A DNA stretch of 64,000 nucleotides from Candidatus Spongiisociaceae bacterium (GCA_965262915.1 OZ253564.1:2752001-2816000), one strand, 5' to 3'; shown: positions 1-64,000, counted from the first letter of the stretch. The notes: generated from the sequence alone by a model not told the origin. Numbers and translations: made by a program.

Positions 1-693
1 CGTCCGGGGCCCTTCGTCGGATGTGATCAGAGCCATGGTGCGACCCTTGGGTCCTGACGGAGCTTCGATGGGGACCACCTCGGCGTCGAACCGGCCCGCG
101 CCTTGGGCGGCGATTGCCCGGCGGTGGCTGGTCAGGGCGAACTCATCCTGGTCGGTACGGGAGACATCGTATTTGGCCGCTACCTCTTCTGCGGTCTCGC
201 CCAAAGTGATGGGCGGGTACATCATCCGCATGCGCGGATTGGTGAGCCGCCAGCCGAGAACGGTGTCCACCATTCGAGGGGCTCCCACCCCGTAGGCTCG
301 CTCGGGCTTCGTCACTACGAAGGGAGCGCGGCTCATGGATTCGGATCCCCCGGCGATCATCACGTCTCCCCACCCCGAGGCCAAGGCCTGAGCCGCGGTG
401 ATGATGGCCTGGAGTCCCGATCCGCACAGACGGTTAACGGTCTGGCCGGTGATCTCGATACCCAGTCCGGCCAGCAACACGGCCATACGCGCCACGTTGC
501 GGTTGTCCTCCCCGGCCTGGTTGGCGGCGCCCCACACCACGTCCTCGATGTCGGATGGGTGGAGGCCGGGGTTGCGCTCCATCAGGGCGCCCACCACGTG
601 GGCCGCCAGGTCGTCGGGCCGCAGTGCGGCCAGTTGCCCTCCGATCCGCCCCATGGGAGTGCGGCATGCGTCTGCGATGTATATCTCGGTCAT
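1..693 (-). CDS. Acetyl-CoA C-acyltransferase (thiolase, PcaF/PaaJ-like), 3' end beyond the window edge
   Basis: Manual translation from ATG at 693: MTEIYIADACRTPMGRIGG...GAANQAGEDNRNVARMA...TVNRLCGSGLQA...AGGSESMSRAP, including the catalytic Cys motif. Absent from the ORF track because it runs off the window. Confidence 0.93.
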   Translation of the reverse strand, partial: MTEIYIADACRTPMGRIGGQLAALRPDDLAAHVVGALMERNPGLHPSDIEDVVWGAANQAGEDNRNVARMAVLLAGLGIEITGQTVNRLCGSGLQAIITAAQALASGWGDVMIAGGSESMSRAPFVVTKPERAYGVGAPRMVDTVLGWRLTNPRMRMMYPPITLGETAEEVAAKYDVSRTDQDEFALTSHRRAIAAQGAGRFDAEVVPIEAPSGPKGRTMALITSDEGPRT

Positions 694-852
694 GGCTCTC
701 GGTACTCGCGCATGCCGGTACCGTACTCCCCTCGGGCGGCGGTCGTTCGGCCATTCCCAACTCGATTCCCGGGACCCGGTGTTCGGGTCTCTTCGAAGTC
801 GGGGAGAAGGTCCTAACATAAGTGCTGGTTTGCCGTGTTGACGGCTGTTTTA

Positions 853-874
853 TGTCACACCCGGCCGGTATGAT
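853..874 (+). promoter_or_regulatory. RecA-NDp/PafBC-type DNA-damage promoter
   Basis: TGTCAC-N10-TA-TGA-T fits the actinobacterial TGTCRG-N10-TA-N3-T layout, 8 nt before ATG 883. Confidence 0.6.
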
Positions 875-875
875 C

Positions 876-889
876 CGAACATATGTACG
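876..889. promoter_or_regulatory. LexA (SOS) box overlapping the start codon
   Basis: CGAAC-ATAT-GTACG, one mismatch from CGAAC-N4-GTTCG. Confidence 0.65.
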
Positions 890-2253
890 AATACCTTCTC
901 GACATTGGCGAACCCGACCCCATCACCCCCAGCCACGGTGTGGTGTCCGAGGCGGAGCGGTCATTCGCCGGTATGTTCATGACCCGCTACCAGAAACAAC
1001 GCCAGCGCGCCTACGACCGGGCGGCGCATATGGTCAACAGCGCTGGTCATCATCCGCATCGGGAAACCGAGGACGCCAAAGCAGAAGCCGGACTGGTAAG
1101 GGCCCAGGTCCGCATCAGCCGGGCCTAGGGCGACCAAGTGGGGTGGGTGAAGAGCATGCTGCGGTTCAACATGGCCGCACACCGTGGGTACCGGACCCCG
1201 GTGGACATGGTGGTCTCCCTGGCAGATGTGCCATGCTCGGCCGCCCGCGAGCTCGTGTATCTGGCCGAGCGGCTGGACGAAGGCGAGATTGCGCGGATAC
1301 GGGCGGGCGAGGTCTCCTATGCCCGACTGTTGGAAGAAACCCGCCTGCGAGAAGCCGGAGCGTCTGCCGGGGAGGTGGAAGCAACCCGTGAGTTGGATCT
1401 CGATCGGGTCAAGCGGGTCTGCCAGCAGCGGAGGAAGATGACCCGGGAGGATGAGCGGCGGGTGTTCGAGGGCCAGTATGTGGCGTTGCAGCCGTCTCTG
1501 GACGGAACGCATATGCGGGTGATGGGCAAACTCGGTGCTTACGAGGGGGAGTTGTGCCGCAAGGCCCTCAACCAACTGGGCGACCGGCTCATACCCGCCG
1601 GCGAGACCCGTCCCGATCCGGGGCACCGAAGGGCGCTGGCGCTCACCGCCCTGTGCCAGGACGAATTGGACCGGGACCCGAGCTCCGGACCGAGATCAGA
1701 CAACCCGGATGCTTCATCATCGGGGAAGCGGCGGGAGCCGCTGCTCATGGTCGTAGCCCACCATCCCCTCGCCGAGGAGTCCGGCTACGAGCAGGGCGCC
1801 GGGGTACTGGCCGGCGGCAGGGTGGGGCCGGACACCATCGATATGCTCACCTGTCGGGGCCGGGTCGAACACGTCACGGTCGGGGGACAGAGCCTCACCT
1901 ACCACGGCTCGACGTCTTCGATACGGCCTTCGCTGCGCCGAGCTGTCCTGGCCCGAGATGATGGGTGCACTATCGATGGCTGCACTTCCACCTACCGGCT
2001 CGAAGTCCACCACATCATCAGGAGGTCCGGGGGTGGGGATCACTCCGCGGAGAACCTCACTACCCTCTGCTGGTGGCACCACCACGTAGCCATCCACCGG
2101 CGAGGAATGCGCATCGACCCCCAATCCCCACCCCGCAGAAGGCGGCTACTACCCCCACGGGCACGGTGCGGCTACCAGCCACCCGGCCCCGACCCTCACA
2201 CCGTGGCCATCCTCCGCATCCTCGAACAACACTCCAACCGATCCCCACCCTGA
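883..2253 (+). pseudogene. DUF222/13E12-like HNH endonuclease interrupted by an in-frame TAG at 1126-1128
   Basis: ORFs 883-1128 and 1138-2253 share a frame. The C-terminus has LRRAVLARDDGCTIDGC...LEVHHI...GGDHSAENLTTLCWWHH (HNH) and ends RSPP. Confidence 0.8.
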
Positions 2254-2307
2254 GGGGGTCCGGGCGACACCTCGCGCAAGATCTCATTCGCCCGCCGTTG
2301 CTCGCAC

Positions 2308-2796
2308 TCATGTGGTGAGCGGAAAGCCGGGCACACTGCCCGCGAGGAGATTTCCGACCAGCGCCACGAATCCCTCGGGAAAGAACAACTCATCCGACTC
2401 ACGGAGGGCTTCCAACGACCACCAGCGTATGTCTCGAATCGGTTCGTCCGTCCGGTTGTACAGCGAATCAGGCTTTGGCGCCCGGCCGACGAAGTAGCGT
2501 TCGTCGTACTCCTTGAGTTCTCCTCGATGCTTCAGGAGGGGCTGGCGGGTACAGACACATGGACCCACCGTCGTCAGCACGATGCCGGTCTCCTCCTCGA
2601 GTTCTCGTGCCGCCGCTTCCTCGAAGGTCTCTCCATCTCCGACCCCGCCACCAGGTGGGACCCAAAACTCCAGATGGTGTGGATTGGCCGGATCAGCGGG
2701 CTCCTGTTCGCGGTACTGCACCATGAGAACCTCGTGCTGCGGCCTCACAACAATGATTCGGGCAGTTCTACGGATCCTCATGGGTATGGCGATCAT
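2308..2796 (-). CDS. NUDIX hydrolase
   Basis: Nudix box GGGVGDGETFEEAAARELEEETG. ATG at 2796 overlaps the upstream stop (ATGA). Confidence 0.9.
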   Translation of the reverse strand: MIAIPMRIRRTARIIVVRPQHEVLMVQYREQEPADPANPHHLEFWVPPGGGVGDGETFEEAAARELEEETGIVLTTVGPCVCTRQPLLKHRGELKEYDERYFVGRAPKPDSLYNRTDEPIRDIRWWSLEALRESDELFFPEGFVALVGNLLAGSVPGFPLTT

Positions 2797-4124
2797 CCGC
2801 GTTCGGCGACCAGGAGCAGCACGGATCCCTCGGCCGTCATCACGTACACCTCCCCCGCCCTGTCCATCCCGAATGACACCACGTGCCCGGCGTTGCCCAC
2901 CTCGCCGGTCCAGTCGAGGGGTTGGTCGACCGAGCCCTCGATGGGAAAGCTGCGCAGGTACTCCCCGCAGTAGTCGGAGAAGAGGTAGTGCCCGTACAGC
3001 TCCGGGATCGAGGTTCCCCGGTAGACGACTCCCCCGGTGATGGAGCACGTGCCGGCGTCCCCGTGTTCCACCTCGAGAACCGGCAGGGTCAGGCCGGCGG
3101 CATCGCAGCCCGAGGGCGGTCGGAAACAGTGGAGACCTTCCGTGATGGGCCAGCCGTAGTTGAGGCCAGGTGTACTGATCGAGGCCACAGAGACCTCTTC
3201 GAAGCGATCCTGGCCGACATCGGCGATCACGATGAGACCCGACGGGGGATCGATAGCGAAGCGCCACGGATTGCGGAGGCCTATCGCCCATACCTCCGGC
3301 GCCGGGAAGGGGTTGCCCGCCGCGGGGAGGAGGGCGCCGGGAACCGAGACATCGAACCGGAGCAGGGCGCCGAGCGGGCTCCGGTCGTTCTGACCGTGTC
3401 CGAACTGGTCGTTCGCCCCTCCCCCGTCTCCGAGGCCCATGTAGAGGTACCCGTCCGGTCCGAAGGCGACGGTCCCGCCGTTGTGGTTGGCGGCCGGCTG
3501 CGGGATCCGGAACAGAACGGCCTCTCCGTCGGCGTCGACCTCCCCGTTGGCAGCCGCGTACTCCGCCAGGACGGTGTCCCCGTTGCGGGCCGTGTAGTGG
3601 ACGAACAGGCGACCGGAGTCGGGGTAGTCGGGAGAGAAGGCCAAGCCGAGCAAACCCTGCTCGCCCCGGTCCCGGACCCGATCACTGATGTCGAGAAACG
3701 GTTCGTCGGCCAATCCGTCCGCCCCGTACAGCCAGAGATATCCACCCTTGGAGGCGATGACCAGGAGCCGGGTTCCGGGAAGTGGCGCCAGGTCGATCGG
3801 AAACGGTACCGTCGTCACCTCCCGGTAGGCGAGGGAACGGAGCGGCGCGAGAGATGCGGTGGTGGAAGTGCCCGGCGGCTCCGCGGATGGTTCGGCCGGA
3901 TCCTCGGAGCTTGCGCCCGTGGTTGCGACCGTAACCAACGTTGCGGGTGTCGCGGTGCTTGCCAGGATCGGTGTCGTGGTGCTTGCTAGGACGGGCGCCG
4001 CGGTTGTGGAGGTGGACGGGGACGTGCTGGTGGGTGGGACGGTAACGACGGCAGGCTCGGCTGCGCCGCCACAGGCAGCCACCACCACCGCGGGCAGGAT
4101 GAGGACGGATATCCATCGGCGCAT
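2793..4124 (-). CDS. PQQ-dependent glucose/sorbosone dehydrogenase family lipoprotein
   Basis: Lipobox VAAC, Thr/Ser linker, GEQGLLGLAFSPDY, NHNGG, GLGDGG, GLRNPWRF, NYGWP. Confidence 0.9.
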   Translation of the reverse strand: MRRWISVLILPAVVVAACGGAAEPAVVTVPPTSTSPSTSTTAAPVLASTTTPILASTATPATLVTVATTGASSEDPAEPSAEPPGTSTTASLAPLRSLAYREVTTVPFPIDLAPLPGTRLLVIASKGGYLWLYGADGLADEPFLDISDRVRDRGEQGLLGLAFSPDYPDSGRLFVHYTARNGDTVLAEYAAANGEVDADGEAVLFRIPQPAANHNGGTVAFGPDGYLYMGLGDGGGANDQFGHGQNDRSPLGALLRFDVSVPGALLPAAGNPFPAPEVWAIGLRNPWRFAIDPPSGLIVIADVGQDRFEEVSVASISTPGLNYGWPITEGLHCFRPPSGCDAAGLTLPVLEVEHGDAGTCSITGGVVYRGTSIPELYGHYLFSDYCGEYLRSFPIEGSVDQPLDWTGEVGNAGHVVSFGMDRAGEVYVMTAEGSVLLLVAERG

Positions 4125-4256
4125 GCCGGAAGAGTATTGGCGCCCGGCCGGTTATCGGACCCGTAGCGTCGTATGTTCATCCGTCGGGCGGTCGCCAATA
4201 CCCGTGAGACGGGCTGCGGTGGTGCTACCGTCGGAGCGTCCCCGACCTTTCCTTGG

Positions 4257-5597
4257 GTGCTGACCTTGACCGATCTGGTGCGTAACGATCGCAAGACGAT
4301 CTTCGGCTGGGCCATGTACGACTGGGCCAACTCCGCCTTCGCCGTCACGCTCGGCGCGGTGATCGCTCCGTTCTTCGCCGAAGTAATCGTGCCGGAAGGA
4401 GGCTGGAACGGCTGGTCGGCCGAGACCATATGGGCGGCCGTAGTGTCCATCGGTTCCATCATTCTCTTCCTCCTGATGCCGGTCCTTGGGGTGATCGCCG
4501 ACTTCAACTCGGCCAGGCGCAGGTTCCTCCGCAACTGCGCCGTGGCGGGAGGAATCACGGTGCTGGTGCTTCCCTTCGTACCCGATGGGGCGGTTCCGTG
4601 GTTCCTGGTAGTGGCGGTGACGGCCCACATCGGGTTCGTGGCGGCCAACGTGTTCTACGACGCTTTCCTCCCGGGCCTGACCACCGAGGACACCATCGAT
4701 CGGGTGTCCTCGAAGGGATTCGCCTTCGGCTACGTGGGAGGCGGCCTGTATCTGGTCTTGGCCCTGGCTCTATTGCTGTCGAGCGGTGACGATGGCTTTA
4801 CGGGCCTGTCGACCAGCGGGGCGGCCCGCGTCGCCATCTTCGGCTCCGGATTGTGGTGGATGGGCTTCAGCGTCTATGCCCTCCGCTTGCTGCCGGAGGT
4901 CGGTGTGGCATCCCCGATCCCGTCACGCTACCGGCACATGCAGCCGTGGCGCGCGTACACGGCCATAGGCTTCGGCAGGACTATGACGACGGCGAAGAAG
5001 TTGGTCGGGTTCCCGCAGCTGCTGCTCTTCGTGGTCGCGTTCATCTTTTACAACGACGGGACCATGACCGTCATCAACATCTCCGGGTCGTACGCTTCCG
5101 AAACGCTCGATCTTGAGATAGCCGAGATATCGATAGCGTTCCTCATCGTGCAGTTCGTGGCCTTCGGGGGGGCCCTCTTCTTCGGGATGGTGGCGGACAG
5201 GATCGGAGCGAAACAGGCCATTATCTGGTCGCTGGTCGTGTGGTCCCTTATCGCGGTGGCGGCTTACTTCCTCCCGGCCGGAGAGGTGATGCCCTTCTAC
5301 ATCATCGCGGTGGTGCTCGGCTGGGTTCTCGGTGGCGTTCAGGCGCTGAGCCGCAGCCTCTACGCGACGATGATTCCGGAGGAGGCCTCGGCCGAGTTCT
5401 TCGGTTTCTTCTCAGTTTTCTCGAAGTTCTCGGCGATCTGGGGACCGCTCGTGTTCAGCATCGTCAGCCATCGGACCGGGTCGGGGCGGCCGGCTATCCT
5501 CTCTATCGTCGCCTTCTTCGTAGTCGGAGGCTTCCTGCTGGCGAGGGTGAACGTGGACGAGGCGAGGGCTACCCGACATCGATGGGTATCACATTGA
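4257..5597 (+). CDS. MFS transporter, UMF1/Atg22-like
   Basis: GWAMYDWANSAF, FYDAFLP, GGVQALSRSLY, AEFFGFF and about 12 hydrophobic segments. Start codon is uncertain. Confidence 0.88.
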   Translation: MLTLTDLVRNDRKTIFGWAMYDWANSAFAVTLGAVIAPFFAEVIVPEGGWNGWSAETIWAAVVSIGSIILFLLMPVLGVIADFNSARRRFLRNCAVAGGITVLVLPFVPDGAVPWFLVVAVTAHIGFVAANVFYDAFLPGLTTEDTIDRVSSKGFAFGYVGGGLYLVLALALLLSSGDDGFTGLSTSGAARVAIFGSGLWWMGFSVYALRLLPEVGVASPIPSRYRHMQPWRAYTAIGFGRTMTTAKKLVGFPQLLLFVVAFIFYNDGTMTVINISGSYASETLDLEIAEISIAFLIVQFVAFGGALFFGMVADRIGAKQAIIWSLVVWSLIAVAAYFLPAGEVMPFYIIAVVLGWVLGGVQALSRSLYATMIPEEASAEFFGFFSVFSKFSAIWGPLVFSIVSHRTGSGRPAILSIVAFFVVGGFLLARVNVDEARATRHRWVSH

Positions 5598-5598
5598 A

Positions 5599-5940
5599 AT
5601 GACCGAGGAATCGACCAAGGGTCCTGAGGAGGGCGGGAGTTCCGCGGCACCGCCGCTAACCGAAGCCCCCGAGCGGCTGCGATCACGTGTCAGGTGGGGC
5701 TTGGTGGCCCTCGTGGCGTTGGCCGTGGCCCTAGGGTTCATCGCGTACCAGAACATCGGGGATGTATCGGTCCGGGCGTTCTGGTGGGAGTTCAAGATCC
5801 CGCTCCTGGTTGTCATCGTGGCCACCGCTATTCTCACGCTCGTAGTCCAGAGGCTGGTCTGGCTGGTTCTCCGGTGGAGAAGGCGCAGAACGCGTCACGA
5901 TGGCGAGCGGACGCCTCGCCATGGCAGGCGGAGAAGGTGA
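5599..5940 (+). CDS. Small membrane protein, LapA/DUF1049-like
   Basis: Two transmembrane segments around FIAYQN...V.FWWEF..PL and a basic tail. Confidence 0.7.
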   Translation: MTEESTKGPEEGGSSAAPPLTEAPERLRSRVRWGLVALVALAVALGFIAYQNIGDVSVRAFWWEFKIPLLVVIVATAILTLVVQRLVWLVLRWRRRRTRHDGERTPRHGRRRR

Positions 5941-6051
5941 AATCACACCTGCTAGAGACCCGATTCGATGTCTACTGCGTCGCATGTCTCGGGAACGGGA
6001 CATCCATACGGAAAACACCAACTACGATTCTGACCGCATCGGGAGGTTGAG

Positions 6052-6603
6052 ATGAAGATCACACAGGAGTTCCAGGTCGCCAGCAGCCCGGAGGCCGTGT
6101 TCCGGTTCTTCCAGGACGTACCGTCGGTCGTCCAGTGCATGCCCGGGGCCGAGCTGACCGAGGACAGGGGCGACGGGGAGTACACGGGCAAGATCTCCGT
6201 CCGGCTCGGACCGATGACAGCCGGTTTCGAAGGCCAGGCCACCGTCACGTCGGATGCCGGCACCCGGACCGGCAACATAGCCGGCAAGGGGGTCGATCGT
6301 CGGGGAGGTTCCCGGGGCCAGGTGAATGTCCACTACTCGGTCTCGGAGACCGACGGCGGGTCGGCAATATCTGTGAACGCCGACATCAAGATCTCGGGCG
6401 CCGCAGCCCAGTTCGGGCGCACCGGGTTGATCAACCAGATTTCCCAGCGTCTGATCCAGGACTTCGTCAAGTGCCTGGAGGCCAAACTCGAGGCCGAGAA
6501 CCAGGCGGCAGCAGCCGAGATAGAAGCGTCCGATGTGAAGGGCGTGTCGCTGGTTGCGTCCACCTTAGCTTCAGGAGTCAAGAAACTGTTCAAACGCGGG
6601 TGA
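6052..6603 (+). CDS. CoxG/SRPBCC family protein
   Basis: VVQCMPGAEL, VRLGPM, AQFGRTG; RBS GGAGG upstream. Confidence 0.88.
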   Translation: MKITQEFQVASSPEAVFRFFQDVPSVVQCMPGAELTEDRGDGEYTGKISVRLGPMTAGFEGQATVTSDAGTRTGNIAGKGVDRRGGSRGQVNVHYSVSETDGGSAISVNADIKISGAAAQFGRTGLINQISQRLIQDFVKCLEAKLEAENQAAAAEIEASDVKGVSLVASTLASGVKKLFKRG

Positions 6604-6642
6604 CGGAGATGCGCGTGAGGAACGGCGGGTTCCGGTTGCCGG

Positions 6643-7767
6643 TCAGCTGCCGATAGCCTCGATCACGTAGTCGATACAGGCGGTCAGGGCTTCGACATCC
6701 GAGGGGGGGATCGTCGGCCACAACCCTATCCGCAGTTGGTTGCGTCCCAGCTTCTGGTACGACTCGGTGTCCACCACCCCGTTGGCCCGCAGCGTGGCGG
6801 CCAGGTGGTCGCCGGACAGCGGCGGTTCGAAGTCGATGGTGGCGGTAACACGGGACCGGATGGACGGATCGGCGACGAAGGGTTCGGCCATGGAATGGGC
6901 ATCGGCCCAGCCGTACAGGATGTCGGCGTTGCGGGCGCAGCGTTGCGCCGACCAGGCCAGGCCACCCCGCCCGTTGATCCACTCGACGGTGTCGGTCAGC
7001 AGGTAGATGGTGGCCAGGGCGGGCGTGTTGTACGTCTGGTCCTTGCGGGAGTTGCTGACGGCCGCGGCGAGGGAGAGGAAGGGTGGCATCCATCGTCCGG
7101 ATGCCGCGACCTGCTCGATCCGCTCGACCGCCTTCGGTGAACAGAGGGCGACGTACAGCCCGCCGTCGCCCCCGAAGGCCTTCTGGGGCGAGAAGTAGTA
7201 GACATCGAACTGGGCCGGGTCGACCGGGATCCCGCCCGCGGCCGACGTGGCGTCGACGACGGTCAGCCCTTCCGCCTCCACCATGGTCACAGGCATGGTC
7301 ACCCCGGTCGAGGTCTCGTTGTGGGTGAGCGCGTAGACATCGATCCGGTCCGACGGCACGGGCGAGGGATGCGTACCGGGAACCGATTCGATCACCTGGG
7401 GAGGATCCAGGTGGGGGGCGCCGGTCACCGCCCGGGCGAACTTGGATGAGAATTCGCCGAAGCTGAGATGCTGGCTTGCACGGTCGATCAGGCCGAAGGC
7501 GGCGGCGTCCCAGAAAGCCGTGGCCCCGCCGTTGCCGAGGACGACTTCGTACCCGTCGGGCAGGTGGAACAGTTCGGCCAAGCCCTCCCGCAGCCGGCCC
7601 ACCATCGCACGCACGGTCGGTCGGCGGTGTGAAGTGCCGATATAGGACGTGCCCGAGGCCGCCAGACTATCCAGCGCCTCTTGGCGGACTCTGGTGGGGC
7701 CGCAACCGAACCGGCCGTCCGCCGGGAGCAGGTCGGACGGTATCTGGATCGAGATGTGTTCCGGCAT
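6643..7767 (-). CDS. serC: Phosphoserine transaminase (actinobacterial type)
   Basis: [53 protein letters not shown]. Confidence 0.95.
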
Positions 7768-7807
7768 GTCTATCGTTCCATCCCTGGGACCGGATACGGA
7801 GAGTGTG

Positions 7808-9004
7808 ATGCCAGGATTATCGCAGCGAATCCAATCGATGGCCGAATCGGCCACCATGGCAATCACCGCCAAGGCGAAGGCTCTGCGCGCCGCCGGTCAT
7901 GACGTGATCGGCTATGGGGCTGGCGAGCCTGACTTCCCCACTCCCTCCCCCATTGTGGCCGCCGCCATAGAAGCTGCCGCTGACCCGGTCATGCACAGGT
8001 ACACCCCGGCACCCGGCCTCCCTTCGCTCCGTGAGGCGGTGGCCGCCAAGACCTACCGGGATTCGGGCTACGAGGTGGCGCCTTCGCAGGTGATCATCAC
8101 CAACGGCGGCAAGCAAGGTGTCTACACGGGGATTCACTGCCTGGTCGATCCGGGGGACGAGGTCTTGCTGCCGGCGCCCTATTGGGTCACCTATCCGGCG
8201 GTGGTCGACCTGGCCGGCGGGGTGACCGTTCCCATCGAGACCGATGAGGGCAGCGGTTTCAAGGTGACGGTGGATCAACTCGAGGCCGCCTACACCCCCC
8301 GTACCAAGCTGTTGATCTTCGTGTCCCCGTCCAACCCGACCGGTGCGGTATACAACGCGTTTGAAGTAGCCGAGATCGGGCGTTGGGCGGTCGATCGAGG
8401 TATCTGGGTGCTGACCGATGAGATCTACGAGCATCTCGTGTACGGGGATGCCGAGTTCGCATCGCTGCCGGTGGAGGCGCCCGAGTTGGCCGAACGGTGC
8501 GTCATAGTGAACGGGGTGGCCAAGACCTACGCGATGACCGGTTGGAGGGTGGGATGGATGGTCGCCCCGGCCCATGTGATCGCGGGAGCTACCAAGCTCC
8601 AGGGCCACCTGACATCCAACGTGTCCAACATTGCGCAGGCCGGCGCCATTGCTGCCGTGTCGGGGCCCCTCGACGATGTGTACATGATGAGAGAGGCGTT
8701 CGACCGGCGCAGACGAATCATGCACCGGATGCTCAACGAGACGAAAGGCATCGACTGCATCGAACCGGAAGGAGCTTTCTACTGCTTCGCGTCGGTACGG
8801 GGGGCGCTCGGCCGCCGTGTGGGAGATGTCCGGCCCGCCACCGCACTGGAACTGGCCGACGCCTGCCTCGATCAGGCCGGGGTGGCCTTCGTTCCCGGTG
8901 AGGCGTTCGGGGCCCCGGGCTACGCCCGCTTCTCCTATGCACTCGGTGATGAAGACCTCGTGACCGGATTGGCCAGATTCCAAGACCTCCTCGGAACCTC
9001 TTGA
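7808..9004 (+). CDS. aspC: PLP-dependent class I/II (aspartate) aminotransferase
   Basis: [44 protein letters not shown]. Confidence 0.9.
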
Positions 9005-9088
9005 GAGAGCAAGAAGGGTCTCGATTTACTCAGTACCCAAAATAGAATCACTCAATCCTGTGAGTCGGCGGCTGGCGAGGGGTTTCTT

Positions 9089-9877
9089 CTAGGGCGTGTT
9101 CACGTTTCTGAGCGTGTCGTGTATGAGCGCGAGGGTGATGAATGCTAGGAACATCACGTCGAGTTTGTCGTAGCGGGTGAAGACACGCCGGTAGCCTTTG
9201 AGCCGTCGGAAGAGCCGTTCGACCTCGTTCCGTCGCTTGTATATCGGACGGTTGTAGTCCCACGGGTGGCGGCGGTTGCTTCGGGGTGGGATGACCGGCG
9301 TGTAGCCCAGAGCGACGGCCAGTTGCCGTGTTTCGTCCCCTTCATAGGCGCGGTCCGCTACCAGGAACAGCTCTAGCTGCTCCCCTTCCTGCTCCTTTTT
9401 TCGTGGGCCCATCTTTTTGAGGAGCTCCCGCCCATGGGGAGCATCATGGTCCTGACCTGGGGAAAGAGCGAATAAGACGGCGCTACAAGCGCTGGCCGCG
9501 ACCATGTGGATCTTGGTGTTCAACCCTCCCCGGGAGCGACCGATGGCCTGGGGACCCCGCTTTCGGAGAGCACCACAGCCGTCGGGATGAACCTTGACCG
9601 ACGTGCTGTCCAGGCCCAGAACTTCGAGGTCGATGAGCTGTTCCTGCTGTAGACGCTGGAACACCCGGTCCAAGACGCCGCTGGCCGCCCAGCGGCTCAT
9701 CCGCATGTAAACGGTGTGCCAGTTCCCGAACCGTTCGGGAAGCGCCCGCCATTTGCAGCCGTGCTCCAGTACGTACAGGATGCCGTTGAGGGCTTGGAGG
9801 TTGGATACCTTGACGGTACCGCGGGGTTTCGGGAACACGTCTACTATGAGTTGGTATTGTTCTTGTGTTATTGTCAT
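9089..9877 (-). CDS. IS5-family transposase
   Basis: GCKWRALP, LDSTSVKVH, GRSRGGLNTKIH, ADRAY, YKRRNEVERLFRRLKGYRRVFTRYDK. Confidence 0.95.
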   Translation of the reverse strand: MTITQEQYQLIVDVFPKPRGTVKVSNLQALNGILYVLEHGCKWRALPERFGNWHTVYMRMSRWAASGVLDRVFQRLQQEQLIDLEVLGLDSTSVKVHPDGCGALRKRGPQAIGRSRGGLNTKIHMVAASACSAVLFALSPGQDHDAPHGRELLKKMGPRKKEQEGEQLELFLVADRAYEGDETRQLAVALGYTPVIPPRSNRRHPWDYNRPIYKRRNEVERLFRRLKGYRRVFTRYDKLDVMFLAFITLALIHDTLRNVNTP

Positions 9878-9921
9878 ATCGTAATGATATCACATCAGTG
9901 TAACTTTAGGTGAACACGCCC
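9092..9921 (-). mobile_element. IS5-family element, copy 1 (830 bp)
   Basis: Terminal inverted repeats GGGCGTGTTCAC flanked by TA on both sides. Near-identical to 49729-50558. Confidence 0.92.
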
Positions 9922-9955
9922 TAATAGACGACTCCGGTACGGTCAGTCCGAGAAG

Positions 9956-11638
9956 TTGCACTTGCTCACCATGCCTCCGACAGAGATGATTGGATACCGG
10001 GGCCCCGTCTTCCGGTGCTTTGTCCTGGGCGTTGTCGCACTGGTTGCGGTTGCGCTGTCCGGTTGTGGGAACAGTCCAAGACCGACACCACCGCTAACTA
10101 CTGTGACTACCTCCCCATCTGTCGTTCCGAGCACAGCGGCCCCCCTCACGCCTGTAGCCACTGCGACTAGTACCACCACCGTTGCGATCCCATCGTCGGC
10201 ACCTGTCGAGACTCCAGCTTCGACAACGTCTACCACCAGTAAGTCGCCTACCACGAGTACGTCGATATCGACGTCTGTGACCCCGACCGTGTCCCGCCCC
10301 CCGGACACTCTTGCGGAGTCCGATGAGCGACCGGCGCTGGAGGGCAAGTTCATCTCAGTGATAGTGTCGGAAATCTCGGAGACTGGCGCGGAAGCGGCGC
10401 GCGCTGATCTCGAGAGCCGATTCGGGCTGCAGTTTGGGATTCTCCGTAGCGATGACTTCAGGAGCCTCAATCCGGGCTACTGGGTCGTCTATGCGGGGCC
10501 ATTTGCCACCGCCGAGGAGTCCCAGGATGCCTGCTGGTCCGACCTGGACATGCGGACCGCCTCTCGGTGTTACGGTCGACGCCTCTCTCAGAATGCTGAG
10601 GATGTGGAGATTGTCTATCCGCCTGCACCTGCTCGTCGTAGATCCGCACCTAGTGCGATCGCGACTCCCGATGAGGAGTTGTCAGCACCTGGCGTGTACC
10701 AAATGATTGCCCCGTCGGTGGCGTTCATCGTGAATGGCGATGGCACCGGTTCGGGGAGTGGAATACTGATCGAGGGCGGCTACGTGGTAACGAACCACCA
10801 TGTTGTCGAGCCGCATACTGCGGTTATGTGGATGGTCTTTCCTGATGGCACAGAGTTCCGGGATGTTCCGGTGGTGGGGTGGGCAACAGCGGCTGACCTA
10901 GCCGTGCTGGGGCCGGTCACTGTTCATATCCCGCCGTTGAGGCTCCAGAACGGAGAGGAAATGGCTCCTGGTAGTGATGTCTTCCTGGTGGGTTACCCCG
11001 CCGAGGTGACGCTCTACCCGCAGGCGTCTATCACCCAGGGTGTCTTGTCGCGGTCTTACGAAGAAGAGGCGACCGGACTCACGGTATTTCGGACCGACGC
11101 GGCCGCTATGGGTGGACAGAGCGGAGGGGCGATGGTCAACGCGCTGGGTGAGGTAATCGGAGTGACAACGCGAGGTATCAGGTCCCGCATAAGCGACCAA
11201 CCGGTTTTCACTGAGGCTTACTCGGCGGCCGACTACGAAGCCATTGTGGACAGGATAATCCGAGACGCGAATCCGACGGCGCCTGTCACGACGGTCAGGG
11301 CAGGACGCACGGGGACAGAGGCCGAACGGCCGAAGCCGTTCGAGGGCACGTTCGTTTCGGTGGTAGTGTCGGCGACGTCCGGGACAGCTGCGGAGCAGGC
11401 GCGCGATGACCTCGAGGGTCGATTGGGGTTCCGGTTCGGGATTCTCCGAAGTGATGACTTCAAGAGCCTTAATCCGGGCTATTGGGTCGTTTATGCCGGA
11501 CCATTCGCAACCGCTGCGGAGTCCCAAGACGTCTGCTGGTCCGATCTGAACATGCGCAGCGCCTCTCTCTGCTACGGGCGACGCCTCTCCCAGGATCCTG
11601 CCGATAGGGAGATCGTCTACGCGCCCGCACGACGTTGA
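9956..11638 (+). CDS. Trypsin-like (S1C) serine protease lipoprotein with two copies of a SPOR-like domain
   Basis: Lipobox LSGC; triad motifs VVTNHHV, ADLAVL, GQSGGA; a duplicated ~95-aa domain on either side. Start codon is uncertain. Confidence 0.82.
   Translation: MHLLTMPPTEMIGYRGPVFRCFVLGVVALVAVALSGCGNSPRPTPPLTTVTTSPSVVPSTAAPLTPVATATSTTTVAIPSSAPVETPASTTSTTSKSPTTSTSISTSVTPTVSRPPDTLAESDERPALEGKFISVIVSEISETGAEAARADLESRFGLQFGILRSDDFRSLNPGYWVVYAGPFATAEESQDACWSDLDMRTASRCYGRRLSQNAEDVEIVYPPAPARRRSAPSAIATPDEELSAPGVYQMIAPSVAFIVNGDGTGSGSGILIEGGYVVTNHHVVEPHTAVMWMVFPDGTEFRDVPVVGWATAADLAVLGPVTVHIPPLRLQNGEEMAPGSDVFLVGYPAEVTLYPQASITQGVLSRSYEEEATGLTVFRTDAAAMGGQSGGAMVNALGEVIGVTTRGIRSRISDQPVFTEAYSAADYEAIVDRIIRDANPTAPVTTVRAGRTGTEAERPKPFEGTFVSVVVSATSGTAAEQARDDLEGRLGFRFGILRSDDFKSLNPGYWVVYAGPFATAAESQDVCWSDLNMRSASLCYGRRLSQDPADREIVYAPARR
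10340..11630 (+). repeat. Intragenic diverged direct repeat (about 10340-10625 and 11342-11630)
   Basis: Both copies encode FGILRSDDF(R/K)SLNPGYWVVYAGPFATA.ESQD.CWSDL.MR.AS.CYGRRLSQ, with many third-position differences. Confidence 0.9.
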
Positions 11639-11724
11639 CTACGAATCGGCGTACTCCGGAACATCTTGGTCTCATGACCGGCCAATAGGACGTATATGTT
11701 GTGTCGCCGGGACGGTCTATCGAC

Positions 11725-12882
11725 TCACTGTTCCGGTGTGTGGTTGATAGTCGGGTCCAGGTGGCGCCGGAGCCAGAGAGCACCTCCGAGGACCACCGTT
11801 CCTATTCCGGCCCACACCATTTCGAGGATCCGTCGGGACCGGCTGTCCGGTGACTCCGGGCTCGGATCGGGCGGAGGAGAAGCAACGCCAATCTCCTCGC
11901 CACCGGCTTGGGCGGGTAAGAGGCCAGAGGTCGGAGGCGACTGTTCATGCGGTTGGATCGTTGAGGGGGCTGTCGGAGCGGGCGATACCAACGTGACGGA
12001 TGTGGTGTCGGGTGGAACGTCGATGGTCGTCTCCGGCAGATCTACCGGCTGCGCGGGAGCCGACGTGGTTGATGTCGTAGTCGCCGCGGCTGTGGTGGAC
12101 CGCGTGGGTGATGAAGAGGAAGCGGGTCCTGCTACCGAGAGAGCGGCCGTAACTGCCGCCGGGAAGCTGTGCTCAACCAGCGCGAAGGCCTGGTCGCCGG
12201 GGCAGGTGGTCCTCGACATGGTCCGGTGGCCGGTGATGGTCGGTGTCACCACCAACTTTCCCTCTGGGTGGAGGTTCGATCCGCGGGAGACGAACTCGAC
12301 GGTCGACCCGGGGCGGGGATCGATTTTGTAAGTATTCGCCAGCCAGGCCAGGAGAGCGACCATGGCCGATCGGGCATCCTCGGTGGGGGCGACATCCTGG
12401 TGATTGCCGATAAAGCATGTCAGGAGAGCGAACCCTTGGCTCCCGCCGGTGGCGTCACCCCGTACCGGCCACTCGATGCTCCCCTGCCGCCCCTCGAAGA
12501 TCTGCCCATGCTCGTCGACGAGGAAGTTGTAGGCGATATCGGGCCAACCCTTCGCGGCCGACGTGTGGTAGTGGTAGAAGCTGCGCAGATACCGGATGGA
12601 CTGTTCAGCCGAATAGTCGTTGGGCGATGCGCTGTGATGCACCAGGAGAAAGCGCACATCGCCTGGCGCCTCCCTCTTCATCGGTCCGGTCGGCGGCAGG
12701 CCGGCACCCCACACGTCGCGAGGCAGGATCACGTGACCGGCTCCGATGGAGACACCATCCGCCTGAGCGGCAGCACGAGAGGCGGAGGCTGTCGGCAGGA
12801 GCAATCCGGCCGCGGCGCCGAGTCCGCCCAGTACCAGGAATCCGCGCCGTGTAAGCGACCCGCCATCAGACGGCTCACACAC
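11725..12882 (-). CDS. N-acetylmuramoyl-L-alanine amidase (PGRP/Amidase_2) with Tat signal and C-terminal anchor
   Basis: TRRGFL Tat motif, VHHSA, GWPDIAYNFLVD, GHR...TTCPG, S/T/P-rich linker, C-terminal transmembrane segment. Confidence 0.88.
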   Translation of the reverse strand: MCEPSDGGSLTRRGFLVLGGLGAAAGLLLPTASASRAAAQADGVSIGAGHVILPRDVWGAGLPPTGPMKREAPGDVRFLLVHHSASPNDYSAEQSIRYLRSFYHYHTSAAKGWPDIAYNFLVDEHGQIFEGRQGSIEWPVRGDATGGSQGFALLTCFIGNHQDVAPTEDARSAMVALLAWLANTYKIDPRPGSTVEFVSRGSNLHPEGKLVVTPTITGHRTMSRTTCPGDQAFALVEHSFPAAVTAALSVAGPASSSSPTRSTTAAATTTSTTSAPAQPVDLPETTIDVPPDTTSVTLVSPAPTAPSTIQPHEQSPPTSGLLPAQAGGEEIGVASPPPDPSPESPDSRSRRILEMVWAGIGTVVLGGALWLRRHLDPTINHTPEQ

Positions 12883-13146
12883 GATAGGCGACCTCGCTTT
12901 CGGTAGTGATCACAGCCGGCCAGGGTCGGCGGCCGGGTTGGTCCTTCGCGCGATTGCAGCATTGAAGGTTCGCGGTCTCAGGTGAGCCCCTCTCATGTTA
13001 GAAGGATCCCGCGGACAGCCCCGTATGGGTTGGGGAGAAAGACCATCATCGACACTCCGTCGCCTGCGCCCGATCGGCATCTTCATCCAACGGCAGAACC
13101 GGCGCTTCCCATGAGGGTCAGGAACCTCTCGGGTGCCCTGTCAGGT

Positions 13147-14421
13147 TCACCCGGCGCCTGCTCCGGACCACAGGCGGTCGATCGGCAGGGCAATGATGCC
13201 CGCATCTGCGCCTCTGTAGCGGATGCTGTGCGGGCCCGTATACAGCACCGCGCCGACAGTGAAGCGGTCGCCGAGCGCGTCGCGTAGTATCCGCAGACCC
13301 CGACGGTCCTTGGGATGAATCCTCGAACCGGCCTTCACCTCGATACCGACCACCGAGCCGTCCCGCCCATCCTCGAGGACGATGTCCACCTCGGCGCCGT
13401 TATGCGTGCGCCAGTGGCCGACATGGGGCCGATGTTCCATCCAGGAAACCTGTTTGAGTACCTCGCCGACGACGAAGGTCTCCAGCAGATGCCCGAACTG
13501 CTGCAGCGCCGCCGCATCCAGCCCTGCCAGCTTCTCAGGTGGGAGTCGAAGCAGCCGTGCAGCCAGACCCGAGTCCACTATGTGGAGTTTGGGACGCGCT
13601 CCCGTCGCCGAGCGCAGAGTTCTGCCCCAAGCAGGCAGTAACCGCACCAGGAAGCCGGCTTCGAAAAGCTTGACATAGTCGGACGCTGTGCTGGCTGCCA
13701 GCCCCGCCGCCCCTCCCGCGCGTGACACGTTGACGACCTGAGCCGTCTGCGACGCGAGGCGCAAGAGCAGCGGAGCGAGCGCGGCAGGCTGCCGCACACG
13801 GCCGACCTCCAGCAGGTCCCGCTCCAGACAGAGAGCCAAGTAGTCGTCGAACCAGCGAATCCGCGCCGCCTCGGTTCGCGTCAGAGCCAACGGGAAGCCA
13901 CCCCGTGCAATACGCTCCGCGTACCGGTGACGGGTAGTAGTAGACGGCTCGGGGGATACGGTCACCGCCGGATCATCGAAGAATGCCTCGATCAGGTTCT
14001 CACGGGTTCCGTCGATTTCTCCCTGTGAGAGCGGGAGGATCTCAAGCCGGTGCAGCCGACCGGTCAGGGACTGCGTCGCGAGTGGTAGCGCTTCGAAGCG
14101 GGTGGATCCGGCCAGCACGAACCGTCCCGGCTCACCATCCCGGTTCAACTCGGCCTTGATCGAGTCCAGCAAGACCGGGACATGCTGGTACTCGTCGATG
14201 AACACCGGCCCGGGACCAGAGACGAACAGCCCGGGATCGTCGCGAGCCGCCGCGCGCACTCCCGGATCGTCGAGATCGACCACATAGGCGCTGTGACGCG
14301 CAGCCAGCGCCTGCAATAGCGTCGACTTGCCGACGGACCGAGGACCCTGCAGCAACACCACCGGCGACTCTGCCATACGACGAACGGCAATGTTCTCCAA
14401 TCGTCGCCGAATCAACTCCAC
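13147..14421 (-). CDS. AAA+ ATPase with DUF4143 and C-terminal PD-(D/E)XK-like domain
   Basis: Walker A GPRSVGKST, IDEYQ, AGS, LTGR, GGFP, PKLHIVDSGL, EVDIVLE...IEVKA. Confidence 0.9.
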   Translation of the reverse strand: MELIRRRLENIAVRRMAESPVVLLQGPRSVGKSTLLQALAARHSAYVVDLDDPGVRAAARDDPGLFVSGPGPVFIDEYQHVPVLLDSIKAELNRDGEPGRFVLAGSTRFEALPLATQSLTGRLHRLEILPLSQGEIDGTRENLIEAFFDDPAVTVSPEPSTTTRHRYAERIARGGFPLALTRTEAARIRWFDDYLALCLERDLLEVGRVRQPAALAPLLLRLASQTAQVVNVSRAGGAAGLAASTASDYVKLFEAGFLVRLLPAWGRTLRSATGARPKLHIVDSGLAARLLRLPPEKLAGLDAAALQQFGHLLETFVVGEVLKQVSWMEHRPHVGHWRTHNGAEVDIVLEDGRDGSVVGIEVKAGSRIHPKDRRGLRILRDALGDRFTVGAVLYTGPHSIRYRGADAGIIALPIDRLWSGAGAG

Positions 14422-14436
14422 CGGCCAGTCTCCTCC

Positions 14437-14551
14437 CCGTGAAACTCCGGGCTATTCTACCGTGAAATTTAGGGCTGTTCTACCGGCAAACTCGAAGGGA
14501 ACTTACCGTGAAACACTACGAGGCTTTGCTGCGAACTCCAGACCCGAAGGA
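14437..14551. repeat. Degenerate tandem array with 23-bp period over the DUF4143 gene promoter
   Basis: CCGTGAAA-like cores at 14437, 14460, 14483 and 14506, plus a weak one at 14529. A minus-strand TAGAAT at 14454-14459 lies inside unit 1. Confidence 0.75.
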
Positions 14552-14648
14552 ACGTGCAGGTGATCGGCAATGGATTGATCGAGGGGGTTCGGGGTCGGGA
14601 GTGGTGGAGATGCGCGGAAAGCGTCCCTGAGCTTGCATCAGTGGGTAT

Positions 14649-16910
14649 TCAGGCTCGAGCGGATTCTCCATCCGCCACTCGACACCGGCCGCTGAGAGCG
14701 ACGTGTTCGGGTCTGACGGGGGTGCGGTTTAGTTCGAGGCCGGTGGCTTGTCGGATGGCCGCCACCACCGAGGCCGTGGAGGACACGGTAGGTGGCTCCC
14801 CGACGCCCTTGGCGCCGAACGGACCGAAGGAACTGGGTTCTTCGATTACCTGGATTTCGATCGGCGGGGCGTCCAGGAAGGTGGGGAGCAGGTAGTCGGT
14901 GAAGGTGGGGTTCTTGATGACGCCATCTTCGACCACCACTTCCTCCAGGGTGGCGAGACCGATGCCCTGCATGGTCCCGCCCTCGATCTGGCCGACCACG
15001 GAGCGGGGGTTGATCATGAAACCGACGTCCTGGACCGTGTCGATCTGCACCACTTTGAACAGTCCCAGTTCCTGATCCACGTCGACCACCGCCCGGTGAA
15101 CCGCGAACCCGAAATCGACGTACAGATCGCCCTGGCCGTTGTGGTCCGGCGCCTCGGTTGGGGGGTGGTGGAACCGGGTGTGGTATTCGATGTTCTGGTT
15201 GCCCACGAGGTCTCTCATCGAGGTGACCAGCATCCCGTCTTTCCACACGCCCGACGCGTCCAGCTCGTCGCCCCCGCCCCGGCTGAGGGCGATCTCCCGC
15301 GCCATGCCGGCGGCTTCGAGCACCGCTCCCCCGGTCATCTGCGTCTGGCGGGACGCCGATGTGGACCCTGCCGATCCGATCTTGGAGGTGTCGTCGAAGT
15401 AGACCACCACGTCCTCGATCCCGAGGACGGTCCGGGCGATCTGGGCACATGACGCGCCGAGACCCTGGCCTACTTCCACTGCTGCGGTATGCACCTCGAC
15501 ACCGAATGGCGTGATGCAGACCCGTGCTTCGGCGTAGTCATCGAAGCCACCGGAGAAACACAGGTTCTTGACCCCGACGGCGTAGCCAACTCCACGATTC
15601 ACCGCGCCGCGGGGGGTGGTGAGGCCGGTACCGCCCGGGAGTAGCCGAGGGTCCTCGCTCAGGTTTTCCGGGGGCAGCGGCATGCGGCGCACCCGTTCCA
15701 GTATCTCCACGACGGGCGCCGATGTGTCGATCAGCTGCCCGGAGGTGGCCAGCGGGTCACCGCGCCGTAGCGCGTTCTTGATTCTGAGTTCGACCCGGTC
15801 CATGCCGAGGGCGTCGGCCAGCTTGTCCATCTGGGCTTCGTGGCCGAAGCAGGCCTGTACGGCGCCGAACCCGCGCATCGCCCCGCACGGAGGGTTGTTG
15901 GTCCTGGCAGCCACGCCGTCGACCGCCACCGAGTCACAGCGGTAAGGACCGGCGGCGTGGTAGACGGCGTTGAGGATCACCGAGTTGCTGGTCGATTGGA
16001 ATGCGCCCCCGTCGATGATGATCTTGGCTTCGATCCGCCGGAGAGTCCCGTCCGTATCGGCCTCGTGGCGGAACCAGAGGCGGGCCGGATGCCGGTGAAC
16101 GTGGCCCACGAAGCTCTCGGCTCGGCTATAGACCATCTTGACGGGCTTGCCCGTGTAGAGAGCCAGCAGACAGAGGTGGATCTGGAGGCTCACGTCTTCC
16201 CGGGCGCCGAAGGCCCCTCCCACGCCGGCATGATGCACCCGCACCGCATCGTCCTCCAGACCGAGCCCGGCCACGATCTGCTCGTGGTCGGAGTGGGTCC
16301 ATTGGGTGGCTATGTGCAGGTCGACTCCACCCCGGTCGTCGGGGATCGCCATACCGGACTCGGTGCCGAGGGGCGCCTGGTCTTGCATTCCCACCTCGTA
16401 ATAACCCTCCACCACCACCGAGCTTTGGAGGTCCTGCGGGCCCCGGCGGCAACTGAGCCGGTGGAAGACCGAATCGATCTTGTCGGCCTCCTCGGGATCG
16501 GTGAGCGGCGCCAGCACTTCGTACTCGATGTCGATGGCTTCCACCGCCAAACGAGCCGTCTCGGGATCGTCGGCCGCCACCAGGGCGATGGGCTGGCCCC
16601 AGAACTCCACCGTCTCCGAACCGAGGATGGGTTGGTCGGCGTGCTCGAGACCGAACGTCTTGCGTCCCGGAACGTCGTCGCCGGTGAGCACCGCGTGGAC
16701 ACCGGTCATCGCCACGGCGGAGCCGATGTCCAGCTTCGTGATGTTGGCCTTGGGGTGGGGACTGCGCAGGGTGGCGCCCCAGAGCATCCGGTCCATATAC
16801 AGGTCGGAGGAGTACGTGTAGGTTCCGTCCACCTTGGGGATACCGTCCCAACGGTGGGTCGACTCGCCGACACCGCCCCGGACCCTCCGCGTGCGGACCC
16901 GGGTCGTCAT
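14649..16910 (-). CDS. pucD: Xanthine dehydrogenase family molybdopterin-binding subunit
   Basis: GGAFGARED, CGAMRGFGAVQ, EVGQG, SASRQT, GQIEGG, GAKGVGEPP. Confidence 0.88.
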   Translation of the reverse strand: MTTRVRTRRVRGGVGESTHRWDGIPKVDGTYTYSSDLYMDRMLWGATLRSPHPKANITKLDIGSAVAMTGVHAVLTGDDVPGRKTFGLEHADQPILGSETVEFWGQPIALVAADDPETARLAVEAIDIEYEVLAPLTDPEEADKIDSVFHRLSCRRGPQDLQSSVVVEGYYEVGMQDQAPLGTESGMAIPDDRGGVDLHIATQWTHSDHEQIVAGLGLEDDAVRVHHAGVGGAFGAREDVSLQIHLCLLALYTGKPVKMVYSRAESFVGHVHRHPARLWFRHEADTDGTLRRIEAKIIIDGGAFQSTSNSVILNAVYHAAGPYRCDSVAVDGVAARTNNPPCGAMRGFGAVQACFGHEAQMDKLADALGMDRVELRIKNALRRGDPLATSGQLIDTSAPVVEILERVRRMPLPPENLSEDPRLLPGGTGLTTPRGAVNRGVGYAVGVKNLCFSGGFDDYAEARVCITPFGVEVHTAAVEVGQGLGASCAQIARTVLGIEDVVVYFDDTSKIGSAGSTSASRQTQMTGGAVLEAAGMAREIALSRGGGDELDASGVWKDGMLVTSMRDLVGNQNIEYHTRFHHPPTEAPDHNGQGDLYVDFGFAVHRAVVDVDQELGLFKVVQIDTVQDVGFMINPRSVVGQIEGGTMQGIGLATLEEVVVEDGVIKNPTFTDYLLPTFLDAPPIEIQVIEEPSSFGPFGAKGVGEPPTVSSTASVVAAIRQATGLELNRTPVRPEHVALSGRCRVADGESARA

Positions 16911-17362
16911 GGCCCGACCACCAGGGTCTCGAGACCGCGCAGGATCGCACCGTAGCCGGTGCAGCGGCAGATGTTACCGGCCAGGGCCTCCCTTATCTCG
17001 TCGGAGGTAGGGGCCGGGTTCTCGTCGAGCAGGGCAGCGGCGGCCACCACGAACCCCGGGGTGCAGAAGCCGCACTGCACGGCGCCCGAGTCGACCAGCG
17101 CTCTCTGCACGGGATGTAGTTCCGATCCGCCCAGTCCTTCCACCGTGACGATCTCGGAGCCCTCCGCATCCACCGCCATCACGAGGCAGGCGCAGACGAG
17201 GTTGCCGTCGAGGAGTACCGAGCAGGAACCGCACTCCCCCTGCTCGCATGCGCCCTTGGATCCGGGAAGCCCGAGCCGCTCCCGCAGGGCGAACAGCAGG
17301 CTTTCGGAGCCCTTGACCTCGCACTCCCTGAATTCTCCGTTGATCGTGGCTCGGATCCTCAT
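16907..17362 (-). CDS. pucE: Xanthine dehydrogenase family 2Fe-2S subunit
   Basis: CEQGECGSC...C, QCGFCTPG, GNICRCTGY. Confidence 0.9.
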   Translation of the reverse strand: MRIRATINGEFRECEVKGSESLLFALRERLGLPGSKGACEQGECGSCSVLLDGNLVCACLVMAVDAEGSEIVTVEGLGGSELHPVQRALVDSGAVQCGFCTPGFVVAAAALLDENPAPTSDEIREALAGNICRCTGYGAILRGLETLVVGP

Positions 17363-18162
17363 GCTGCAAGGCACCTTTCCAGCAGGCGCCGCGCCAGTAC
17401 GCCGGAGGCATGGCGCCGGTAGTCCTCGGTACCCCGGTGATCGGTGATCGGACGCACCTCCTCGGAGACGAGCCGGGCGAAATGGTCCAGGGCCGCCGGT
17501 CCGGGGTTCGGTTCCCGGGAGATCATCTCCTCGGCCCGACGGGCCCGGATCGGGGTGGGACCGACCGAACCGAGCGCCACCCGGGTGCGCCCGCCATGCC
17601 ACCGGAACACGCAGGCCGACACGATGGAGATCACCATGGCGCTTCGCTGGCCGATCTTGGCGAACTCCTGGCGGTCAGGCAACTCGTCGGGCAACAGGAC
17701 CGCGGTTATCAGTTCGTCAGGCCGCTTCGAGGTCCGTTTCACGCCGGTGAAGAACTCGTCCCAACGGACGCGACGAGTCCCGCGGACCGATGCGAGCTCG
17801 ATCTCGGCATCCAGTCCGGCCAGGAACGGAAGCGCGTCTCCCGCCGGGCTGGCAGTGCCGATGTTGCCGCCGATGGTCCCGGCTGCCCGGATCTGGGGCG
17901 ATCCGATGGTTCGGGCCAGCTGTGCCAGCGCATTGTGATCCCCCGACTCGAGGGATCGGAAGGTCACGCCCGCCCCTATCCGCTGCCGGGAAACGCTTCG
18001 GAGCTCCTCGACACGGCGGAGGGTGATCACCGCCTCGGGACGCAGGAGTCCGAAGTTGACCTCCACCATCAGGTCGGTTCCCCCGGCGAGGGGCACGGCG
18101 CGCGGGCACGCCTCCAAGGCTGCTACCGCCTCCTGGATGTCCGCCGGACGGATTACCTCCAC
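17359..18162 (-). CDS. pucC: Xanthine dehydrogenase family FAD-binding subunit
   Basis: AGGTDL, GSPQIR..GTIGGNIGTASPAGD, PITDHRGT.DYR. Confidence 0.88.
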   Translation of the reverse strand: MEVIRPADIQEAVAALEACPRAVPLAGGTDLMVEVNFGLLRPEAVITLRRVEELRSVSRQRIGAGVTFRSLESGDHNALAQLARTIGSPQIRAAGTIGGNIGTASPAGDALPFLAGLDAEIELASVRGTRRVRWDEFFTGVKRTSKRPDELITAVLLPDELPDRQEFAKIGQRSAMVISIVSACVFRWHGGRTRVALGSVGPTPIRARRAEEMISREPNPGPAALDHFARLVSEEVRPITDHRGTEDYRRHASGVLARRLLERCLAA

Positions 18163-18302
18163 CTCGGGCTGCTCCCTAGTTCTGGTTGCTTTACGAGTTA
18201 TAGAGAATAGCTGATCGGCAGGACACCTCTCGGGATCAGCCCGGGAGTGTGATCGAGAGCTCGGACTTACCAGACCCTCGGCGGTCTCCTACCCTTCCGG
18301 AT

Positions 18303-19256
18303 ATGGAACGACTCCTGTTGTGCGCCAATCCGGCGGCGTCGGGCTTCACCGGAGGTCTTCATCGGGCCGTCCTGGCGCGCCTGCGCCGGCAGTTCGATGT
18401 GGAGTCGGAATGGCCCGAGACGGCCGCAGATACCCGGGCTACCAGTGCGGCTGCCGCCGCGGACGGATACGACATCGTGGTGGCGATGGGCGGGGACGGA
18501 GTGGTGCACCATGTGGCCAACGGGATCGGCGGTACGCCGACCGCCCTCGGAATCATCCCGGTGGGTTCTGCCAACGTGCTCGCCCGTCTGCAGGGTGTCC
18601 CGTCCAGAGCCGTCCCGGCAGCCGAGTTCATCTGCACCCGACCGCCGGCCCGCCCGATGCCGGCTGCCATGCTCACCCTGGATCACGGTGAGCGAGGGGT
18701 CGAGAGCCGCCTCGCCACCTTCTCGTGCGGTGTCGGTTTCGACGCCGCGGTTGTGGAGCGGGCCGAGCAGGAGCCGCACCGTAAGTACCACCTCGCCGGA
18801 CTCCACTACGCCAGGTCGGCCGTCTCGGTGGCGTGGACCGAATTCGCCGGACGTGAGCCCGTGCTGGCGGTCAGCGCCCGGGACCGGTCGGCCGATGCAG
18901 TGGCGGTTTTCGTCCGGCTCTACGACAGGTATACCTATTTCGGTCGGATACCCGTCCGCTTCGGATCTCACCGGCCGGACACGTTGGCGGTACTGGTGGC
19001 GCGTTCGTTGTGCCGCCGCCGGATCCCATCGGTGCTGTGGCGGGCCGTGACGGGCGCCGATCTGGAAAGGATTGAGGGATTCGAGGTCTGGTCGGGGATC
19101 ACCTCGTTGGGCGTGGTCGGGGGCGCCGACGGCATACCCGTCCAGGCCGACGGGGAGTTACTCGGTTCACCCCGGAAGTTCTCCGTTGCAGTTCGTGCAA
19201 ACCACCTCCGGATATTGACAGCCGATTCGCCGCCGGGCGACCGGTTGTCCCGGTGA
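18303..19256 (+). CDS. Diacylglycerol kinase family lipid kinase
   Basis: NPAAS, GGDG, IPVGSAN, GVGFDA, QADGE. Confidence 0.88.
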   Translation: MERLLLCANPAASGFTGGLHRAVLARLRRQFDVESEWPETAADTRATSAAAAADGYDIVVAMGGDGVVHHVANGIGGTPTALGIIPVGSANVLARLQGVPSRAVPAAEFICTRPPARPMPAAMLTLDHGERGVESRLATFSCGVGFDAAVVERAEQEPHRKYHLAGLHYARSAVSVAWTEFAGREPVLAVSARDRSADAVAVFVRLYDRYTYFGRIPVRFGSHRPDTLAVLVARSLCRRRIPSVLWRAVTGADLERIEGFEVWSGITSLGVVGGADGIPVQADGELLGSPRKFSVAVRANHLRILTADSPPGDRLSR

Positions 19257-19333
19257 GACCTCCCGATCCGACCTCCTGTCACCGGGGTCCGGATCGTCGG
19301 AGGTGCTAGGTTTTCGGCGGCCCCGCATTATGA

Positions 19334-21211
19334 TTGACTCGGTGGTTCCCGATCCACATGTCTAAGCCCCTCCGAGCAGTTCTCTATATCGTCGCGATGG
19401 CCGCCGCGGTCGGCTTGGTGCTCGTCGTACTCGATGCCATCGACCGTTCGCCGGAACCACCGGAACCGTCCGGTCCGACCAGCGACGATGCCATCGAAGC
19501 CATACTCGAGTTGGAGGGCAAGCTCGCCAGGATCCCAATCTGGGTCGATGTCGCGGGGACCCGGTTCGAGTTGATCCCCGCCGCCATCGGCTTCGACCTC
19601 GACGAGTACTCCATTCTGGACGCGGCGCTCGAGACAGGTTCTGCGGAGTCGGTTCTCGAAGCGGTCAAGCTCTGGGTCGAGCAGGACCAGGCAACCGTCT
19701 CCTGGCCGATCGTGCCCACTGTCGACGAGGCGGCGCTGTCCAGGATGCTCGACGAGTACGACTCGCTTCTGCATGGACCGCAGGAGGGGAATATCGTCGT
19801 GGAGGGGACGACCCCTGTCCCGCAGTACCCGCGGTCGGGCTTGGTGATCGATCGCTCGACCGCCGGATCCCGCATAGTCGAGGCGTTGGGTGGGTGGCCC
19901 AGGCCCGAGTTGGTGCTCATCGACACCATCGAGGAGATGCCGGTCCTTTCGATCGAGGCCGTGGATTCGGCACTCGACGAAGCGAGGCTTCTGCTGGACG
20001 GGCCGGTGACGCTCACCCGAACCGATCCGGATGCCACCCTCGTGCTGAGCGTGGAGCGGTTGGCGCGGGCCTTGCTGGTGCGGGTGGAGCGGGTGCCCGA
20101 ACCGCGCCTGGTGGTGGGTCTCGACCCCGCCGTGATCGACGGATACATCGAACCTCTCCGGACCAGCTTCGTCCCCGCCCCGGTCGACGCCCGCTTCGTC
20201 ATCGACGACGAGGACAACATCACCATCGTTCCGGGAATCCCCGGCGCCATCATCGACGCGGAGTTGGCCGCCCTCCAGGCGGTCCAAGGGGCCCGGAATC
20301 CGAACAGGACCACAGTCCTCCCCCTCGTCGCAGGAGTGGTGCCCCAGGTCAGCGCGGAGGAACTCGAGGCTCTCGGTGTGAAGGGCAAGATCAGCGAGTT
20401 CACCACCAAGCATCCGTGCTGCCAACCGCGGGTCAACAACATCCAGCTGTTCGCGAGGACCATCGACGGCTTGATCGTGTGGCCCGGCCAGATCGTGTCG
20501 CTGAACGACGCAGTCGGAGAGCGGACGTTCGAGAAGGGTTACGTTCCGGCGCCGACCATCATCAGAGGTGAGATTACCGATACCGTGGGGGGTGGCGTGA
20601 GCCAGTTCGCCACCACGTTCTACAACGCGGTGTTCTGGGCCGGGCTGGAGATCATCGAGCACCAGCCCCACAGCTATTACTTCTCACGGTACCCGGAGGG
20701 TATAGAGGCGACGATCAGTTGGCGACAGCCCGAGTTGGTCTTCCGTAACGATACGAACCATGCGGTGGTTATCAAGACCGCATACACAAGCACTTCGATA
20801 ACCGTCAAGCTGTTCGGCGACAACTCCGACCGGAGGGTGGACGCGTGGGTGACGGGCCGGTTCGATCCCAAGGAGTTTCCCACGGTCTACTTCCCCAACC
20901 CCGAACTGATGCCCTGGGACGAGGAATTGGAGGTGCAGCGGGGCGCCGACGGATGGTCCGTAAAGGTGACACGCGACCTCACCTTCGTGGACGGCTCGAC
21001 CACTACCGAGGATTGGATCGTGCGTTACCGGCCCTGGCCGCGCCATGTCGAGGTCCATCCGTGCCTGCTTCCCGAAGACTCGGAGGACTACACAGGTGAG
21101 GAGTGTCCCCTCGAGCCGGCCACCATCCCGACGACCGAAGACTCCCCCACCTCGACGGAACCCTCCCCGGACTCCGAAGCCGCGTCACCCACCACCACGT
21201 CGGAAGGTTGA
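19334..21211 (+). CDS. VanW family protein
   Basis: N-terminal transmembrane segment; RVNNIQL, SLNDAVGERT, GGGVSQFATTFYNA, HSYYFSRYPEGIEAT. Confidence 0.9.
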   Translation: MTRWFPIHMSKPLRAVLYIVAMAAAVGLVLVVLDAIDRSPEPPEPSGPTSDDAIEAILELEGKLARIPIWVDVAGTRFELIPAAIGFDLDEYSILDAALETGSAESVLEAVKLWVEQDQATVSWPIVPTVDEAALSRMLDEYDSLLHGPQEGNIVVEGTTPVPQYPRSGLVIDRSTAGSRIVEALGGWPRPELVLIDTIEEMPVLSIEAVDSALDEARLLLDGPVTLTRTDPDATLVLSVERLARALLVRVERVPEPRLVVGLDPAVIDGYIEPLRTSFVPAPVDARFVIDDEDNITIVPGIPGAIIDAELAALQAVQGARNPNRTTVLPLVAGVVPQVSAEELEALGVKGKISEFTTKHPCCQPRVNNIQLFARTIDGLIVWPGQIVSLNDAVGERTFEKGYVPAPTIIRGEITDTVGGGVSQFATTFYNAVFWAGLEIIEHQPHSYYFSRYPEGIEATISWRQPELVFRNDTNHAVVIKTAYTSTSITVKLFGDNSDRRVDAWVTGRFDPKEFPTVYFPNPELMPWDEELEVQRGADGWSVKVTRDLTFVDGSTTTEDWIVRYRPWPRHVEVHPCLLPEDSEDYTGEECPLEPATIPTTEDSPTSTEPSPDSEAASPTTTSEG

Positions 21212-21233
21212 ACGGACGACCGGCGACCGGTGG

Positions 21234-21539
21234 CTACTGCCGGTTCTCTGCGTAGTGGATCAGAGAGTTCCGGATGGTGCCGGCGGCCAACTCGGCCTGC
21301 TCGTCGGTCCAATCCCCTGAACGTCTGGCCGAGATGGCGTTCGAGAACACGTACACGGAGACGAGAGAAGGAATGGAGGCGAAGAGGGCGCTCGCCAACT
21401 TGGCCGGGAACGTATTCGAGGCGGCCGCGGATTCGGGGCCGGGGTACGTCTCGCCTTCCTGACCGGACAGGCTGCGGTCGGTGTCGAAGACGGCCACGTC
21501 ACCGAGCAGCAGACGATCGACTTCGATCAGTTGACCCAA
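21234..21539 (-). CDS. Conserved small protein, possibly NifU N-terminal-like
   Basis: RBS AAGGAG before TTG; FDTDRSLSGQ...V.SVYVFSNAI; directly follows pyk. Confidence 0.6.
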   Translation of the reverse strand: MGQLIEVDRLLLGDVAVFDTDRSLSGQEGETYPGPESAAASNTFPAKLASALFASIPSLVSVYVFSNAISARRSGDWTDEQAELAAGTIRNSLIHYAENRQ

Positions 21540-21567
21540 TTGTCTCCTTGCGGCGCCGACAGGAACT

Positions 21568-23055
21568 CTAGGCGACCCCACGGCGGGTCACCAACCGGCG
21601 CCCGGTTTCCTGTCTGTGTCGCTGAGGAAACCTCAGACGCTCGCCGATGACGTGGAGTTTCACGAGGTTGGTGGACGCCTGGCTGTTGGGCGGTACGCCG
21701 GCGATCATCACGACACCCTCACCGCGCTCGCAGATACCGGTCTTCTCGAGGTACTTCTCGGCGGCCGCGAACATGAGATCGGTGGAGGACCGGCGCTCGA
21801 AGGGGATAGGCGTGACGCCCCAGTACAGGGCCATCCGGCGCCTGATCCGGGCGCTGGGAGCGAAGACCATGATGTCGGCGGACGGCCGGTACTTGGATAG
21901 GAGCCGGGCTGTACCGCCCGACTCGGTGAAGGCGACGATGGTCCGGAAGCCCAGATCCCGGGCGGCTTCGGTCCCCGCCTTGGCGGTCGCCGAAGCGAAG
22001 CTCATCGAGCTCTCCAGGAAGTCCACCTCGTCGTCGTCGGCCATGTGTATGTCGCGGTAACGTTCCGCTTCGAGACAGATGGACGACATGGCCTCGATCA
22101 CCCGGACCGGGTGCCGTCCCACAGCGGTCTCGGCGGAGAGCATCACCGCGTCGGTGCCCGACGCCACCGCGTTGGCCACGTCGGTCACCTCCGCCCGGCT
22201 GGGGCGCAGAGCAGTCACCATCGACTCGAGCATCTCGGTGGCCGTGATCGAGATCAGACCGGCCCGGTTGGTGCGCCGCAGGATGTCCGACTGGACGTTG
22301 GGGATGGTCTCGAGCGGGAGCTGCACGCCGAGATCCCCCCGCGCCACCATCACCCCGTCCGCCGCCTCGAGGATCGAATCGAGGTTCTGGTAGGCGAGGG
22401 CCAGTTCCACCTTGGCGATGATCGGCACATCGGGGCCGGCGAGTTCGCGCACCTCGGTGATGTCGTCGCCTTCCTTGACGAAGGAGGCGGCCACGTAGTC
22501 CACGCCGAGTTCGCGACCCACTTCGAGATCCTCACGATCCTTCTCCGTGACCGGACCTACCTGGAGGTCGCTGTCGGGAAACGCGACACCCTTGCGATCT
22601 CGTAAGGTACCGCCCCGGTGGATCAGGACCTCGAGGGTGTCACCGACTACATCGGTTACCCGGCCGCCGATCACCCCGTCCGACATCACCACCCGGGCCC
22701 CGACCTCCACATCGTCAATCAGGTGGTCGTAGTCGACCGGTATCAGGCCCGGGCTCCCCTTCCTGTCGGTGGCGATCATGCGTACCACGTCACCGCGGCT
22801 CAACTCCATCTCGCCGCCCTCGAAGAGGCCCACCCGCGTCTTGGGGCCTTGAATGTCCTGGAGCACCGCCACCGACCGCCCCGCCTCTGCGGCGGCCGCG
22901 CGCAGCCATCCGATCATCCGGCGATGGGATTCGTGGTCGCCGTGGCTGAAGTTGAGCCTGGCCACGTCGATCCCCGCCTCGACCAGGGCCTTCACCGAGT
23001 CGGGGTGGGCGACCGCGGGGCCCATCGTGGCCACGATCTTCGTCCTGCGTAACAC
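21568..23055 (-). CDS. pyk: Pyruvate kinase
   Basis: RRTKIVATMGP, ARLNFSHG, DIQGPK, MVARGDLG, DAVMLSAETA, AFTESG.TA. Confidence 0.97.
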   Translation of the reverse strand: MLRRTKIVATMGPAVAHPDSVKALVEAGIDVARLNFSHGDHESHRRMIGWLRAAAAEAGRSVAVLQDIQGPKTRVGLFEGGEMELSRGDVVRMIATDRKGSPGLIPVDYDHLIDDVEVGARVVMSDGVIGGRVTDVVGDTLEVLIHRGGTLRDRKGVAFPDSDLQVGPVTEKDREDLEVGRELGVDYVAASFVKEGDDITEVRELAGPDVPIIAKVELALAYQNLDSILEAADGVMVARGDLGVQLPLETIPNVQSDILRRTNRAGLISITATEMLESMVTALRPSRAEVTDVANAVASGTDAVMLSAETAVGRHPVRVIEAMSSICLEAERYRDIHMADDDEVDFLESSMSFASATAKAGTEAARDLGFRTIVAFTESGGTARLLSKYRPSADIMVFAPSARIRRRMALYWGVTPIPFERRSSTDLMFAAAEKYLEKTGICERGEGVVMIAGVPPNSQASTNLVKLHVIGERLRFPQRHRQETGRRLVTRRGVA

Positions 23056-23136
23056 CTGACCCCAAGCTACACAGACGGCGCCGCTACTCCAAGGTTCTCG
23101 GACGGCGGCATGCGAACGGGGCGCCCCCCATGTGCT

Positions 23137-23790
23137 TCAGGAGCCGGACAGCGGAACCGAAGCGAGCAGTTCGGTGAGATCCGACACGCCGATGCTATCG
23201 AGGTGCTTCGTCGCAGAGACGATCTTGGTTCGCAACGCCTTATCGACCCGTTCGGCTGCCAGCCTGACGAACTTCTCTTCCAGCAGATCCCACGACTCGG
23301 GACCGGTGTGCGAACCTGTGTAGTCGTTCTTGACGTTGACGAGCACGGTTCCGTCCTGCAGATGGAGCCGCACCCGGCACGGCAGTTCGGCGGGGAAGCG
23401 GGCGCTCATCTCGTCATCCTCTCGCACGATCACCTTCCTGAGCAGGTCCTGGACATCCCTCCTGGAGATCCGCTCCGGCGCGAACTGCCGAGGAGTGACT
23501 TCACCGTCGATGAGAGCAACGGCCACGAGGTAGACGAGCGAGTGATCGGCTTCCTCCTTGGTGGCGACCAGAGTCTTGTCTCCTGCCCCACTCCCGATGA
23601 TCTCGTAGGCAGCGTCGAACACGTCCACCTCGATGTAGTGCAGTTGGGACGGTGAGACAGAATGTCTCTCTCGTAGCTCGAGGAGGGCTTCGATAACCGA
23701 CTGGGCGTGGCCCTCGGCGTTGTACCTCTTGATGATCGTGGCGTGCACCCTGTCGACCATCTCGTCCGGCCAGGCCACCTCGAAGTCCCC
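23137..23790 (-). pseudogene. C-terminal half of an MmgE/PrpD family protein (5'-truncated)
   Basis: IKRYNAEGHAQS, TKEEADHSLVYLVAVALIDG, QFAPERI, LEEKF. The N-terminal half is missing. Confidence 0.75.
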
Positions 23791-23948
23791 GCTTCGGTGC
23801 CCTACTCCGGCGTCCGCCGCGACGGCCGCCACCTGTACTACTACGTCGATGAGTTCTACTCAGCCCCCGACGCGGACCGGGCTTTGGTGGGGAGCGGTTA
23901 CTGCGATGAGTAGCCTATTGGTGGCCGGGCAGTCGGAAGGAGGCGGAA

Positions 23949-24593
23949 GTGGACGTGTTCGAGTTGATGCGGACGCAACGTAGCGTCAAAGCTTTCAGGC
24001 CGGACCCGGTGTCCGACGATGACATCCGCACCATCCTGACCGCAGCTACCTGGGCTCCGAACGGCACCAACGCGCAGCCGTGGGAGTTCATCGTCATCAA
24101 GGACCCCGACGTCAAGAGGAGAGTTGCCGACATCTATCGGGAGGGTTTGAGATTCCTGCTGGACCACCCTCGACGCCAGGGTCACAAGCAGCCCGACAAG
24201 CGCACCTTCCACAAGACGATGATGCGCAAGTCTCGCTTCTTGCGTGACCACCTCGAGGAGAGCCCGGTACTCATCGTCGTCGCGATGAACAAGGAAAAGG
24301 ACCACCTCCCCCGCTATGGGGTACTCAAGGCTATCCGCGCCGAGGCGACCTTCACATCGATCATGCCCTGCGTCCAGAACCTGATGCTGGCGGCCCGCAG
24401 TCTCGGTCTCGGTACGTGCCTCACGACGGCTCTCAACATCTTGGAGGAAGACGCCAAGATCGCGCTGGGGATGCCCGAGGAGACCCAGATCATCGCCCTG
24501 ATTCCTCTTGGATATCCCGCGGATGACTTCAAGCCCGTCACGAGGATCCCCGCCGAGGAGTTCACGCACTGGGACAGATGGCAGCGAGACTGA
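23949..24593 (+). CDS. Nitroreductase family protein
   Basis: QRSVKAFRPDPV, APNGTNAQPWEF, QNLMLAARSLGLG, IPLGYP. Confidence 0.9.
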   Translation: MDVFELMRTQRSVKAFRPDPVSDDDIRTILTAATWAPNGTNAQPWEFIVIKDPDVKRRVADIYREGLRFLLDHPRRQGHKQPDKRTFHKTMMRKSRFLRDHLEESPVLIVVAMNKEKDHLPRYGVLKAIRAEATFTSIMPCVQNLMLAARSLGLGTCLTTALNILEEDAKIALGMPEETQIIALIPLGYPADDFKPVTRIPAEEFTHWDRWQRD

Positions 24594-24744
24594 CAGCCCG
24601 GCGAGTGAAACGTTGCCGGGGTTCCCGGAGCGGCTCACAAACCAGGTTCGGCGTATACGGGTGGACAGCTCACTCGACCACACCTACAACACCGGAACCG
24701 ACCCACCATGAGCCGCCGCTTGGCAACTACGGCTCCCGGGGTGT

Positions 24745-25743
24745 CTAGACCTTCATCAGCACCTTCATCGATGACGAGTCCTGGACCAGCTCGAACGCTC
24801 GCGCCGCCTCGCTCAGATCGAGCTGGTGGGTGACGATCGGCTCCAGGCTGACCGACCCTGCGGCGGTGAGCGCGATCCCACTGGCGTAGTCGCTGATGAG
24901 CGCCGCGCGGGGGTGGTGGATGGTCAGTTCCTTGAAGTAGAGGTCGTAGTAAGGGAGACCTTTACCGGCTCCAACCAGAGTTCCATAAGAGAGGACTTCA
25001 CCACCGATACCGGTAAGAGAAATGGTGTCGGCGAGTGTGGCCTCGTACCCGGCAGCTTCCACCCCGAGATCGGCGCCTCTCCCATCTGTGTGCCCCAGGA
25101 CCACCTCCGTCGCCTCGGACGGGTCGGCTACGGCGATGGCCCCCAACTCGAGAGCCAGGTCGCGCTTCCACTCTGATCGGGTGATCCCGATCACATCCAT
25201 CCCCTTCAGACGGAGCAGCTGGGCCAGGATCTGGCCGCTCACGCCCAGCCCCACCACCACCGCCACCTGACCGGGGAAGGGGTGGAGCCGCTCCACAGCA
25301 TGGACGCAGGTCCCCAGGACCTGGAGCAGCCCCGACGCCTTTTCCGAAACGTTGGGGGGTATCGACACCAGGCGGTTGGTGGGTGCCGTGATGTACTCGG
25401 TAAACACCCCATCCATATCGCGACCGAGGAGCCCGCCGTTCCGGCACAGGTTGGGCCTACCCGCCGCACAGAGGTCGCACCACCCGCAAGACACTGCGGG
25501 GTCGACCAGGATCCGGGTCCCAACGCCGTAGAAAGATCCAGCGGGGGCCGAGACCACCTCACCTGCCATCTCGTGACCCATGATCAGTGGGTAGGCGACA
25601 CCGACCCTCCCGGTGAAGATCTCCGTGTCGGTCCCGCAGATACCCACCTGTTTGATCCGGACGACGACCTCGCCGTCAACTCCCGGCTCGGGCACGTCGG
25701 CGATCTCGACGGCGCCCGGGCCTACGAGACGTACCGCCTTCAA
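24745..25743 (-). CDS. Zn-dependent medium-chain (polyol/threonine-type) dehydrogenase
   Basis: GICGTD, GHE, CGWCDLC.......C, GLGVSG. Confidence 0.9.
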   Translation of the reverse strand: MKAVRLVGPGAVEIADVPEPGVDGEVVVRIKQVGICGTDTEIFTGRVGVAYPLIMGHEMAGEVVSAPAGSFYGVGTRILVDPAVSCGWCDLCAAGRPNLCRNGGLLGRDMDGVFTEYITAPTNRLVSIPPNVSEKASGLLQVLGTCVHAVERLHPFPGQVAVVVGLGVSGQILAQLLRLKGMDVIGITRSEWKRDLALELGAIAVADPSEATEVVLGHTDGRGADLGVEAAGYEATLADTISLTGIGGEVLSYGTLVGAGKGLPYYDLYFKELTIHHPRAALISDYASGIALTAAGSVSLEPIVTHQLDLSEAARAFELVQDSSSMKVLMKV

Positions 25744-25983
25744 TCGGGCTCTCCTCCTCTATCGGGGAAATTGTAGGGGTCAACGATCGGGACCCGATCC
25801 GTGCCCGAGGCACAGCTCCGTCAGCGCTAGGAGCAAGGCAGATGGCGGATTTGGTCGGCCTGAGCTCTTTTCGATGGACGCCCGGGTCCAAGATGCGTTT
25901 CAATCGGACGCGCTCACGCGGTGCCAGGGCCTCGGGCGGCCCGGTTATGGTGCGTGGAGCCGAATCGAAGCGCACATGGGACC

Positions 25984-26982
25984 ATGAAGACGATCGATAT
26001 CCATAGCCATCTCGCGACGCCTGACGCCCGCTCCCCGGTCGAGATCCATCGACGGCCTGAGTTCGAACCCTACGACTACTTCATGGGTCAGGATTCAAAG
26101 GATCGCAACAAGCTCATGATCCCGGAGATCGCGGACAGTCTCACCGTTCCCTCGGCCCGGCTCGAGCTCATGGACCGGATGGGGGTGGAGGTCCAGGGTC
26201 TGGCTACGTTTGTTTCGGAGTATTTCTATTGGGCACCCGGGCCCGCCGCTGCCGAGTCGGCCAGGATCCAGAACGACAACCTCGCCGCCGCCGTCGCCGA
26301 CTATCCCCACCGTTTCGTCGCCCTGGGAGCGACGGTGCCCCTCCAGGACATCGATCTCGCGATCGCAGAGATGGACCGTGCTGTCGACGAACTCGGTTTC
26401 AGGGGGCTCCAGATCGGGGGAACCGTCGATGGCCACAATCTGGACGAGACGAGGTTCCGCCCTTTCTGGGCAGCGGTCGAGGCCAAGGGGGTGCCGGTGA
26501 TCCTCCATCCCAGCGGATACCCGGAGGGCCTGCGCTTCTCCGACTACTTCTTGGTGAACTGTATCGGTAACCCTCTGGAGACGATGGTCGCGGCCACCCG
26601 GATGATTTTCAGCGGGCTGTTCGAGGAGCACCCGGGCATCAGGCTGGTACTGCTCCACGGTGGTGGCTACCTCCCGTTCTATTGCTCCCGCGCCGATCAC
26701 ACCTGGAAGGTTCGCCCCGAAACACGGACCAGGATCCCCGACCATCCGCCCAGCCACTACATGAAGCGGCTCTTCTACGACACGATGGTCTTCCAGCCGG
26801 TCTACCTGCGTCATCTGATCGAGGTTGTCGGTGTCGACCGTGTGATGCTGGGCACCGACTTCCCGTTCGACATGGGCGAGACCGACCCGCTTGCCCTCAT
26901 CGGCGCCACGCCGGGGCTCGACGACGAGGACAGAGCCGCCATCTCCGGAGGCAACGCCGCCCGACTCTACGGGTTGGTCTGA
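25984..26982 (+). CDS. Amidohydrolase_2 family protein (ACMSD-like decarboxylase/hydratase)
   Basis: DIHSH, ILHP, HGGGYLP, GTDFPFDMG. Confidence 0.88.
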   Translation: MKTIDIHSHLATPDARSPVEIHRRPEFEPYDYFMGQDSKDRNKLMIPEIADSLTVPSARLELMDRMGVEVQGLATFVSEYFYWAPGPAAAESARIQNDNLAAAVADYPHRFVALGATVPLQDIDLAIAEMDRAVDELGFRGLQIGGTVDGHNLDETRFRPFWAAVEAKGVPVILHPSGYPEGLRFSDYFLVNCIGNPLETMVAATRMIFSGLFEEHPGIRLVLLHGGGYLPFYCSRADHTWKVRPETRTRIPDHPPSHYMKRLFYDTMVFQPVYLRHLIEVVGVDRVMLGTDFPFDMGETDPLALIGATPGLDDEDRAAISGGNAARLYGLV

Positions 26983-27112
26983 CTCCGGGCTCGGCTCGCA
27001 TCGTTCGATCCGGGTGAGGAGTTCGGGGCTCCCACGGTCGCGCTGTATCTACGCATCGAGCCCCTGACTCCGTGATCGGATCCAGGTCCTCCGGCCCGCG
27101 AAGGGGCCCCGA

Positions 27113-27988
27113 TCACCTTTCCAGACCGGCCCTGATCTCGAGATAGCGACAGAGGACGGCGGCGTCGAGGCTGCCCATGCCGGCGGCGCTCGTCTCCCGA
27201 TAAGCCTCCAGTGCTGTGTCGAGCAGCGGCGTGGGAGCCCCGACACCCCTCGCGAAGTCCCGGATTATCTCGGCGTCCTTGAGGAGGATGTCGAGGCGGC
27301 CTGCCGGCGGGTAGTCGTCGACCACCATCATCGGTCCCCTGATCTCGAACATCTTCGAGGAGCCGACACCGTCCTCCATCACTCGCTGCACCGTCGCCGG
27401 GTCCATGCCGGCTGCCATGCCCAGAACATGAGCCTCAGCGGCGGCCAGGTTATGCACCGCCACCAGCAGGTTGGCGACGTACTTCATCCTCGACCCGTTC
27501 CCGAACCCCCCCAGATAGTGGCTGGAACGGCCGACAGCCGTCAAGACGGATTGAGCCCGGTAGAAGGCCTCGCGGCCCCCGGATGCGAACACGACAAGGG
27601 TGCCATCGGTTGCCTGGAGCCCGGTTCCCGAGAGTGGGGCGTCCATCAAGTCGATCCCCGACGCCGCCAGGACATCCCTGGCCGCAATCTTGGCTGCGAG
27701 GGGGAACGTCCCGGTCTCCAGGCAAAGCAGACCCTCCGGGCCATGGGCCGCCACCTGGGCGGCAACGTCGGCGAGGGCCGGCACGGTGGGCAGTGAGAAG
27801 ATGACAATCTGGGAGGCGGCTCCCACGGCTCCCGCCGAGTCCTCGATACGGACTCCTGCTTCGGCCGCGGAGGATCGTCGCCCCTGGTCGATGTCGAACC
27901 CGAGGACCGTGTGACCGGCGGCGACCAGGTTGGCTGCCATGGGCGAGCCCATGACCCCGAGCCCGATTACTCCGACCATCTCAGTCAT
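27113..27988 (-). CDS. Beta-hydroxyacid dehydrogenase family (3-hydroxyisobutyrate/threonate DH-like)
   Basis: GLGVMGSPMA, DAPLSG, MKYVANLL, KD. Confidence 0.88.
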   Translation of the reverse strand: MTEMVGVIGLGVMGSPMAANLVAAGHTVLGFDIDQGRRSSAAEAGVRIEDSAGAVGAASQIVIFSLPTVPALADVAAQVAAHGPEGLLCLETGTFPLAAKIAARDVLAASGIDLMDAPLSGTGLQATDGTLVVFASGGREAFYRAQSVLTAVGRSSHYLGGFGNGSRMKYVANLLVAVHNLAAAEAHVLGMAAGMDPATVQRVMEDGVGSSKMFEIRGPMMVVDDYPPAGRLDILLKDAEIIRDFARGVGAPTPLLDTALEAYRETSAAGMGSLDAAVLCRYLEIRAGLER

Positions 27989-29639
27989 CTGTTTCTCCTT
28001 CGAGGGGAAGTGTCGCCACGACGCCGGCATGACCGTCTACGGCGATGATGCGGTCTGAAGATGTGCGAAGCCGGATCCCGCAGACTGCCGGGATTCCGAG
28101 CGCACGAGCCGCGTCGAAAAGGTGGGCCGCCGGGCTTCCGGTCTCGGTGACGATCCCTGACGCATCCCACAGCAGCGGGGCGAGCTCCGGGGTGGGGTAG
28201 ACAGAGGTGATCACCGATCGTGGGGTCGGGCGGTATCCGGGGTCGGCGAGATGTGGAGTTGTCCCCAACCCGGCTCCGAACCCCCTCGATGCCGGCGTTC
28301 CCCGATGTATCTCGCCCGTCTGGAGGACAACCGCCGTGATCAGGGGGTCCCAGCGCCCGATCCCGACACGCGATCCCGCCACGAGCGCCCCACCAGCGAG
28401 CACCCGTTCGACTTGCTCTGCGGTCAGGAACCAGGCGGCTCTGGGCTCGCCCACTACACCTCGGGCCACCATCTCATCCCGAATCCGGTCGAGATGACCG
28501 ATCAGCCGGCCTGCCAAGGCCTGACTCGGCTCCTGCAGGCGGCGTATCCGCTCCAGGGCAGCGGCCGGGTCGGGGCCTCGCAGCTTCCTGATCGTGTCCC
28601 GCGCCGCACGTCGAGCCTCGTCCCCGGGTAACTCCCAGACCTGGGAGACCAACTCGTCGCTGAGGTCGCGCGCCACCCGGAGGTCGGGGTTCGCAATCTC
28701 GGACCCCGCCGGCAGGCGCCCAGCGAATGCCCATGGGAGCACCATTTCCTCACCCAAGGGGCCCGGGGCGAGAACGGCCAGACGTGACACCCTGATCATC
28801 AGCGGGTCCACCTCAGTAAGGCTGTCGGCTTCGGTGAGTTGCATGGGAGTGGACTTACCGAGTTGAAGGATCCACACCTCTCCATCCCAGGCCCACTCAC
28901 ACCTGTTCGCTCCGATGGATTGATGGGCAACCTGGAGGACGGAGCGGATCCCTTCGAGGGCGTTCAATCCGAGCAACTCGATCAGGCCGTCGCCCACCCA
29001 ACCCTCGTCCCATCTGGCAGTATCGCCCACGACCCACCCCTGGAGGAGTGGGGCAGGTGATCCTTTGACCCCGTGGACCACTACCTTGCCATTTGCCAGT
29101 TCCGCGCTTCCTCCCGCCGCGGGCTCCAGCGCGGGCTGCACCAGAACCGCCATCGGCACGTTTCCCGGTTTGATCGAGGCGACACGCTGCCTTTCCAGTG
29201 CGGCGACCGCAAACGCCGAGGCCCAGCAGCCGACGATTGCGCGCGGTAGATCGCCGGGAGTCAGATCCTGATAGGAGGTGAACGCTCCTGACCACTCGCT
29301 CGATCCCTCCAAGCGGGTGGAGGAACGGGCAACGAGCCGCGGGCTCAGAGCAGAGCCGGAGGCGGCCAGCTCGTTCGCGTTGGGTACAGGCTCTTTGAGA
29401 ATGGCGAGACGGGCGGCACCAGACCCACGTCTGCTGAGGGCCCGCTCTCCTATCGCCATGTGATGCCGTGAGTCTCCGGCTTCGAGCACGAAGCCGGGAA
29501 GGACCGGGAGACCTGCTCGGCGACCCATGGCGAGCCAGGCTGCCTTGGCGCCGACCCTTCCCGGGTCGAGGCTTCCCTCGTGGTCGAGGTCGACGATCAA
29601 TCCAGAGGCCTGTCTGTGAAAAGGCGGCGTCGTATGCAA
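27981..29639 (-). CDS. PEP-utilising enzyme: PPDK_N-like nucleotide-binding domain plus C-terminal phospho-His domain
   Basis: VGAKAA, ARSS...E, GAFTSY, CWAS, MAVLVQ, CEWA; C-terminal TETGSPAAHL..AR.LGIPAV...VDG..G. Confidence 0.8.
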   Translation of the reverse strand: MHTTPPFHRQASGLIVDLDHEGSLDPGRVGAKAAWLAMGRRAGLPVLPGFVLEAGDSRHHMAIGERALSRRGSGAARLAILKEPVPNANELAASGSALSPRLVARSSTRLEGSSEWSGAFTSYQDLTPGDLPRAIVGCWASAFAVAALERQRVASIKPGNVPMAVLVQPALEPAAGGSAELANGKVVVHGVKGSPAPLLQGWVVGDTARWDEGWVGDGLIELLGLNALEGIRSVLQVAHQSIGANRCEWAWDGEVWILQLGKSTPMQLTEADSLTEVDPLMIRVSRLAVLAPGPLGEEMVLPWAFAGRLPAGSEIANPDLRVARDLSDELVSQVWELPGDEARRAARDTIRKLRGPDPAAALERIRRLQEPSQALAGRLIGHLDRIRDEMVARGVVGEPRAAWFLTAEQVERVLAGGALVAGSRVGIGRWDPLITAVVLQTGEIHRGTPASRGFGAGLGTTPHLADPGYRPTPRSVITSVYPTPELAPLLWDASGIVTETGSPAAHLFDAARALGIPAVCGIRLRTSSDRIIAVDGHAGVVATLPLEGETDD

Positions 29640-29780
29640 CCAGAGCGTGGCAAGTTGTCGTGCAGACAGAGCACTAGGAGGGTGGTGTAAGACCCCTCAA
29701 GGCCCGTCGATCGATGACATAACGCCTGTTCAGAGGAAGACGGGCCGTTGCTCCCCACCGTTTTAGACCACCCTAACGAG

Positions 29781-31019
29781 TCAGGTGATCGAGATGATCT
29801 CGTGCTGCTTGTACGTGGAGACCATCTCGTACCCGGTTTCTGTCACGTACAGCATTTCCTCGAGACGGACCCCGTGGTCGTGCATCTTCCCGTGCTGGGT
29901 CTCGAGTGCGAACGTCATCCCGGGTTGTATCTCGACCGGATGGTCCAGCGACCAGATCCGCGAGATGACCGGTGGGTCGTACTGGGCGAGACCGAGACCG
30001 TGGCCCCAGTTGTTCGCGGCGGCTTGATCCTCCTCCTCGTAGCCCCACGCCTCCCGGGCGGACGGCCACTTCGCGGCGACATCTGCTGTGGTCACCCCCG
30101 GCTTCACCGTCTCGATCGAATCCCAGAGCCACTTGTGGGCCGCGTCGTAGGTGGCCTGGTGCTCGTCGGTGGGCTTGCCACCCACACAGTAGGTGCGGTA
30201 CACGCAGGATTTGAAGCCGTTCCAGGTGAGGGCCGCGAGATCGACTATCACCAGCTCACCGGGTCTGATCATGCGATCGGAGAAGTTCCGCCAATTCGGC
30301 CACGCATTGGGTCCGGAAGAGACGATTACGTCTTCCACATCCTCCATGCCAGGAATCGAATACAGCTTCTCGAAAGCGAATGCCGCAACCTCGTTCTCGG
30401 TCATGCCCGGAGTCATGTGGTTGGTGATCGCGTAGTGGACGTAGTCACAGATGGCGCCCACGATGGAGAAGGCCTTGATCTCGTCCGGGCTCTTTATGGC
30501 TCGGGCGTTCATCATCGGCGTCATCCCGTCGGTCCAGTCGATGTCTCGTTTCTCGAACTCCCGCATCAGGTTGATGTCGATGAAGTCGACTCCGAGTGGC
30601 TGGTCTTCAACACCCGCCTCTTCGAGATCGTTCATCAAGGCGTTGACGAACTTCTGGACCTGCTGGTCGGCAGCGGGCCCGACGGCGCCCTTGATCCAGA
30701 TGTAGGAGTGACGGATGTTCTCCGTCGGGATCCAGGGATTGTGCACCTTGAGGTGGTAGCCGATGTCACCCTGCTCGTAGACGATCGGGGGCTTCCCCGC
30801 CGGCAGAACCACATAGCGCAGACCCGGCTTCAGACGGTTCCAGCCCGGGGTCAGCGTCGAGGAGACGTAGCGCATGTTCTCGTCGTAGAACAGGAGCAGG
30901 GCGCCTAGCCCTGCCTTCTCCATCTCGGCGTGGGCTCTCTTCAGCCGCCAGTCGCGGACTTTGGCCCAGTTGATGCCCTCTTTCCAATCGGTGCTGAGCC
31001 CGAAGAATGCTTCTCTCAT
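29781..31019 (-). CDS. M24 family (Xaa-Pro peptidase/creatinase fold) hydrolase
   Basis: ARAIKSPDEI, VIVDL, SCVYRT, GHGLGL, FALET, VRLEEM. Confidence 0.85.
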   Translation of the reverse strand: MREAFFGLSTDWKEGINWAKVRDWRLKRAHAEMEKAGLGALLLFYDENMRYVSSTLTPGWNRLKPGLRYVVLPAGKPPIVYEQGDIGYHLKVHNPWIPTENIRHSYIWIKGAVGPAADQQVQKFVNALMNDLEEAGVEDQPLGVDFIDINLMREFEKRDIDWTDGMTPMMNARAIKSPDEIKAFSIVGAICDYVHYAITNHMTPGMTENEVAAFAFEKLYSIPGMEDVEDVIVSSGPNAWPNWRNFSDRMIRPGELVIVDLAALTWNGFKSCVYRTYCVGGKPTDEHQATYDAAHKWLWDSIETVKPGVTTADVAAKWPSAREAWGYEEEDQAAANNWGHGLGLAQYDPPVISRIWSLDHPVEIQPGMTFALETQHGKMHDHGVRLEEMLYVTETGYEMVSTYKQHEIISIT

Positions 31020-31188
31020 GACTTGTCGAGTCCCTCCCCCGGTGTTAGTTGACCCTATCGGGGATCACCTCACGAACGACATCGATGAAACTCGTTATCG
31101 TCGAGGAGACCCTTGTTAGCCGACGATTCCCGTACACGATACTGCGGACGGGGCCGCTCGAGGTCATGGAGCGAATGTACAATGGCTT

Positions 31189-32226
31189 GTGGCTTCATCG
31201 ACATCGGGGGCGGACGGTACGCTTCTGGAGACCCGTCTGCTGAGCAAGTGGTTCCCGCGTCGGCGCACCGCGGCGGAGATCGTGACTCGTGCGAATAGGG
31301 ACTATCTCAAAGCCGTAGACGGCTTCTCGATCGTCATTCGGGCCGGAGAAGCGCTCGGGCTTGCCGGCGAAAGCGGTTCGGGTAAGACAGTGACCGCCGA
31401 GGTCATAGCCGGCCTGCAGCAGCCGACTTCGGGGAACGTCTATTTCAAGGGCGCGTCCATGACCGGGCGAATACCACGCTCCAGGAATGCCCGGTTCCGA
31501 CGATCGGTCAGCATGGTCTTCCAGGACCCCTTCGACTCGCTGAATCCCCAAAAGCGCGTCGGAAAGTTGGTGGCGGAACCCCTGGAGATCCACAAGGTGG
31601 GAACGGAGGCCGGGCGGCGGCGACAGGTCATGGAGACGCTCGAGCTAGTGCGCCTCATCCCTGCCGATAGGTTCATCAGCAAATACCCTTTCGAGTTGAG
31701 CGGCGGGGAACGCCAGCGGGTCGCGATTGCGCGTGCGCTGATCCTCGATCCGCAACTGCTCATCGCCGACGAGCCGACCACGATGTTGGATGTGTCGGTT
31801 CGGGCCGGCATTCTCAACCTGATCCGGGACCTACAGAAGTCAACTCAGATGTCGCTGCTCTTCATATCTCACGATTTCACAACGCTGCGTTACGTGTGTG
31901 ATCGCATCGCCATCATGTACCTGGGCCATCTCGTTGAGCTAGGCCCGGCGCATCGGGTCATGGCCGAGCGATTCCATCCGTACACGCAAGCGCTGGCCTC
32001 GGCGATCCCCGTCGCTGACCCGCGGATCAAGCGGGAACGGGTACACCTCTCGATCGACGAGGCCGGCTCCGCAGTCTCCAAGGGCTGCCCGTTTGCAGCA
32101 AGATGCCCGGAGAGGATGGACGTGTGCAACTCCATACGGCCGGAACCACTCACTGTGGAACGAGATCACTGGGTTGCCTGTCATCTGTTCAGCGTCGACA
32201 GCAGCCCTGGCTCGACAGCGCTCTGA
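31189..32226 (+). CDS. Oligopeptide/dipeptide ABC transporter ATPase (OppF/DppF-like)
   Basis: GESGSGKT, LSGGERQR, ADEPT, HPYT, GCPFAARC. Confidence 0.92.
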   Translation: MASSTSGADGTLLETRLLSKWFPRRRTAAEIVTRANRDYLKAVDGFSIVIRAGEALGLAGESGSGKTVTAEVIAGLQQPTSGNVYFKGASMTGRIPRSRNARFRRSVSMVFQDPFDSLNPQKRVGKLVAEPLEIHKVGTEAGRRRQVMETLELVRLIPADRFISKYPFELSGGERQRVAIARALILDPQLLIADEPTTMLDVSVRAGILNLIRDLQKSTQMSLLFISHDFTTLRYVCDRIAIMYLGHLVELGPAHRVMAERFHPYTQALASAIPVADPRIKRERVHLSIDEAGSAVSKGCPFAARCPERMDVCNSIRPEPLTVERDHWVACHLFSVDSSPGSTAL

Positions 32227-32518
32227 TCTCAGCCGACCCGCCGACCCGCAACGTGACCGGAGTTGATCGAGTTGTTACCGACGGTGCCACCCACATGGCG
32301 TAGGGATGTCGAGCCTATGAGGTGCCAGGGGTGGGGTATCAGCGACAGAGGTGTTTGGACGTAGAGGCTTCAGCGCCAGTTCGTAGGTGGAGACTGGCAC
32401 CCGTTCGCCTCGAGGAGCATCCCGAGTTCGAGGAGAACGCGAAAAGTCTCCAATCGGTCAATCCGATTCGCGAGACTAGGGTTTGCCATCCCGATCCCGA
32501 GAGAAGGAGGAACTCAGG

Positions 32519-34327
32519 ATGAAAGCTCTTCGACATGAGAAACTGCGCCTGCGCCATACCCTGTTGATCGTGTCCGTTGTGTTTGCCATGGCGGTCGCAG
32601 CGTGCGGTTCGGACGACGATGGCGAGACCGCCACAACAACCCAGGCGGCCCAGACGACGGCAGCCACCCAGGCGGCCCAGACGACCACGACGGAAGCCAT
32701 GGCGATGGAAGCCGAACTCTCTGATGCTACGAGGGTTCCGACCATACGGTTCATGGGACCGTCCGCAGGATACGAATCGCCGCACTTCGAAGCCAACAAT
32801 CGCATGTTCGCAGAGTGGGAAAAGCTAGGGATCACGGTCGAGACGACTTTCGTCCCCGACTGGGGAGGTTTTTCGGCAGCAGCCGAGCAGCGCGACTGGG
32901 ATATGGCAGCCGCCGGATACGTCGGTAATATCTTCCGAATCGATCCTGATCAATTGCTGTCCCGGCCGCTATATGGCGAATTCGCCGGCTCCAGCAACTA
33001 CGGCGACTGGGTTTTCGACGAGTACGATTCCCTTCTCGAGGCCTCCAAGGTCGAACTCGACGTTGACGCACGACGTGAACTCGTGTGGAGACTGCAAGAG
33101 ATCCAAGCACTGGACATCCCGGTAGTTGTTTCTTATCACCCCTCCGAGGTTTACACCTGGAACAAGAATGCGTATACCAACGTCGTAGCAGGCGTCGGAA
33201 CCGGTCTGTACAACTTCTGGAACTTCGTAGGCGCCGAGCCTATAGGAGACGACAAGATCTACCGTATCGCCATCGAGGGGTTCTTCCGGTCGATCAACCC
33301 CACGGCTGCCAACGACTACGACAGCGATGTCGAGATCCACAACCTGATCTATGACAGCCTGGCCAAACCGGACCCGACCGGTGTCGTGGTTCCCTGGGCA
33401 GCCGAGAGTTGGAGCTTCCCCGAGCCTTCAGTCGTTGACGTCGTAATCCGGTCTGGAATGACCTTCACGGATGGCGAGCCCGTAACGGCCGAGGATGTGA
33501 AGTTCAGCTTCGACTATCTCAAGGAATGGGAAGTAGGTCTTTACCAGAATGCCCTGGCGCCTGTTGAGTCCGTTGATGTAGTCGACCCTCTCACCGTCAG
33601 GATCAACCTGTCCGGCCCGACCGCAACAGTGACGTCCGGCGCACTGTCACAAGTGCTGATTCTCCCGAAGCACATTTGGGAGAATGTCGTCGCCGACGAA
33701 GGACTGACCCATCCTTCTGAATGGACCGAGACCAACATGATCGGAAGCGGTTCGTACAAGTTGAAGAGCGCTTCCAGCGAGGCTGTGGAGTTGGCGAGGA
33801 ACGACGACCATTTCGACCCGCCGACGTCCGAAGGTTTTCTGACCCTCTACTTGGCGGACAACCAGGCGGTCTTCCGTGCACTCCAGGATGGGACTATCTA
33901 CTTCCATCAGGTGGCAAGCCTTACTCCGGCGGGTGCCACCCAGGCCGCTAACGAGCCCCATTTGGAACTCGGTGAGGTCGGAGGTATCACGGACCGGTGG
34001 ACTGCTTTCAGTATGAGAGACGACTCACCGTTCCAGGACTATCACCTCAGGCATGCTCTGGCCCACACGTACGACTACGCAACCACGGTCGATGTCATCC
34101 TCCAAGGCTACGGAGCCCCGGGACAGGGCACGATCGGACCTGGGAACACCTTCTGGCAAAACCCGAACATCCCGCATGAGGAGATGGATGACGGTGTGCC
34201 GCATTGGCATCAATTCGATCCTGCCAAGGCGAGGAAGATCCTGGAGGACGACGGGTACCGATGGGACGACGAAGGCAATCTCCACTACCCGGAGAACCAC
34301 GTAACACAGCTCCACTACAGTGGTTAG
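32519..34327 (+). CDS. ABC transporter substrate-binding lipoprotein, family 5
   Basis: RBS AAGGAGG, lipobox VAAC, TTQAAQTT linker repeats, FTDGEPVTAEDVKFSF, IGSGSY. Confidence 0.9.
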   Translation: MKALRHEKLRLRHTLLIVSVVFAMAVAACGSDDDGETATTTQAAQTTAATQAAQTTTTEAMAMEAELSDATRVPTIRFMGPSAGYESPHFEANNRMFAEWEKLGITVETTFVPDWGGFSAAAEQRDWDMAAAGYVGNIFRIDPDQLLSRPLYGEFAGSSNYGDWVFDEYDSLLEASKVELDVDARRELVWRLQEIQALDIPVVVSYHPSEVYTWNKNAYTNVVAGVGTGLYNFWNFVGAEPIGDDKIYRIAIEGFFRSINPTAANDYDSDVEIHNLIYDSLAKPDPTGVVVPWAAESWSFPEPSVVDVVIRSGMTFTDGEPVTAEDVKFSFDYLKEWEVGLYQNALAPVESVDVVDPLTVRINLSGPTATVTSGALSQVLILPKHIWENVVADEGLTHPSEWTETNMIGSGSYKLKSASSEAVELARNDDHFDPPTSEGFLTLYLADNQAVFRALQDGTIYFHQVASLTPAGATQAANEPHLELGEVGGITDRWTAFSMRDDSPFQDYHLRHALAHTYDYATTVDVILQGYGAPGQGTIGPGNTFWQNPNIPHEEMDDGVPHWHQFDPAKARKILEDDGYRWDDEGNLHYPENHVTQLHYSG

Positions 34328-34340
34328 GAGCGAAGGAATT

Positions 34341-34371
34341 AAGGGTGGGGGCGATACAAGCCCCCACCCTT
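34341..34371 (+). terminator. Strong hairpin after the SBP gene (terminator or mRNA-stabilising stem)
   Basis: AAGGGTGGGGGC-gatacaa-GCCCCCACCCTT, a perfect 12-bp stem with no long U tract. Confidence 0.7.
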
Positions 34372-34464
34372 CTCGGTATTCGTTCGATCGAGCAAACCAC
34401 TAAGTGCTGAAGGGTTTTCATCGACGTCGGCCCACATGGCGGTTCGATGGGCGATTGAAGCGAG

Positions 34465-35778
34465 ATGATGCGAGCGGCTAGGCAGATCGTCGATGTCGAT
34501 ATCGGCGGGGCCGAACTGGGATCGGGTACGCGGTTCGCGAACGGCAGGTTGATCCTCGACCCCACCGAGGTGGCGGCGATGGTGGAAGAGGATGGGCGGA
34601 TCCGGCAAGCCCATGTTCACGTTGTGCAGCCTGGGGATGATGTGCGCCTCGTACACGTTCTCGACGTCGTGCAGCCCGTCGCCCGGATGAACGGCAGGAA
34701 CCAGGCGGTGTTCCCGGGTATTCTCACCCCACCCGAGCAAGTCGGGATGGGTCCGGTTCTGAGGATGAACGGACTCAAGGTGACCGTGCTGGGCGTGATA
34801 CCACCCGTCGATTCCTTCTTGACCCAGCAAGAAGGAATCCTCGAGATGAGCGACAGATCCGCGGATCTGTCGCCGCTCACCCGCGAACCTCACGTGGTGC
34901 TCGATCTGGCCGTAGATCCCGATATCGAGCCGATGGCAGCGGCCGAAGCCTATCGCAATGCCGCCCTGCGAGTCGCCAAGTACATCGGTGAGATGGCCGC
35001 CGACCATATCTCTGCAGGGGACATCCCCGAGGCTGTCGAACCGGTATCGGATCCGGCCCGGGACTCAGGCCGCCCCTTGCGTCTGATCCACATCTGTGAG
35101 GTATCGTCCTTTGGGCCTTTGTTCGATACGCTGATCATCGGCAGGTCGGCGCGCAATATGTTGCCGACACTCGTGTCGCTCCATGCCATGGCGGGTGGTG
35201 CGGTCGTCTCCGCCGACTACCACTACGCGGGCCAACGCAACTACACCTGTTACTACCAAGCGAATCCAGTTGAGAAAGCCGTCGTCGGTGTTTCTCCGAG
35301 TGGATCGGAGTTCCTGGGAACGGTGGTTCTTCCGGTTGGGATCGATGACACCAAGAAGCGTGCCGGGGCTGCCTTCGCGGCCCATCTTGCCGAGCTATCC
35401 GGCGCGGAGGGCGCCGTCATTACCGCGGTGGCCGGTGGCAACGCCCACCTAGACGTCATGTTCGCGGTGCGCGAGTGCGAGCGTAGGGATATCCCGACTG
35501 TTCTTTCCATCGTGGAGATGGCGGGTTCGACCGGTGCCGACCCGGGCATGGTCGACACGGTTCCGGAGGCAAATCTCATGGTGTCGACGGGCAATCGAGA
35601 GGAACTGATTGTTCTTCCCCCACCCGGTACTGTGCTGGGTGGAGCCAACCTGCTCGACGGGCCACAGGATGAGAGCGGCGGCGAGGACGCCACCGGCGAG
35701 CTACGGGTGCCGCTTCGAACGATTGTCGCTTCCAACAACGAGATGGGAGCATGGCGAATAGGAGCAACCTTGTCATGA
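34465..35778 (+). CDS. Glycine/sarcosine/betaine reductase component B proprotein-like (GrdE/G/I family), copy 1
   Basis: PGDDVRLVHVLDVVQP, GAVVSADYHYAGQRNYT..Q.NPV, GGNAHLD, MVSTGN. ATGA-coupled to the grdB-like gene. Confidence 0.82.
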   Translation: MMRAARQIVDVDIGGAELGSGTRFANGRLILDPTEVAAMVEEDGRIRQAHVHVVQPGDDVRLVHVLDVVQPVARMNGRNQAVFPGILTPPEQVGMGPVLRMNGLKVTVLGVIPPVDSFLTQQEGILEMSDRSADLSPLTREPHVVLDLAVDPDIEPMAAAEAYRNAALRVAKYIGEMAADHISAGDIPEAVEPVSDPARDSGRPLRLIHICEVSSFGPLFDTLIIGRSARNMLPTLVSLHAMAGGAVVSADYHYAGQRNYTCYYQANPVEKAVVGVSPSGSEFLGTVVLPVGIDDTKKRAGAAFAAHLAELSGAEGAVITAVAGGNAHLDVMFAVRECERRDIPTVLSIVEMAGSTGADPGMVDTVPEANLMVSTGNREELIVLPPPGTVLGGANLLDGPQDESGGEDATGELRVPLRTIVASNNEMGAWRIGATLS

Positions 35779-37097
35779 ATGTTGCCAGGAGCGGCACGAT
35801 CAGAGTCGTTTCCTACCTGAACCAGTTCTTCGGTGGTCTCGGTGGGGAGGAGGCCGGGTCTATAGCGCCCTATGTTGCGGAAGGCGCCGTCGGATCGGCC
35901 AAGCTTCTCGAGCATCTGCTGGGCGATCGGGGAATCGTCGTGGCCACCGTGATCGCCGGGGACAACCACATGGCGGAGCACCCCGGTGCCGTTGAGAGCG
36001 TCGTCGGACTCATCCTGGACCGCCAACCGGACCTAGTGGTGGTCGGGCCGGCCTTCCAGGCCGGGCGATACGGTGTTGCTAGTGCGGGGATATGCGCGTC
36101 CCTGCACGATGCCGGTGTACCGGCCGTCACCGGGCTGCATCGTGAGAACCCCGGTGTCGATATGAACCGTTCCAAGGTTTACGCAGTGCCGGCGGACGCC
36201 AGCGCGGCGGGCATGCGGGAAGCAATGGAGAAGATGGTGCGCCTCGGTGAACGCCTGGCGCGGGGTGCCGGGATCGGTACGGCCGCCGATGAGGGGTTCA
36301 TCCCGCGCGGAATCCGGCAGAACACGTTCTCCGAGCGCAACGCCGCCGAGCGGGCGGTCGGGTCGCTCGTGCGAAAAATACGGGGTGAGCCGTTCGAGAC
36401 CGAAATACCACTCCCGGTATACCACCGGGTAACTCCCTCGTACCTGGCCTCCCCGCTGCAGGATCTGACGCTTGCCATCGTGACCGAGGCGGGCGTGGTC
36501 CCGAAGGGCAATCCCGATCGTCTCGAGTCAGCCCGCTGCGGAAAGTGGCTCACATATCCACACGATGATCTCGATGAGCTGTCGGCCGACGGCTACGAGA
36601 CCATCCACGGAGGTTTTGACAACGCCCCGATCTGCGCGGACCCGAATCGGGCGATCCCCTTGGATGTTCTTCGCGAGTTCGAGCGTGAAGGAGTGTTCGG
36701 ACGCCTGCACGAGAGGTACTACGTCACCACCGGCATGACCATGGCGATTGCCGACGCCGAGCGGATCGGCCGCGAGATCGCGGCCGATCTGATCGGGAAC
36801 CAGATCCAGGCCGCCATCCTCACCTCCACCTGAGGGACGGGAACGCGTTGCGGGGCAACGCTTGCACGCGAGATCGATGCTGCCGGGATACCCACCGTGC
36901 TCATAACTCCGATGCCCTCTGTGGCAGGCAACATCGGCGCCAACCGGATCGTGGTCGGAACTGCCATCACGCACCCGCTGGGGGCACCCGAACTGGGATA
37001 CGACCAGGAGAGGGAGCTTCGCAGGCAGATGGTGGCGCGGGCTCTGGAGGTTCTCGCCGAGCGGGTCGAAGGCCAGACGGTGCGCCAGGCTTCGTGA
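35775..37097 (+). CDS. grdB: Glycine/sarcosine/betaine reductase selenoprotein B-like (Sec at UGA 36831-36833; about 440 aa)
   Basis: YLNQFFGGLGGEE, GPAFQAGRYG, GVVPKGNPD, HGGFD, DPNR. The frame continues past TGA as LTST-U-GTGTRCGATLAREI..AGIP...GANRIV...I.HPLG, the typical GrdB C-terminus. Confidence 0.92.
36845..36861 (+). promoter_or_regulatory. Candidate bacterial SECIS hairpin
   Basis: GCGTTGC-GGG-GCAACGC at +12 to +28 after the UGA, with G in the apical loop. Confidence 0.7.
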
Positions 37098-37223
37098 GGT
37101 GCGCGGCGCAAGCGCAGGAGATGTGCGGGTCGGAACCCAAACCGGACTAAGCCTCCGACGATCGGTGAGAGAAGACCGGCGAGCGACCGTACAAACGGAG
37201 AGATGTCCACGTAGGGAGACAGA

Positions 37224-38516
37224 ATGAGCCGGCATGTGGCAGGACGGATTGACGGCAACGGTCTGTACCAGTCGCGCATAGCGCGCGGAGGTGACTGGTT
37301 CTTCATGGCGAGCCCGCCGGTGGACGAACATGGGCGAATTCCAGCTGAGGTCGAGGTCCCGGCGCCCTATACGCTCAGCCCGTCGGCGCATGTCCGAAAC
37401 CAGACCAAGTATGTGTTCGAGCAGTACGGCGAGTTGCTCGACGACATGGGCGCAACCTTCCAGCACGTTGCGCAGGTCGAGCAGTACATACAGTGGAAGT
37501 CCCATGCCGACGGCTATCTCGAAGTTAGCCGCGGCACCGGCTTCCTGGACTGGAACCGTCCCAGCAGCGCTCTGATGGAAACCGGCGACTTCATTCCGGA
37601 GGGAATGGTGGTGTCCCCCAGCGCATTCGGGTTCGTTCCGCGGCCGGGTCTGGAGGGCAAGGAGATCCGCTCGACGGGGCTCGCGTACGCTCGCAAGTAC
37701 CCGGAATTCGGTCCCAGCTACACCCATGAGGCTCCGTTCAGCGAAGTCGTCCTCGCCGGGCCCTACGTCTTTTGTACCATCTGGGCTTCCGACTACGAGA
37801 CGGGAGTCCATCCGGACGTGATACTCCCGGATTGGGTCTGGTGGGGCCAGGAGATCCGCAACGAGGCACTGTGGGGAATGGAGGCCCTGCGCCGGAAGCT
37901 GGAAACCGGTGGAACGTCGATAGAGAACGCGGTCCATTGCACGGTGCTGCTCAACGAGATCGAAGATCTCTACGAGCTGGACCTGGTTTGGAAAGAAGCG
38001 TTCGGTGACAGTCCGCCCGCCCGCACCGTCACACCTGTACGCGGGCTGGGTGCACCCCGCTGGGAGGGAGCCAAGCACCATGCCGAGGGCTCCATGAAGA
38101 TGGAGATCCAGTTCAGGTCGATCCGACCGGACCACGGGACCGTCAAGGAGATCATCGAGGTTGAGGGTCAACTCGGGATCGACCCCGCTGCTGTCAAGGC
38201 GGGGGATCTGCTCTGGGTCTCGAGCCAGTTCGCCGGAGGGACCAAGGGCCTCGTAACGGCCCCCGATGCGCCCAGTCAGGTTGACTTCCTTTTCCGCCGC
38301 CTGCGTGATATTTGCGAAGCAGGTGGGACGACGCTGGATCAGCTGCTTCGACTCAGGGCGTACGTCTCCGATCCGAAAGACGGGTATGCCGTCTATGACG
38401 GTCTGCGAAAGTACATCCCTAGTGACCCGCCCTGCGTTGTTGTAGCCGGGGTTCCCGGGCCATTCCAGGTGCCGGGGTGTACTGTGATGATGGATGCCGT
38501 TGCGTACGCGCCGTGA
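37224..38516 (+). CDS. Protein with three tandem Rid/YjgF domains
   Basis: Three ~140-aa repeats (RGGDWFFM / LAGPYVFC / KAGDLLWVS, each followed by a helix and G.T). PPARTV occurs only in the middle domain. Confidence 0.75.
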   Translation: MSRHVAGRIDGNGLYQSRIARGGDWFFMASPPVDEHGRIPAEVEVPAPYTLSPSAHVRNQTKYVFEQYGELLDDMGATFQHVAQVEQYIQWKSHADGYLEVSRGTGFLDWNRPSSALMETGDFIPEGMVVSPSAFGFVPRPGLEGKEIRSTGLAYARKYPEFGPSYTHEAPFSEVVLAGPYVFCTIWASDYETGVHPDVILPDWVWWGQEIRNEALWGMEALRRKLETGGTSIENAVHCTVLLNEIEDLYELDLVWKEAFGDSPPARTVTPVRGLGAPRWEGAKHHAEGSMKMEIQFRSIRPDHGTVKEIIEVEGQLGIDPAAVKAGDLLWVSSQFAGGTKGLVTAPDAPSQVDFLFRRLRDICEAGGTTLDQLLRLRAYVSDPKDGYAVYDGLRKYIPSDPPCVVVAGVPGPFQVPGCTVMMDAVAYAP

Positions 38517-38654
38517 GATCGCGGCCCCGGTGCGGGGATTCGTAGGGCGCGGTGATCATTGGCGTATGGCGTTGGGGTACCGCGCCCCCTCCCCCGGCGC
38601 TGATTCGACGGCTTTCCCGTACGCGACCGGCTCGAGCCGCCGCGGGTCGGGCCC

Positions 38655-39641
38655 ATGACACCAAGCTACATACTGCGACGGCTCGGTTATGTAACTCTCA
38701 ATCTGTTGGTGATCGTGACGATTGCCTTCTTCCTGTTCAGGCTCGTCCCCGGCAACCCGGCCGACATCATGGTGGGTCCGCTGGCCAGCGAAGAACTGAA
38801 GCAGACGATCATCGACCGTTACGGTCTCGACGACCCGTTACCGCTCCAGTATGTGAAGTACATGCGTTCGCTGGTCACCAGTGACTTGGGCGCCTCGTTG
38901 ATGACCAACCGCCCCGTCAGAGAAGTTGTCTTCAGATCGTTCTCGAACACCTTGGTTCTCGTGCTCGGCATCTTCGTGGTCTCGTTCACGGCCGGTGGCC
39001 TCATCGGAGCACTTCTCGGCTGGAAGCGCGGTACCTGGGTTGAACGTGTCGGCGGAGCTTTGGAACTCCTGATACGAGGGGCGCCCACTTTCTTCGTGGG
39101 CGTCATCTTGATCCTGATCTTTTCGATAACCCTGGGGTGGTTGCCATCCACAGGGATGCGGAGTGGCGGCTTTGAGGAGACGAACCTGTTCCGCATCTAC
39201 ACGAGTTCCGACTTTCTCAAACATATGATCCTGCCGGTCGTCACCGGCTCCCTCTACGCGCATGTCGTACCCGCCTTGATAATGCGAAACACGATGATCC
39301 ATCTCAAGCACGCGGACTTCCTCGATCTGGCGCGGGCCAAGGGACTGTCCGAGCGAGCGGTGATGATCCGCCACGGTGTCCGGAACGCACTGATGCCCCT
39401 GATCGCCGAGGGCTCTCAATTCCTCGGCTGGGCCGTCGGCGGCCTGGTAGCGATCGAGTTCGTGTTCTCATGGCCGGGACTCGGTCGTGAGATCGTCAAC
39501 GCGCTCGACGCCCGGGATTACCCGGTCGCACAGGGTGCGTTTCTCTCCATTGCGATACTGGTGCTAGTGGTCTACTTCCTGGCTGACCTTCTGGCCAGCA
39601 TGCTTGATCCTCGTGTACGGCGCCGGTCTTCGACCGACTAG
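38655..39641 (+). CDS. Peptide ABC transporter permease (OppB/DppB-like)
   Basis: PGNPA, YGLDDPL..QY, ARAKGL, FSWPGLG, RDYPV. Confidence 0.92.
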   Translation: MTPSYILRRLGYVTLNLLVIVTIAFFLFRLVPGNPADIMVGPLASEELKQTIIDRYGLDDPLPLQYVKYMRSLVTSDLGASLMTNRPVREVVFRSFSNTLVLVLGIFVVSFTAGGLIGALLGWKRGTWVERVGGALELLIRGAPTFFVGVILILIFSITLGWLPSTGMRSGGFEETNLFRIYTSSDFLKHMILPVVTGSLYAHVVPALIMRNTMIHLKHADFLDLARAKGLSERAVMIRHGVRNALMPLIAEGSQFLGWAVGGLVAIEFVFSWPGLGREIVNALDARDYPVAQGAFLSIAILVLVVYFLADLLASMLDPRVRRRSSTD

Positions 39642-39654
39642 GCGGCGGCACACC

Positions 39655-40530
39655 ATGTTTTGGAAACAGATAGCGCAAGCGCTGCGGCGGGACACGATGG
39701 CGCTTGCGGCCGGGGGGATTCTGGTGTTGTTCATAGCGATGGCGCTGCTAGGTCCCGGGTTAGCCCCCTACGATCCCGAAGAGATTCTCAGGGACGAGAG
39801 CGGCGCGGCGCTCGTGCTCGAGTTCCCCTCGTTGCGCCACCCGTTCGGGACCACGGATCTGGCGCGTGACATCTTCTCCCAGATCCTCACGGGAGCCCGC
39901 CCCGTGCTCATCGTCGGCTTCTGGGCAGCCTTGCTCCCGACCGGTCTCGGGTTGTTGCTAGGGGTTCTGGCCGGCTACAAGTCCGGGGCAAGCGACACTA
40001 TCGTTTCCCGATTCGTGGAGATCGCTTACTCCCTACCGTTCGAACCGGTTGCGATCGTTCTCATTTCTCTCATCAGCCCGAGCCGATGGACCCTCATTCT
40101 GGCGATCTCGCTCCTGTACTGGCGACGTCCCACGCGCGTGATCAGGAATCAGGTATTGACGCTGCGGGACACCGCCTTCATCAAGGCTGCCCGGGTGGCA
40201 GGCGCTTCCAGCCGGCGGATCATGTTCCGGCACCTGATACCCCTCGTCCTTCCGTTGGCGTTCGTATATATTCCGGTCGCGTTCGGCAACGCCATCCTTG
40301 CCGAGGCGTCGATCAGCTTTCTAGGTTTCGGAGACCCCCAGTCCCAGAGTTGGGGATCCATCCTCCGCAAGGCCTTTGATGGCGGTGCTCTCGACCTGGG
40401 TTGGTGGTGGATGATCGCGCCGGGACTAGCCATCACAGTCGTAACCTCATCCATGTTCTTTCTCACCCGCCCGTTCGAGGAGGTTCTCAACCCTCGGCTC
40501 GCCAGGGAACTTCCCAAGGAAAAGGCATGA
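39655..40530 (+). CDS. Peptide ABC transporter permease (OppC/DppC-like)
   Basis: HPFGT...RDIFS, FIKAARVAGAS, EASISFLG, SWG, NPR. Confidence 0.92.
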   Translation: MFWKQIAQALRRDTMALAAGGILVLFIAMALLGPGLAPYDPEEILRDESGAALVLEFPSLRHPFGTTDLARDIFSQILTGARPVLIVGFWAALLPTGLGLLLGVLAGYKSGASDTIVSRFVEIAYSLPFEPVAIVLISLISPSRWTLILAISLLYWRRPTRVIRNQVLTLRDTAFIKAARVAGASSRRIMFRHLIPLVLPLAFVYIPVAFGNAILAEASISFLGFGDPQSQSWGSILRKAFDGGALDLGWWWMIAPGLAITVVTSSMFFLTRPFEEVLNPRLARELPKEKA

Positions 40531-41555
40531 ACGAGCTTCTGAGTGTGAGCGATCTCTCCATCGACTATCGAGCGGACGAAGAGTGGCGTCCTGCCGTTTC
40601 GGATGTCATGTTCACGGTCGAACGAGGGAAGATACTGGGAATAGTCGGCGAGTCCGGCTGTGGAAAGAGCACGTTGGCACGCGGGCTGATCCGGTTGTTA
40701 CCCGAGAATGGCCGGATCACAAGTGGCCGTGTGGTACTGGATGGCGTCGACCTGCTGGCCCTCACAGACTCCGATCTGCGGCGATACCGGTGGGACCGCG
40801 TGTCCATGGTGTTTCAAGGCGCCATGAACGTTCTGGATCCCGTTTTCCGGATCGGTGCCCAGATCGCCGAGGCCATCCGCTGGCACCGACCGGTCTCGAA
40901 GCGGGAGGCATGGGCGACTGCCCGGAGGCTGCTGGGACAAGTCGGGATCGAGGCGGACCGGGTAAGAAGCTATCCTCATGAGTTGAGCGGGGGAATGAAG
41001 CAGCGGGTGGGCATCGCCATGGCCATCGCTTTGGAACCTGATCTGGTGATAGCCGACGAGCCGACTACGGCCCTCGACGTGATAACGCAGGATGTCGTTC
41101 TCGGTCAGCTGATCAAGCTACAGCGATCCGCCGGCAACTCGATGATTCTGATCTCCCACGACATGGGGATCATCGTGGAGTCCTGTGACGACGTGGCGGT
41201 CATGTACGCCGGGGAGATCGTCGAGACCGGGAGTGTGGAAGATGTGTTTGCCGAGCCTGCACATCCGTACACGATCGGGCTCGTGAACGCCATCCCGAGT
41301 GCCGAAGCCGAGACCGATGCGGTCTCGATTCCGGGTCACCCACCTGCAGCAGGCGAGTGGCCGACCGGATGCCGGTTTCGTAGCAGGTGTCCCTTCGCAA
41401 CCGAAGGCTGTGAGGATCCGGTCCCATGGACTCAGCTCGATGAGAGCCACGGAGTTCGTTGCATCAGATATGCTGAACGACACGAGCTGAGGCGCCGGGG
41501 CGCCGAGCGCTCCGTCTGGGAGCGAGTAGCCGACTCGTGGGGAACATCCGCTTGA
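40527..41555 (+). CDS. Peptide ABC transporter ATPase (OppD/DppD-like)
   Basis: GESGCGKS, YPHELSGGMKQR, ADEPTTALD, HPYT. Confidence 0.93.
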   Translation: MNELLSVSDLSIDYRADEEWRPAVSDVMFTVERGKILGIVGESGCGKSTLARGLIRLLPENGRITSGRVVLDGVDLLALTDSDLRRYRWDRVSMVFQGAMNVLDPVFRIGAQIAEAIRWHRPVSKREAWATARRLLGQVGIEADRVRSYPHELSGGMKQRVGIAMAIALEPDLVIADEPTTALDVITQDVVLGQLIKLQRSAGNSMILISHDMGIIVESCDDVAVMYAGEIVETGSVEDVFAEPAHPYTIGLVNAIPSAEAETDAVSIPGHPPAAGEWPTGCRFRSRCPFATEGCEDPVPWTQLDESHGVRCIRYAERHELRRRGAERSVWERVADSWGTSA

Positions 41556-42853
41556 GTACCGTCGAATTGGTTACACACCGCGTCAGCGATGTTCGATTCG
41601 GCAAGAAGACCCGGGTTTCGAATGGAGAGCTGGTGGTCTCGAAGACAGAGCTGTCGGATTTCCTGGAGAGGGACCCTCGCATCCCCGACCTGACGCTTCA
41701 CATTGCTCGCCCCGGCGACAGCACCCGTATCAATGGGATCCTCGACGTGATCGAGCCGCGCAGTAAGGACCCGGACAACTCCCACACAACCTTTCCGGGC
41801 ATCGGCACCGACTCGGTCTCCATCGGGGTGGGCCGTACTCACGCAGTGCGCGGGGTCACTGTTATGCCTGTCGGCCGCCTACCCGATGGGCGAGAGACGT
41901 TCGTGCAGGAGGACTCTCTCATTGATATGGCGGGCCCCGGCGCTCGGTACTCGCCGTTCTCGACTGTCCCGCACCTCGTTGTCGAATTCGCTGACGTTCT
42001 GGACGGGAATGACGGGGACTATGTGGCGGTAAGGCGTCTTGCGGCTATCCGTATAGCCCGGTTCCTTGCAGCACGAGCGGTGGGTGCCGAGTCGAGAGAT
42101 GTCGAGGTCTTCGCGCGACACGATCCGGATCACGACATCCACGATGAAACTGACCGCGGTGATAACGACCGGGATTCGATCCGCGTCGCCTACGTATGCT
42201 CCTTGATCTCGGAGGGGCCGCTCCACGACACGATGCTGTACGGCCAATCGACGGAGTGCCTTCAGCCCCGCTGGATCACCGTGCCAGAGCTCGTTGACGG
42301 TGCCCTGGTCAGCTCCGATTTCCATTTCTCCTGCCAGCGGACCCCCACGGTGCTGTATCAGCGCAACCCGGTTGTGGAGGCGATCAGGAATAGGCCTGAG
42401 TTGGTGCTCGACGGCGTGATCCTGACCCTGCGGTATGGATCTCACTCCGAAAAGCGCCAGGCAGCAGCCCGAATTGTCGAGATGTTGGTAGAACGGAAGG
42501 TCGATGGGGTGGTGACTCATCCAGCAGTTGGCGGTAACGCGCACATCGACGCTCTCAATATCGTCCAGGAATGTGAGAAGGCCGGCATAGTAACTGCTCT
42601 CATACTGCAGGAAATGGCGGGAGACAACGGCGGCGATCCGGGCCTGGTCGACTCGGTACCGGAGGCGGATCTGATGGTTAGCTCCGGGAACCGCGATCAG
42701 CTTGTCGATCTGCCGGAAGTGATACGCACACTGGGCCCGGATCGACTGCGAGATGGGACTCCTACGAAGGGACCGTTGCGACTATCACTCCGGCGCTACC
42801 TCTGCAGCACGAGCCAGGTCGGAGCGCACCGCATGACTGCAACCGAGGCGTGA
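41537..42853 (+). CDS. GrdE/G/I-family proprotein-like, copy 2
   Basis: PGDSTRI..ILDVIEPR.K, IDMAGPGA.YSPFS, LHDT, DGALVSSDFHFSCQRTPT...NPV, GGNAHID, VSSGN. Confidence 0.85.
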   Translation: MGNIRLSTVELVTHRVSDVRFGKKTRVSNGELVVSKTELSDFLERDPRIPDLTLHIARPGDSTRINGILDVIEPRSKDPDNSHTTFPGIGTDSVSIGVGRTHAVRGVTVMPVGRLPDGRETFVQEDSLIDMAGPGARYSPFSTVPHLVVEFADVLDGNDGDYVAVRRLAAIRIARFLAARAVGAESRDVEVFARHDPDHDIHDETDRGDNDRDSIRVAYVCSLISEGPLHDTMLYGQSTECLQPRWITVPELVDGALVSSDFHFSCQRTPTVLYQRNPVVEAIRNRPELVLDGVILTLRYGSHSEKRQAAARIVEMLVERKVDGVVTHPAVGGNAHIDALNIVQECEKAGIVTALILQEMAGDNGGDPGLVDSVPEADLMVSSGNRDQLVDLPEVIRTLGPDRLRDGTPTKGPLRLSLRRYLCSTSQVGAHRMTATEA

Positions 42854-43059
42854 CAAGGAGCATTCCACCCAACCCACTTCTCGGCGAGGATCATCCTGAC
42901 CATGTCCCGTAGTACCGGACTGCCGGCGAGGTCGCCGGATCCTGGCACATTGGTCCGGATCCCACCTTTCCGAGTCGAAGTCCGCCCGCGAGATCCCGCG
43001 TCGTCCCGAGTGAGACAACGAGAAAGGGAGTTGGCTAGGTCTGGCGCCAATACCAATAC

Positions 43060-43200
43060 GAATCTCCCTCACCACCGCATCGCATACTCCAGTTACCAGG
43101 ACGACGGCGAACTCTACGACTGGGAGATTTGCATCCTCGATCTGGACACCGGTGTCGAACAACAAATCACCAATAACGTCGGCGGCGACTGGCGTGGTCT
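43060..43200 (+). pseudogene. Remnant of a TolB/PD40 beta-propeller gene
   Basis: RIAYSSYQD...WEICILDLDTGVEQQITNN resembles one PD40 repeat; the flanking ORF sequence is not protein-like. Confidence 0.45.
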
Positions 43201-43639
43201 CCTTAGCCAAGAGCGGCTCGGGCTTCCATGCCGGGTAGGAGGTGTTGAAAGTATCATTGGCGAAGGCCACGCCGTCTGGTCCGGCGTCAGTAGCTCACGC
43301 CACTCGTTCGTCAAGTTGCTGACAATCTCGGGGGTCGTGGTGGCTTATCTGCTCGACGAGCCATCAGCTGTCGGTTCGCTACACCCCGAGCGGGACGATG
43401 CTCAACGGAAGAGACTCCCCACAGCCCGACAACCTCGAATCGAGGGGTGTCCGGGCAGGTTCCCGGCCAGCCTCCTCGACCACAGCATCGTGTAGCAATG
43501 TGTCATCGTATCCCCCGTAGCCTGGTCGCGGAGGATCAGTCTCGGGTTACCTGACTGTGGGAACGCATTCAGCGGGACAGCGGTGGATTCGAACTCGCGG
43601 TCTCGATGCCGAGCAGCGAGGACCGTCTCTTGGGACGAT

Positions 43640-43871
43640 GCTCGACTTCGACAGGGAACAGGCTCAACTGGGTGACGGAGCACACCGGGAATCCGGAACC
43701 GTTCTGGTCGGCTGACCTGAAATCGCCGACCCTGCCGAACAGCGGGGTGTGAGGGCGGGACGTGTCGGCCTTGTCGCCGATGGTTTCCGAGAGTCCCTTC
43801 TCGATGTTCCATACCGCCATCTCCTTCATCCGATGGCGGTGATCAGCGAATAGCGGACCGAACCGGAGCAT
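43640..43871 (-). pseudogene. Remnant of an amidase-signature family gene
   Basis: HRHRMKEMAVWNIEKGL...VTQLSLFPVEVE resembles an internal amidase segment, degraded. Confidence 0.45.
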
Positions 43872-44048
43872 TCCGACCCGGGTAAGGTTCCTCTACCTGG
43901 CGGCTGTGATCGATGTCTGGTCAAGGCGGGTAGTGGGATGGTCCGTACGCAGCGATCTGACCACACCGGCCCGACCAGCCTACAAACACGCCCAACAGCA
44001 AAGGTGTCCAGCCGATGGGGGCATGCCAGTGCCACAGTGAGAGGTCGG

Positions 44049-46679
44049 ATGAGCAAGAAGTACGTTTTCAGTTTCGATGAGGCCGATCCCAGGGACAATG
44101 ATCTACTGGGAGGCAAGGGCGCCGGGTTGGCCCGGATGGTCGAGATGGGTTTGGCCGTGCCCCCCGGGTTCACCATCACCACCGCCGCGTGCCGTTCCTT
44201 CTTGGAAGGAGGTCGGGTTCCTCCGAAGCTCTGGTCGCAGGTGGAAGCCGCTCTGACGAGGATCGAGGACCGGACCGGACGGCGCTTGGGAGGAATGGGA
44301 GGGGCTCCGCTTCTGCTGTCGGCCCGCTCTGGCGCCAAGTTCTCCATGCCGGGCATGATGGATACTGTGCTCAACCTTGGCGCTAACCACGCAGTCGTCT
44401 CCGAGTTGACGATGTGGTCCGGTGATGCCCGCTTCGCCTGGGATGCCTACCGACGGATGATCCAGACCTACGGGGATGTTGTGCTGGGGGCAGAGAGAGA
44501 TGATTTCGAAGCGGTGATGAGCAGTCTCCGGGGTCGGAGGAACGTGACAGAAGACTCCCGACTCCCCACGTCCGACCTCGTTGAGGCCGTTCGGAGGTTT
44601 CGTGTGATTCTGGCAGCCCAGCATCAAGAGGTTCCCGCTGATCCCATGGAACAGTTGCGGACATCAATTCAAGCCGTCTTCGAGTCCTGGAATTCGCCGC
44701 GTGCGTACAGTTACCGCCGCCTCAACGGCATTGCCCACGATCTGGGAACAGCCTGCAACATCCAGATGATGGTCTTTGGAAATCTCGGCGGCGACTCGGG
44801 CACCGGAGTGTATTTCACTCGCGACCCGGCTACCGGCAAGAGAGAAATGTTCGGGGACTATCTGGCCAATGCCCAGGGTGAGGACGTAGTGGCGGGGATT
44901 CGCCAGACATCTCCCATCTCTTCTCTCGCCGAGGTTCACCCCGCGGCGCACCAGGAGTTGAGAGCAGTAGGAGACTCCTTGGAGTCTGTGTATTCGGATA
45001 TGTGTGACATCGAGTTCACCATCGAGAAGGGAAAGCTCTGGATACTGCAGACGCGGGTCGGTAAACGTTCCGGGGCGGCGGCGGTAAGAGCAGCGGTGGA
45101 GATGGTGGGGGAAGGTTTGATCGACCGGAAGACGGCCTTGATGAGGGTCGAGCCCACCCAGTTGGAACAATTGCTCGTTCCCGGGGTAAACGAGGAGAAA
45201 TCTCCTCCTCCGGCGTTCTTCGGATTGGAGGCGTCTCCCGGTGCCGCTACGGGAAGGGCTGTTTTCGATGTTCCCAAGGCGGTGGAATGGGCCGCTCAGG
45301 GCATTCCGGTGATACTGGTTCGGTGGGAGACGACCCCCGACGACATCGACGGGATGTTCGCCTCCCAAGGGATCCTCACCAGCCACGGTGGTAAGACCAG
45401 CCACGCGGCGGTTGTGGCCCGGGCCATGGGGACTCCGGCAGTCACCGGCGCCGCGGAGGTGACGATAAACGCGCAAAGGGGATTCTTCACCGCGCCGGAT
45501 GGTGTCCGGGTGAACGAAGGCGAGATGATCGCTATCGACGGCACCACGGGACGGGTGTTCGTCGGCGAAGTGGAGTTGGTGGCGCCATCTCCACCTGCAG
45601 AGTTGACGACGCTGCTGGAATGGGCCGACGAAACCCGACGCCTGGGAATATGGGCGAATGCCGACACGGGCGAGGAGGCTGCCCGCGCCGCCGAACTTGG
45701 CGCCGAAGGCATAGGGCTTGCCAGAACCGAGCACATGTTCATGGGTGACAGGTTGCCGGTGGTGCGACGCATCATCATGGACGAGGAACCCCGGGCTGCC
45801 TTGAGCAAGCTGCAAGAGTTGCAGGCCGATGACTTCACGGGTCTGCTGGAAGCCATGGACGGTAAGCCCGTGGTGGTCCGGTTACTCGATCCTCCTCTCC
45901 ATGAGTTTCTACCGGATCGCTGGGACCTTCGTCACCAGTACGACGAACTGTGCAGGAGGGGCGAATCCACGGCCGAGGTGGAGCGAATGATGGAGGTTGT
46001 CAGGAGTTGGGAAGAGACCAATCCGATGCTTGGCCTCCGTGGAGTTCGGCTGGGGTTGATTCGTCCCTCCCTCTACCGGGTACAGATCCGGGCGGCGCTG
46101 CAGGCCATTCGACGCCGCTTGGAGGCAGGGGGCAATCCGATGTTGGAGATCATGGTTCCCTTGGTAGTCGGTCCCGAAGAAATGGAGAGGGTGGCAGTGA
46201 TGCTCGCCGAAGAGCAAGCGGCCTTCGGCGTTGATCGTAAGGTGAAGTTGGGTAACATGGTGGAGATCCCCCGCGCCGCTCTGCTGGCGGGAGAATTGGC
46301 CCGCATCTCGGAGTTCTTCTCGTTCGGCACGAACGATCTCACGCAAACCACCTTCGGTATGAGTCGCGACGACGCGGAAGCTCGCTTCCTCAACACCTAC
46401 CTGGCCGACGGCATCCTGTCACAGAACCCCTTCCAGTCACTGGATGAAGACGGTGTCGGACAGTTGGTGAAGTGGGCTACGGAGCGAGGAAGAGCGGCTC
46501 GGGCGGATCTGACTCTGGGACTGTGCGGTGAGCACGGGGGGGACCCCGACAGCATTGACTTCTGCCACCGGGTGGGCCTCGACTACGTCTCCATGAGTCC
46601 CCCCCGAATACCTGGCGCCCGTCTCGCCGCTGCCCAAGCGGCAATCCGCAACCGCACCGATTCTGCTGGGGAATCCTGA
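44049..46679 (+). CDS. ppdK: Pyruvate, phosphate dikinase
   Basis: LLGGKGAGL, RSGAKFSMPGMMDT, NAQGEDVVAG, GGKTSHAAVVAR, FGTNDLTQ, CGEHGG. Confidence 0.97.
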   Translation: MSKKYVFSFDEADPRDNDLLGGKGAGLARMVEMGLAVPPGFTITTAACRSFLEGGRVPPKLWSQVEAALTRIEDRTGRRLGGMGGAPLLLSARSGAKFSMPGMMDTVLNLGANHAVVSELTMWSGDARFAWDAYRRMIQTYGDVVLGAERDDFEAVMSSLRGRRNVTEDSRLPTSDLVEAVRRFRVILAAQHQEVPADPMEQLRTSIQAVFESWNSPRAYSYRRLNGIAHDLGTACNIQMMVFGNLGGDSGTGVYFTRDPATGKREMFGDYLANAQGEDVVAGIRQTSPISSLAEVHPAAHQELRAVGDSLESVYSDMCDIEFTIEKGKLWILQTRVGKRSGAAAVRAAVEMVGEGLIDRKTALMRVEPTQLEQLLVPGVNEEKSPPPAFFGLEASPGAATGRAVFDVPKAVEWAAQGIPVILVRWETTPDDIDGMFASQGILTSHGGKTSHAAVVARAMGTPAVTGAAEVTINAQRGFFTAPDGVRVNEGEMIAIDGTTGRVFVGEVELVAPSPPAELTTLLEWADETRRLGIWANADTGEEAARAAELGAEGIGLARTEHMFMGDRLPVVRRIIMDEEPRAALSKLQELQADDFTGLLEAMDGKPVVVRLLDPPLHEFLPDRWDLRHQYDELCRRGESTAEVERMMEVVRSWEETNPMLGLRGVRLGLIRPSLYRVQIRAALQAIRRRLEAGGNPMLEIMVPLVVGPEEMERVAVMLAEEQAAFGVDRKVKLGNMVEIPRAALLAGELARISEFFSFGTNDLTQTTFGMSRDDAEARFLNTYLADGILSQNPFQSLDEDGVGQLVKWATERGRAARADLTLGLCGEHGGDPDSIDFCHRVGLDYVSMSPPRIPGARLAAAQAAIRNRTDSAGES

Positions 46680-46898
46680 GACGTGGCTGTAGTCCGGCTG
46701 AGTGGTGGGAGCGCGCCGCGGACGCTGTTACCCACATCCTGGACGTGACCCCGACCCCCAACCCTCCTACCGGAGGCAGTTGCCCGGCACTAGCAGGGAG
46801 CGGCCTATTCGCGGTCGGGTCTGCGATACCTGCGAAATGTGATACACGGTGTTCGGGGAGCATCGTTTCTGTCAGGTCCGGATGATGGTGGCGGGGTT

Positions 46899-47415
46899 AT
46901 GACTCCCAAGTTGTGGCTGATCGGGATGATGAGGTTCGGGGAAGACCAAGGTGGGGCGGAGGCTCTCCGATCACAGCGGCCTTCCCTTTGTGGATGTGGA
47001 CGACGAGATCGTGGAGCGGGCAGGGATGACCATTCCTCAGATCTTCGCCAACCGCGGTGAGCCGGCATTTCGGGCGATGGAATCCGAAGAGGTGGCTCGC
47101 ATCGCCAGGAGTCGGCAACGGCTGGTGGTGGCCACCGGCGGGGGTGCGATCCTCGACGGAACGAGCCGCCGCCTGATGCGAGAGACCGGATTAGTGGTAT
47201 GGCTGAAACCCTCCATCGCTTCCCTCATCGCCAAAGGCAAGCCCCACAACCGCCCCCTCCTGCAGGGCCATGCCGACCTGGGAGCGCGTTACACCGAGAT
47301 CTGGGAGGCCCGCAAACACCTGTATCAGGAAGCCACCCACCTCACCATTCCAATGGACGGAAAGACCCGGAAACTGGTAGCCGAGGAAGTCTGGAGACTC
47401 TGGAAAGCATCCTGA
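46899..47415 (+). pseudogene. aroK: Shikimate kinase with a +1 frameshift in the P-loop
   Basis: Removing A46932 gives MTPKLWLIGMMGSGKTKVGRRLS...DVD...GEPAFR..E...ATGGG...RPLL. Confidence 0.85.
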
Positions 47416-47562
47416 ACGGGGACCGGTGCGACATACCCGTCGCGGACGGATAACCGTCTCCGCTCCCCTCCGCCAGGGTTACTCCCAGCCTTCGAATTCT
47501 CCTGGGCAAACTCGAACGCTTGGAGGGCTGACGGCCCCCGGGTCTACGCTCCGCCCTCCTAG

Positions 47563-49302
47563 GAGCCTGCTGATTTAGGGGTAGGTGGGGTGGCTGTGTT
47601 GGTGTGTTGGGGGGTGGTGTGTGTGCTGGATTGGGATTTCGGGGGTGGTTTCGGGGGGTTTGGTGGCCGTTTTGGGGGTGGTGGGCCGGTCCGGGGGCGG
47701 TTGGTTTTGGTTTAGGTGGTGGTGAGCGTCCAGCCGCTGGTTGTGTGGGCCACGTCGAGGTTGATGAGCCGTTGTAGGTTGATGGCTGCTGTTCTGGTGG
47801 TGAACCACATTTGGTTGGCTTTGGTTCCTTGGTATGGGACGTGTCGGGCTTTGCCGCGGGTGAGCCAGGCGATGCTCCGTTCGACGGGTGGCCGGTATCG
47901 GCGGTAGGTGGTTTTGGTTTCGTCGTCTGCCCAGCGGGCTTTGTTGGCGGCTCGTAGGTCGTGGTATTTGTCGACGACGATGGTGCGTCCTTTCTTGGCG
48001 GTGGTGCACCGGGCCCGTTTGGGGCAGTCTTTGCATCGCTTGGCGAAGGGGGCGGTACCGCCGGGGCGGATGCGGGCGGTGTGCCCGACGGGACAGGTCA
48101 CGGTTCTGGCTTTGGTGTCGATGTCGAAGTCGTCGCGGTGGTAGCCGTTTTCGATGTGGGGTTTGCGGACGATGGGTTTGGTGATGGGGGTGAGGTTGTT
48201 TTGGTCGAAGGTTTCGAGGGCGGGACCGGACCCATACGCCGAGTCGGCAATAACCTCGCTGTCGGGGGCCTGGTCGGCAACGAGGTCGGCAACCAGGTCG
48301 GCGTCGGGGGTGTTGGCCCCAGTTATCTTCGCGGCGGTGACCAGCCCGGTTTCGGGCTCCGCGGCTATATGCGCCTTGTAACCGTCCCGTTTGTGCGCCC
48401 GGGTCTTGTGACCATGCCGGGCGTCGGGGTCCACCGTGGATATGGTCCGGTCCTTGGCCACACGCCAGCGGCCCTCCCGCTCCGGATCGGCTTCCACGTC
48501 CTGGCCCGCCACCACACCCAACAGTCCCACAGCGTCGGCCTGCTCGCCGCTCAACTTCGCATCCTCGACCGCTGCGATGACCGCCAACGCGTCGGACACC
48601 AGCCCGTTGATCAGCTCAGAGCGGCTTTCGGGATCGGACCAGTCGCAGGACGGTTTCGCCCTCGAGTCGTAATCGTGAGCTACCAGCACCAGATCGGCCG
48701 CCTGCGGTATCAGACGACGGCAACGCCGTATCTGCGATGAGATCATTGTTACCGTGTCCTGGGTAGCTACCGCGTCGTCCAAGATGGTGGAATCCAGAGC
48801 ACGACGGTCCTTGCCTGCCAACACCCCACACTCGTCTATCACCCGCCGTACCGCGTCGAAGATACGCTCGGGACGGTCACTGGCCCGGAGTCTTGCCCGC
48901 CACAGGGTAAGCACCGTCGGGTGGAATCCCCCGTCGCTCAGCGACAGACCCGCCGCCGCTTTCCACGCTATATCACGCCGCAGACTCTGGATCGCTTCTC
49001 TATCCGACAGTCCCTCGAGCGCTTGGAGGACCATCACCACGGCGATCACCGGCCCCGGCACAGACGGGCGACCCCGCCCACTCCCGAACAGATCCGCGAA
49101 CATCTCGTCAGGGAACAGGCGGCGGCGGTTCTCGGCCAAGAACCGGTACACCGACCCCACAGGAACCAGATGCCACAGATCTGTCGTGTCCAAAAACTCA
49201 CGGTCAAAACTCTCAAAACCCTGCATAACCCCTACACTAATACCAACAAACCCAAAACGCGAACACCCCAAACCCCGATACAGCGATTAAATCAGCAGTC
49301 TC
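47563..49302 (-). mobile_element. IS1182-family element
   Basis: Inverted repeats GAG(C/A)CTGCTGATTTA, flanked by CTAG at 47559-47562 and 49303-49306. Confidence 0.88.
47712..49226 (-). CDS. IS1182-family transposase
   Basis: GRPSVP, GLSDREA, LDST, DPDARHG, GYKAH, ADSAYG, CP.G...C..CP....C, YRRYRPPVE. Confidence 0.9.
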   Translation of the reverse strand: MQGFESFDREFLDTTDLWHLVPVGSVYRFLAENRRRLFPDEMFADLFGSGRGRPSVPGPVIAVVMVLQALEGLSDREAIQSLRRDIAWKAAAGLSLSDGGFHPTVLTLWRARLRASDRPERIFDAVRRVIDECGVLAGKDRRALDSTILDDAVATQDTVTMISSQIRRCRRLIPQAADLVLVAHDYDSRAKPSCDWSDPESRSELINGLVSDALAVIAAVEDAKLSGEQADAVGLLGVVAGQDVEADPEREGRWRVAKDRTISTVDPDARHGHKTRAHKRDGYKAHIAAEPETGLVTAAKITGANTPDADLVADLVADQAPDSEVIADSAYGSGPALETFDQNNLTPITKPIVRKPHIENGYHRDDFDIDTKARTVTCPVGHTARIRPGGTAPFAKRCKDCPKRARCTTAKKGRTIVVDKYHDLRAANKARWADDETKTTYRRYRPPVERSIAWLTRGKARHVPYQGTKANQMWFTTRTAAINLQRLINLDVAHTTSGWTLTTT

Positions 49303-49421
49303 CTAGCCGCTGTTCGGCGGTTCCTGGGCTTGCTCGAACTGAAGCGGTTAGACCTCCCCGGACGCGGACTGCTTCTCCCGGTCGCTTGAACCGGCTTCAT
49401 GGGGTTTTTGGGTGATCGCCA

Positions 49422-49610
49422 TCACTCGGGGACCAGGATGGCGGTGTCGGCGGAGTAGGTGACATCCCCGGCCTTGGCGATCCACTCCCGGATGCTGGGT
49501 AGGTGCCAGTCACCGAAGCCGATGCCGACGGGCGGATCGTCGGGGAGGCCGTAGACCTGGCACGCCTGTGGGCGCAGGTACCACCAGCCGTCACTAGCTT
49601 CTCGATAGAG
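49422..49610 (-). pseudogene. Probable 3' gene remnant beside IS5 copy 2
   Basis: The frame ASDGWWYLRPQACQVYGLPDDPPVGIGFGDWHLPSIREWIAKAGDVTYSADTAILVPE* has host-like codons but no start. Confidence 0.3.
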
Positions 49611-49728
49611 TTACTGGTGTTCTCGGCGAAGCGAACCTGGCGAGCGGAGGCTGTCATACCCACGAGGATTGTGTGTGGATCGTCCTCGAATTGGTACGAG
49701 ATGCGAGCGGATTCCCACGACGCGACTA

Positions 49729-50558
49729 GGGCGTGTTCACCTAAAGTTACACTGATGTGATATCATTACGATATGACAATAACACAAGAACAATACCAAC
49801 TCATAGTAGACGTGTTCCCGAAACCCCGCGGTACCGTCAAGGTATCCAACCTCCAAGCCCTCAACGGCATCCTGTACGTACTGGAGCACGGCTGCAAGTG
49901 GCGGGCGCTTCCCGAACGGTTCGGGAACTGGCACACCGTTTACATGCGGATGAGCCGCTGGGCGGCCAGCGGCGTCTTGGACCGGGTGTTCCAGCGTCTA
50001 CAGCAGGAACAGCTCATCGACCTCGAAGTTCTGGGCCTGGACAGCACGTCGGTCAAGGTTCATCCCGACGGCTGTGGTGCTCTCCGAAAGCGGGGTCCCC
50101 AGGCCATCGGTCGCTCCCGGGGAGGGTTGAACACCAAGATCCACATGGTCGCGGCCAGCGCTTGTAGCGCCGTCTTATTCGCTCTTTCCCCAGGTCAGGA
50201 CCATGATGCTCCCCATGGGCGGGAGCTCCTCAAAAAGATGGGCCCACGAAAAAAGGAGCAGGAAGGGGAGCAGCTAGAGCTGTTCCTGGTAGCGGACCGC
50301 GCCTATGAAGGGGACGAAACACGGCAACTGGCCGTCGCTCTGGGCTACACGCCGGTCATCCCACCCCGAAGCAACCGCCGCCACCCGTGGGACTACAACC
50401 GTCCGATATACAAGCGACGGAACGAGGTCGAACGGCTCTTCCGACGGCTCAAAGGCTACCGGCGTGTCTTCACCCGCTACGACAAACTCGACGTGATGTT
50501 CCTAGCATTCATCACCCTCGCGCTCATACACGACACGCTCAGAAACGTGAACACGCCC
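49729..50558 (+). mobile_element. IS5-family element, copy 2 (830 bp, inverted relative to copy 1)
   Basis: Same inverted repeats and TA flanks as 9092-9921. Confidence 0.92.
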
Positions 50559-50561
50559 TAG
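49773..50561 (+). CDS. IS5-family transposase
   Basis: Protein identical to 9089-9877. Confidence 0.95.
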   Translation: MTITQEQYQLIVDVFPKPRGTVKVSNLQALNGILYVLEHGCKWRALPERFGNWHTVYMRMSRWAASGVLDRVFQRLQQEQLIDLEVLGLDSTSVKVHPDGCGALRKRGPQAIGRSRGGLNTKIHMVAASACSAVLFALSPGQDHDAPHGRELLKKMGPRKKEQEGEQLELFLVADRAYEGDETRQLAVALGYTPVIPPRSNRRHPWDYNRPIYKRRNEVERLFRRLKGYRRVFTRYDKLDVMFLAFITLALIHDTLRNVNTP

Positions 50562-50676
50562 TGGGATCGAAGTACAGATACTCCCGTTAAGACCAAATGG
50601 GGATTGCATCGAATAGTGCCAACCGCTCGCCAGGACCGGTTTTGGTGTCACACCTCTCTATCCGTGCCGCGCCCCT

Positions 50677-51831
50677 CTAGCGGCGGAGCAGTTGCTTGAG
50701 CCGCCGAACGGCAGGCGTCCACAGCCACTCGGGCTCGGTAAACCGGCGATGGTTCTCGCCGGGCAACCCCATGGGGTCGTAGTAGCTCTTGTCGGAGTTC
50801 TTGCGCAGGTCGTTCGTTCGCTTCAGCACCCGCAAGTTGGCATAGACCGTCCCCTTGTGGGTCCAGCCCTGCCGCAGGTAGTTCCAGTTGTCGGGCGCCA
50901 GGTGCTGCGCCGCGGTGAAATGCCGCCATGCACGCTCGTTGTCGCCCACCGCCTCGAAGTGCAACGCCAGCTTGAACGTCGCTTCTGCCAGCAGCGTGTC
51001 GTCGTCGACGGGTTTGAGCCGCTCGGCTAGTTCTTTGCTCGACCAGACGTGCTCGCTGTCGGCTCCCCGCTCGATCCAGTCGCGAGTCGCCTGGGCAAAT
51101 GCGTTGTCGCCGACGCGAACCTTGCCGACGCCGAACCTGATGGTGGTCTTAGCCGGGTACACCCCTTCGTTGCTGCGAACGATGCGCCCGTCCTCGTCGA
51201 TCCACGCGGCCGACGGCACGGCCACCCAGCCGAACAGCGAGCTGATCTGGTGTGTCGGGTCCACGACGCACCGGTAGGTCGGCGAGGCCCGGTCAAACCA
51301 CTTGCCCGCAGCCTCGAGGCCCCCCGAGTCCTGCGCCACGCTGATCAGCTCGAACCGGTCCGGACCGATGGATTCGTACAGATCCTGCCAGGCCGGCAGG
51401 CTGATGCGGCATCCTCACCACGATGACCAGGTGAACAGCACAACCTTGCGGCCACGTAAGTCCGACAGCCTCAACGTGTTGCCGTTGCGCTCGGTCACCT
51501 CGAAGTCGGGGGCAATTGCGGATTCCAGCCCGACGCGACGGACTTCGGGCACCGAGCCGAGGCTCCACACGTCGCCGTCGCGCACGTACTTCTGGCCGAT
51601 CATGTCCGCGAAGTCCGAGTAGCAGAACCACACCCAGCCGTCGGCGTCGGCGATCCACGCTTCACGCTTGTTCGCCGGCAGCGGCAGGCACAGCTCGCCC
51701 AGGCACGCGCCTTGCGGCTTCATCTGCCAGCCGGTGGCGCCAGGCAGTTCGTCGATTCGCACCCACAGAGCCCCCGTGGCGTCGGTCCGCTGGGTGACCT
51801 CGTTCGTCTTGCCGTTAGCGAGGATGATCAT
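50677..51831 (-). CDS. Redoxin/AhpC-TSA-fold selenoprotein (Sec at UGA 51415-51417; about 384 aa)
   Basis: ORFs 51415-51897 and 50677-51339 share a frame. Readthrough gives APDFEV...[28 protein letters not shown].LY...FELISVAQD...VP...WIDEDG.IV, then a TPR-like tail. Confidence 0.88.
51384..51400 (-). promoter_or_regulatory. Candidate bacterial SECIS hairpin
   Basis: CCTGCC-GGCCT-GGCAGG at +15 to +31 after the UGA; the loop starts with G. Confidence 0.68.
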
Positions 51832-52939
51832 GATTGCTCCGCGAGAGCCGATTCGCCCGGCTAGGTAAGCGCTTCGCTGTGCGTTATGCCCGAGCATTAC
51901 TGACCGTAGTGCCCACAGGCGACGAAGGCCAGTACGCCGACGGACCGGTCACGACGAACAGCATGGGGCTGGCGCGAAATCATCGAAAGCCGAGGTCAGC
52001 GGCTCGGACCATGAGGGGCTCAGAACGGATCTCACGCGATCCTGGAACGTCTTCTTGGCTGAGGAGCGCAAAAGCACAGGTCAGGGGCATGAACAGCACA
52101 TAGGCTCAGCCGTGCGCATACACGTCGAGCGTCTCTGGATCGCCGTCATGAATGGCTCGTTCCAAGCAGTGGTGCACCTCTGTCGTCGACGTGGGAGGCC
52201 GCCAGTTGATCGACAAAGTGGCGGGTAGAACGGCAGAGAGCGCCGTGTCGTGGTTCCTCGCACAGCCAGCCGATTGGCTCGAGGGGATCCGCTGAGCGGT
52301 GCCGGGTCATGTCCGGTCCGTATCGGAAGGCGTATGACAGGGTGCTACCGGACCCCCTCCAGGTAGGGGATCCGTTCCACGTCATACGCCTCGCCAACCA
52401 GCGTCTCGACGGAGTACGACGCCGGGTCCACAACGAAACCCTCGGCCATAGAGGACGCAAAGGTGACGCGCTCTACGGCATACGCCGCCTCCTCACCGCC
52501 GCTCATGAGAAGATCAGCGACCGCGGTCAAACCCGCTTGCGCGGTTTCCTCGATGCTGGTGACCCCCACGGGGAGGTACGCACGGCCTGGCATGCGAAGG
52601 AAACCGTCCGAGGTATCTACAACATTGAGAGTCCGGTCCTCGCTCTCCAGTACACCCTCCAGCTCGCAGACGACCTCCAACACGAATCCTGCCCACCCGA
52701 GATCAACAAGTTGGGTCGCACCATCGCCTGTTGGACCCCCAGATCACCAACTGGCACATCTCGAAGGTAACCAATGGACCCACCGAAGCTCTCAACAACC
52801 TGATCAAACGAATCAAACGAGCAGCCTTCGGGTTACCCAACTTCGCGAACTACCGAATCCGGGCCCTCCTATATGCGGGGAAACCCAACTGGGACCACCT
52901 CGCATCGGTCACTCCCTACTGAGATCCACTCATAATTAG

Positions 52940-53150
52940 AAGGTTCCTGGGCTAGGGCGGGTCTGACCCAACTGAAATCTGGCCTTGTGCCTTTTCATCG
53001 ATCTGTCGGCCCGTTCCCGGCCTGGGGCGTGACGCCCGTGACCCGGGGCGGATGTGACCTAATAGGAGCCTTCAACTTCTCCACCGTGAGTGGCCTGTCC
53101 AACCGCACACGGGTCCGGGGATCGGAAATGATTCTATCCCCTAGAGGAGA
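52940..53150 (+). ncRNA. Putative bridge RNA of IS110 A
   Basis: About 230-nt non-coding left end homologous to 54570-54760, with segments matching both the target flanks and the element ends. Boundaries are approximate. Confidence 0.75.
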
Positions 53151-53158
53151 AGAGCATC

Positions 53159-54388
53159 ATGGGAGAAGCAGACCAGATTATCTACGGTGGGGTTGACACC
53201 CATCGGGACGTCCACGTAGCAGCGGTGGTGGATGGCGTCGGGCGGGTACTGGGATCGGAGTCTTTCGCGGTGGAGGAATCCGGTTATCGGCGAATGGTCA
53301 CCTGGTTCGAGTCGCGGGGACAGTTGGTTCGGGTTGGGGTGGAAGGAACGGGTAGTTACGGCGCCGGCCTGGCCCGTTACCTGACCGAGATGAACATCGA
53401 GGTGGTGGAGGTCAACCGCCCCAACCGCCAACTACGCCGCCAGAAGGGCGGCAAGACCGACAGCGTCGACGCCGAGGCGGCAGCTCGGGCAGCTGCCTCG
53501 GGCGAAGCAACCGCGGTTCCCAAGTCCGGTGTGGGCCCGGTCGAGTGCATACGGATGCTGTGGGTGGTGCGCCGCTCCGCGGTCAAGGCCCGCACCCAGG
53601 CCGCTAACCAGATACATGCGCTGGTCGTAACAGCTCCCGAGCCGCTAAAACACCAGCTAAAGGGCATGAATCTCAAAGCACGGGTCAAAACCTGTGCCCG
53701 GTTCCGACCCGGCACAGACCACACCACCACCGCGTATGCGAAGCGTGCCCTACAGCATTTGGCCCGCCGGTATCAGGCTCTCGACGTAGAGATCGCCCAA
53801 CTCGAAGCCGAGATCCGGCGTCTCTGCGCCCAGGCCAACCCGGCCCTGCTGGCCACAGAAGGTGTCGGTCCTGACACAGCCGCCGCGTTGTTGGTCGCCG
53901 CCGGCGACAACCCCAAGCGAATGAAATCGGAACGGTCTTTCGCGGCGCTGTGCGGCGCCAGCCCCGTCCAGGCGTCATCAGGACGAACCCTTCGGCATCG
54001 TCTCAACCGGGGCGGCAACCGCCAAGCCAACAACGCGCTATGGCGGATCGCTACCACCCGGATGCGCACCGACGCCGCCACCAAAGCCTACGTGGCACGA
54101 CGCAAGGCCGAGGGCAAGAAGAAAAAGGAGATCATCCGCTGCCTCAAGCGGCACATCGCCCGAGAAATCTACCGGCTCCTCACCAACCCGCACCCAACCC
54201 CGAACTGCGCCCGCCTACGCACCCGACGCCAACAACGCGGCATCACCCTCACCCAGACCGCCCAAGCCGTCGGAACCCACCCCAATCGCATCTCAGCACT
54301 CGAACACGGCCGAGACCACAACCACCACCTCGCCACCCGATACCAGAACTGGCTGCACACCCACCAAACCGCCCCATCATCGATTTGA
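53159..54388 (+). CDS. IS110 DEDD recombinase with C-terminal XRE-like HTH extension
   Basis: GVDTH, VEGTGSYG, KTDSVDA, GVGP, ASSG, NRGGNRQAN, RCLKR, then LRTRRQQRGITLTQTAQAVGTHPNRISALEHG. Confidence 0.93.
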   Translation: MGEADQIIYGGVDTHRDVHVAAVVDGVGRVLGSESFAVEESGYRRMVTWFESRGQLVRVGVEGTGSYGAGLARYLTEMNIEVVEVNRPNRQLRRQKGGKTDSVDAEAAARAAASGEATAVPKSGVGPVECIRMLWVVRRSAVKARTQAANQIHALVVTAPEPLKHQLKGMNLKARVKTCARFRPGTDHTTTAYAKRALQHLARRYQALDVEIAQLEAEIRRLCAQANPALLATEGVGPDTAAALLVAAGDNPKRMKSERSFAALCGASPVQASSGRTLRHRLNRGGNRQANNALWRIATTRMRTDAATKAYVARRKAEGKKKKEIIRCLKRHIAREIYRLLTNPHPTPNCARLRTRRQQRGITLTQTAQAVGTHPNRISALEHGRDHNHHLATRYQNWLHTHQTAPSSI

Positions 54389-54509
54389 CAACCATAGGAG
54401 CATCGATGAGCCGCTTTGGACCGCCTTGTCTGGTACGCCGGGTGGGCCTCCAATCAGGCCCTGCGCGGAAACGTGGGTGTGGTGGGGTGGCATCACTCAT
54501 AATGGGTGG

Positions 54510-54770
54510 TGTCCCATGGGTGGTGTCCGGTTCTTTGGCGGCCGCTGCGCATGGGTGGCCCGGTTGGACCGGGGGCGGGTCTGACCCTGGTGAAATCTGG
54601 CGTGTGGTGCGCCTTTCCAAGGATCTGTCGGCCTGTCCCCGGTCCGGGGGGAGGGTTTTGGCTCGAAGCGGACATGACCTTGTAGGAGCTTTAGCTTGCC
54701 AGCACCGTGAGTGTATTGTCTGCCGTTTTTGGCCGGAACCCCATTTGGAAAGACGGTAGTCCACGGGGAG
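54510..54770 (+). ncRNA. Putative bridge RNA of IS110 B
   Basis: Homologous to the element A leader. CCTTTCCAAGGAT (54612-54624) is the exact reverse complement of its right junction (58805-58817). Confidence 0.75.
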
Positions 54771-55164
54771 GTGGGTCGTGTCAGAGGATGGGGTTGTTGT
54801 TTTCGGTGGGGTTGACACCCATCGGGATTGAACCGTACCGGGTTTGCCGGAGAGTGTTTTAGTTGAGTCCAGCTAGCTGGACTCGTTCCTGTTGTTGATG
54901 GTAGTTGGCCTCCTTTTCTGCTGGTGGGATGTCTCCGATGGGTTCGAGAAGCCGCCGGTGGTTGAACCAGTCGACGTATTCGAGGGTGGCGTACTCGACT
55001 TGGTCGAGGTCCTTCCACGGAGCGCGTTTGTGGATGAGTTCTGTCTTGTACAGGCCGATGACGGATTCGGCGAGGGCGTTGTCGTACGAGTCGCCGACCG
55101 AGCCGACTGATGGTTCGATGCCGGCTTCGGTGAGCCGGTTCGTGTAGCGAATGGACAGATATTG

Positions 55165-57556
<2,392 letters not shown>

Positions 57557-58874
57557 GACTCCATTATCTCCCAACCAATAGAGTCTCCGGGAAACCCGGG
57601 GCGGTTCAGGATACGCATGTGGGGGCGTTGGTGGATAGCGCTGGTCGGCTGCTGGGTTCGGAGTCGTTCTCCGCGGAGGCATCCGGGTATCGGCGTATGG
57701 TCGCCTGGTTCGGGTCGCAGGGTCGGCTGGTTCGGGTCGGGATGGAAGGGACAGGCAGCTACGGCGCCGGCCTGGCTCGCTATCTGACCGCAGCCGGGAT
57801 CGAGGTGGTGGAGGTGAACCGCCCCAACCGGCAACTACGCCGCCAGAAGGGCGGCAAGTCTGACAGCGTCGACGCCGAGGCACCAGCCCGGGCGGCTGCT
57901 AGCGGGGAGGCGGCGGCGGTTCCCAAATCTGGTGATGGGCCGGTTGAGTGCCCTGCGGATGCTGTTGGTGGCCCGCCGCTGGGCGACCAAGGCCCGCACC
58001 CAGGCGGCTAACCAGATCCATTCTGTGATCGTTGGTGCCCCAGAGCCGGTAAAACACCAGCTCAAGGGCCTCAACCTCAGAGCACGAGTAGCGGTTTGTG
58101 CCCGCTGGCGTCCCGGCCAAGCACAGACCACAGCCGCGTACGCGAAGAAGGCTCTACGCCACCTGGCCCGCCGATACCAAACCCTCAACGCTGAGATCAC
58201 CCAACTCGAGAGAGACATCCGCCGTCTCTGCGCCCGGGCGAACCCGGCGTTGTTGGCCGCCACCGGTGTGGGCCCTGACACAGCCGCCGCTCTGCTGGTC
58301 GCCGCCGGCGACAACCCCGGGCGAATGAAAACAGAAGCGTCCTTCGCGGCGCTGTGCGGCACCAGCCCTGTCCAGGCATCATCAGGACAGACCATACGGC
58401 ATCGTCTCAACCGGGGCGGCAACCGCCAAGCCAACAGCGCTGTGGCCGATGCGCTACCACCCGGATACGTACCGACGCTGCCACCAAAGAATATGTGACC
58501 AGACGCCAGGGAGAAGGCAAGAACCGAAAAGAGATCATCCGCTGCCTCAAACGCCACATCGCCCCACAGATCTACCGACTACTCACCAACCCGCCACCAA
58601 CCCCGAACTGCGCCCGCCTACGCAACCAGCGCCAACAAGACGGCATCACCATCACCCAAGCCGCCCAAGCCCTCCGAACCCACACCGCCCGCATCTCAGA
58701 ACTCGAACACGGCCGAGACCACAACCACCAACTCGCCAGCCAATACCACAACTGGCTCCTAACCCACCAACCCGCCCCGTCACCGACTTGACAACCGTAG
58801 GAGCATCCTTGGAAAGGGGGTGAGGCCCAGCTGGAATCGGCGAATAGCCAAGACGCCGATCCAGGGAGGCCTCA

Positions 58875-60068
58875 GTGTCTGATCTCATGTCCGTTCGTCT
58901 GCACCTGTGGGGTGTTCGCGTGAGGGGGGTGGGAGTCGATTCTGTTGACCGCCTCGAGGTCGAAGTGGAATCAACCCGGGAGTGGTCGAGGTGCCCTCAC
59001 TGCGGGTTCAAGTGTCGACGGGTCTGGGACAGGAGACCGAAGAGGGTTCGTGACCTGGAGGTGAGCGGTCGGCGAACGACGTTGGTGTGGCGACGGCGGC
59101 GGTTCGAATGTGGAAACTGTGGTGAGCGGCATCTCGAGGACCATGCCCAGTTCCAGGGTGGGCTGTCTCGGCGGTTCGCCCGCCGGTTGGTCCGGGACGC
59201 CCGGGTGATGTCGATTCGGGCTGTGTCCCGCCATCATGGGGTTGGGTGGCATCGGATCATGGGCCTGGTGAGAGCCCACTCTGAGCGGGTGGCTCAGCGT
59301 CGCCGGGCCGGGCCCACCCGTGTGCTGCTGGTGGACGAAACGTCGATTCGGCGTCGGCATCGGTATGTGACCGTGGTGGCGTGCGGTGACAGCGGCGAGG
59401 TGTTGGCGATGATCCCAGGCCGTACGAAAGCATCGCTGACCAGGCTCTTTAGGGATCAAGGAGCGGACTGGTGCCGGCGGGTGGAGATAGTCGTTTCCGA
59501 CGGGTCCCGCTCATATCAGGCAGCCATCGCGCAGTATCTACCCGACGCTCTTCATGTGTTGGATCGTTTTCATGTGGCGCGCTGGTTCACCGAAGGACTC
59601 ACCCTGGTACGGCGGGAGATACAACGCCGTCCCCCAGATCAGCGGCCCCCAACATACGAACCGGACGTGTTCCGAGCCCGCTTCACCCTCCTGCGCCGGG
59701 CCGGCAATCTCAGCGACGCCCACCAGGAGCACCTAGACCGGCTGTTCGACGCTCATCCCCGTCTCCGTACCGCCTGGGCCGCTCTCCAGGAGCTCTACCG
59801 GATCTACGAAGCCGACGACCTCGACGCGGCCAACGAGGCGCCGGGACGGTTCGCTGATCTCTACGCCACCGTCCAGATCCCCGAATACCGCGAAGTTGTG
59901 GACACGATCATCGCTTGGGGAGAAGAGATCCTAGCCTACCATCTTAGCAGACGAGCATCCAACGGACCCCTCGAGGGGATCAACAATGTCCTCCAGGTCC
60001 TACGAAGAGTCGCTCACGGGTTCACCAACTACGACAACTACGCAGCCCGAGGACTCCTTGTAACATGA
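58875..60068 (+). CDS. ISL3-family transposase
   Basis: CPHCG...C..C zinc finger, VDETS, DRFHV, SNGPLEGINN...AHGF. A hairpin at 58821-58874 covers the RBS. Confidence 0.92.
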   Translation: MSDLMSVRLHLWGVRVRGVGVDSVDRLEVEVESTREWSRCPHCGFKCRRVWDRRPKRVRDLEVSGRRTTLVWRRRRFECGNCGERHLEDHAQFQGGLSRRFARRLVRDARVMSIRAVSRHHGVGWHRIMGLVRAHSERVAQRRRAGPTRVLLVDETSIRRRHRYVTVVACGDSGEVLAMIPGRTKASLTRLFRDQGADWCRRVEIVVSDGSRSYQAAIAQYLPDALHVLDRFHVARWFTEGLTLVRREIQRRPPDQRPPTYEPDVFRARFTLLRRAGNLSDAHQEHLDRLFDAHPRLRTAWAALQELYRIYEADDLDAANEAPGRFADLYATVQIPEYREVVDTIIAWGEEILAYHLSRRASNGPLEGINNVLQVLRRVAHGFTNYDNYAARGLLVT

Positions 60069-60117
60069 CCCCCACACCGAGCACCAGAACAGCCAAAACC
60101 CACGTTTCCGCGCAGCC

Positions 60118-60134
60118 TCCAATCATTTATTGGA
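60118..60134. promoter_or_regulatory. Palindrome, candidate IclR operator
   Basis: TCCAAT-CATTT-ATTGGA, about 30 bp upstream of the IclR gene. Confidence 0.45.
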
Positions 60135-60166
60135 ATAGGCTACTGAGGTATGAAAGAATCACTCCG

Positions 60167-60934
60167 ATGACGGGTGGTGACGCCAGAGCTCAGACAGTTG
60201 TGAGGGCCCTGACCCTTCTTGGACGCTTCTCAGCAGAGGAGCCTGAGCATACAGCCACCGAACTGAGCGTCGCGACGGGGATCACGGTTCCGACAACTCA
60301 TCGGTTGCTGAAGACCTTGGCGTCGAAGTCGTTCTTGGTTTTAGATCCCGAATCCAAGAAATACAGCCTCGGTCCAGCGGTCGTCCAGCTCGCAGGAGCC
60401 GTTCTTGGGCGTGACAACCTACTGGAACTCGTTGACCCCGTTCTTATCGAGCTGCGTCGTGCGTCAGGTGAAACCGCTTCGCTTCACTGGCTCGTTGACA
60501 ACGAGAGAGTGTGCATCGCCGAACGGGCTAGCCATCAGTCGATCCGGATGTCCTCTGGCTTGGGTCGCCGCTACACACTGCACGCTGGTGCCGCCGGGAA
60601 GGTCCTGCTCGCCAGTCTTCCGCCGGCCGAAATGAAGTCTTATCTCGATCGAGGCTACTCCGCCAACACAATCCACACAGCACGAATTGAGCTGGAGGAG
60701 GACCTGGCAGCAATTCACGCCAAACGTTACGCGCTGAGCCAAGGGGAAGTGGTAAAGGGCGCAGCCGCAATCGCTGCACCGATCAGGGATTCCTCCGGAT
60801 ACCCGATCGCCGGCATCAATGTCACGGGTCCGAGCGATCGCTGGACTAGAGAGACGATGGAGTCATTCGCGCTGCAGATCCTCTCTTCAGTCGAGGCAAT
60901 CGAGCACCAGAGCGGCCACGCCGACAATGTCTAA
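60167..60934 (+). CDS. IclR family transcriptional regulator
   Basis: TVVRALTLL, TTHRLLKTL, YSLGP, GETASL, AGKVLLA, IAAPI, GP..R. Confidence 0.93.
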   Translation: MTGGDARAQTVVRALTLLGRFSAEEPEHTATELSVATGITVPTTHRLLKTLASKSFLVLDPESKKYSLGPAVVQLAGAVLGRDNLLELVDPVLIELRRASGETASLHWLVDNERVCIAERASHQSIRMSSGLGRRYTLHAGAAGKVLLASLPPAEMKSYLDRGYSANTIHTARIELEEDLAAIHAKRYALSQGEVVKGAAAIAAPIRDSSGYPIAGINVTGPSDRWTRETMESFALQILSSVEAIEHQSGHADNV

Positions 60935-60996
60935 TGCGCAATGCGGTGGACGCTGTTTTCTGATTGACGGGTGGTCGTCGCCTGCCGGTATGACTG

Positions 60997-62187
60997 ATGA
61001 ATAGTCAACGGGTTTATGTGTTGGCATGGGCACGGACTCCTTTCGGCCGCTTCGGTGGAGTACTCGCAGACGTCAGACTCCCCGTCCTAGGAGCAGTGCC
61101 AGTAAAGGAGTGTCTGCGACGGGCCGCACTTGATGGCGGGGATGTCGACGAAGTTGTTTTCGGAGTCAACTTCCCGGGTTCGGAGAGATCTGTTGCCAGG
61201 CAAGTGGCCTTGCGCAGTGGGTTGCCGGACGAGTGCAACGCCCTGACAGTCGACCGCGCCTGTTGTTCGTCCATGACAGCTGTAACGGTTGCATCCCGCG
61301 GCCTACGAATCGGAGACACAGGGATTGCTATTGCGGGAGGAGTCGACAGTCTCAGCCGGGTTCCGTACTTCATCGAGGACATGCGTTTTGGAAGCCGCCG
61401 GGGCAATGTTCAACTCGAGGATCAACTCGTGATCTCCTGTCCTCATACTGGTGCTGCTCGAGCAATTCAAGCTTCCATGGAAGCGAAGGAGTTTGGGGTG
61501 GACAGGAGAGCCCAGGACGATTGGGCGCTTCGCAGCCAAGCAAGATATGAGCGTGCACGTGTCGCGGGCCTCCTCGACTCGGAAGTGACACCGGTGGACG
61601 TCTTGGACCGAAGTGGGAACCAAGTGAGCCTGCATGATGACGAGGTTCCCCGACCGGATTCGACCCTCGACGACCTTTCAGCTCTGCCGACCGTCAATGG
61701 AAGTGAAACTGTTACCGCTGGGAACGCTCCAAACATGAGCACCGGGGCTTCCGCATTGTTGCTCAGCAAAGACCAAGTTCTGACAGCCGTTGGAGCCACG
61801 GTGACGCTGGAGGCATGGACCCAGGTGTCAGGGGATCCAGCTCGCATCGCATCGATCCCCGCCCGGGCCGTAGCTGAGTGTCTGTCACATGCGGGGCTCG
61901 ATGTTGACTCCGTCGATGTCATAGAAATCAACGAAGCGTTCGCGGCAGTACCATTGGTCTCAAGCTTGGTCCTTGCCGAGGGCGACTCCTCAAGAGCCTC
62001 TCGACTTCAAGAGAAGGTCAATGTCAACGGTGGAGCTATTGCCGTTGGCCACCCAACTGGAGCCTCTGCTGGGCGGTTGATAATGGCCGCTGCAGGTGAG
62101 CTAATCCGGAGGGGAGGAGGAGTCGGCGTGACCGCGATATGTGGAGGGATTGGCGAGGCGGAGGCGCTTCTGGTACGCGTCTCTTGA
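60997..62187 (+). CDS. Thiolase family acyltransferase
   Basis: RTPFG, DRACCSS, TAGNA, EINEAFA, NVNGGAIAVGHPTGASA, ICGG.G. Confidence 0.93.
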   Translation: MNSQRVYVLAWARTPFGRFGGVLADVRLPVLGAVPVKECLRRAALDGGDVDEVVFGVNFPGSERSVARQVALRSGLPDECNALTVDRACCSSMTAVTVASRGLRIGDTGIAIAGGVDSLSRVPYFIEDMRFGSRRGNVQLEDQLVISCPHTGAARAIQASMEAKEFGVDRRAQDDWALRSQARYERARVAGLLDSEVTPVDVLDRSGNQVSLHDDEVPRPDSTLDDLSALPTVNGSETVTAGNAPNMSTGASALLLSKDQVLTAVGATVTLEAWTQVSGDPARIASIPARAVAECLSHAGLDVDSVDVIEINEAFAAVPLVSSLVLAEGDSSRASRLQEKVNVNGGAIAVGHPTGASAGRLIMAAAGELIRRGGGVGVTAICGGIGEAEALLVRVS

Positions 62188-62226
62188 TTTCGCAGCTAGC
62201 GCCCTAATCCTGAGGACTAGTCACGC

Positions 62227-62255
62227 TTGACTTGTCTCACATATTGGTGTAGGAT
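62227..62255 (+). promoter_or_regulatory. Sigma70-type promoter
   Basis: TTGACT-N17-TAGGAT upstream of the SBP gene. Confidence 0.6.
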
Positions 62256-62296
62256 TCTAAGGTTCGATGAACGCGTTAGATTGGAAGGAGATACTG

Positions 62297-63646
62297 ATGG
62301 GGCGAACCGGGAGTCGACCAGCGAAAAGTAGGGCCCGGGTACTCGCCCTGGCGGTAGTGATAGCGCTTACGGCATCCGCCTGCGGCGCAGATGACAGCGA
62401 CGACACGAGTACATCAGAATCGCCGACGACGAGCCAAGTCGATTCAACGGAGCCGACAAGCGGGTCCTCCGAGACCACAGAAAGTCCGTCAATGCGTGAT
62501 TCTCTTCTGGAAAGGCTTCCGGCGGAGGTTCACTCCCTGACCGAAGACATTCCCGACAACCTGCTGCAACTTCTCGTTGACGTGCGCGATCAGGGACCCG
62601 GGGAGCTTGTCTGGGTCGATGCGGGTGGTGAAGTGCACGAAGGGTGGAGCGAAGCCTTTCTCGACGATTGGGAGACAATAACCGGTTGGACTGTGATCGA
62701 GGCGGCCCCAGGGCTAGACCTCTCTACTGCAGCCGTGCAGGCTCAGGTCGACTCCGAAGCCACAGAGTGGGACGTGTTCGCCATCTTGGATTACGGAACG
62801 GCTGAGCGTCTTGCATTAGAAGGCTACTGGGAGCCCATTGATTACAGCCTTTTCGACGTTGCTGCGCTCCCCGACGTCGCCTTTTACTCGGATGCAGAAG
62901 GCAACCTCGTCAGGGGTGGCTCAGGAGAAGCAATCCCATCGCAGGGTTACTACGTGGGTGCCTCAGACTACGGAATCGTCCTGCATTACAACACCGACGT
63001 GTTTGCGGCCGGTTCCCAACCCGGCTCAACACTTGACTTCTTTGACGTCGAGCAGTTCCCCGGCAAACGGTGCGCGTTCAACTTCGCACAGTTCGGTGGC
63101 AACCTCGAGTTCGCCGCTATGGCCAACGGTGCTACGTGGGACGAGGTCTACGGCGTACTAGACACTGAGGAGGGGCGACAGGCAGCTTTCGACCGATTTG
63201 ATCAAATCTACGACGAGATCGTCTGGGCAAACAGCGGCGCTGATTCCATTCAGTTCCTGCTAGATGGCCAATGCGACCTTGGCATCACATTCAACGGTCG
63301 ACCAGCACTTCGCATCAAACAGGAACCGGAACTGCCGGTGGCCATTACTTGGGGTGGAAGCATCATCAACGGTGGACCGTTTGCCATTCCCAAGGGCGCT
63401 CCCAACTACGATGCCGCCCACTCCGTCTATGCGCTCTCCATGCTTCCCTCCCGGCAGTGTGCGGCGCTGAATGCAATCGGCTACGGCGTAGTAATGAACG
63501 CTGATCCATTCCCGGCTTGCCTTGACGACTTTGGATCCGAGTGGGCACCGCAATACGAAGCGGCTGCCGGACTTGCCGATCCATTCTTCTTCTCCGACCG
63601 ACCCGAAGTCGAAGAGGCTTGGGCGGAGTGGCAAAGCGGCCACTAG
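62297..63646 (+). CDS. ABC solute-binding lipoprotein (PotD/polyamine-type fold)
   Basis: Lipobox ASAC, AQVDS...EWDV, YNTD, DFFDVEQFPGKR, NGR, IPKGAPN. Start is 62267 or 62297. Confidence 0.85.
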   Translation: MGRTGSRPAKSRARVLALAVVIALTASACGADDSDDTSTSESPTTSQVDSTEPTSGSSETTESPSMRDSLLERLPAEVHSLTEDIPDNLLQLLVDVRDQGPGELVWVDAGGEVHEGWSEAFLDDWETITGWTVIEAAPGLDLSTAAVQAQVDSEATEWDVFAILDYGTAERLALEGYWEPIDYSLFDVAALPDVAFYSDAEGNLVRGGSGEAIPSQGYYVGASDYGIVLHYNTDVFAAGSQPGSTLDFFDVEQFPGKRCAFNFAQFGGNLEFAAMANGATWDEVYGVLDTEEGRQAAFDRFDQIYDEIVWANSGADSIQFLLDGQCDLGITFNGRPALRIKQEPELPVAITWGGSIINGGPFAIPKGAPNYDAAHSVYALSMLPSRQCAALNAIGYGVVMNADPFPACLDDFGSEWAPQYEAAAGLADPFFFSDRPEVEEAWAEWQSGH

Positions 63647-63704
63647 GACGCAAGAAGGCTTCATAGCACAGTTATGAACGCCTAGCGCCACGTTGAAGAA
63701 GGCA

Positions 63705-64000
63705 ATGCGAGCGGCTCTGATGGTCGGGCAAAACGAGCCGCTCGCGATATCCGAAGTTGATTTTCCACGAGTTTCCCCCGATGGCGTGGTCGTCAAGCTT
63801 GATGCTTGCGGCGTATGCAGGACGGACTGGCACATCTGGAAAGGACACTGGGATTGGCTGGGGGTCCACCCACAGTTGCCTTTGATACTCGGGCACGAGA
63901 TGGCTGGGGTTGTTGTGGAGGTGGGCGGCGAAGTCCGGAATCTTCATGTGGGCGATCGCGTTGTTGCGCCGTTCCACTACTCATGCGGCCTTTGCAGTCA
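63705..64000 (+). CDS. Zn-dependent alcohol dehydrogenase, truncated at the window edge
   Basis: MRAALM...ACGVCRTDWH...LGHEMAG...GDRV...SCGLC. Confidence 0.9.
   Translation, partial: MRAALMVGQNEPLAISEVDFPRVSPDGVVVKLDACGVCRTDWHIWKGHWDWLGVHPQLPLILGHEMAGVVVEVGGEVRNLHVGDRVVAPFHYSCGLCS

Follow-up and report, generated by a model that had tools for sequence, protein, structure and literature searches.

Introduction

Textbook selenoprotein B enzymes carry the redox motif UxxCxxC, and in the clostridial enzyme the cysteine that forms the acetyl thioester is provided by GrdD. The active sites of RidA proteins, a family that is also represented in the locus described here, contain a conserved arginine (R105 in Escherichia coli). 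According to the accessible part of PMC10838667, a common reductase system is supplied by several protein B complexes, each specific for its own substrate. In C. difficile, the pyruvoyl peptide of GrdE begins at residue 242 (accessible part of PMC9908766). Moreover, proteins with three fused RidA domains have already been named as 3x-RidA (Niehaus et al. 2015, PMC4433059, accessible part).

Here we describe a gene cassette from a Candidatus Spongiisociaceae bacterium (GCA_965262915.1) which combines a GrdB-like selenoprotein, two GrdE paralogues, a triple Rid protein and a peptide-type ABC importer. It lies in a stretch of 64,000 nt (C1:2752001-2816000, hereafter the window). We favour, with somewhat better than even confidence, the reading of the cassette as a new "protein B" module with a substrate of its own, namely a GrdA/GrdC-dependent, GrdD-less selenoenzyme of the glycine reductase type with a dedicated Opp/Dpp-type importer.

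Results

Profile searches recovered nine genes on the + strand between positions 31189 and 42853, all at the places given in the first-pass annotation of this DNA. That annotation had described a single co-oriented run of ATPase, solute-binding protein (SBP), grdE-like, grdB-like, Rid, permease, ATPase and grdE-like genes in an actinobacterial host; both points held, and the host, an uncultured actinobacterium of marine type, belongs to the Acidimicrobiia. The transporter genes are split, with the enzyme genes between them. In a neighbourhood comparison, the whole cassette was colinear in three further genomes of the same genus (L032, L033 and L034; 70-95% amino-acid identity). The interleaved order of the nine genes is the same in all four cassette genomes, and the block moves as a whole, its position on the chromosome varying within the genus. 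This colinearity, the differing chromosomal sites and the ATGA coupling of grdE1 and grdB indicate that the cassette is one unit. Contigs spanning the entire cassette were also present in two public runs, each from a different study; they showed 0 and 3 differences, no indels and an unchanged in-frame TGA; these runs are possibly the source of this DNA. As had been suspected, the gene combination matched no described pathway that we could find in the literature on GrdB with RidA or on GrdB in Acidimicrobiia.

The importer comprises an OppF/DppF-type ATPase (31189-32226; ABC_tran 112 bits, oligo_HPY 54.5 bits), an OppD-type ATPase (40401-41555; ABC_tran 99 bits, oligo_HPY 73 bits), permeases of the OppB/DppB/NikB type (38655-39641; BPD_transp_1 121 bits, BPD_transp_1_N 49 bits) and the OppC/DppC type (39604-40530; BPD_transp_1 92 bits, OppC_N 43 bits), and a family-5 (cluster C) SBP (32483-34327; SBP_bac_5 179.5 bits). 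None of the components reaches its equivalog cut-off: the best NCBIfam match of the OppF/DppF-type protein, at 287 bits, was the subfamily of dipeptide ABC ATPases (cut-off 408), and the OppD-type protein reached 294 bits on the OppD subfamily (cut-off 575). Across L032-L034, orthologues of the OppF/DppF-type ATPase are 82-89% identical, and those of the two permeases 92-94% (OppB type) and 91-92% (OppC type). The SBP is 88-91% identical within the genus and 47% identical to its counterpart in the more distant locus L040; its real start is probably near 32519, as M13 is invariant in five aligned sequences. Judged from its alignments, the binding protein is circularly permuted: residues 302-605 match SBP_bac_5 profile positions 2-288 of 368, while residues 107-235 match DppA positions 395-521 and residues 110-159 match Pfam positions 310-357. 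When the query was compared with two paralogous SBP genes from its own genome, its two segments likewise mapped in reverse order.

The two GrdE paralogues differ at the site of self-cleavage. GrdE1 (34465-35778; Gly_reductase PF09338, 236 bits), which reaches 144.5 bits on the GrdG model (cut-off 780), has Gly256 in place of the pyruvoyl-precursor cysteine, in a column that holds cysteine in 54 of 72 GrdE-family sequences. Among its own relatives (47-100% identity), the glycine is found in 35/36 and the motif DYHYAGQRN, of which it is part, in 33/36. GrdE2 (41537-42853; PF09338, 271 bits; GrdG model 195 bits, cut-off 780), a candidate proprotein with weak matches to PrdA (36 bits) and PrdD (25 bits), retains the cysteine: HFSC266QRT aligns with the canonical VSAC246DKN, and Cys266, which shares its alignment column with the canonical Cys246, is kept in orthologues of 71-85% identity. 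Self-cleavage of GrdE2 at Cys266 is predicted to generate a pyruvoyl group. The column assignment agrees with the serine found at this position in the partners of two GrdH proteins with a betaine label, as expected for GrdI, which is not a proprotein.

The GrdB-like gene (35751-37097; GRDB PF07355, 407 bits) contains one in-frame TGA, at 36831-36833, which is the selenocysteine codon within the motif TST-U-GTGTRCG; the true stop codon at 37095-37097 is a TGA as well. Translation most likely starts at 35775, where the start codon would overlap the grdE1 stop codon as ATGA. In keeping with the read-through proposed from the sequence, each of the three orthologues (81-85% identical) has the in-frame TGA, and the genome encodes selenocysteine machinery. 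A SECIS-like hairpin, GCGUUGC-GGG-GCAACGC (36845-36861), read from the sequence, begins 11 nt past the UGA. Both stem arms are invariant in four orthologues, including third codon positions, with one change in the loop; the fold does not exceed that of shuffled sequence in stability (z -0.25), and the hairpin has no Rfam match.

The protein is a member of the TIGR01918 subfamily of glycine/betaine/sarcosine/D-proline reductase selenoproteins B (462 bits, cut-off 65.45), with residues 18-444 covering positions 1-429 of the 431-position model, and falls below each of the equivalog cut-offs for GrdB (425 versus 602.2 bits), GrdF (458 versus 800) and GrdH (408 versus 775). Its redox motif is incomplete: it reads U-G-T-G-T-R-C, the first cysteine of UxxCxxC being replaced by glycine, and the commonest form among the retrieved loci is UGTCTRC. 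In quick tree searches with SH-aLRT support only and several long branches among the relevant ones, the protein grouped in a clade of 13 rows (SH-aLRT 97) inside a clade of 19 rows (98) of unnamed metagenome proteins, while all enzymes labelled as glycine, sarcosine or betaine reductases formed a separate clade of 53 rows (98). It is therefore not nested among the canonical enzymes, and its position apart from them together with its scores below the three cut-offs point to a distinct specificity.

The first-pass annotation had presented the system as an orphan without GrdA, GrdC and GrdD, and had deduced a chemistry independent of GrdA. None of the three is encoded within the 64,000 nt of the window. 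However, the genome carries a single UGA-containing grdA (190-199 bits) and a single grdC (589 bits, cut-off 450) together at C1:3478236-3481613, as well as trxB (404 bits, cut-off 343), which is unlinked to the cassette. SelA, SelB, SelD and tRNA-Sec make up a complete selenocysteine machinery. Only the lack of GrdD was confirmed: the best profile match in the genome was 22 bits (cut-off 350), three verified GrdD proteins gave no tblastn match to the genome at E<=1e-3, and none of 41 relatives had a GrdD at E<=1e-10.

Neither the orphan premise nor the deduction from it stands; in two of the four cassette genomes (G003 and G001), moreover, grdC and grdA lie directly upstream of the cassette and are co-oriented with it. 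In G003, the order on one strand is grdC-grdA-oppF-sbp-grdE1-grdB-rid3-oppB-oppC-oppD-grdE2, with a cassette-adjacent GrdC of 591 bits, and the cassette GrdB is the sole full-length GrdB of that genome. In G001, eamA, grdC, an aspartic-protease-like gene and grdA precede the cassette. The two loci are far apart in our genome (about 690 kb) and in G006. All eight genomes of the genus contain exactly one grdA with a TGA, and in our genome three B modules have one GrdA and one GrdC between them. Moreover, a metagenome contig (L045) carries a GrdB-like gene 79% identical to that of the cassette followed by a grdC-like gene. For distant GrdB-like (55-62% identity), GrdE1-like (47-54%) and Rid3 (66%) proteins, the longest contigs were equal in size (23201, 43521, 22930, 42596, 24618 and 3009), a hint that these three genes stay together in more distant relatives.

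The three Rid units noticed earlier proved to be repeats of a single chain, Rid3 (37224-38519), encoded by one gene; each third scanned alone matched Ribonuc_L-PSP (Pfam E-values 0.0047, 2.9e-6 and 9.7e-6). Orthologues in L032-L034 are 91-95% identical. In an AlphaFold2 model (pLDDT 88, pTM 0.91), the protein is a single-chain pseudo-trimer. Individual RidA chains can each be superposed on a stretch of about 130 residues of this model (rmsd about 2 Å), and the full-length model has fold matches to three chorismatases (4bps, 5a3k and 5ag3; identity 12-14%, TM on target 0.60-0.63, E about 1e-12). PPAR267 of repeat 2 aligns with KPAR of 2dyy, which contains the RidA arginine; at the corresponding position, as located by eye, repeat 1 has RPSSAL and repeat 3 has PPCVVV.

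Rid3 also occurs outside the cassette. In L040, which is free of Grd genes, an importer of the same type, permuted SBP included, is accompanied by two M20 peptidases, a GntR regulator and three Rid3 paralogues. In L036, L042 and L043, Rid3 is found alongside M24 peptidases and 2-oxo-acid dehydrogenase genes. Conversely, 80 generic GrdB loci from metagenomes were all devoid of Rid3. The protein may thus be part of the pathway served by the importer rather than of the reductase. The earlier proposal that Rid hydrolyses an imine or enamine may well be correct, but the catalytic arginine appears to be kept in only one of three repeats and the family is also found without Grd genes.

Discussion

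The cassette probably serves the breakdown of an imported compound. What we observed are the genes and their conservation, the selenocysteine codon, the residues of the active sites, and the partner genes with their placement next to the cassette in relatives; the class of substrate and each chemical step we infer, as follows. The importer with its permuted binding protein would take up a small nitrogen-containing carboxylate, presumably one with a carboxymethyl group on nitrogen such as an N-substituted glycine or a peptide- or opine-like compound. The GrdB-like protein would work with GrdE2, as the predicted pyruvoyl subunit, and with the non-processing GrdE1, its selenocysteine taking the carboxymethyl group of the substrate. 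This group would pass to the single selenoprotein A of the genome, which would be reduced by thioredoxin, and the acetyl unit would then be handled by GrdC in a lineage without GrdD, to leave by some route as acetyl phosphate or acetate. The triple Rid protein, with one RidA-like site, would most likely act on the non-glycyl portion of the substrate, by hydrolysing an imine or enamine or by releasing a 2-oxo acid. Since GrdD was not found, the textbook pathway cannot run unchanged. Against our reading we counted the presence of two GrdE paralogues, either of which could be the partner of GrdB, the distance from grdC-grdA in our genome and in G006, the glycine replacing the first cysteine of UxxCxxC, and the occurrence of Rid3 with a like importer but no Grd genes in L040.

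Three other explanations have to be weighed. The cassette might be the ordinary glycine reductase of the lineage, with glycine-containing di- or oligopeptides being imported, cut by housekeeping peptidases and the glycine reduced via GrdA and GrdC, while Rid would be a general imine detoxifier. This would fit the sole full-length GrdB of G003, an importer of the peptide family and the pyruvoyl cysteine of GrdE2, which is needed for a primary amine. An M24 peptidase gene lies divergently upstream of the cassette in our genome and in G006, which would also fit; however, its orthologue occurs in the cassette-less G004 and was not found in the cassette-bearing G001 and G003, which have paralogues only (34%), and the conserved cassette itself contains no peptidase. 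As the protein also misses the GrdB equivalog cut-off and lies outside the clade of all labelled glycine enzymes, and as the strictly conserved cysteine-less GrdE1 would be left without a role, we consider this explanation unlikely.

Very unlikely, in our judgement, is a module independent of GrdA and protein C, in which a one-step reductive C-N cleavage like that of D-proline reductase would yield an imine for Rid3 to hydrolyse. The co-oriented grdC-grdA directly upstream in G003 and G001, the grdC-like gene next to the 79%-identical GrdB-like gene of L045 and the grdA kept by every genome of the genus all argue against it, as do the low scores against the models for PrdB (84.5 bits, cut-off 300) and PrdA (36 bits, cut-off 700); the isolated cassette in our genome and in G006, the missing GrdD, and two GrdE paralogues that recall PrdA with PrdD/PrdE, including the weak PrdA and PrdD matches of GrdE2, would speak for it. 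We give just as little credence to two interleaved but independent systems, in which an importer and Rid3 would form a catabolic unit and grdE1-grdB and grdE2 would have been inserted to act on an unrelated internal substrate. The Grd-free set of importer, permuted SBP and Rid3 in L040 and the company of Rid3 in L036, L042 and L043 would be explained in this way. Yet the gene order is constant in all four genomes, the cassette moves as a block, GrdB-like, GrdE1-like and Rid3 genes may stay together in distant relatives, and rid3 would be the only enzyme of the cassette able to use the imported compound.

A further scheme can be imagined, which we regard as a long shot. An oxygen-respiring actinobacterium would strip carboxymethyl groups stepwise, in a selenium-dependent manner, from an imported N-carboxymethyl compound (opine-like or aminocarboxylate-like), using one selenoprotein B and two activation subunits: GrdE1 would act on a nitrogen unable to form a Schiff base, GrdE2 on the remaining secondary or primary amine, and the one-site triple Rid protein on the leftover imine, which it would hydrolyse. 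If this holds, the acetyl unit must be released in a new way in this Grd system without GrdD.

Among known systems, the importer resembles Opp/Dpp/Nik/opine importers with a cluster C SBP in its two oligo_HPY ATPases, two permeases and SBP_bac_5 protein, and differs from them in an SBP that is permuted relative to DppA and to its paralogues in the same genome, and in transporter genes split around enzyme genes. Rid3 shares three Rid domains in one pseudo-trimeric chain with the 3x-RidA fusions and the chorismatases (FkbO/Hyg5/XanB2); the likeness to the latter is a fold match only, and the RidA arginine appears to be kept in one of the three repeats. In the literature consulted, including the accessible part of PMC4433059, we found no 3x-Rid protein described in connection with a Grd system or with an importer of the peptide type. 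With D-proline reductase (PrdA/PrdB and PrdD/PrdE), the cassette shares the plan of a selenoprotein, a pyruvoyl proprotein and extra proprotein paralogues; the PrdB and PrdA scores, the latter on GrdE2, are far under the cut-offs, and GrdA and GrdC are linked to the cassette.

GrdE1 is without a processing cysteine, as are GrdI and FarE of the pyruvoyl-free systems GrdH/GrdI and FarB/FarE (fluoroacetate reductase), and FarB is reported to have an incomplete CxxC after selenocysteine (PMC10838667, accessible part), as does the cassette GrdB. Nevertheless, the FarE model (cut-off 675) gives GrdE1 no more than 52 bits, and unlike both systems the cassette also has the pyruvoyl-type GrdE2 and an importer of the peptide/opine type rather than the betaine type. 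The clostridial pairs GrdB/GrdE, GrdF/GrdG and GrdH/GrdI resemble the cassette in combining a selenoprotein B with selenocysteine in TST-U-G and a GrdE-family partner with a pyruvoyl cysteine (GrdE2 in the cassette). As here, GrdA and GrdC are common to several clostridial B modules, and grdC-grdA adjoin the cassette in two relatives. Unlike the clostridial protein B complexes, the cassette has a GrdB below every equivalog cut-off, in a separate clade and with UxxGxxC in place of UxxCxxC, as well as a second, cysteine-less GrdE, no GrdD, an interleaved Opp-type importer and a triple-Rid gene, and its host possesses a gene for a haem-copper oxidase and does not live by Stickland fermentation.

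Gene content and conservation of the cassette

The source genome (G000), a single contig of 5.06 Mb (96% complete, 5.9% contamination) in which the window spans C1:2752001-2816000, carries nine co-oriented genes on the plus strand at window 31189-42853. In order, they encode an OppF-type ATPase, a family-5 binding protein (32483-34327), a GrdE-family protein (GrdE1), a GrdB-family protein, a 430-residue protein with three Rid repeats (Rid3), two permeases, an OppD-type ATPase and a second GrdE-family protein (GrdE2). The first-pass annotation had described this run with UGA read-through in the grdB-like gene, and our analysis agrees, with one in-frame TGA at 36831-36833. A near-identical cassette is present in public runs of eight studies, one of them possibly the source of this DNA, so the organism has been sampled repeatedly. 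None of these runs is listed as RNA; short contigs of two runs guessed to be RNA map to several cassette genes, which decides transcription neither way. An Rfam search of window 30500-43500 gave no match.

Orthologues of the GrdB-like gene, 81-85% identical and with the TGA kept, occur in three of seven other genomes of the genus; the other four contain only GrdB paralogues of about 44% identity. In these three genomes (G006, G003 and G001; loci L032, L033 and L034) the nine genes keep the same order, with identities of 70-95%, and the gene combination that had drawn attention is thus conserved. In G003, where the cassette gene is the only full-length GrdB in the genome, grdC and grdA precede the cassette on a single strand. 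In G001 the order is eamA, grdC, an aspartic-protease-like gene and grdA, followed by the cassette and then by the ADH, kinase and aldolase genes that directly follow grdA in the source genome. Judged from these gene orders, the cassette behaves as a block, lying behind grdA in two genomes and at other places in the remaining two. Moreover, on the short metagenome contig L045 a GrdB-like gene 79% identical to that of the window is followed by a grdC-like gene. It is mainly because of this adjacency to grdA and grdC in relatives that we interpret the cassette as a protein-B module using GrdA (selenoprotein A) and GrdC (a protein C subunit).

The chromosomal site of the cassette varies within the genus, and a DDE transposase gene (47712-49271, minus strand) lies about 5 kb downstream. 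Upstream, window 27981-29639 (minus strand) encodes a protein limited to two domains of PEP-utilising enzymes, the nucleotide-binding and the mobile one; downstream, the product of 43938-46679 (plus strand) is a true pyruvate, phosphate dikinase (1123 bits). The divergent M24 peptidase gene at 29781-31019 was considered for the pathway because M24 genes adjoin Rid3 in three other loci (L036, L042, L043). It was rejected as an obligate part since orthologue and cassette do not co-vary in the genus: the orthologue is present in G004, which has no cassette, and was not found in G001 and G003, which have one.

A selenoprotein apart from the named protein-B enzymes

For the GrdB-like gene the most likely start is 35775, an ATG that shares bases with the grdE1 stop codon (ATGA), and the true stop is the second TGA (37095-37097). 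The in-frame TGA is kept in whole-cassette contigs from two public runs of two studies, which are possibly the source of this DNA; these contigs show 0 and 3 differences, none of them an indel. A hairpin of 7 perfectly paired bp (GCGUUGC-GGG-GCAACGC) lies 11 nt after the Sec codon. Its arms are unchanged in four orthologues, third codon positions included, and its stability is no better than that of shuffled GC-rich sequence (z -0.25). The Sec motif reads UGTGTRC, compared with UGTCTRC in the commonest form.

The protein belongs to the broad selenoprotein-B subfamily (462 bits) and falls under the curated equivalog cut-offs for GrdB, GrdF and GrdH, the protein B of glycine, sarcosine and betaine reductase. 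When 35 fetched GrdB proteins were labelled with the same models, 18 passed the GrdB cut-off (five of these also the GrdF exception cut-off), two passed that of GrdH alone and 15 passed none. In a quick IQ-TREE search of 96 rows with SH-aLRT support only, the window protein sits in a 13-row clade (support 97) inside a 19-row clade (98) of unnamed metagenome proteins, and every labelled sequence falls in a separate 53-row clade (98). The phylogeny suggested by the first-pass annotation therefore does not nest the protein among labelled enzymes.

Within a phylum sample of 401 species-representative genomes this clade occurred only in the window's own genome, a pattern scan recovered three genus loci only, and a metagenome scan with generic patterns returned ordinary GrdB genes of 38-50% identity at 79 of 80 loci, L045 alone being close. 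For relatives at 55-62% identity, synteny is suggested by longest contigs that are equal in length. PDB sequence searches with the GrdB-like protein and GrdE2 gave no match.

Partners elsewhere in the genome and the missing GrdD

The system had been described as an orphan without GrdA, GrdC and GrdD. This does not hold for the first two, since the genome has one copy each of grdA, with a TGA (190-199 bits), and grdC (589 bits, cut-off 450), but it does hold for GrdD, the other protein C subunit, which was not found. The selenocysteine genes that the first-pass annotation had listed for searching were all located: SelA (373 bits), SelB (333 bits), SelD with its own in-frame TGA (390 bits) and tRNA-Sec. 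TrxB is also encoded (404 bits). SelD with its TGA and a weakly scoring open frame that resembles PrdB and also has a TGA lie at G000:C1:4560939-4561865 and 4665417-4665953; low-scoring frames of this PrdB-like kind turn up repeatedly, both in this genome and in many relatives.

The best GrdD match in the genome reached 22 bits against a cut-off of 350, and three verified GrdD proteins used as tblastn queries gave no match there. Across an order-level sample GrdD was found in 0 of 41 genomes, though GrdA was present in 18. Among generic GrdB metagenome loci with at least 600 bp of room, GrdD follows GrdC in 32 of 34, the exceptions being L052 and L100; L100 has the order grdE-grdB-grdC-grdA without GrdD, and L052 likewise lacks it. 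A comparison of GrdC cysteines between GrdD-less and canonical systems gave no decisive pattern.

Including the cassette, the genome holds three protein-B-type gene sets. The second (G000:C1:3478236-3485356) comprises eamA, grdE, grdB, grdC, an aspartic-protease-like gene, a radical SAM gene on the opposite strand to the rest, and grdA. Its grdB is frameshifted in this assembly near model position 235 and may be either a pseudogene or the product of an assembly error of one base; in other genera (L024, L029) the orthologues are intact. The third (G000:C1:3108677-3114139), widespread in the family (L025-L031), consists of a BKACE gene, grdE, a Sec-containing grdB (UGTGTRSG) that is also under all equivalog cut-offs, and a choline sulfatase gene.

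Two GrdE paralogues

We aligned 72 GrdE-family sequences to locate the pyruvoyl-precursor column, which holds Cys in 54 of them (canonical VSAC246DKN). According to one study, the C. difficile pyruvoyl peptide begins at residue 242 (PMC9908766). At this column GrdE2 has Cys266 and GrdE1 has Gly256. The GrdE-type partners of both betaine-labelled proteins have Ser, which supports the column assignment, as GrdI and FarE are described as non-proproteins in PMC10838667. GrdE1 is, from its sequence, a family of its own: 33 of 36 proteins at E<=1e-30 have the motif DYHYAGQRN with Gly, these 33 being 47-100% identical. This conservation indicates that selection acts on the loop in the absence of a pyruvoyl group. 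A quick tree places GrdE1 and GrdE2 together outside the canonical clade, on long branches.

A triple Rid protein and an importer with a permuted binding protein

The AlphaFold2 model of Rid3 is confident (pLDDT 88, pTM 0.91). Its best full-length fold matches are the chorismatases 4bps, 5a3k and 5ag3 (E about 1e-12, TM on target 0.60-0.63, 12-14% identity), and single RidA chains each match about 130 residues. Chorismatases are pseudo-trimers of Rid-like domains. The RidA arginine is found in repeat 2 only (PPAR267, aligned with KPAR of 2dyy), and the corresponding stretches, placed by eye, read RPSSAL in repeat 1 and PPCVVV in repeat 3, which suggests a single active site. Fused 3x-RidA proteins were already named by Niehaus et al. 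2015 (PMC4433059).

Rid3 searches gave 98 matches, 91 of them at 43% identity or more, and the protein occurred in 2 of 401 genomes of a class-wide sample and at none of the 80 generic GrdB loci. Several relatives are encoded where there are no Grd genes: with M24 peptidases (L036, L042), with hydantoinase and CoA-transferase genes (L037), and, in L040, as three paralogues accompanied by an importer of the same type, by two M20 peptidases and by a GntR regulator. On a Streptomyces sp. contig (L043, 6415-13414) the gene is flanked by the E1-beta and E2 genes of a 2-oxo-acid dehydrogenase and stands behind an M24 peptidase, a setting that hints at a 2-oxo acid as the product of the family. An imine or enamine hydrolase yielding a 2-oxo acid would fit these settings, and we infer a role for Rid3 in Grd chemistry.

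The five transporter components all belong to the Opp/Dpp/Nik/opine type, each under the equivalog cut-offs. In the binding protein, residues 107-235 correspond to the C-terminal part of DppA, and residues 262-608 to its N-terminal part; the first folded part matches a DppA-type C-terminal third and the remainder the N-terminal two thirds. By tblastn, two same-genome paralogues have both segments in the opposite order, so that the binding protein is circularly permuted; the distant homologue in L040 is arranged likewise. As its AlphaFold2 model is poor (pLDDT 36, from a 5-row alignment), the permutation rests on profile coordinates and the paralogue comparison. On metagenome contig L054 (3820-9507), a cysteine-less GrdE and a GrdB (Sec) come immediately after an Opp-type binding protein and permeases, so Grd modules linked to importers may form a broader class.

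Discussion

We consider it probable that the cassette encodes a new substrate-specific protein-B module of a GrdA- and GrdC-dependent, GrdD-less reductase. Its dedicated importer would supply a carboxymethyl-type nitrogen compound, GrdE2 would be the pyruvoyl subunit and GrdE1 a conserved subunit without pyruvoyl, and Rid3 would process an imine or enamine. An ordinary glycine reductase, fed by peptides that the importer brings in, would make use of the Opp-type transporter and of the GrdA and GrdC encoded in the genome; given a protein under the GrdB cut-off and in a clade separate from the labelled enzymes, we regard it as unlikely.

The GrdA-independent, Prd-like chemistry proposed in the first-pass annotation seems quite improbable to us: the window itself has no grdA or grdC, but both partner genes are present elsewhere in the genome and stand next to the cassette in relatives. 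We give just as little credence to two independent systems that happen to be interleaved. In L040, Rid3 and the same importer type do occur together where there are no Grd genes; in four genomes, however, the nine genes keep together as a block. For the module reading, the substrate can be approached directly by experiment, through a ligand screen of the binding protein. That GrdD is missing across the lineage raises the question of the last reaction step and of acetyl release.

The pathway had not been recognised as a described one, and this stands: full-text literature searches found no description pairing GrdB with RidA or with Acidimicrobiia, and nothing on grdC and grdD in Actinobacteria. 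Selenoenzymes of the glycine-reductase type are classically known from anaerobes that ferment amino acids; three nitrogen substrates are proven for them, and fluoroacetate has recently been added. The host is without GrdD. It encodes an aerobic respiratory oxidase (haem-copper oxidase subunit I, 519 bits) and is therefore not a strict fermenter. New in the cassette are an unstudied branch of the substrate-binding module that is tied by gene order to a specific importer, non-processing and processing GrdE subunits side by side, and a fused Rid enzyme within the same gene set.
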